From an uncultured virus (IMG/VR IMGVR_UViG_3300031993_000050) (Duplodnaviria; Heunggongvirae; Uroviricota; Caudoviricetes), in the IMG/VR virus record IMGVR_UViG_3300031993_000050: DNA of 20,000 nt; one strand, written 5' to 3'. Of this stretch, positions 1 to 20,000 are shown one piece after another. The translations under genes were made by a program, and so were the position numbers. Numbering within the stretch: position 1 is the first letter of the stretch; the number at the start of each line of letters is the position of its first letter. The notes under the pieces were generated by a model that searched no databases, was not told the DNA's origin, and saw only the letters and a program-made list of their open reading frames with translations.

Positions 1-167
1 GCCAGAACCTTCTCCGGAGTCGTGTTACATGGCCCGTCGAAGGGAATGATATGCTTGTTGTGGCACCACTCGGAACAATTAAAATTACAACCTCGCGTAA
101 AAATAACCGCTGCGATCTTACCCGGGTAGTCTACAAACGAGCACTTCACAAAATCATATATTTTCAT
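1..167 (-). CDS. nrdG: Anaerobic ribonucleotide reductase activating enzyme (radical SAM), N-terminal part, runs off window
   Basis: Not in the ORF track. ATG at 167 overlaps the upstream TGA (ATGA). Manual translation MKIYDFVKCSFVDYPGKIAAVIFTRGCNFNCSEWCHNKHIIPFDGPCNTTPEKVL matches the NrdG signature DYPG..AAVIFTxGCNFxC..CHN. nrdD lies nearby. Confidence 0.9.
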   Translation of the reverse strand, partial: MKIYDFVKCSFVDYPGKIAAVIFTRGCNFNCSEWCHNKHIIPFDGPCNTTPEKVL

Positions 168-733
168 TCTGTACCACCTGCGGACTGTGTCCAGTCTGCC
201 ATTTGTTTCTGGATACGTTCCTTTACTTCTGTAAGTGACAGAATATGACGACCATCATCTTTATCACGAACATCCCAGCACATGTTAAAGTAACGAGGAT
301 CTTCGATTGAGTTACGATGATTGTGTCCGTGAATGTTGTAAGTATCTTTGAGATCACCTGAACGAGTTGTTACTTCTTCCAACAAATACGGATGCACCGG
401 AAAGTGTGTTAACAAATAACCGTCAATGTTAACACCACCGGTCACTTTAATATTTGAGAATTGACTGTAAAATTGAATTTTATTTGGTGTATCATGGTTT
501 CCTGTTACTAAAATGATCTTTCCTGTCAGACTGACAAGAACCTGTTTTATGCGATCAAGATCAGTACCAAGAGCGAAATCACCAAGATGGTAGACAGTGT
601 CTTCATAATTTACAATGGAATTCCATTCACGCACGAAAGAATCTGCCATCTCATCCAAATCTTTGAACGGACGATGCATGTACTTAATTACGTTCTCGTG
701 GAACAAATGTGAATCTGATGTAACGTATTTCAT
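164..733 (-). CDS. Calcineurin-like metallophosphoesterase
   Basis: Ordered motifs SDSH, HLGDF, GNHD, THFP, HGHNH. Confidence 0.92.
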   Translation of the reverse strand: MKYVTSDSHLFHENVIKYMHRPFKDLDEMADSFVREWNSIVNYEDTVYHLGDFALGTDLDRIKQVLVSLTGKIILVTGNHDTPNKIQFYSQFSNIKVTGGVNIDGYLLTHFPVHPYLLEEVTTRSGDLKDTYNIHGHNHRNSIEDPRYFNMCWDVRDKDDGRHILSLTEVKERIQKQMADWTQSAGGTE

Positions 734-1098
734 TCTTTTTTCTTACCCATGAATGGATTGGAGGCCGAGAAATCATATTCGGATTTTGGTCCTTCATATG
801 GTTCCGGCGTATCTACCAATGTTACATTGGCATCTACGAATTTACCTGTTTGCTTAAGCAATGTTTTAAGAGCCCCGTACGACGTACGCACCCAATAATT
901 CGTGGAATGGTCTTTACGTGAATAACAAATTTCCGTTATGACATTTCCATCTTTGAGATGGACTGGCCGGGCATAAACAATGCAATCTGTGTTGAATAAA
1001 AGAGGCTGTCCGTGCTCAGGTGCCGTAGCATCTACGCGGTCAGGCTCGTGTAACTCGTCGTCAAATTCGACTCCAACATCTTCAAGTTCTATAAACAT
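730..1098 (-). CDS. Hypothetical protein (MFIELEDVG...)
   Basis: Start moved from 1140 to ATG 1098, which has an AGGGAGAG SD. The longer start lies inside the promoter/terminator. Stop overlaps the next start (ATGA). Confidence 0.75.
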   Translation of the reverse strand: MFIELEDVGVEFDDELHEPDRVDATAPEHGQPLLFNTDCIVYARPVHLKDGNVITEICYSRKDHSTNYWVRTSYGALKTLLKQTGKFVDANVTLVDTPEPYEGPKSEYDFSASNPFMGKKKE

Positions 1099-1114
1099 AG
1101 CTCTCTCCCTAGGT

Positions 1115-1148
1115 AAAAAACCTCCCCTTAATTGTATCAAAGGGGAGG
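1115..1148 (-). terminator. Intrinsic terminator after the nrdD-groES-glycyl-radical-domain genes
   Basis: Minus strand CCTCCCCTT-tgatacaatt-AAGGGGAGG (9-bp stem) followed by TTTTTT. Confidence 0.75.
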
Positions 1149-1159
1149 CATGTTGTCAA
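1131..1159 (-). promoter_or_regulatory. Sigma70-type promoter embedded in the terminator hairpin
   Basis: Minus strand TTGACA (1159-1154), 17-bp spacer, TG-a-TACAAT (1136-1131). Confidence 0.8.
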
Positions 1160-1170
1160 CAACTTCTTAA

Positions 1171-1368
1171 CTATTTCCCGCAAGAGCAAGGTTTCATCAT
1201 TTTACGCATCGCAACTTCAGCTTTTTTACCTGGGTTGTACTGAGATGTTGGACGGATAAACCCTGTCACACGTGTGTATACTTCACATTTTTCGCCTTTG
1301 ATTGACGCTTTTTCCGCTTCCAGTGAAGCAATCTGGTTCTCTACTGCTTTTTTTTCTACTTCTGACAT
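1171..1368 (-). CDS. nrdD: Stand-alone glycyl-radical domain of class III RNR (small subunit of split NrdD), 65 aa
   Basis: MSEVEKKAVENQIASLEAEKASIKGEKCEVYTRVTGFIRPTSQYNPGKKAEVAMRKMMKPCSCGK. EVYTRVTGFIRP..YNPGKxAE..R is the NrdD C-terminal glycyl-radical motif. AGGAG SD overlaps the groES stop. Confidence 0.88.
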   Translation of the reverse strand: MSEVEKKAVENQIASLEAEKASIKGEKCEVYTRVTGFIRPTSQYNPGKKAEVAMRKMMKPCSCGK

Positions 1369-1381
1369 ACTTCTTTTTCTC

Positions 1382-1651
1382 CTATTTCGTTTTTTCAAAA
1401 CCAAGTAGGTCTTCGAATTGGACGATGATATACTTCTCTCCGTCATCACCTTCCACATTCGCACCGGTGTACCTTGGGTAGTATACTACGGTTCCCTCCG
1501 TGCAATTGCCGGGAACTGAGTTCCCAACTGCCACCACGAGTCCTTTCATGGGGCGTTCCACTTCTGTGTCTGGAATCTTAATGCCGAGGGATGTCTTTGC
1601 TTCATTCTCTATGGGTTTGATCAGAACCCTTTCACCATATGGTTGAATCAT
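1382..1651 (-). CDS. groES: Co-chaperonin GroES (Cpn10)
   Basis: IQPYGERVLIKP, mobile loop KTSLGIKIPD, GLVVAVG, YIIVQFEDLLG; 89 aa. Confidence 0.92.
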   Translation of the reverse strand: MIQPYGERVLIKPIENEAKTSLGIKIPDTEVERPMKGLVVAVGNSVPGNCTEGTVVYYPRYTGANVEGDDGEKYIIVQFEDLLGFEKTK

Positions 1652-3447
1652 AATACATCTCCTTTACTTTGCTGGATATCGAGCAACGCCTTAAGTCGTT
1701 CCTCTTCCAAATTTATTTTGTGTAGCTTTTCGGTTTTGCACTGTGGACAATAATGATGTTCACCAGACAAGTAGCCATGCACAGGGCAGACCGAGAAGGT
1801 AGGCGTGATTGAAATATATGGAATCTCGTAGTTAGAGAATACGGTCTTGATTAACTGCTTCATCGATTCGAGATCCGTTACACGCTCACCAAGATACAGG
1901 TGCTGCACAGAACCACCAGTGTACAATGCGTTGATTGCAGACTGGTTATCCATCATTTCAAAGATGTCGTCTGTGTAGTTGACCGGCAGTTGTGTTGAGT
2001 TTGTGTAGAACGGAGCTACACCTTCTTTCTCAACGGTTTCATTATCAGCCACAATGATGTCCGGGTATTTCTTCTTATCAATCTTTGCTAAACGATAAGA
2101 AGTTGCCTCGGCAGGAGCTTGCTCAATGTTATATTGATGGCCGGTTTCTTTCTGAAACTCAACTGCTTTGTTACGCAAGTAGTTCATCACTTTAATTGCA
2201 AAAGCACGTCCACGTTCATCACCGATTGAGTAACCAAACATGTTCATGCAGCACTCATTCATACCAACTGTTGCGATGGTAGAGAAGTGGTTTTTCCAGT
2301 ATTCCTGGAAACGTGCGAACGTCTTGCGTAAGTAAAATTTTAAGATTGGGTAGAAGTCTCCGCGTGTGCGAAGTTCTACATATTTACGACGGGTTTCCAA
2401 TGCTTCTTTAGCAAGAAGTAAAAGCTCATCAAGCTCTTTGAAGAAACCTGCTTCGTCGTTTTTGTGTAAATAACCTAAACGTGGGAAGTTAATTGTACAA
2501 ACAGAAACAGACCCGGTTAACGGGTTGGCCCCGAATAATCCACCCTTTCGTTTAAGTTCTGTTAAGTCAATTCTCAGACGGCAGCACATTGACATTGCAT
2601 CTGCTGGATCCATGTCAGAGGACACATAGTTGCAGAAATATGACTGACCGTACTTTGCTGTGTTATCCCACAGGGCCTTGTAACGTGGGTTGTTCCAGTC
2701 AAAGTTTTTTGTGACGTTAACAGTGGGGATCGGGAAAGAGAAAATACGACCGTCCGCGTCCCCTTCATTCATGATTTCAAAGAAACACTCATTGAATAAG
2801 TCCATCTCTTTTTGGAACTCTTTGTAGCATTTATCCATGCGTTTACCGCCGAGAAGTACAGGCTTTTCTGCCATGTGTTTCGGTACGGTAAAGTCGAGTG
2901 TACAGTTTGAAAACGGTGACTGATAACCGGTACGTGTAGGAACATTTAAGTTGAAAATAAATTCCTGCAATGCTTGTTTAACTTGTTTCTTTGTTAAGTT
3001 ATCGTAGAAAATAAAAGGAGCCATCAGGGTATCCAAGTTAGACACCGCAACGGCACCTGCTACCTCACCGGTTACGGAAAATAATAAATTGTTAAGCTGT
3101 GATAATGCAGCTGATAAATGGGAAGGTGGATTGGAACGGACCTTACCCGGACCGCCATAATATCCTACTTCAAGTAAATCTTCTAAGTCCAAACCCATGC
3201 AGTAACCAGACAAGGATCCGGAGTCATGTAAGTGAAATCTACCGTCGACGTGTGCTTGTTTTACTGCCGGTGAATAAATGTAATTCATCCAGTAGTACTT
3301 GGTGACTTCTTCTTTAATATAATTGTTAAGACCTTGTAATGAATACGCCATGTTTGCGTTTTCATTTACACGCCAATCGTCTTGTTTTACGTAGTCTTCT
3401 ACCAAATTTTTGGCAACAACTTCCATTGGATTTCTTTCTTCTGACAT
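1648..3447 (-). CDS. nrdD: Anaerobic (class III) ribonucleoside-triphosphate reductase, catalytic subunit lacking ATP-cone and glycyl-radical motif
   Basis: DWRVNENAN, HLHD..SGYC, FSFPIPT, finger loop SMCCRL, EQAPAEATSYR, YTGGSVQHLYLGE, Zn site CPVHGY..CPQC. ATG at 3447 has a GAGGT SD (track start is GTG 3453). Confidence 0.96.
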   Translation of the reverse strand: MSEERNPMEVVAKNLVEDYVKQDDWRVNENANMAYSLQGLNNYIKEEVTKYYWMNYIYSPAVKQAHVDGRFHLHDSGSLSGYCMGLDLEDLLEVGYYGGPGKVRSNPPSHLSAALSQLNNLLFSVTGEVAGAVAVSNLDTLMAPFIFYDNLTKKQVKQALQEFIFNLNVPTRTGYQSPFSNCTLDFTVPKHMAEKPVLLGGKRMDKCYKEFQKEMDLFNECFFEIMNEGDADGRIFSFPIPTVNVTKNFDWNNPRYKALWDNTAKYGQSYFCNYVSSDMDPADAMSMCCRLRIDLTELKRKGGLFGANPLTGSVSVCTINFPRLGYLHKNDEAGFFKELDELLLLAKEALETRRKYVELRTRGDFYPILKFYLRKTFARFQEYWKNHFSTIATVGMNECCMNMFGYSIGDERGRAFAIKVMNYLRNKAVEFQKETGHQYNIEQAPAEATSYRLAKIDKKKYPDIIVADNETVEKEGVAPFYTNSTQLPVNYTDDIFEMMDNQSAINALYTGGSVQHLYLGERVTDLESMKQLIKTVFSNYEIPYISITPTFSVCPVHGYLSGEHHYCPQCKTEKLHKINLEEERLKALLDIQQSKGDVL

Positions 3448-3455
3448 AACCACCT

Positions 3456-4013
3456 CTAGATTGAAATACCAATTTTAGCTGCTTTCGAGGCCACAATTAC
3501 TACCTTTTGGCCGAGGGCAATGGTCTTTTGTCCGATTGATGCCATCTTCGCTGTTTTAACTGTATTTGCTACTTCGGCATCTGCTTTTTGTGTTGCAATT
3601 TTATCAATTCCCAACACCTTTGTAATGTTTTGTAGAGCTGTAACCAACGCTGATGCAAGCTGACCTGGATCGGATGGTAACGACGTAGGAATAGCAGTTA
3701 ATGCTTGATAGGTTGCATCAATTTGTGCTTTTTGAGCAGTTGCATTTGTATCAACTTCGGTTGCACTTTCAGTTGCCTTTTCCGTTGTAGCTTTTATCTT
3801 ATCTTTGATTTGATTACACAAAACTTTGGCTTCGGCCATGGCCGCTTCTTTTGCTTTTCCAAGCGGATCATTCAATATATCAATCAAACCATCCAGCTTA
3901 TCCATCATGGTGTTTACTTCTTTTGTTGTTGTGTCTAAAGTCTCTTCTATACCGTCTAAGTTACTGTTTACCCACGTGGTCATGGGAAACTGATCCCCTT
4001 GCATCTCGGCCAT
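3456..4013 (-). CDS. Hypothetical Ala/Thr/Lys-rich helical (coiled-coil-like) protein
   Basis: 185-aa ORF with AGGA SD, immediately upstream of nrdD; no recognised motif. Confidence 0.8.
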   Translation of the reverse strand: MAEMQGDQFPMTTWVNSNLDGIEETLDTTTKEVNTMMDKLDGLIDILNDPLGKAKEAAMAEAKVLCNQIKDKIKATTEKATESATEVDTNATAQKAQIDATYQALTAIPTSLPSDPGQLASALVTALQNITKVLGIDKIATQKADAEVANTVKTAKMASIGQKTIALGQKVVIVASKAAKIGISI

Positions 4014-4022
4014 ACTTCACTC

Positions 4023-4451
4023 CTATAAATCTTCAAATGTTAAGTAACAACTGCAACTTGGCTTGTACGAAAGACGATCTTTACGATGGTCTTTGCACAA
4101 GTGGAAATAATAAATTCGTTTTATACCACCTGCACAGATAACAAACGGTACAACGTCGGCTTTTGCCTTGAAGTTTGATATGACGGCGTTCGGATGGGAC
4201 TTAATTGAACGATAAAGTTCCACTTCGTTTTTCGCCTTCTCAACGTACTCATGAAGGAGTACGGCTTCAAATGTTATCTGGTTGGTATTTTTCGGAATAA
4301 AGGAAAAACAAGTTGAATAAAACGTAATTACCGACTTACCATTTGGAAGAATTCTAAGAGATGTTCTGGGCTCCGTTTCGGCTTTATTAAATATGCCTGC
4401 GGCAATCATACCCAAATTGTGCAACTCTCTCAATTCTTCGTCGAACGTCAT
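4023..4451 (-). CDS. Hypothetical protein
   Basis: 142-aa ORF with AAGGG upstream, co-oriented with neighbours. Confidence 0.75.
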   Translation of the reverse strand: MTFDEELRELHNLGMIAAGIFNKAETEPRTSLRILPNGKSVITFYSTCFSFIPKNTNQITFEAVLLHEYVEKAKNEVELYRSIKSHPNAVISNFKAKADVVPFVICAGGIKRIYYFHLCKDHRKDRLSYKPSCSCYLTFEDL

Positions 4452-4467
4452 ACCCTTTTCTTCCGAT

Positions 4468-4504
4468 AAATTAAGGGGGCATAGGTGGTATGGAATACGC
4501 CCCC
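4468..4504 (-). terminator. Stem-loop, probable intrinsic terminator
   Basis: Minus strand GGGGGCGTA-N12-TATGCCCCC followed by TTAATTT. Confidence 0.5.
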
Positions 4505-4508
4505 ATAA

Positions 4509-4537
4509 ATAATACTTCTTTTACAAAGTAAAGTCAA
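4509..4537 (-). promoter_or_regulatory. Sigma70-type promoter, probably driving the nrdD operon
   Basis: Minus strand TTGACT (4537-4532), 17 bp, TATTAT (4514-4509). Confidence 0.7.
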
Positions 4538-4801
4538 CTAGAGGTTTGCCATCCCAAGTGGGCAGCCGGAACCATCCGACTCAGAAGGATAGCAAGGCTC
4601 TGCGTGGATCGCACAGATTTCATTATAAATTCTGTCGATTTCGTCTTCTGTTACAAAGTCAGCAAGGTCTAGTTCTTCCTTTTTTCCATGCAAATAGGTA
4701 ACGATTACTTTCGGTTTATCGTTACGGAAGTAAACAGACTGAATAATTCGTCCTTTGATGATATTGTTACCAATCTGGACGTAGAGGTTTACCATGCTCA
4801 T
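4538..4801 (-). CDS. Hypothetical protein (paralog of 4801-4986)
   Basis: 87-aa ORF coupled to the upstream gene by a TAATG overlap. Confidence 0.75.
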   Translation of the reverse strand: MSMVNLYVQIGNNIIKGRIIQSVYFRNDKPKVIVTYLHGKKEELDLADFVTEDEIDRIYNEICAIHAEPCYPSESDGSGCPLGMANL

Positions 4802-4986
4802 TAGCGGTCCTCCAGTTCGGCTTCGTAGCCTGAGATCTCTTGTTTTGAGGGGGGATAATCAAGCAGGAACTCCTCTTTACGACCACCAATATACACTACC
4901 GTAAATTTGTTGCCGTCGAAGAGGAAGTTGCGTACATAGCGTTTGTACACTATGACGTTCTGTACTTTCATATGTGTAGCTGCCAT
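4801..4986 (-). CDS. Hypothetical protein
   Basis: 61-aa ORF with TAATG coupling at both ends. Confidence 0.75.
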   Translation of the reverse strand: MAATHMKVQNVIVYKRYVRNFLFDGNKFTVVYIGGRKEEFLLDYPPSKQEISGYEAELEDR

Positions 4987-5147
4987 TATTTTTTACCCTT
5001 CTCAATAATCTGTACACTGTAGAGCTTGGATTCCTTTTCAGGTCCCAACTCTGCATCTAATTTGTTCATTTCAAGCAAAGTAACGAAGTTTTTAACGTCT
5101 TCGGGTTTCATACGTAACTCAGCTGAATAGATCTCTTTGTCTGCCAT
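4986..5147 (-). CDS. Small hypothetical protein, 53 aa
   Basis: Not in the track. MADKEIYSAELRMKPEDVKNFVTLLEMNKLDAELGPEKESKLYSVQIIEKGKK; AGGT SD; TAATG overlap with the next gene. Confidence 0.75.
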   Translation of the reverse strand: MADKEIYSAELRMKPEDVKNFVTLLEMNKLDAELGPEKESKLYSVQIIEKGKK

Positions 5148-5215
5148 ATGTTACCTATTCGAGGTCCCTATAGACCCCTCTATAAACAACCTAAGTGTTC
5201 AATCCAAAAACCCTA

Positions 5216-5244
5216 TTGACAAGCCCTTAAATCTGTTATATAAT
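5216..5244 (+). promoter_or_regulatory. Perfect-consensus sigma70 promoter
   Basis: TTGACA (5216-5221), 17 bp, TATAAT (5239-5244), followed by a GGAGGAG SD. Confidence 0.9.
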
Positions 5245-5264
5245 AGGTGGGAGGAGACCTAAAT

Positions 5265-5651
5265 ATGTACGAATTTTACGAAGAAAACATGAAATATCGT
5301 TGCATTGCAACGGAAGATCGCAAACACTTCATTTTGGTTAACCATACCAAAGAGGAAATGGAGGAGTTTGCCAAGGAACATGGGTTCCAACTGGCCGAAA
5401 ACCCCGAAGAAAAGCTATACGTAGTCCACGAAAGCACCGACCCTACCTTATTTATGCTAGCCGTATCATCGCTCACCAGACGCCTGGCTCCGTTGGAACC
5501 CAGTGGTAAGATGTTCCCATGGTTTTACCACACAAAAGACCGTAAACTCATTGCAAAAGGCGTTTACGTAGGTACCGGAGAGGACATTCCTTTCGTAGAA
5601 GTACCCGAAGGGGTTGAGATCCGTCAGTTACAAATGCCAAATGCCCAGTAG
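5265..5651 (+). CDS. Hypothetical protein (MYEFYEENMKY...)
   Basis: ATG at 5265 after a GGAGGAG SD, downstream of the consensus promoter. Confidence 0.8.
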   Translation: MYEFYEENMKYRCIATEDRKHFILVNHTKEEMEEFAKEHGFQLAENPEEKLYVVHESTDPTLFMLAVSSLTRRLAPLEPSGKMFPWFYHTKDRKLIAKGVYVGTGEDIPFVEVPEGVEIRQLQMPNAQ

Positions 5652-6174
5652 CCTAAGCACACCGGAAATGAAGTACTATGTACTATCCTACTACCGTTTT
5701 CAACGGCAATATCCCATTGCTGCCACGGAAGTAGGCGTATTTGGTGGCTTCATTGCCGATGTTTTGGCATCCGACCTGGAAAACGAATTCGTTGAAGTAG
5801 AAATAAAGATTTCGGAGTCCGATATGCTCAGTGATTTCCAACACAAGTCACTGAAGCACACAGCATATTTGGACTCCGTCTTACATAAAGAGGGTTCACT
5901 AACCACCAAAGAACGCAAACTTATGCCCAATAAGTTCCTATATGCCGTACCTCGGGAAATGCGTAAATTTGCAAAGGAAATGGTTACCGGAACACCGTAT
6001 GGACTGATTGTTGTAGACACCGAAGATATGAGCCTGTCCAACAACTCTTTTGTAAAGGTTGTAAAGCATTCCGACATCATCAATCGGGTTTACCCCAAAG
6101 AGCTCGAAAGACGTGCGATGATGCGAATGTCTTCTGAGATTATCAACTTGTACGAATCACAGCTTGATATTTAA
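5641..6174 (+). CDS. MmcB-like PD-(D/E)XK nuclease-fold protein
   Basis: TEV..IADV..EVEIKISxSD..D..K..Y..PNKFLYAVP..YGLIVV. Start at ATG 5641 or 5668 is uncertain. Confidence 0.72.
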   Translation: MPSSLSTPEMKYYVLSYYRFQRQYPIAATEVGVFGGFIADVLASDLENEFVEVEIKISESDMLSDFQHKSLKHTAYLDSVLHKEGSLTTKERKLMPNKFLYAVPREMRKFAKEMVTGTPYGLIVVDTEDMSLSNNSFVKVVKHSDIINRVYPKELERRAMMRMSSEIINLYESQLDI

Positions 6175-6536
6175 GCGATATGTAATCCGTCTCCCCGAAA
6201 CTTGGTAATCCAAGGACACAGCTTATAAACTGTGTCCTTTATTTTTTCGGTTTGAATGGAATTAAAGGTACAGAGTACGGTCTTGGTAGGAGCATATTCT
6301 CCGTGCTGTCCGTAACAGGCAATGACATGACATACATTCTTTACAAATTGGAACTGAAGCACCATCCGGTTGTTATAGGGTGAAGCGAAGTTGAGGGACT
6401 GCAAATTATCACCATCACCGACGTACGTGGTGAAGAACTCGAACCGAAGCCGGCGATGTGGGAACAGTTCGGCCGGCATCACGAGGTCATGATTCTTCAT
6501 CGTATATCGAAAGACATCTGCAATGGTAAGCTGCAT
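6171..6536 (-). CDS. Hypothetical protein
   Basis: 121-aa ORF with AGGAGA SD; stop overlaps the convergent nuclease stop (TTAA). Confidence 0.75.
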   Translation of the reverse strand: MQLTIADVFRYTMKNHDLVMPAELFPHRRLRFEFFTTYVGDGDNLQSLNFASPYNNRMVLQFQFVKNVCHVIACYGQHGEYAPTKTVLCTFNSIQTEKIKDTVYKLCPWITKFRGDGLHIA

Positions 6537-6545
6537 AATTCTCTC

Positions 6546-7463
6546 CTAAATATAAACGATTCTTTCTACAGGCATTTCCTCTACGATGTGTGCACGATCA
6601 TTTATATATTTATGAAAATATCGAAGCAATTTCTCTACGGTATCGAGTTCATAAGGCCGTTCCGAATCAAAGTCCCTTGGTACGACTACGGAATCGAAAT
6701 AGAGACGATTGGTACGGAAATCGAGTGCGATGAGTGTAATTGTTCCACTTCTGTAGGTATAACCCACAACATACAAATCCGCAATGGGCATTATGATCTT
6801 TTCCGATGTTGTTATTTTGTTGGTCGCATCGTCCAATGACGGGACGATACCACAATCGAAAAGGTATGACATTCGTACGAGGGGCTTATCGAACAAAGCG
6901 TAGTTACCACCGTCGTTACCGTCGATTGCAAGGATATCCTTGAATATAGTAAAGACACAGTACGTACCGAGTGAATGGGTAAATGCGTCTTTGAACTTCC
7001 AGTACTTCGTTATATCCGACATTTTCTTTAACACCTGTTCCAAAGAACGTGTGTTGGTACTGATCGAATAGGATGTAGCGAAGGTTGGCGTATTTGCTAT
7101 TCCGATGGTTCCGGGGGTGGTTGTTATATAATGCTCTGCGTTATATCCATGACCGGTATTCATAAAGTCTGGGTGATACACCAAGTCCCCGTCGGCATTC
7201 ACGGAAATGGTCATACCACCGGTGACACTTGTATTCGTTCCACCCGACTCCCGGGTATACTTTTTTATGACATGAACATACGGGGCATCGAGCATATCCT
7301 GCTCGGTCAATTTATAGACCATCCCTTTGATATGTTCTGACCTAAGAAGGGCTGTGTTCATGTCGTTTACCGTAACTCCCCAGCCCTGATTATCATCGGT
7401 ACTTATATACAAATTATTATGCATTTCCGCCTCCAACATTGCCAATTCCTTCATCCTACCCAT
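6546..7463 (-). CDS. Hypothetical protein, 305 aa
   Basis: Long ORF; true start may be ATG 7454 given the promoter position. Confidence 0.8.
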   Translation of the reverse strand: MGRMKELAMLEAEMHNNLYISTDDNQGWGVTVNDMNTALLRSEHIKGMVYKLTEQDMLDAPYVHVIKKYTRESGGTNTSVTGGMTISVNADGDLVYHPDFMNTGHGYNAEHYITTTPGTIGIANTPTFATSYSISTNTRSLEQVLKKMSDITKYWKFKDAFTHSLGTYCVFTIFKDILAIDGNDGGNYALFDKPLVRMSYLFDCGIVPSLDDATNKITTSEKIIMPIADLYVVGYTYRSGTITLIALDFRTNRLYFDSVVVPRDFDSERPYELDTVEKLLRYFHKYINDRAHIVEEMPVERIVYI

Positions 7464-7464
7464 A

Positions 7465-7492
7465 AGTATAACCTTTTTTTACACTTTGTCAA
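7465..7492 (-). promoter_or_regulatory. Sigma70-type promoter
   Basis: Minus strand TTGACA (7492-7487), 16 bp, TATACT (7470-7465). Confidence 0.65.
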
Positions 7493-8073
7493 GGTAAATA
7501 CAACAAACCGCCGTTGAACTTTCCGATCACGTTATCTACATCTCCGGACACGGTAAACTCCACTGCCGGGACCATACCGTTCTTGAGCCAAAAGACCGTA
7601 TCGTATCTATAATTGCCCTTGGTAAAATACGATAATATTTTCATAAAGTAATCCAACTGTGACCACGGGTATTTCTTATCTACGTACTGAACGGAATCAT
7701 TTATTTTACATATGAGCAGATGTTCCCACCTTTCGGTTCCTCTTTCCGGTTGTTCTCTTAATACATGTATAGATGCTTTCTGTGTTTCCTCGTCACATAT
7801 AATAAACGGGTAATATAATCCAAACCTGCACCATTTTAGAACCTGGCATGCATCTGCACATCTAGCCTCGTCATACCCTGCTCTTCTAAGCAAGGCCGGT
7901 GAGAATGTTTCCGGTGGTATGGTCCAGACCGAATATCTTCCCGTATATGCTTTATAAAATGTTTCTACTGGTAAATAATCAAGGAAAGCATCCACACCTA
8001 TGTAGGGTAGGTTATAAACGCCTCTTTCATGTCCGTACACTCTTTTTTCTTTATTTCCCTCACAGGAATTCAT
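7489..8073 (-). CDS. Hypothetical protein
   Basis: 194-aa ORF with GAGG SD, overlapping the end of the upstream gene. Confidence 0.78.
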   Translation of the reverse strand: MNSCEGNKEKRVYGHERGVYNLPYIGVDAFLDYLPVETFYKAYTGRYSVWTIPPETFSPALLRRAGYDEARCADACQVLKWCRFGLYYPFIICDEETQKASIHVLREQPERGTERWEHLLICKINDSVQYVDKKYPWSQLDYFMKILSYFTKGNYRYDTVFWLKNGMVPAVEFTVSGDVDNVIGKFNGGLLYLP

Positions 8074-8734
8074 GCATATACCTCATATTATTTACTACAT
8101 AATTAAAAGCAATTACGGGGTTGATCTTACCTTCCGTTGTCTTTTCAGCCCAGTCTTCAAAGGTTATTTCCTTAACAGGCAGTATTCTAAGCAGTTTCTT
8201 AAAATGCTTTGCATCCATATACTGTCCCCTGCTTACTGCCGTACCTGTGTATCTAAATGCTTTTGTCTTAACATGCTCTACACTGGCAACATACGTAGGA
8301 CCATGCAATCGGTTGTCCTCGTAATGATACTCTGTCCTGTACTGGTCAAACCCAAAGGCATGAGCTGTATATACGTACTGCTGATTATCATTTAGACCGT
8401 TATCCCTTAATATATTTGGCAATAAATACCTACATCTTCTGGTTTTATAATCTACAAAAACGTATACTTTATCACTCAATATATGAAAGAACTTGTCTGC
8501 ATCAAGAATCCCCTGATTAACCAACTCACCAATTAAAGCACTGAGTAACCTTTCATCTTTAATAACATATAGCCACCCACGCTTATTATACTGATACTTA
8601 ATCCACCATCTAGGCGTATCACCTGGAAAACAATAAGCAGGAATAATACATCCACCCTGAAAGTAATTAAAGTACCCTGGATATATACGGTATTCATCAA
8701 ACTCTTGTGTATAATCACCAAGCCTTAGATACAT
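8060..8734 (-). CDS. Hypothetical Tyr-rich protein, probably leaderless
   Basis: 224-aa ORF, no SD, ATG 7 nt downstream of a -10 box. Confidence 0.78.
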   Translation of the reverse strand: MYLRLGDYTQEFDEYRIYPGYFNYFQGGCIIPAYCFPGDTPRWWIKYQYNKRGWLYVIKDERLLSALIGELVNQGILDADKFFHILSDKVYVFVDYKTRRCRYLLPNILRDNGLNDNQQYVYTAHAFGFDQYRTEYHYEDNRLHGPTYVASVEHVKTKAFRYTGTAVSRGQYMDAKHFKKLLRILPVKEITFEDWAEKTTEGKINPVIAFNYVVNNMRYMHEFL

Positions 8735-8740
8735 ACCATA

Positions 8741-8769
8741 ACTATATCATATATAGTTTCTAATGTAAA
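8741..8769 (-). promoter_or_regulatory. Sigma70-type extended -10 promoter
   Basis: Minus strand TTTACA (8769-8764), 17 bp, TG-a-TATAGT (8746-8741). Confidence 0.7.
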
Positions 8770-8784
8770 GTACCTTATGTCATA

Positions 8785-8881
8785 CCGGGTCAGGGGTCAG
8801 GACCGGGTCAGGGTAAGGTCAGGGGTCATATCGGTCCGGGTCAGGGGTCAGGACCGGGTCAGGGTAAGGTCAGGGGTCATA
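8785..8881 (+). repeat. Direct repeat, 2 x 46 bp (period 51), built from GGTCA units
   Basis: CCGGGTCAGGGGTCAGGACCGGGTCAGGGTAAGGTCAGGGGTCATA at 8785-8830 and 8836-8881 (identical); 5 GGTCA per copy. Confidence 0.95.
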
Positions 8882-9000
8882 CCAAAATCCCCTGGGAGAT
8901 CCAAAACCTGGAAAATTTGGGGCATTATTTTTAAGGCATGTGGCGACCCTTTCTGCTATTGGTCGCTAATACCCGTATTTTTAGCAATTAGCGAAAATTA

Positions 9001-9267
9001 GCGACATTTTTTTTAGTAATATACTTATTATTAGTATAGACGGCAAGAGAGAGAACAAAAGACATATAAGTATATGTTATGTATTTTGTTGCGTGTAAAA
9101 CTTGCGACATAAAAACAAGCAATATACTTATTTTAGTATAAGCAACGCAAGCAAGCACAAAGCAAGCAAGTAAATACTTGTATATATATAAGCAAGTAAA
9201 TACTTAAATGCTTATACACTTAAAAACTTGCGACACTTTTTTGCTTAATATACTTATTATTAGTATA
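9001..9267 (+). promoter_or_regulatory. Three copies of bipartite motif GCGACA-N11-AATATACTTATT(A)TTAGTATA (putative early promoters or initiator/operator sites)
   Basis: Copies at 9001-9038, 9104-9140 and 9230-9267, with a fixed 11-nt spacer of variable sequence and an internal palindrome TATACT-N6/7-AGTATA. The repeat is certain; the function is inferred. Confidence 0.7.
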
Positions 9268-9422
9268 AGCAAGCAAAGGCAAACGGACAGAGCAAAGCCA
9301 AGCAAACAGGCAGAGCCAAGCCAAGCAAGCCAAGCCAAGAGCAATAAGGCAAGGCAAGCAAGGCAAGGCACAACCTACAAAGCAAAGGCAGAGCGACAAC
9401 CGAAAAGCCAACGCCAAACAGG
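9267..9422 (+). repeat. Low-complexity T-depleted tract of AAGC/AAGCC/AAGGC units
   Basis: 156 nt with only 2 T (9345, 9376), followed abruptly by a G/T-rich stretch at 9421-9460. Confidence 0.9.
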
Positions 9423-9436
9423 TTTGTTTTCGTTTG

Positions 9437-9535
9437 GTTAGTGTGGTATGGTTCGGTATGGACAGGGGGGGGTGCTAGGACACCCCCCCCTCTACCGACC
9501 CCCCCACACCGACACCCCCCCTCAATGATAGGGGG
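9437..9535 (+). other. G/C-run stem-loop structure in the leader of the first rightward gene
   Basis: Perfect 11-bp stem A-G8-TG/CA-C8-T (9464-9491, loop CTAGGA), extended by TCGGTA/TACCGA and GTGTGG/CCACAC. A second hairpin CCCCCT/AGGGGG (9517-9535) abuts the SD AAGGAG. Confidence 0.7.
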
Positions 9536-9550
9536 AAGGAGTAAAGCACA

Positions 9551-10114
9551 ATGAAACTACAAGACTTAAAACTTGATAGCGTTGATGCTCAAATCGTTAA
9601 GGACTGGTTAGCAGTCCCAAACGGTCGTTTCGTAACATTTGAATATATCAAATGGGACAAGAGAGTTAAGGCAGGGTATGACCCCAAGACCAAACAGGGT
9701 GGTGCACATATCATATCTGTATATACAGGTATGAATAAGGGCGTTGCCTTTGAAAACTTCAAAAAGGTTCAAGCGTCTTTGGAAACCGTTGGGGACTTCA
9801 ATAACCCATCCCGTCAAAACGAGGTGGCTATTGATGATGTCCCGATGTTATTCTATAACACCAAGACCCAACAGCCGAAGTTTATGGCAGTAGGGGGGGT
9901 TATCCATAAGGTAGCCGAACAAACCCGTTATATGATACCGGACAACGGATTGTATAAACAGGTAAGTGAAACAGAATACAATGCCTATCTCAACGGACTG
10001 GGATTGTCTACCACTCCCAAAGTTCACGACAATAAAAGGGGTGTAATGGTCAATCAGTACATCCTTAAAAACATTGTCAAGTTTAATGGTATCGTCTATC
10101 GTATCATTAAATAA
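9551..10114 (+). CDS. Hypothetical phage protein, first gene of the rightward (putative early) arm
   Basis: 187-aa ORF with AAGGAG SD, followed by a terminator. Confidence 0.88.
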   Translation: MKLQDLKLDSVDAQIVKDWLAVPNGRFVTFEYIKWDKRVKAGYDPKTKQGGAHIISVYTGMNKGVAFENFKKVQASLETVGDFNNPSRQNEVAIDDVPMLFYNTKTQQPKFMAVGGVIHKVAEQTRYMIPDNGLYKQVSETEYNAYLNGLGLSTTPKVHDNKRGVMVNQYILKNIVKFNGIVYRIIK

Positions 10115-10120
10115 ACCCCG

Positions 10121-10148
10121 GGGGCCTAGCAATAGGCCCCTTTCTTTT
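10121..10148 (+). terminator. Intrinsic terminator
   Basis: GGGGCCTA-GCAA-TAGGCCCC (8-bp stem, GNRA loop) followed by TTTCTTTT. Confidence 0.88.
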
Positions 10149-10159
10149 AGGAGTTAATT

Positions 10160-10435
10160 ATGACTATCGAAATCGAAAGAGAAAATCAATACGGTGAAAA
10201 GACGGGTGCGACCGTTACAATTGAATACGATTTCAAGCCGGGTTATTTCTACGATAACCCCCGTAATGAAGCCGAGTACCTAGACCCCGGTTGTCCGGAT
10301 GTCGTAACGGTAACAGAGGCAAGCATTACCAAAGGCAAACGCACCCGTAAGTTGAAAGTTACCCAATCAATACTAGATATGGTATCAGATTGGTATGACC
10401 AGAACGAAGGTTATCGTCCGGTCGTCGAATACTAG
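10160..10435 (+). CDS. Hypothetical protein
   Basis: 91-aa ORF with AGGAG SD. Confidence 0.85.
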   Translation: MTIEIERENQYGEKTGATVTIEYDFKPGYFYDNPRNEAEYLDPGCPDVVTVTEASITKGKRTRKLKVTQSILDMVSDWYDQNEGYRPVVEY

Positions 10436-10445
10436 GGAGGTATCT

Positions 10446-10865
10446 ATGTATATCTTAACCGTTACCCGTGAAGGGTTTGAACACATTGAACAAAAGACCG
10501 GGTTTGATATGGCTATTCGTGCCTTTTCAACCAAGCAAGACCTGTTCAATGAAATAGAGAGCGAGGTGTTGAATAAACACTGTTCGGTCGCTTACTATAA
10601 ACAACACGCCGGCAAGGTTAATACCAACGGCGTATTTTCTGCAAAGCGTGGATGGTTGCGTATCTTTCGTTTAGACGGAAGTGTTAAGTATACGATTACC
10701 GCCCACGATATTGAGCCGGGATTTAATAGAGAAGTCCCGTTCAATGACCGTTTGATAGTCGTATGTTGGGAGTCTGGACTCCTTAACTACGATGTCGAAT
10801 GTGAGAAAATCCGAAAGGAAGAGCCTAAAAAGGAGGTTATCAATGACGTGGAAATCAAACAGTAA
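10446..10865 (+). CDS. Hypothetical protein (MYILTVTREG...)
   Basis: Start moved to ATG 10446 after a GGAGG SD. Confidence 0.8.
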   Translation: MYILTVTREGFEHIEQKTGFDMAIRAFSTKQDLFNEIESEVLNKHCSVAYYKQHAGKVNTNGVFSAKRGWLRIFRLDGSVKYTITAHDIEPGFNREVPFNDRLIVVCWESGLLNYDVECEKIRKEEPKKEVINDVEIKQ

Positions 10866-10953
10866 AGGCTTTAAGTTTATATCGTTCTTGGATAGCAAGG
10901 ACTTGGATGCTATGAAAGCAGCATCCCGACAACCACAACTATTTAAGGAGTAA
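10843..10953 (+). CDS. Small hypothetical protein, 36 aa
   Basis: Not in the track. MTWKSNSKGFKFISFLDSKDLDAMKAASRQPQLFKE; AGGAGG SD. Confidence 0.65.
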   Translation: MTWKSNSKGFKFISFLDSKDLDAMKAASRQPQLFKE

Positions 10954-10956
10954 GTT

Positions 10957-11070
10957 ATGGCAATATATCAGTTAGTCGTTGACACCCGTGGGGAAAATAC
11001 CGACGGGCTTTATTATGCACTGAAAGATTATGGCTTTCGGTTACTTAGTCAAAAGAAAATAAAGGAGTAA
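10957..11070 (+). CDS. Small hypothetical protein, 37 aa
   Basis: Not in the track. MAIYQLVVDTRGENTDGLYYALKDYGFRLLSQKKIKE; AAGGAG SD; fills the gap exactly. Confidence 0.7.
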   Translation: MAIYQLVVDTRGENTDGLYYALKDYGFRLLSQKKIKE

Positions 11071-11073
11071 ATT

Positions 11074-11454
11074 ATGAGTGAAAAGAAACCACAACCATTT
11101 GAAGAGTTGAACGCAAAGCACTGGGGCAGTGAGCAGTATTACAAAGACCCCCTTATGCAGTTCGTGTTTACCGAAGGCGTTAAGGACTTCATTGAAACCT
11201 ATAACGCCGGATGGCTTATCAATCGCTTGATGTTGGAAAAGAAAGTCCGTCAAGCCAAAGACCAAGTATACCCGTCCCTCGTAGTAGACAGTGAGCATAT
11301 GACCCATATGTTCTTTGATTGCGACCACGCAACACTCGGTAAAGATAAACCACTGTTCAGTATCAAAGACGAGTGTGCCTGTCTGCCCGAAGGTAAACTA
11401 AACTTTGAGTTCAGTCCGTGGGAACAGATACTTATCTTAATGTCGGAGCACTAA
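11074..11454 (+). CDS. DUF6876-like protein
   Basis: GSEQYY..FTEGVK..AGWLI and C-terminal ILILMSEH resemble the family pattern as I recall it (GTEqYY..TDGV..AyWLiD..LLPSEY). Confidence 0.65.
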   Translation: MSEKKPQPFEELNAKHWGSEQYYKDPLMQFVFTEGVKDFIETYNAGWLINRLMLEKKVRQAKDQVYPSLVVDSEHMTHMFFDCDHATLGKDKPLFSIKDECACLPEGKLNFEFSPWEQILILMSEH

Positions 11455-11455
11455 T

Positions 11456-11644
11456 ATGATAAGTAAATATCAGCCCGGTATGACCGTTAGGTATCTGACC
11501 AGTCCAGACCCGTCCTCACTCCGAACGAATGAGGGCGTAATCGAACGTGTGTTTGTGTGTGATAAGAACAGAGAGTACTTCATAAACTCACGTTGGCGTA
11601 GAGAACAAGACATCGTGAAGGTAATCAGCTATGGCAAAAACTAA
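11456..11644 (+). CDS. Small hypothetical protein (possible SH3/KOW-like beta barrel)
   Basis: 62 aa; KYQPGMTVRY..EGVIERV..EYFIN..EQDI; GGAG SD. Confidence 0.7.
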   Translation: MISKYQPGMTVRYLTSPDPSSLRTNEGVIERVFVCDKNREYFINSRWRREQDIVKVISYGKN

Positions 11645-11762
11645 GGAACATAAGTGTCCGTACTGTGAAACAGTAATGGAACGAAAGTGCTACATAAGCA
11701 CCGGCACCGGAGAAGTGGTATCCACTTTCTTTGAGTGTCCCAAATGTCGTGTAAGAATATAG
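11631..11762 (+). CDS. Small zinc-ribbon protein, 43 aa
   Basis: Not in the track. MAKTKEHKCPYCETVMERKCYISTGTGEVVSTFFECPKCRVRI; CPYC...CPKC; AAGGT SD. Confidence 0.75.
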   Translation: MAKTKEHKCPYCETVMERKCYISTGTGEVVSTFFECPKCRVRI

Positions 11763-11770
11763 GAGTAAAT

Positions 11771-12325
11771 ATGCAACCAGAGTTCATACAACTTAGAGAT
11801 ATGGAACACTGTATCAGTATGTTAACGCCTAAACAAATCAGAGAACTTAAAAAGTTCAAAGGGTTTGACGATATGCATGAGACAGACCATATCTTGGTAT
11901 ACGAATACAAAGACCAGTATTCTATATGTGAGGATTGCTGGAAAGATATTACTATTCCGGTTGCTACTATGTCTTTCCAAAGTGAAACAATATACTACTT
12001 TGAACAAACGTATATTGGAACAAAGAAAGATAAGCAGTGGTACATTACCGTTAAAGGTAGAACCGTACCAGTAGCAGATAAAACACCACACTACAAAAGT
12101 TGGAACGGAAAACGTATCTATGTAATCGGTGGTTTGTGTACCGGACATCTACATGCAACAAGGTTTTTCTCCCCACATTTACCCAAAAAGGGACTGCTTG
12201 CTCCCTATTGGGATTTTCACGTAATGGAATCTCTGTATTGTAAACACCATCGTGTACTTGATTGGGAATACCTAGCAACAGGTGGTGAATATGATTACAG
12301 AGGTCCAAAGAATAATAAGGAGTAA
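11771..12325 (+). CDS. Hypothetical protein (MQPEFIQLRD...)
   Basis: Start moved to ATG 11771 after an AGGAG SD. Confidence 0.8.
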   Translation: MQPEFIQLRDMEHCISMLTPKQIRELKKFKGFDDMHETDHILVYEYKDQYSICEDCWKDITIPVATMSFQSETIYYFEQTYIGTKKDKQWYITVKGRTVPVADKTPHYKSWNGKRIYVIGGLCTGHLHATRFFSPHLPKKGLLAPYWDFHVMESLYCKHHRVLDWEYLATGGEYDYRGPKNNKE

Positions 12326-12327
12326 AT

Positions 12328-12849
12328 ATGCACAACACTCATTTCTTTCTAACAAATGAGACAGACCCAAGTGATGCACTTGCACATGTGCAGTCATACT
12401 TGGAATCACGCCATGAGGAAGGCGGAGACGGAGCAATAGACGGTGCAGACTACTTCACAGTAGAAACTGCAATCAATCTATTGAACGGTCAAGCAGCCGC
12501 AGAAGGTGCTGACCTTGACCCAAAATTTCACACAACTTCCGGCGTACTTAACTTCTTTGCTGGTACATTCTTTAATAAAGAGAATATACAGAAACGCTTG
12601 GACGGATACATACAACAGATAAAGGATGGCTTGGAACAACAATGCTATTACCACTGTGAGTATGGTGGGAAGTGTGCTGAAATCCAAAAAGAAAAGATGG
12701 AAGTAGCAAACAAAGGACCAATCACATTGGAACGTATGGTGCACGATGCGTCTGTTGAGGCAGGTGCCTATAAGTTTACAGAGGTTGGTCTGACCCGTCT
12801 TGCAACGGGCGACTGTCCGTGTCTTGTCTTAGTTGACTTCCATTCATAG
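12328..12849 (+). CDS. Hypothetical phage protein (N-terminal MH, C-terminal LVDFHS)
   Basis: 173 aa with AAGGAG SD. Confidence 0.85.
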   Translation: MHNTHFFLTNETDPSDALAHVQSYLESRHEEGGDGAIDGADYFTVETAINLLNGQAAAEGADLDPKFHTTSGVLNFFAGTFFNKENIQKRLDGYIQQIKDGLEQQCYYHCEYGGKCAEIQKEKMEVANKGPITLERMVHDASVEAGAYKFTEVGLTRLATGDCPCLVLVDFHS

Positions 12850-12857
12850 GAGACAAT

Positions 12858-13403
12858 ATGGGATACCATATCATTAAAGGTTATTTCAAACCGGATGAGG
12901 ACCAGCAAACAATCAAAGATGAAATGATTGAATGGTCTGAGTGTATGTGTCGTGATTATATGCCCGTAGAGCACGGGACTTTCACTCCACTACTATTCAT
13001 AAACCCAGACGGTATGTGTGAAATACTTGACCCAAACCGTATGAATGACGAAATCAGACAGTTGTCAACAATTAAAGGTATCAACGAATACTTCAACAAA
13101 CAGTATGGACCAAAGCAAATCAAATACAGTATTAAGCGTATTGTTAATACGTTATCAAAGAAAAATATAACTGCTGACAATATACAGAAACTAAGTATGC
13201 ACTTTGCAAAGGTCAGAATGGGAATGGATAACTTGAATAAACCAATCAACGTAGTGACGGATAACTACAACGAATGGAACTTCCTTCAATATGGTGTGTT
13301 AAACATAGACGACGGAATAACCAACGGTAGTGAGGCGTATGATTCGAACGTTGACTGGAAACCAGAGAACCTATTCCTCTTAGTAGTTGCTGTTAATGCT
13401 TAA
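12858..13403 (+). CDS. Hypothetical protein, possible paralog of the preceding gene
   Basis: 181 aa with AGGAG SD. Confidence 0.85.
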   Translation: MGYHIIKGYFKPDEDQQTIKDEMIEWSECMCRDYMPVEHGTFTPLLFINPDGMCEILDPNRMNDEIRQLSTIKGINEYFNKQYGPKQIKYSIKRIVNTLSKKNITADNIQKLSMHFAKVRMGMDNLNKPINVVTDNYNEWNFLQYGVLNIDDGITNGSEAYDSNVDWKPENLFLLVVAVNA

Positions 13404-13415
13404 AGATGATATACT
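13387..13415 (+). promoter_or_regulatory. Sigma70-type extended -10 promoter
   Basis: TTGCTG (13387-13392), 17 bp, TG-a-TATACT (13410-13415), followed by a GGGAGG SD. Confidence 0.6.
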
Positions 13416-13431
13416 TTAATGGGAGGATACA

Positions 13432-13848
13432 ATGTTATTCAAAGGTGATTCACCACAATCAGTACTCAAAGAACTCTTGCGTGCACTAGGTCGTAACGAT
13501 TTAGTAGCAAAGGTTGGGGTCGTTCCTGATGCCGTCATTATAAACGAAATCAAAGACCTCTTACCAGACCGAGCACGTAAAGCAGCAGAGGCTATGATAG
13601 CCAAAGCAGAAAAGGTTAAACAATTAAAAGCGTTTGCAGAACGGATTAAAGACGAGTCCCCTGCAAAATTTCCTTCGCCCATAGTCGTCGAGGCTATGTT
13701 GCGAGGCATTCATCCTCAAACATTCAAAACTAACAAAGAGTTACCATTAGAGGAAAAGTTAAAACTACCTGAATGGGAACTCGTGTATAGTTTGGATTAC
13801 AAGGAGCATAAAGATGTTAAAGTTTCGACCAAAAGGAAACGCAGATAA
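13432..13848 (+). CDS. Hypothetical protein
   Basis: 138 aa with GGAGG SD. Confidence 0.85.
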   Translation: MLFKGDSPQSVLKELLRALGRNDLVAKVGVVPDAVIINEIKDLLPDRARKAAEAMIAKAEKVKQLKAFAERIKDESPAKFPSPIVVEAMLRGIHPQTFKTNKELPLEEKLKLPEWELVYSLDYKEHKDVKVSTKRKRR

Positions 13849-14218
13849 AGAATTTATCCACTTCCTCAAAACTCAACCGAGGTTCGTGGATGTCATAGGC
13901 AAGGCCGCCGATGTGGGCGGCCGTTTGTCTATGGAACTCGCAAATGTAGTGGCTACTCTAGCGTATGTTTCTAAAGTAAAAGGCACACTAAAAGAGAAAG
14001 TCAGTGCATACGAGGTAATCATACAGAGACTGTTGGATGTTGCAACCGACCTAAATGTGCACGGTAAATTCGTAACTGACCAAGTAATGTTATTAGTTGG
14101 CAGTGCAGACGAATTACTTGACGCTTACAAGGAAAGCGGAGCAGATAGTTTCCAAGAGTTTATCTGTGAACTAAAACCAAGTCATAAAGGAGACAAAAAC
14201 AATGACAGTAAAAAATAA
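13814..14218 (+). CDS. Hypothetical helical protein
   Basis: 134 aa with AAGGAG SD. Confidence 0.82.
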   Translation: MLKFRPKGNADKEFIHFLKTQPRFVDVIGKAADVGGRLSMELANVVATLAYVSKVKGTLKEKVSAYEVIIQRLLDVATDLNVHGKFVTDQVMLLVGSADELLDAYKESGADSFQEFICELKPSHKGDKNNDSKK

Positions 14219-14672
14219 AATTGCCGGTATTACCGGTGCAAAACCCAGTAACGGAAATAAAATCGCTTTTACCGCAGTTAGTAAAAGTGAACAAGGTATG
14301 ACCGACTTCGTGGAATACCTTAAGAGTGCGAACTGTATGTATAACAAATCCATTACCAACACAGGTAAGGAATTATACTACGAGGCAAACACTAAGAATC
14401 GTACGAAATGCTTGCTCTGTAAACGCATCACTGCAAAGGCAGAACAAAACGAAGTAACCTTGCCTATGTGGATTAAGGATTATGCAAATCAGTACGACAT
14501 TAACCAGTTGAACTGGGGTAAGAAAAAGGCGGCCATGAAAGCAGAACGTGCTGCTAAGCGTGCAGAGAAATCTGTGTATAAAACTACTAAGGTTAAAGCA
14601 AAACGCAAATGGTCGTTTACAGAACGTGTATATAGAGCATTCAGAATCTTAACCGGTGCCGCTGGTAAATAA
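14202..14672 (+). CDS. Hypothetical basic protein
   Basis: 156 aa with AAGGAG SD; Lys/Arg-rich C-terminus. Confidence 0.82.
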   Translation: MTVKNKIAGITGAKPSNGNKIAFTAVSKSEQGMTDFVEYLKSANCMYNKSITNTGKELYYEANTKNRTKCLLCKRITAKAEQNEVTLPMWIKDYANQYDINQLNWGKKKAAMKAERAAKRAEKSVYKTTKVKAKRKWSFTERVYRAFRILTGAAGK

Positions 14673-14682
14673 GGAGGTATTT

Positions 14683-15063
14683 ATGGCACTTGGATTCTTT
14701 GCTTCAAAGGACGAAAAGGCAGTAAAACGGGCTTTGGAGTTGACAAAGAAACGTATGGAACTTGATAAAGAACTAAACCAACTACGCCCACTCGTTCAGC
14801 AATGCTTGGAAAAGAAACATGCAACGCAGATAGAAGTGGACGGACTTGGCTCAGTAGTATTAAAGTTCAATACTCGTAAAGTACTAGACACAGAAAAACT
14901 AGTTTCTTTGCTCAAACAAAACTCGGAGTTGTTACATAAGTTCGTGTCTACTTTATCCACGGTCAAGCACGGTGCATTAGAAAAGTATCTAGGCACTCCT
15001 GCTTATACTGGATTAGTAACAGATACTGAAACAACTGAATCGGTAGTATTCATTGTTGATTAA
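14683..15063 (+). CDS. Hypothetical phage protein with N-terminal coiled coil
   Basis: ATG at 14683 after an AAGGAGG SD; heptad segment ALELTKKRMELDKELNQL followed by beta strands. Confidence 0.8.
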   Translation: MALGFFASKDEKAVKRALELTKKRMELDKELNQLRPLVQQCLEKKHATQIEVDGLGSVVLKFNTRKVLDTEKLVSLLKQNSELLHKFVSTLSTVKHGALEKYLGTPAYTGLVTDTETTESVVFIVD

Positions 15064-15111
15064 CTACCCAAGGCGTAAGCCTCAACCATTATATTAAAAG
15101 GAAAAAATAAT

Positions 15112-16401
15112 ATGGCAAAATCAAATGCTGCAAAATTCAGTGTCGAGGGTGCAACCCTCAATCAAAATGAAGTACGTTTATTCTTGGATAGTGTAATCCG
15201 TCAAGACGGACACCCTATGCCTGTATGTTTATGTGGTAATCCTGGAATTGGGAAATCACAAATCATTCAGGAAGTGTGTAAGAAATACGGTATTACCTAT
15301 GAGAATGGTACTTATCATGAAGTACGTGCGTCCCTTCTAGTAGATAGTTCGGACGTAACTGGTCTGCCTGTCATTCAGAAGTTGGTCGGTCAAGACAAAA
15401 ACGGACAAATGACAGAGTATGGACACGTCACTAAATACTCAATTCCGGATATGTTACCGTGTATCAAACACGATGCAAACGGAAATGAAATAGCAGACGA
15501 ACGTAAACACGTGTTGTTCTTTGATGAAATCAACCGTTCAGCAGACCCGTCAATCATGAACGCAATCTTTCAGTTGACCACAGAGTTCCGTATCGGTGTT
15601 CATAAATTAGTTCCGAATTGTATCGTACTCTTGGCAATCAACCCGGAAAATACAGGATACGCAGTTAATGAAATGTGTCCTGCATTGGTTAACAGAATCA
15701 ACTTCCAATATATGAAAGCGGAAGTTCAACCTTGGTTAGAGTATGCTCGTTCCAAGAATATCGATTCTGTAATCACGGACTTCATTGATGCTAACCCGGA
15801 TGAGTTGGCACAGGACGGTATCGTAACTAATGAAGGTCAGGACAAAAGGTTCCCGACTCCTCGTGCATGGTTCAATGTAGATAAGTTGCTCAAATCTTTA
15901 CACTTATCTTACAACACTACCAGCAAGGCAGCATTAAGTATTAAGTTGATTGCAGGTATCGTTGGATGGCAGAGTGCTACAAAGTTCGTAGCGTTCGCTC
16001 GTACCAATGTACAGGACAGACCTTTAACCGGTAAGGAAGTGTTGAAATCGTATGCAGACGCAACCGATATGCAAGAGAAAGTTCAAGCACTCAATGATAT
16101 GGGTATGCGTTTATATGATACGGTTAAGACCACTACCACTCTTAACTCCTTGAAAGATGAGTTCAAGGCACGTGGTACCAAGATTAAGAAATCAGAGTTG
16201 AGAAACATGTTGGCATTCTTAAAGGATATTGCACCAGAGAATGCTTTGAGTTTCCAAGACTACTTATTAAAAGAAGTAGACAAGGAGTTCAGTGCATGGT
16301 TCTTTAACCAAGTATTCGGTGACGCCGAACTGAAAAAGAATTGGGAGTCATTACAACAAGGCGTAACCAATGTAGGTGTTGGTTCCAGCGACTTGTTATA
16401 A
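15112..16401 (+). CDS. MoxR-like AAA+ ATPase
   Basis: Walker A GNPGIGKS, Walker B LFFDEINR, sensor AIN, ALVNR, FPTPRAW; adjacent to a VWA gene. Confidence 0.92.
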   Translation: MAKSNAAKFSVEGATLNQNEVRLFLDSVIRQDGHPMPVCLCGNPGIGKSQIIQEVCKKYGITYENGTYHEVRASLLVDSSDVTGLPVIQKLVGQDKNGQMTEYGHVTKYSIPDMLPCIKHDANGNEIADERKHVLFFDEINRSADPSIMNAIFQLTTEFRIGVHKLVPNCIVLLAINPENTGYAVNEMCPALVNRINFQYMKAEVQPWLEYARSKNIDSVITDFIDANPDELAQDGIVTNEGQDKRFPTPRAWFNVDKLLKSLHLSYNTTSKAALSIKLIAGIVGWQSATKFVAFARTNVQDRPLTGKEVLKSYADATDMQEKVQALNDMGMRLYDTVKTTTTLNSLKDEFKARGTKIKKSELRNMLAFLKDIAPENALSFQDYLLKEVDKEFSAWFFNQVFGDAELKKNWESLQQGVTNVGVGSSDLL

Positions 16402-16412
16402 GTTCATAGTAC

Positions 16413-16438
16413 GAGGGTGTGGCTCCGGTCACACCCTC
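16413..16438 (+). other. Intergenic RNA stem-loop without U-tract
   Basis: GAGGGTGTGGC-TCCG-GTCACACCCTC, 11 bp with a cUNCGg tetraloop. Confidence 0.7.
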
Positions 16439-16457
16439 ATTGTCTCGGAGGAAATCT

Positions 16458-17930
16458 ATGGCAAAGACAAAAGAAAAAGTAATTAAAATAACAAAAGAGG
16501 ATATTACAGCAGCAGACCTGAGACTCAATAAGGTAATCGTATCCTTCTATACAACACAAGAGTTCTGGACAATTCTTGCTAGTCAGTTCAAACGTGTGCC
16601 TGTGTTAGACCCTCGTCTATCCAATGTGTTAACACGTATTACTGAGAAAGGCATTGAGTTGTTATACAATCCTGTGTATGTAATCAAGGCAACGGAATCC
16701 GAATTAAAGTATCACATTCTGCATGAATGTATCCACCTGATTTATAGACACGCTTACAGATTCGCAGTAAGCGAGGACCAAGTAGATACAAAGCAACTCC
16801 GTAAGAAAACACCGGAAACGGAAATGCCCGTTGCTCCTGCTAAGTCAGCAGACCTAGCAGCAGACTTGATTGTTAACCGTGATGTATCTGAAATCTTAGG
16901 TACGGACGTGGTAGACCATTGTAAAGGGTTGTTGTGTAGAGACCTTAAAGCATTGGGGTATGAGGATAGAGACCGTGGTTATTACTACGGCGAAAAGAAA
17001 ACTCTTAATGAAAAAGATTCTGAATCATTAGAGCAAGAAATCCTCGATACATATACACACGTTAAGTCCAGTAAAGATAGTGGTAACAATCAAGGTCAAA
17101 GCCAACAAAGTCCTTCCGGTAGTGGTGGACAAGGCGATGGTGACGGCGATGGTGATGAACCACAGATGGACGGTGAATCTCAATCCAATGTAAATGGAAA
17201 AGAGGTTCATAAACATTGTGTGGTTGATACTCAAAATCCCCTGCAAAAGCAACTCGGGCAGCACTTCGTTGAGGAAATGATTAAGAACGCAGTTAAGCAA
17301 GCAGGTGGTTCCGGTCAAGGTCACATGCCGAGTAACTTGGAAAGTGAGTTAGAGGCAATCTGTAACCCACCCAAGAAAGATTGGAAAGCAATCCTTAATA
17401 ACTATGTACAGGCAAGTATCCCTGCACAAAGTACAAAGACTTGGGCAAACCTTAACAGAAAGTTTCCGTATCTGTTAAAGGGTAAAAAGAAACGCCGTGT
17501 TCCATTGATTGGTCTGGTTCAAGATACGTCTGGTTCTGTAAGTGACGCAGCCATAAGAGCGTTTTACAGAGAGATTGATAGTATTCGTAAAGTAACCAAG
17601 ACCGATATTGAACTTGTACAGTGCGACGCAGAGATTAGTGATACTCGTATCATTAGTTATAAAGAGAAACTGACTTGGTCAGTAAACGGTCGTGGTGGTA
17701 CAGAGTTTATTCCGGCGTTGGAATACTTTGACAAGACAAAGAGACGACCCGATGTGGTTGTGTTCTTTACAGACTTGGAAGTATGTGACAATGATGTACC
17801 GAGTGAACCCAGAGCGTATAAGATAATCTGGGTGTCGGTCAATAAAGAACAATGTGAACACTTCGCAAATCTCAATAAGTACGGTACGTTTATACACTTG
17901 GATATAGACGAGGCCGACGAGGGAAACTAA
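16458..17930 (+). CDS. DUF2201-type putative metallopeptidase plus C-terminal VWA domain protein
   Basis: HECIH (HExxH), ADLIVN, G/S/Q/D-rich linker, MIDAS DTSGS, GRGGTEF, FFTD; ATG at 16458 after GGAGG. Confidence 0.9.
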   Translation: MAKTKEKVIKITKEDITAADLRLNKVIVSFYTTQEFWTILASQFKRVPVLDPRLSNVLTRITEKGIELLYNPVYVIKATESELKYHILHECIHLIYRHAYRFAVSEDQVDTKQLRKKTPETEMPVAPAKSADLAADLIVNRDVSEILGTDVVDHCKGLLCRDLKALGYEDRDRGYYYGEKKTLNEKDSESLEQEILDTYTHVKSSKDSGNNQGQSQQSPSGSGGQGDGDGDGDEPQMDGESQSNVNGKEVHKHCVVDTQNPLQKQLGQHFVEEMIKNAVKQAGGSGQGHMPSNLESELEAICNPPKKDWKAILNNYVQASIPAQSTKTWANLNRKFPYLLKGKKKRRVPLIGLVQDTSGSVSDAAIRAFYREIDSIRKVTKTDIELVQCDAEISDTRIISYKEKLTWSVNGRGGTEFIPALEYFDKTKRRPDVVVFFTDLEVCDNDVPSEPRAYKIIWVSVNKEQCEHFANLNKYGTFIHLDIDEADEGN

Positions 17931-17931
17931 T

Positions 17932-18261
17932 ATGATTTGCTGGGATGGCAATCAAAAGACTGCTTACCGGTATATCTACGGGTCACTGGTCGTCATGATG
18001 AGAAACGTCACGGCGGCCAGACAGACCTATATAAGACTGGTACAGGTCTTACGCTACACTAAGAAAGAAAGCATCGTCTGCTCACTTGAAGAGTTAAACA
18101 TTGAAGTGTTAGACACTCTCAACAAAGGCAGTGCTGCTTTTATCACTGTGAACTATAAAGGTGAAATCAGTGCAAGCCCTGCGTATATAAAACACCGTGG
18201 GCTTCAAAACTTAATAACGGAGTGGAACAATGAACTTAAAGGAAAAGATTCTGGAAATTAA
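17932..18261 (+). CDS. Hypothetical protein
   Basis: 109 aa with GAGG SD, starting 1 nt after the VWA stop. Confidence 0.75.
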   Translation: MICWDGNQKTAYRYIYGSLVVMMRNVTAARQTYIRLVQVLRYTKKESIVCSLEELNIEVLDTLNKGSAAFITVNYKGEISASPAYIKHRGLQNLITEWNNELKGKDSGN

Positions 18262-18661
18262 AGAGCGTGCCATTATCTGTGGTACGTATATCAAACATGC
18301 CTTCAAGCGTTGGACAGCACCTCGTACCTATGTAGTTGCCTTTACATATAGGAACAAACAAGGTATATATGTGGTTGATTCAATGGTAATGAGAGCAGTA
18401 GTCCCGAGGGTAGCAACCTTAATAGGTGTTATCCAGAAAGACCTTGCTCTGGAAGGTACTGACCTGCGTGTGCTCAGTTTCACAGAGGCACCCGCTTGTC
18501 TGTTCAATGGTATGGTACTTGACGCTGCTGATAAGTTAGTAGCAAACGCCGATAAAGTAGCCGATGACTTAAAACAGAAAGGCGACTTTACGATACAGAC
18601 AGAACCAGAACCAGAGGAACAAGAGGAAGAGGATGAAGACGTATCCGATATGTTCAAGTAG
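18230..18661 (+). CDS. Hypothetical protein with acidic C-terminal tail
   Basis: 143 aa with GGAG SD; ends EPEPEEQEEEDEDVSDMFK. Confidence 0.8.
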   Translation: MNLKEKILEIKERAIICGTYIKHAFKRWTAPRTYVVAFTYRNKQGIYVVDSMVMRAVVPRVATLIGVIQKDLALEGTDLRVLSFTEAPACLFNGMVLDAADKLVANADKVADDLKQKGDFTIQTEPEPEEQEEEDEDVSDMFK

Positions 18662-18669
18662 GAGAAACT

Positions 18670-18837
18670 ATGCCGAACTTACACAACGCAATTAAAGAGG
18701 ATCTCGCCGAGGCCATGCGGATGCAAGATGAGTTTGAGGCTAAGAAAGAAGCGTTAAAGAAACGACAGAAAGACCCAAACTATCTGAATCCAAAATGTTC
18801 GGACGAGGAACTAAACGAAATCTTTGGAGGTAAATAA
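18670..18837 (+). CDS. Small hypothetical protein, 55 aa
   Basis: Not in the track. MPNLHNAIKEDLAEAMRMQDEFEAKKEALKKRQKDPNYLNPKCSDEELNEIFGGK; AGGAG SD. Confidence 0.75.
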   Translation: MPNLHNAIKEDLAEAMRMQDEFEAKKEALKKRQKDPNYLNPKCSDEELNEIFGGK

Positions 18838-18838
18838 T

Positions 18839-19264
18839 ATGTGGGACAGAAAGAGAGCCTGCAAGAACTTAGGTATTCCCTTCCGTATCACAGAACTAGA
18901 CGAAGGAACCAAAGGTTCGTTCAACCTGGCACATAGGTTCATTCATATTGATACCAAGAGTGCCGAGGATGACCGTGTGTGGATTCATGAAATTGCACAC
19001 ACGCTTCTGCACTTCCAAAATTATGAGGCTGCGGCTGTGATTGGAAGGACAGACCTAAATGCTATGGCTGAGTTAGAGGCAGACACGGTTGCCTATATAA
19101 CTGCGAAGGTCATAGGGAAAGAGGATAGACAGGACTACCTCAAATATGTAAAAATGTTTATGAGTCGTTTACCGATTCATAAGCAGTCCGGTGACGTCCT
19201 GCAACAGCGTATGCCGGAATTAGTTAAATTAGTAAAACTTATATTAAATGCCGGAGGAATATAA
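18839..19264 (+). CDS. ImmA/IrrE-like (ArdC/MPTase-type) zinc metallopeptidase
   Basis: KGSF..IHID..IHEIAHTLLH..ELEADTVAY; ATG at 18839 after GGAGG. Confidence 0.82.
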   Translation: MWDRKRACKNLGIPFRITELDEGTKGSFNLAHRFIHIDTKSAEDDRVWIHEIAHTLLHFQNYEAAAVIGRTDLNAMAELEADTVAYITAKVIGKEDRQDYLKYVKMFMSRLPIHKQSGDVLQQRMPELVKLVKLILNAGGI

Positions 19265-19265
19265 T

Positions 19266-20000
19266 ATGGCAAATGTAGAAACCAAAACTGCAAATGAACA
19301 AATGTTAGACGGTATGTCTAACTTCATAACCCCAGACCAATGGAGAACGCTCTTGAACGACCGTATCAACTATGCTCCTGGGGCTGACAATGAACTTCTC
19401 TTATCAAAGGAGTTCATCTTAAAGTATAAGAACCACATGCTCCTTAGTTCTTTACCACTCTACTGTATGATAGCGTGGGATAAGAAACAACTGGACAAAG
19501 AGTTCTTGAAAAGATTCTGGAACTTCATTGACTTCACGGAAGGTAATGACTTGCTCTTAGATTTCCAAGAGTTCAGTGGTAGTTCAAAAGGATTCTTAGA
19601 CGCCTACAAAGAGATGTGTGATATGACCGATGTAGCGTTAATTCACTCAGGCGATGTGGCTCCGTTCACAATGGAACAGTTAGATAAAAGACCGTTCCAC
19701 TACAACGGGGAACAATGGACTGCATCTCTCAATAAAATGAAAGAGATTAAGAAAGAGTTCTTAGAGAAGTATATCCACATGGTAGACTTCTTGGCAGTGT
19801 TGAACAACCCGAACTTAACCAATGACCAACGTAGAGAGTTGCGTGATTACTTCGGTGTTAAAGTTCCGAAAAATAAGAACGACAATGAACACAGTAAAGA
19901 ACTCTACTTGTTCCCGTGCGGTGCCGTATTGGAAGGCGAGAATTGGAGAGATATGTCAGCAGGTTTGGCGTACCTCAAAAATAAGAACCGCTTTGCTATC
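19266..20000 (+). CDS. Helical repeat protein (LSKEFI.KY-type repeats), runs off window
   Basis: Not in the track. Open from ATG 19266 (GGAGG SD) to the window end. Repeats LSKEFILKYKNHM, LDKEFLKRFWNFID, SSKGFLDAYKEMCD, IKKEFLEKYIHMVD. Confidence 0.82.
   Translation, partial: MANVETKTANEQMLDGMSNFITPDQWRTLLNDRINYAPGADNELLLSKEFILKYKNHMLLSSLPLYCMIAWDKKQLDKEFLKRFWNFIDFTEGNDLLLDFQEFSGSSKGFLDAYKEMCDMTDVALIHSGDVAPFTMEQLDKRPFHYNGEQWTASLNKMKEIKKEFLEKYIHMVDFLAVLNNPNLTNDQRRELRDYFGVKVPKNKNDNEHSKELYLFPCGAVLEGENWRDMSAGLAYLKNKNRFAI

Follow-up and report, generated by a model that had tools for sequence, protein, structure and literature searches.

The DNA analysed here (the window: 20,000 nucleotides from an uncultured phage of the Caudoviricetes) changes abruptly at a conserved noncoding junction, J1, at about 8,890. 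To the right of J1 (8902..20000, + strand), GATC and AGCT have almost vanished and many other short words are scarce. This purged block continues to a second conserved, hairpin-rich noncoding element, J2, which lies 12.4-13.3 kb from J1, at ~21.9-22.5 kb in window numbering; the view past the window comes from L034, a near-identical contig (99.97%, possibly from the same source), and the sequence read amounts to 26 kb of a ~180-kb genome. We consider it probable that J1 opens a terminal repeat of ~20 kb that enters the cell first, in the style of T5 or SPO1, and that restriction selection purged the DNA between J1 and J2.

Loss of short words between J1 and J2

An exact count reproduces the split that the preliminary description had drawn from a hand count. 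GATC occurs 26 times in 1-8901 (last at 8898) and once thereafter (18700..18703), and AGCT 23 times on the left (last at 8363) and once on the right (11627..11630), with binomial P values of 1.1e-8 and 1.1e-7. The arms are nearly equal in GC (41.8% left, 41.6% right) and in GC3 (0.42 and 0.41). Expected counts were taken from 300 synonymous-codon shuffles, which preserve codon usage. Right-arm genes hold one GATC against 34.0 expected and one AGCT against 27.4, while left-arm genes hold 25 against 24.7 and 22 against 18.3. Codon or trimer composition, named at the outset as a possible cause, is ruled out, since none of the 300 shuffles of the right-arm genes was as low.

The loss is wider than the two words first reported. 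The right arm is also low in TCGA (13 observed, 33.4 expected), GGCC (6/12.2), CATG (19/35.0) and AATT (28/67.2), and 6-bp palindromes without GATC, AGCT, GCGC or CGCG cores fall to 64 against 118.9 (sd 9.4), compared with 109 against 110.8 on the left. Of the four words described earlier as still present on the right, CCGG is not depleted (32/24.4), GTAC is slightly low (34/41.6), and TCGA and GGCC are depleted. TTAA, TATA and TGCA stand at normal levels in the purged block. The asymmetric word GAAGA drops from 32/31.7 on the left to 11/35.4 between J1 and J2 (z -5.2), A-runs are low in the block too (AAAAA 32/88.9), and GCGC is missing from all 20,000 nucleotides. The earlier prediction of two host restriction-modification (R-M) specificities therefore needs loosening, as the avoidance of many palindromes and of GAAGA points to a panel of R-M systems across the host population.

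The left edge, previously placed at ~8902, is sharp for GATC (change point 8,900) and for 6-mers (8,800-9,800); AGCT alone changes further left, at 6,300-7,200, because only a single AGCT lies between 6530 and 8901. The preliminary description had proposed searching for the point where depletion ends, and a change-point scan locates it: AGCT and 6-mers recover after J2, 13.3 kb in, and GATC stays rare. The 6-mer change points, the second at 21,800-24,000, bracket J1 and J2. By codon shuffle, counts on the left, between J1 and J2, and after J2 are 24/24.6, 3/41.8 and 2/13.2 for GATC; 22/18.5, 2/30.2 and 14/14.3 for AGCT; and 109/109.4, 75/142.7 (sd 10.4) and 50/50.0 for other 6-bp palindromes.

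Noncoding elements and genes

The J1 core (8885..8950) is conserved in alignments with the relatives L035 and L036, with 8888-8921 as its innermost part; the last GATC (8898) lies inside it and is present in L035 too. Just outside the purged block are GGTCAGG-type short repeats (8785..8881, 2 x 46 nt, period 51), and similar degenerate repeats occupy the same position in L035 and L036. Just inside, three 45-nt AT-rich repeats start at 8994, 9097 and 9223 (8994..9267, spacing 103 and 126), with a TATACT-like hexamer and an inverted copy of it; L035 and L036 have two or three similar copies. These are probable early promoters or operators; a promoter scan of them found no canonical rightward sigma-70 promoter score and a lone leftward 9-of-12 match. 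A noncoding leader follows (9268..9550, + strand), in which AAGC/AAGG repeats occur together with a G-run/C-run hairpin. Its folding z is -4.99, none of 200 shuffles was equally stable, and it has no Rfam match.

J2 contains a conserved sigma-70-type promoter, a G-run motif, hairpins and an AT-rich tract, and its hairpin density is 3-7 per kb against about 1. A T5-type injection stop signal, in which DnaA boxes are paired within inverted repeats, was considered at J2 and rejected: no strict DnaA box lies within J2 in L034, L035 or L036, L039 has one, and the edge of J2 holds at most one single-mismatch box. Rfam gave no matches across five sources, and no tRNAs were found in five loci.

The unpurged left arm (1..8784, mostly - strand) encodes phosphoesterase, GroES, NrdD, hypothetical proteins and, on our reading of the sequence at 3-167, an nrdG-like fragment; it would be the single-copy end of the genome. 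The block genes are small and all oriented inward from J1. The first (9551..10114, + strand) encodes 187 aa and belongs to a family of 25 representatives. Its predicted structure (pLDDT 89.7) weakly resembles Sm/WYL-type barrels (PafBC Z 5.7, below the trust level of 8; rmsd 2.5, 81 aligned); four uncharacterised phage proteins match at E <= 0.001, and the Atlas gave no usable match. A DUF6876 protein follows (11074..11454, + strand; Pfam E 5e-8), whose model (pLDDT 88) found no clear structural match (best Z 4.0) and whose family name is absent from the literature searched. For 12328-12849, the Atlas gave only phage clusters that are unnamed or bear DUF7995 (12-13% of members). Further in lie a MoxR-like AAA ATPase (15112..16401, + strand; PF07728, phrog_1297), which serves as marker for the phage family and whose 91 matches include 41 close relatives (41-100% identity); its partner, a DUF2201 metallopeptidase/vWA protein (16458..17930, + strand; PF09967, PF13203); and an IrrE/M78-like metallopeptidase (18839..19264, + strand; phrog_87 E 7.8e-6, with PF06114 at E 0.003, below cut-off).

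Among the genes read in ~26 kb of the ~180-kb genome, none could be recognised as encoding an anti-restriction function or a methylase. Scans of block proteins with PHROGs, Pfam, NCBIfam and PADLOC revealed no known anti-defence family; NCBIfam gave nothing above cut-off, and PADLOC only weak matches for 3 of 36 proteins (E 0.0003-0.006). The two folds compared, of the DUF6876 protein and the first block gene product, yielded no named function. DNA-mimic proteins are expected to be more acidic than any block protein, the lowest net charge in the block being about -0.08 per residue, and this candidate was rejected.

A probable genome end and the relatives

The preliminary description proposed comparing the purge with the genome termini; the purge starts at an apparent end of the genome. 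Contig depth, which is taken from assembled contigs rather than raw reads and does not equal copy number, is greater to the right of J1 in three of four runs, approximately twofold in two of them. It rises from 10.7 to 20.3 in run X1, from a median of 3.76 to 6.18 in X6 (5 versus 24 bins, p 0.004), where the step falls between the bins flanking J1 and there is no peak at J2, and from 10.7 to 14.4 in a 48-kb contig of X2, a value between the 13.7 expected for a 13-kb repeat and the 15.2 for a 20-kb repeat. In X4 the ratio is reversed (0.49). Run X1 is possibly where the window itself comes from; its contigs break at the ~8,800 repeats and none covers ~8,866-11,957 of the window (3,755-6,846 of L034), a gap that is uninformative.

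The source contigs of L034, L035 and L036 end 20.4, 20.2 and 19.8 kb past J1, which is 7.0-7.4 kb past J2, and the X1 contig stops no more than 100 bases away from where L034 does. The shared ~20-kb end occurs in three of the five contigs measured, those of L038 and L039 ending elsewhere. Depth and contig ends together suggest that J1 is the left physical end of a long terminal repeat, exact cut position aside.

A join of two genomes at the repeats near 8,800 was the other trivial cause raised at the outset, and the breaks in X1 contigs at those repeats would fit it. This reading is largely refuted and retains almost no probability: the joint is continuous in L034, L035, L036 and an X2 contig, with the same genes on either side.

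The sister L035 matches the window phage at ~80% nucleotide identity in the longest matching stretch and keeps the purge edge, with no GATC against 36 expected from J1 to J2. L036 has a GATC count that is partly low from J1 to 14,840 (21/38) and zero from 14,841 to 21,293 (14 expected), and L038 and L039 have the same genes and no purge; these three break the simple pattern of first in, most purged. GATC is low near J2 in L034, L035 and L036. Gene order across J1 is common to L035, L036 and L038; within the block, gene positions shift between L034 and L035. On a quick ATPase tree, made without a formal clade test, purge state switches at least twice: L034/L035 and L041/L042 are purged and fall in separate clades, and L036/L037 and L038/L040/L043 are unpurged. 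L041 and L042 lack CATG, which the window's ATPase gene has.

No cultured relative was found; the family is represented by contigs of 149-180 kb. Megablast against 50,697 phage records gave no match, including to T5-like genomes, and the ATPase shares 23-27% identity with proteins of mostly N4-like and jumbo phages among the 30 of 447 matches listed. IMG/VR yielded no member of this phage family, only 33 distant ATPases with identities no higher than 35%, a GTDB search gave no ATPase of the family, and our literature search, whose coverage left out most subscription journals, returned no paper on it. The phage comes from the cattle gut (rumen). NrdD resembles proteins of seven scattered genomes at 41-57%. 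A DNA search of 401 genomes from the phylum of one Bacillota record gave five weak matches, and none of the three checked lies in a CRISPR-like array.

Explanations and known systems

In the reading we favor, the phage genome would be linear and collapsed, with its joint inside the window; J1 would mark the physical end on the left and open a direct terminal repeat of ~20 kb. The J1 end would go into the cell first, a polarity suggested by the sharp edge at J1 and the stepwise recovery to its right, and the first 13.3 kb (J1 to J2) would face the host's restriction enzymes before protection made by the phage takes effect. Selection over many hosts would then have nearly removed GATC and AGCT and halved other palindromes and GAAGA. 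DNA past J2 would be largely protected, except against GATC cutters, and GCGC would be avoided everywhere seen. A more specific version, which we hold only tentatively and think doubtful, is a two-step entry system unrelated to that of T5, in which transfer halts at J2 until first-block genes start a broad anti-restriction function that is late or weak against GATC cutters. If so, the contrast between purged and unpurged lineages would reflect differing host groups, or protection gained and lost.

A mosaic history is unlikely. The block would be a swapped host-adaptation module from restriction-rich hosts, and the doubled depth two genotypes sharing it; the changes of purge state on the ATPase tree, the patchy purge of L036 and the movement of genes within the block all fit, but genes keep their order from one side of J1 to the other, a contig of X2 runs collinearly over J1 at ~97% identity, GC and GC3 are alike in both arms and three contigs end ~20 kb past J1. 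Block swapping can add to the terminal-repeat model, and may explain L036, without replacing it. Slightly less probable again is that J2 is a replication origin or a packaging or processing site, with depth and site loss reflecting early-copied or unmethylated DNA. The composition of J2 and the low GATC near it in three genomes would suit such a role; the broad purge, however, is confined to one flank of J2 and has an abrupt limit 13 kb away, at J1, where the X6 depth step also falls.

Tuning of early genes towards rapid expression or little RNA structure, rather than restriction, is very improbable as the cause of palindrome loss. The available text of a plasmid study (PMC13478746) describes a leading region that is codon-adapted and not consistently depleted of palindromes, and the scarcity of A-runs in our block is compatible with tuning. 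However, the shuffles preserve codon usage, only certain words are lost (GATC almost gone, with CCGG, TTAA, TATA and TGCA normal), the asymmetric GAAGA among them, and the lost words vary by lineage, as CATG illustrates.

Restriction-site avoidance in first-entering DNA is an established principle, known from phage T5. In the available portions of the sources, T5 and BF23 (Tequintavirus) are restricted mainly via sites in the first-transferred repeat, some phage/system pairs break this rule (PMC10644984), and both how T5 resists restriction so broadly and what its stop element does are presented as unsettled (10.1101/866236, PMC10644984). Our phage would share with their ~10-kb pre-early repeat a long terminal repeat and small uncharacterised genes and, as far as those portions describe it, site avoidance at the entering end (PMC10644984) and a noncoding element, rich in repeats and hairpins, at the start of the protected zone (PMC10644984; 10.1101/866236). 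It differs in a putative repeat of ~20 kb with the element two-thirds in, in lacking a DnaA-box cluster at J2, and in its purge of GATC, which the same portions report as abundant in the T5 and BF23 genomes (PMC10644984). There is no DNA-level relationship to T5, and PHROGs, Pfam and NCBIfam scans of the putative repeat minus its last ~3 kb found no match to T5 dmp, A1 or A2. This would make it a second family, unrelated to T5, in which the exposed zone can be read from the sequence and an internal boundary is conserved, offering ~22 candidate early anti-defence genes and one candidate stop element for testing. Palindrome loss combined with contig depth may locate the genome ends of uncultured phages and indicate from which of them entry is likely to start.

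The module with which SPO1 takes over its host is alike in being a group of small early genes, with strong ribosome-binding sites, inside the terminal redundancy, a terminal region of ~12 kb, although the available text does not mention site avoidance for it (PMC6873191). No SPO1 gene matches were found among the genes here, a stretch of 26 kb that excludes the structural genes (terminase, capsid, tail sheath). SPO1 DNA contains a modified base. Among the Autographiviridae (Murciavirus, T7), motifs in the first-injected leading region alone decide restriction sensitivity in Murciavirus (PMC12455610). Those genomes differ from ours in their size of ~46 kb and 0.5-kb repeats, and the documented case is Type I; neither Ocr nor SAM-lyase has a match among the genes scanned here. 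The three repeats inside J1, about 100-125 bp apart, recall the A1-A3 promoters that T7 carries at its entering end.

The restriction-site-poor block and its edges

The preliminary description had counted about 26 GATC and 23 AGCT sites in 1-8901 of the window and a single one of each afterwards; both counts, 26 and 23, were borne out (the later sites lie at 18700 and 11627). Composition, which it had set against its own reading, is ruled out as the cause: GC is 41.8% left and 41.6% right of the edge, GC3 is 0.42 and 0.41, and in 300 synonymous-codon shuffles the left-arm genes hold 25 GATC against 24.7 expected and 22 AGCT against 18.3, whereas the right-arm genes hold one GATC against 34.0 and one AGCT against 27.4. 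Since the expectations are met on the left and far undershot on the right, a compositional origin of the loss is rejected. Strand is ruled out too: in the left arm, 2 GATC and 3 AGCT occur in the 0.9 kb covered by its two plus-strand genes.

Regional observed/expected counts came from 150 codon shuffles on the window as extended to 26.4 kb by L034, a contig 99.97% identical to it and possibly from the same source. Three gene sets were used: the left arm, the block between the noncoding elements J1 and J2, and the genes past J2. In that order, GATC stands at 24/24.6, 3/41.8 and 2/13.2, AGCT at 22/18.5, 2/30.2 and 14/14.3, and other 6-bp palindromes at 109/109.4, 75/142.7 (sd 10.4) and 50/50.0. 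By codon shuffles of the right arm of the window, GAATTC (0/5.5), TTTAAA (0/6.5) and AATATT (0/5.4) are lost, and CCGG, TTAA, TATA and TGCA show no depletion. In codon shuffles the asymmetric GAAGA, the MboII site, matches its expectation on the left (32/31.7) and is low in the block (11/35.4; z -5.2, to be read with its selection from some 500 five-letter words). The purge of GATC and AGCT stands, but with GAAGA and other 6-bp palindromes also low it is not restricted to those two words.

The best change point for GATC is 8,900, in keeping with the abrupt left edge first described; AGCT alone changes at 6,300-7,200 and 20,700-23,600, and thus its left edge is blurrier than had been implied. 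The 6-mers change at 8,800-9,800 and 21,800-24,000. The window has no GCGC, and a single one is present in the 26.4 kb of the window as extended by L034 (to L034 position 21287), where CGCG is nearly absent as well; both words are common in the relatives L036 and L038, so their avoidance here is separate, wider and lineage-specific. There are three tiers of avoidance: GCGC everywhere seen, GATC across 17 kb or more starting at J1, and the broad purge, which spans the initial 13.3 kb.

Both edges of the purge fall on conserved noncoding elements. The J1 core (8888-8921) and its layout are kept in the sister phage L035 and in L036, with GGTCAGG-type repeats on the left and three 45-nt AT-rich repeats and a structured leader on the right. 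J2, in extended window numbering, has a promoter-like site at 21,877-21,905 and a core at 22,230-22,244, and is kept in L034, L035, L036 and L039. It is hairpin-rich, folds well above shuffles (z -6.4; 0/20 as stable) and has no Rfam match. The J1-J2 distance is 13.3 kb in L034, 12.8 kb in L035 and 12.4 kb in L036. That a real block poor in restriction sites lies between two conserved elements is well supported. In the L039 lineage (L039 12440-13260), J2 is expanded to a hairpin array with a repeated CTGCTTTTGC-like word between hairpins.

Proposed terminal repeat and direction of entry

Contigs of 4 of the 16 runs listed were placed on L034 for depth, contig depth being no copy number. In run X1 depth is 10.7 for the contig of the left arm and 20.3 for the one on the right, which is 17.2 kb long, with 17.1 predicted for a repeat ending at J2 and 21.4 for one ending about 7 kb later. 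Median bin depth in X6 is 3.76 left of J1 and 6.18 right of it (p 0.004); past J2 it is still high. The 48-kb J1-crossing contig of X2 has 14.4 against 10.7 next door, a value between the two predictions of 13.7 and 15.2; X4, fragmented on its right side, gives a reverse ratio of 0.49. Contigs end 20.4 (L034), 20.2 (L035) and 19.8 kb (L036) beyond J1, or 7.0-7.4 kb beyond J2, and an X1 contig ends <100 bases from where L034 does; the ends of L038 and L039 come earlier. Our inference is a terminal repeat some 20 kb long that starts at J1 and stops at about 29.2 kb, which would bring the virion genome to nearly 200 kb.

The preliminary description had read 8902..20000 as putative first-injected DNA. 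Entry from the far end would predict a purge strongest near 29 kb and fading towards J1. What is seen is a normal frequency of AGCT and 6-mers at 23-26 kb and a purge that keeps its full strength as far as J1, with the left arm unaffected; the block genes are all oriented inward from J1. Together this favours entry of the J1 end first. The block is probably the first-entering part of the long terminal repeat.

In the published work drawn on here, T5 and BF23 resist restriction, with exceptions, where sites fall outside the ~9.7-kb first-transferred repeat, whose border is a noncoding, repeat-rich region with DnaA boxes (PMC10644984; the T5 stop region is described in 10.1101/866236). Murciavirus sensitivity arises only from motifs in the first-injected region (PMC12455610), SPO1 host-takeover genes occupy a 12.4-kb terminal region (PMC6873191), sensitivity has been linked to the number of sites (PMC8594841), and palindrome loss in plasmid leading regions is not consistent (PMC13478746). 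On sequence evidence, the window phage appears to work like T5. It is no relative of T5, and J2, unlike the T5 border, has no DnaA-box cluster. That J2 is an injection stop independent of T5 seems rather doubtful. J1 of the window has no strict DnaA-box match. Four such matches cluster at a divergent junction of an unpurged lineage (L038 6446-7373; L039 2832-3759).

The purge among relatives

In L035 the last GATC lies inside the J1 core, as in the window, followed by 0 against 36 expected up to J2; AGCT starts with a stretch of 4.6 kb at 0/13.9 and is partly lost afterwards. Of the ways in which the arms could stem from different genomes, misassembly is more firmly excluded than recombination. 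GATC, AGCT and CATG are all absent from L041 and L042. The L036 pattern does not match a simple gradient: 6-mers are low in the first 4.7 kb (29/55.8), and GATC shows a partial deficit as far as 14,840 (21/38), then 0 against 14 to 21,293. L037 has GATC at 3/8.0, L043 shows no loss, and L038 and L039 have syntenic genes, unpurged, with the J1 core pattern not found. A quick tree of the ATPase, with 47 rows after exclusion of six proteins of the family as duplicates, fragments or intein-bearing, places the purged loci in two separate clades. The purge is a labile trait, which would be expected if it followed either the defences of the host or the protection that the phage itself provides.

Family, gene content and the search for a protective gene

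The window phage belongs to an uncultured phage family, with no DNA match among 50,697 phage records. Its MoxR-like ATPase, encoded on a contig of 180,172 bases, has 91 matches, of which 41 are close relatives, some on 149-172 kb contigs; the 16 runs listed are gut or bovine-gut metagenomes or carry coded organism labels. On its left the window carries genes for NrdD, GroES and a phosphoesterase, and on its right a run of plus-strand, mostly small genes of unassigned function plus the ATPase and its DUF2201 vWA partner.

No anti-restriction or protective gene was recognised among the scanned block proteins (PHROGs, Pfam, PADLOC, NCBIfam). The first block gene (a family of 25 representatives) has a structure model with pLDDT 89.7 and a weak likeness to Sm/WYL-type barrels (PafBC, Z 5.7, rmsd 2.5, 81 aligned), which may offer a faint lead towards nucleic-acid binding; the DUF6876 protein fold has no clear structural match.

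Gene positions inside the block differ from lineage to lineage. What is a 173-aa gene at 12328-12849 of the window appears directly before J2 in L035 (12916-13417), and a homologue of the first block gene follows the vWA gene in L038 (12724-13206). In an adjacent gene pair of L034 (15076-16446) the likeness is confined to an N-terminal motif of 30 residues (63% identity), with similar-looking genes at that place in L036. The family ATPase of L042 (1840-3927) is interrupted by an intein with an HNH endonuclease, and the family ATPase P0032 has a similar long form. GroES and anaerobic ribonucleotide reductase NrdD are phage-borne at 1382-3453. The plus-strand gene at 5641-6174, behind a perfect sigma-70 consensus promoter (5216-5244), matches phrog_2776 and, weakly, a DNA-repair PHROG; it is 85% identical in L036, its neighbours being far more diverged. 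Past J2 lies a GP88-family gene (L034 18537-19118), seen also in L035 and, by eye, in L036 (19270-19855).
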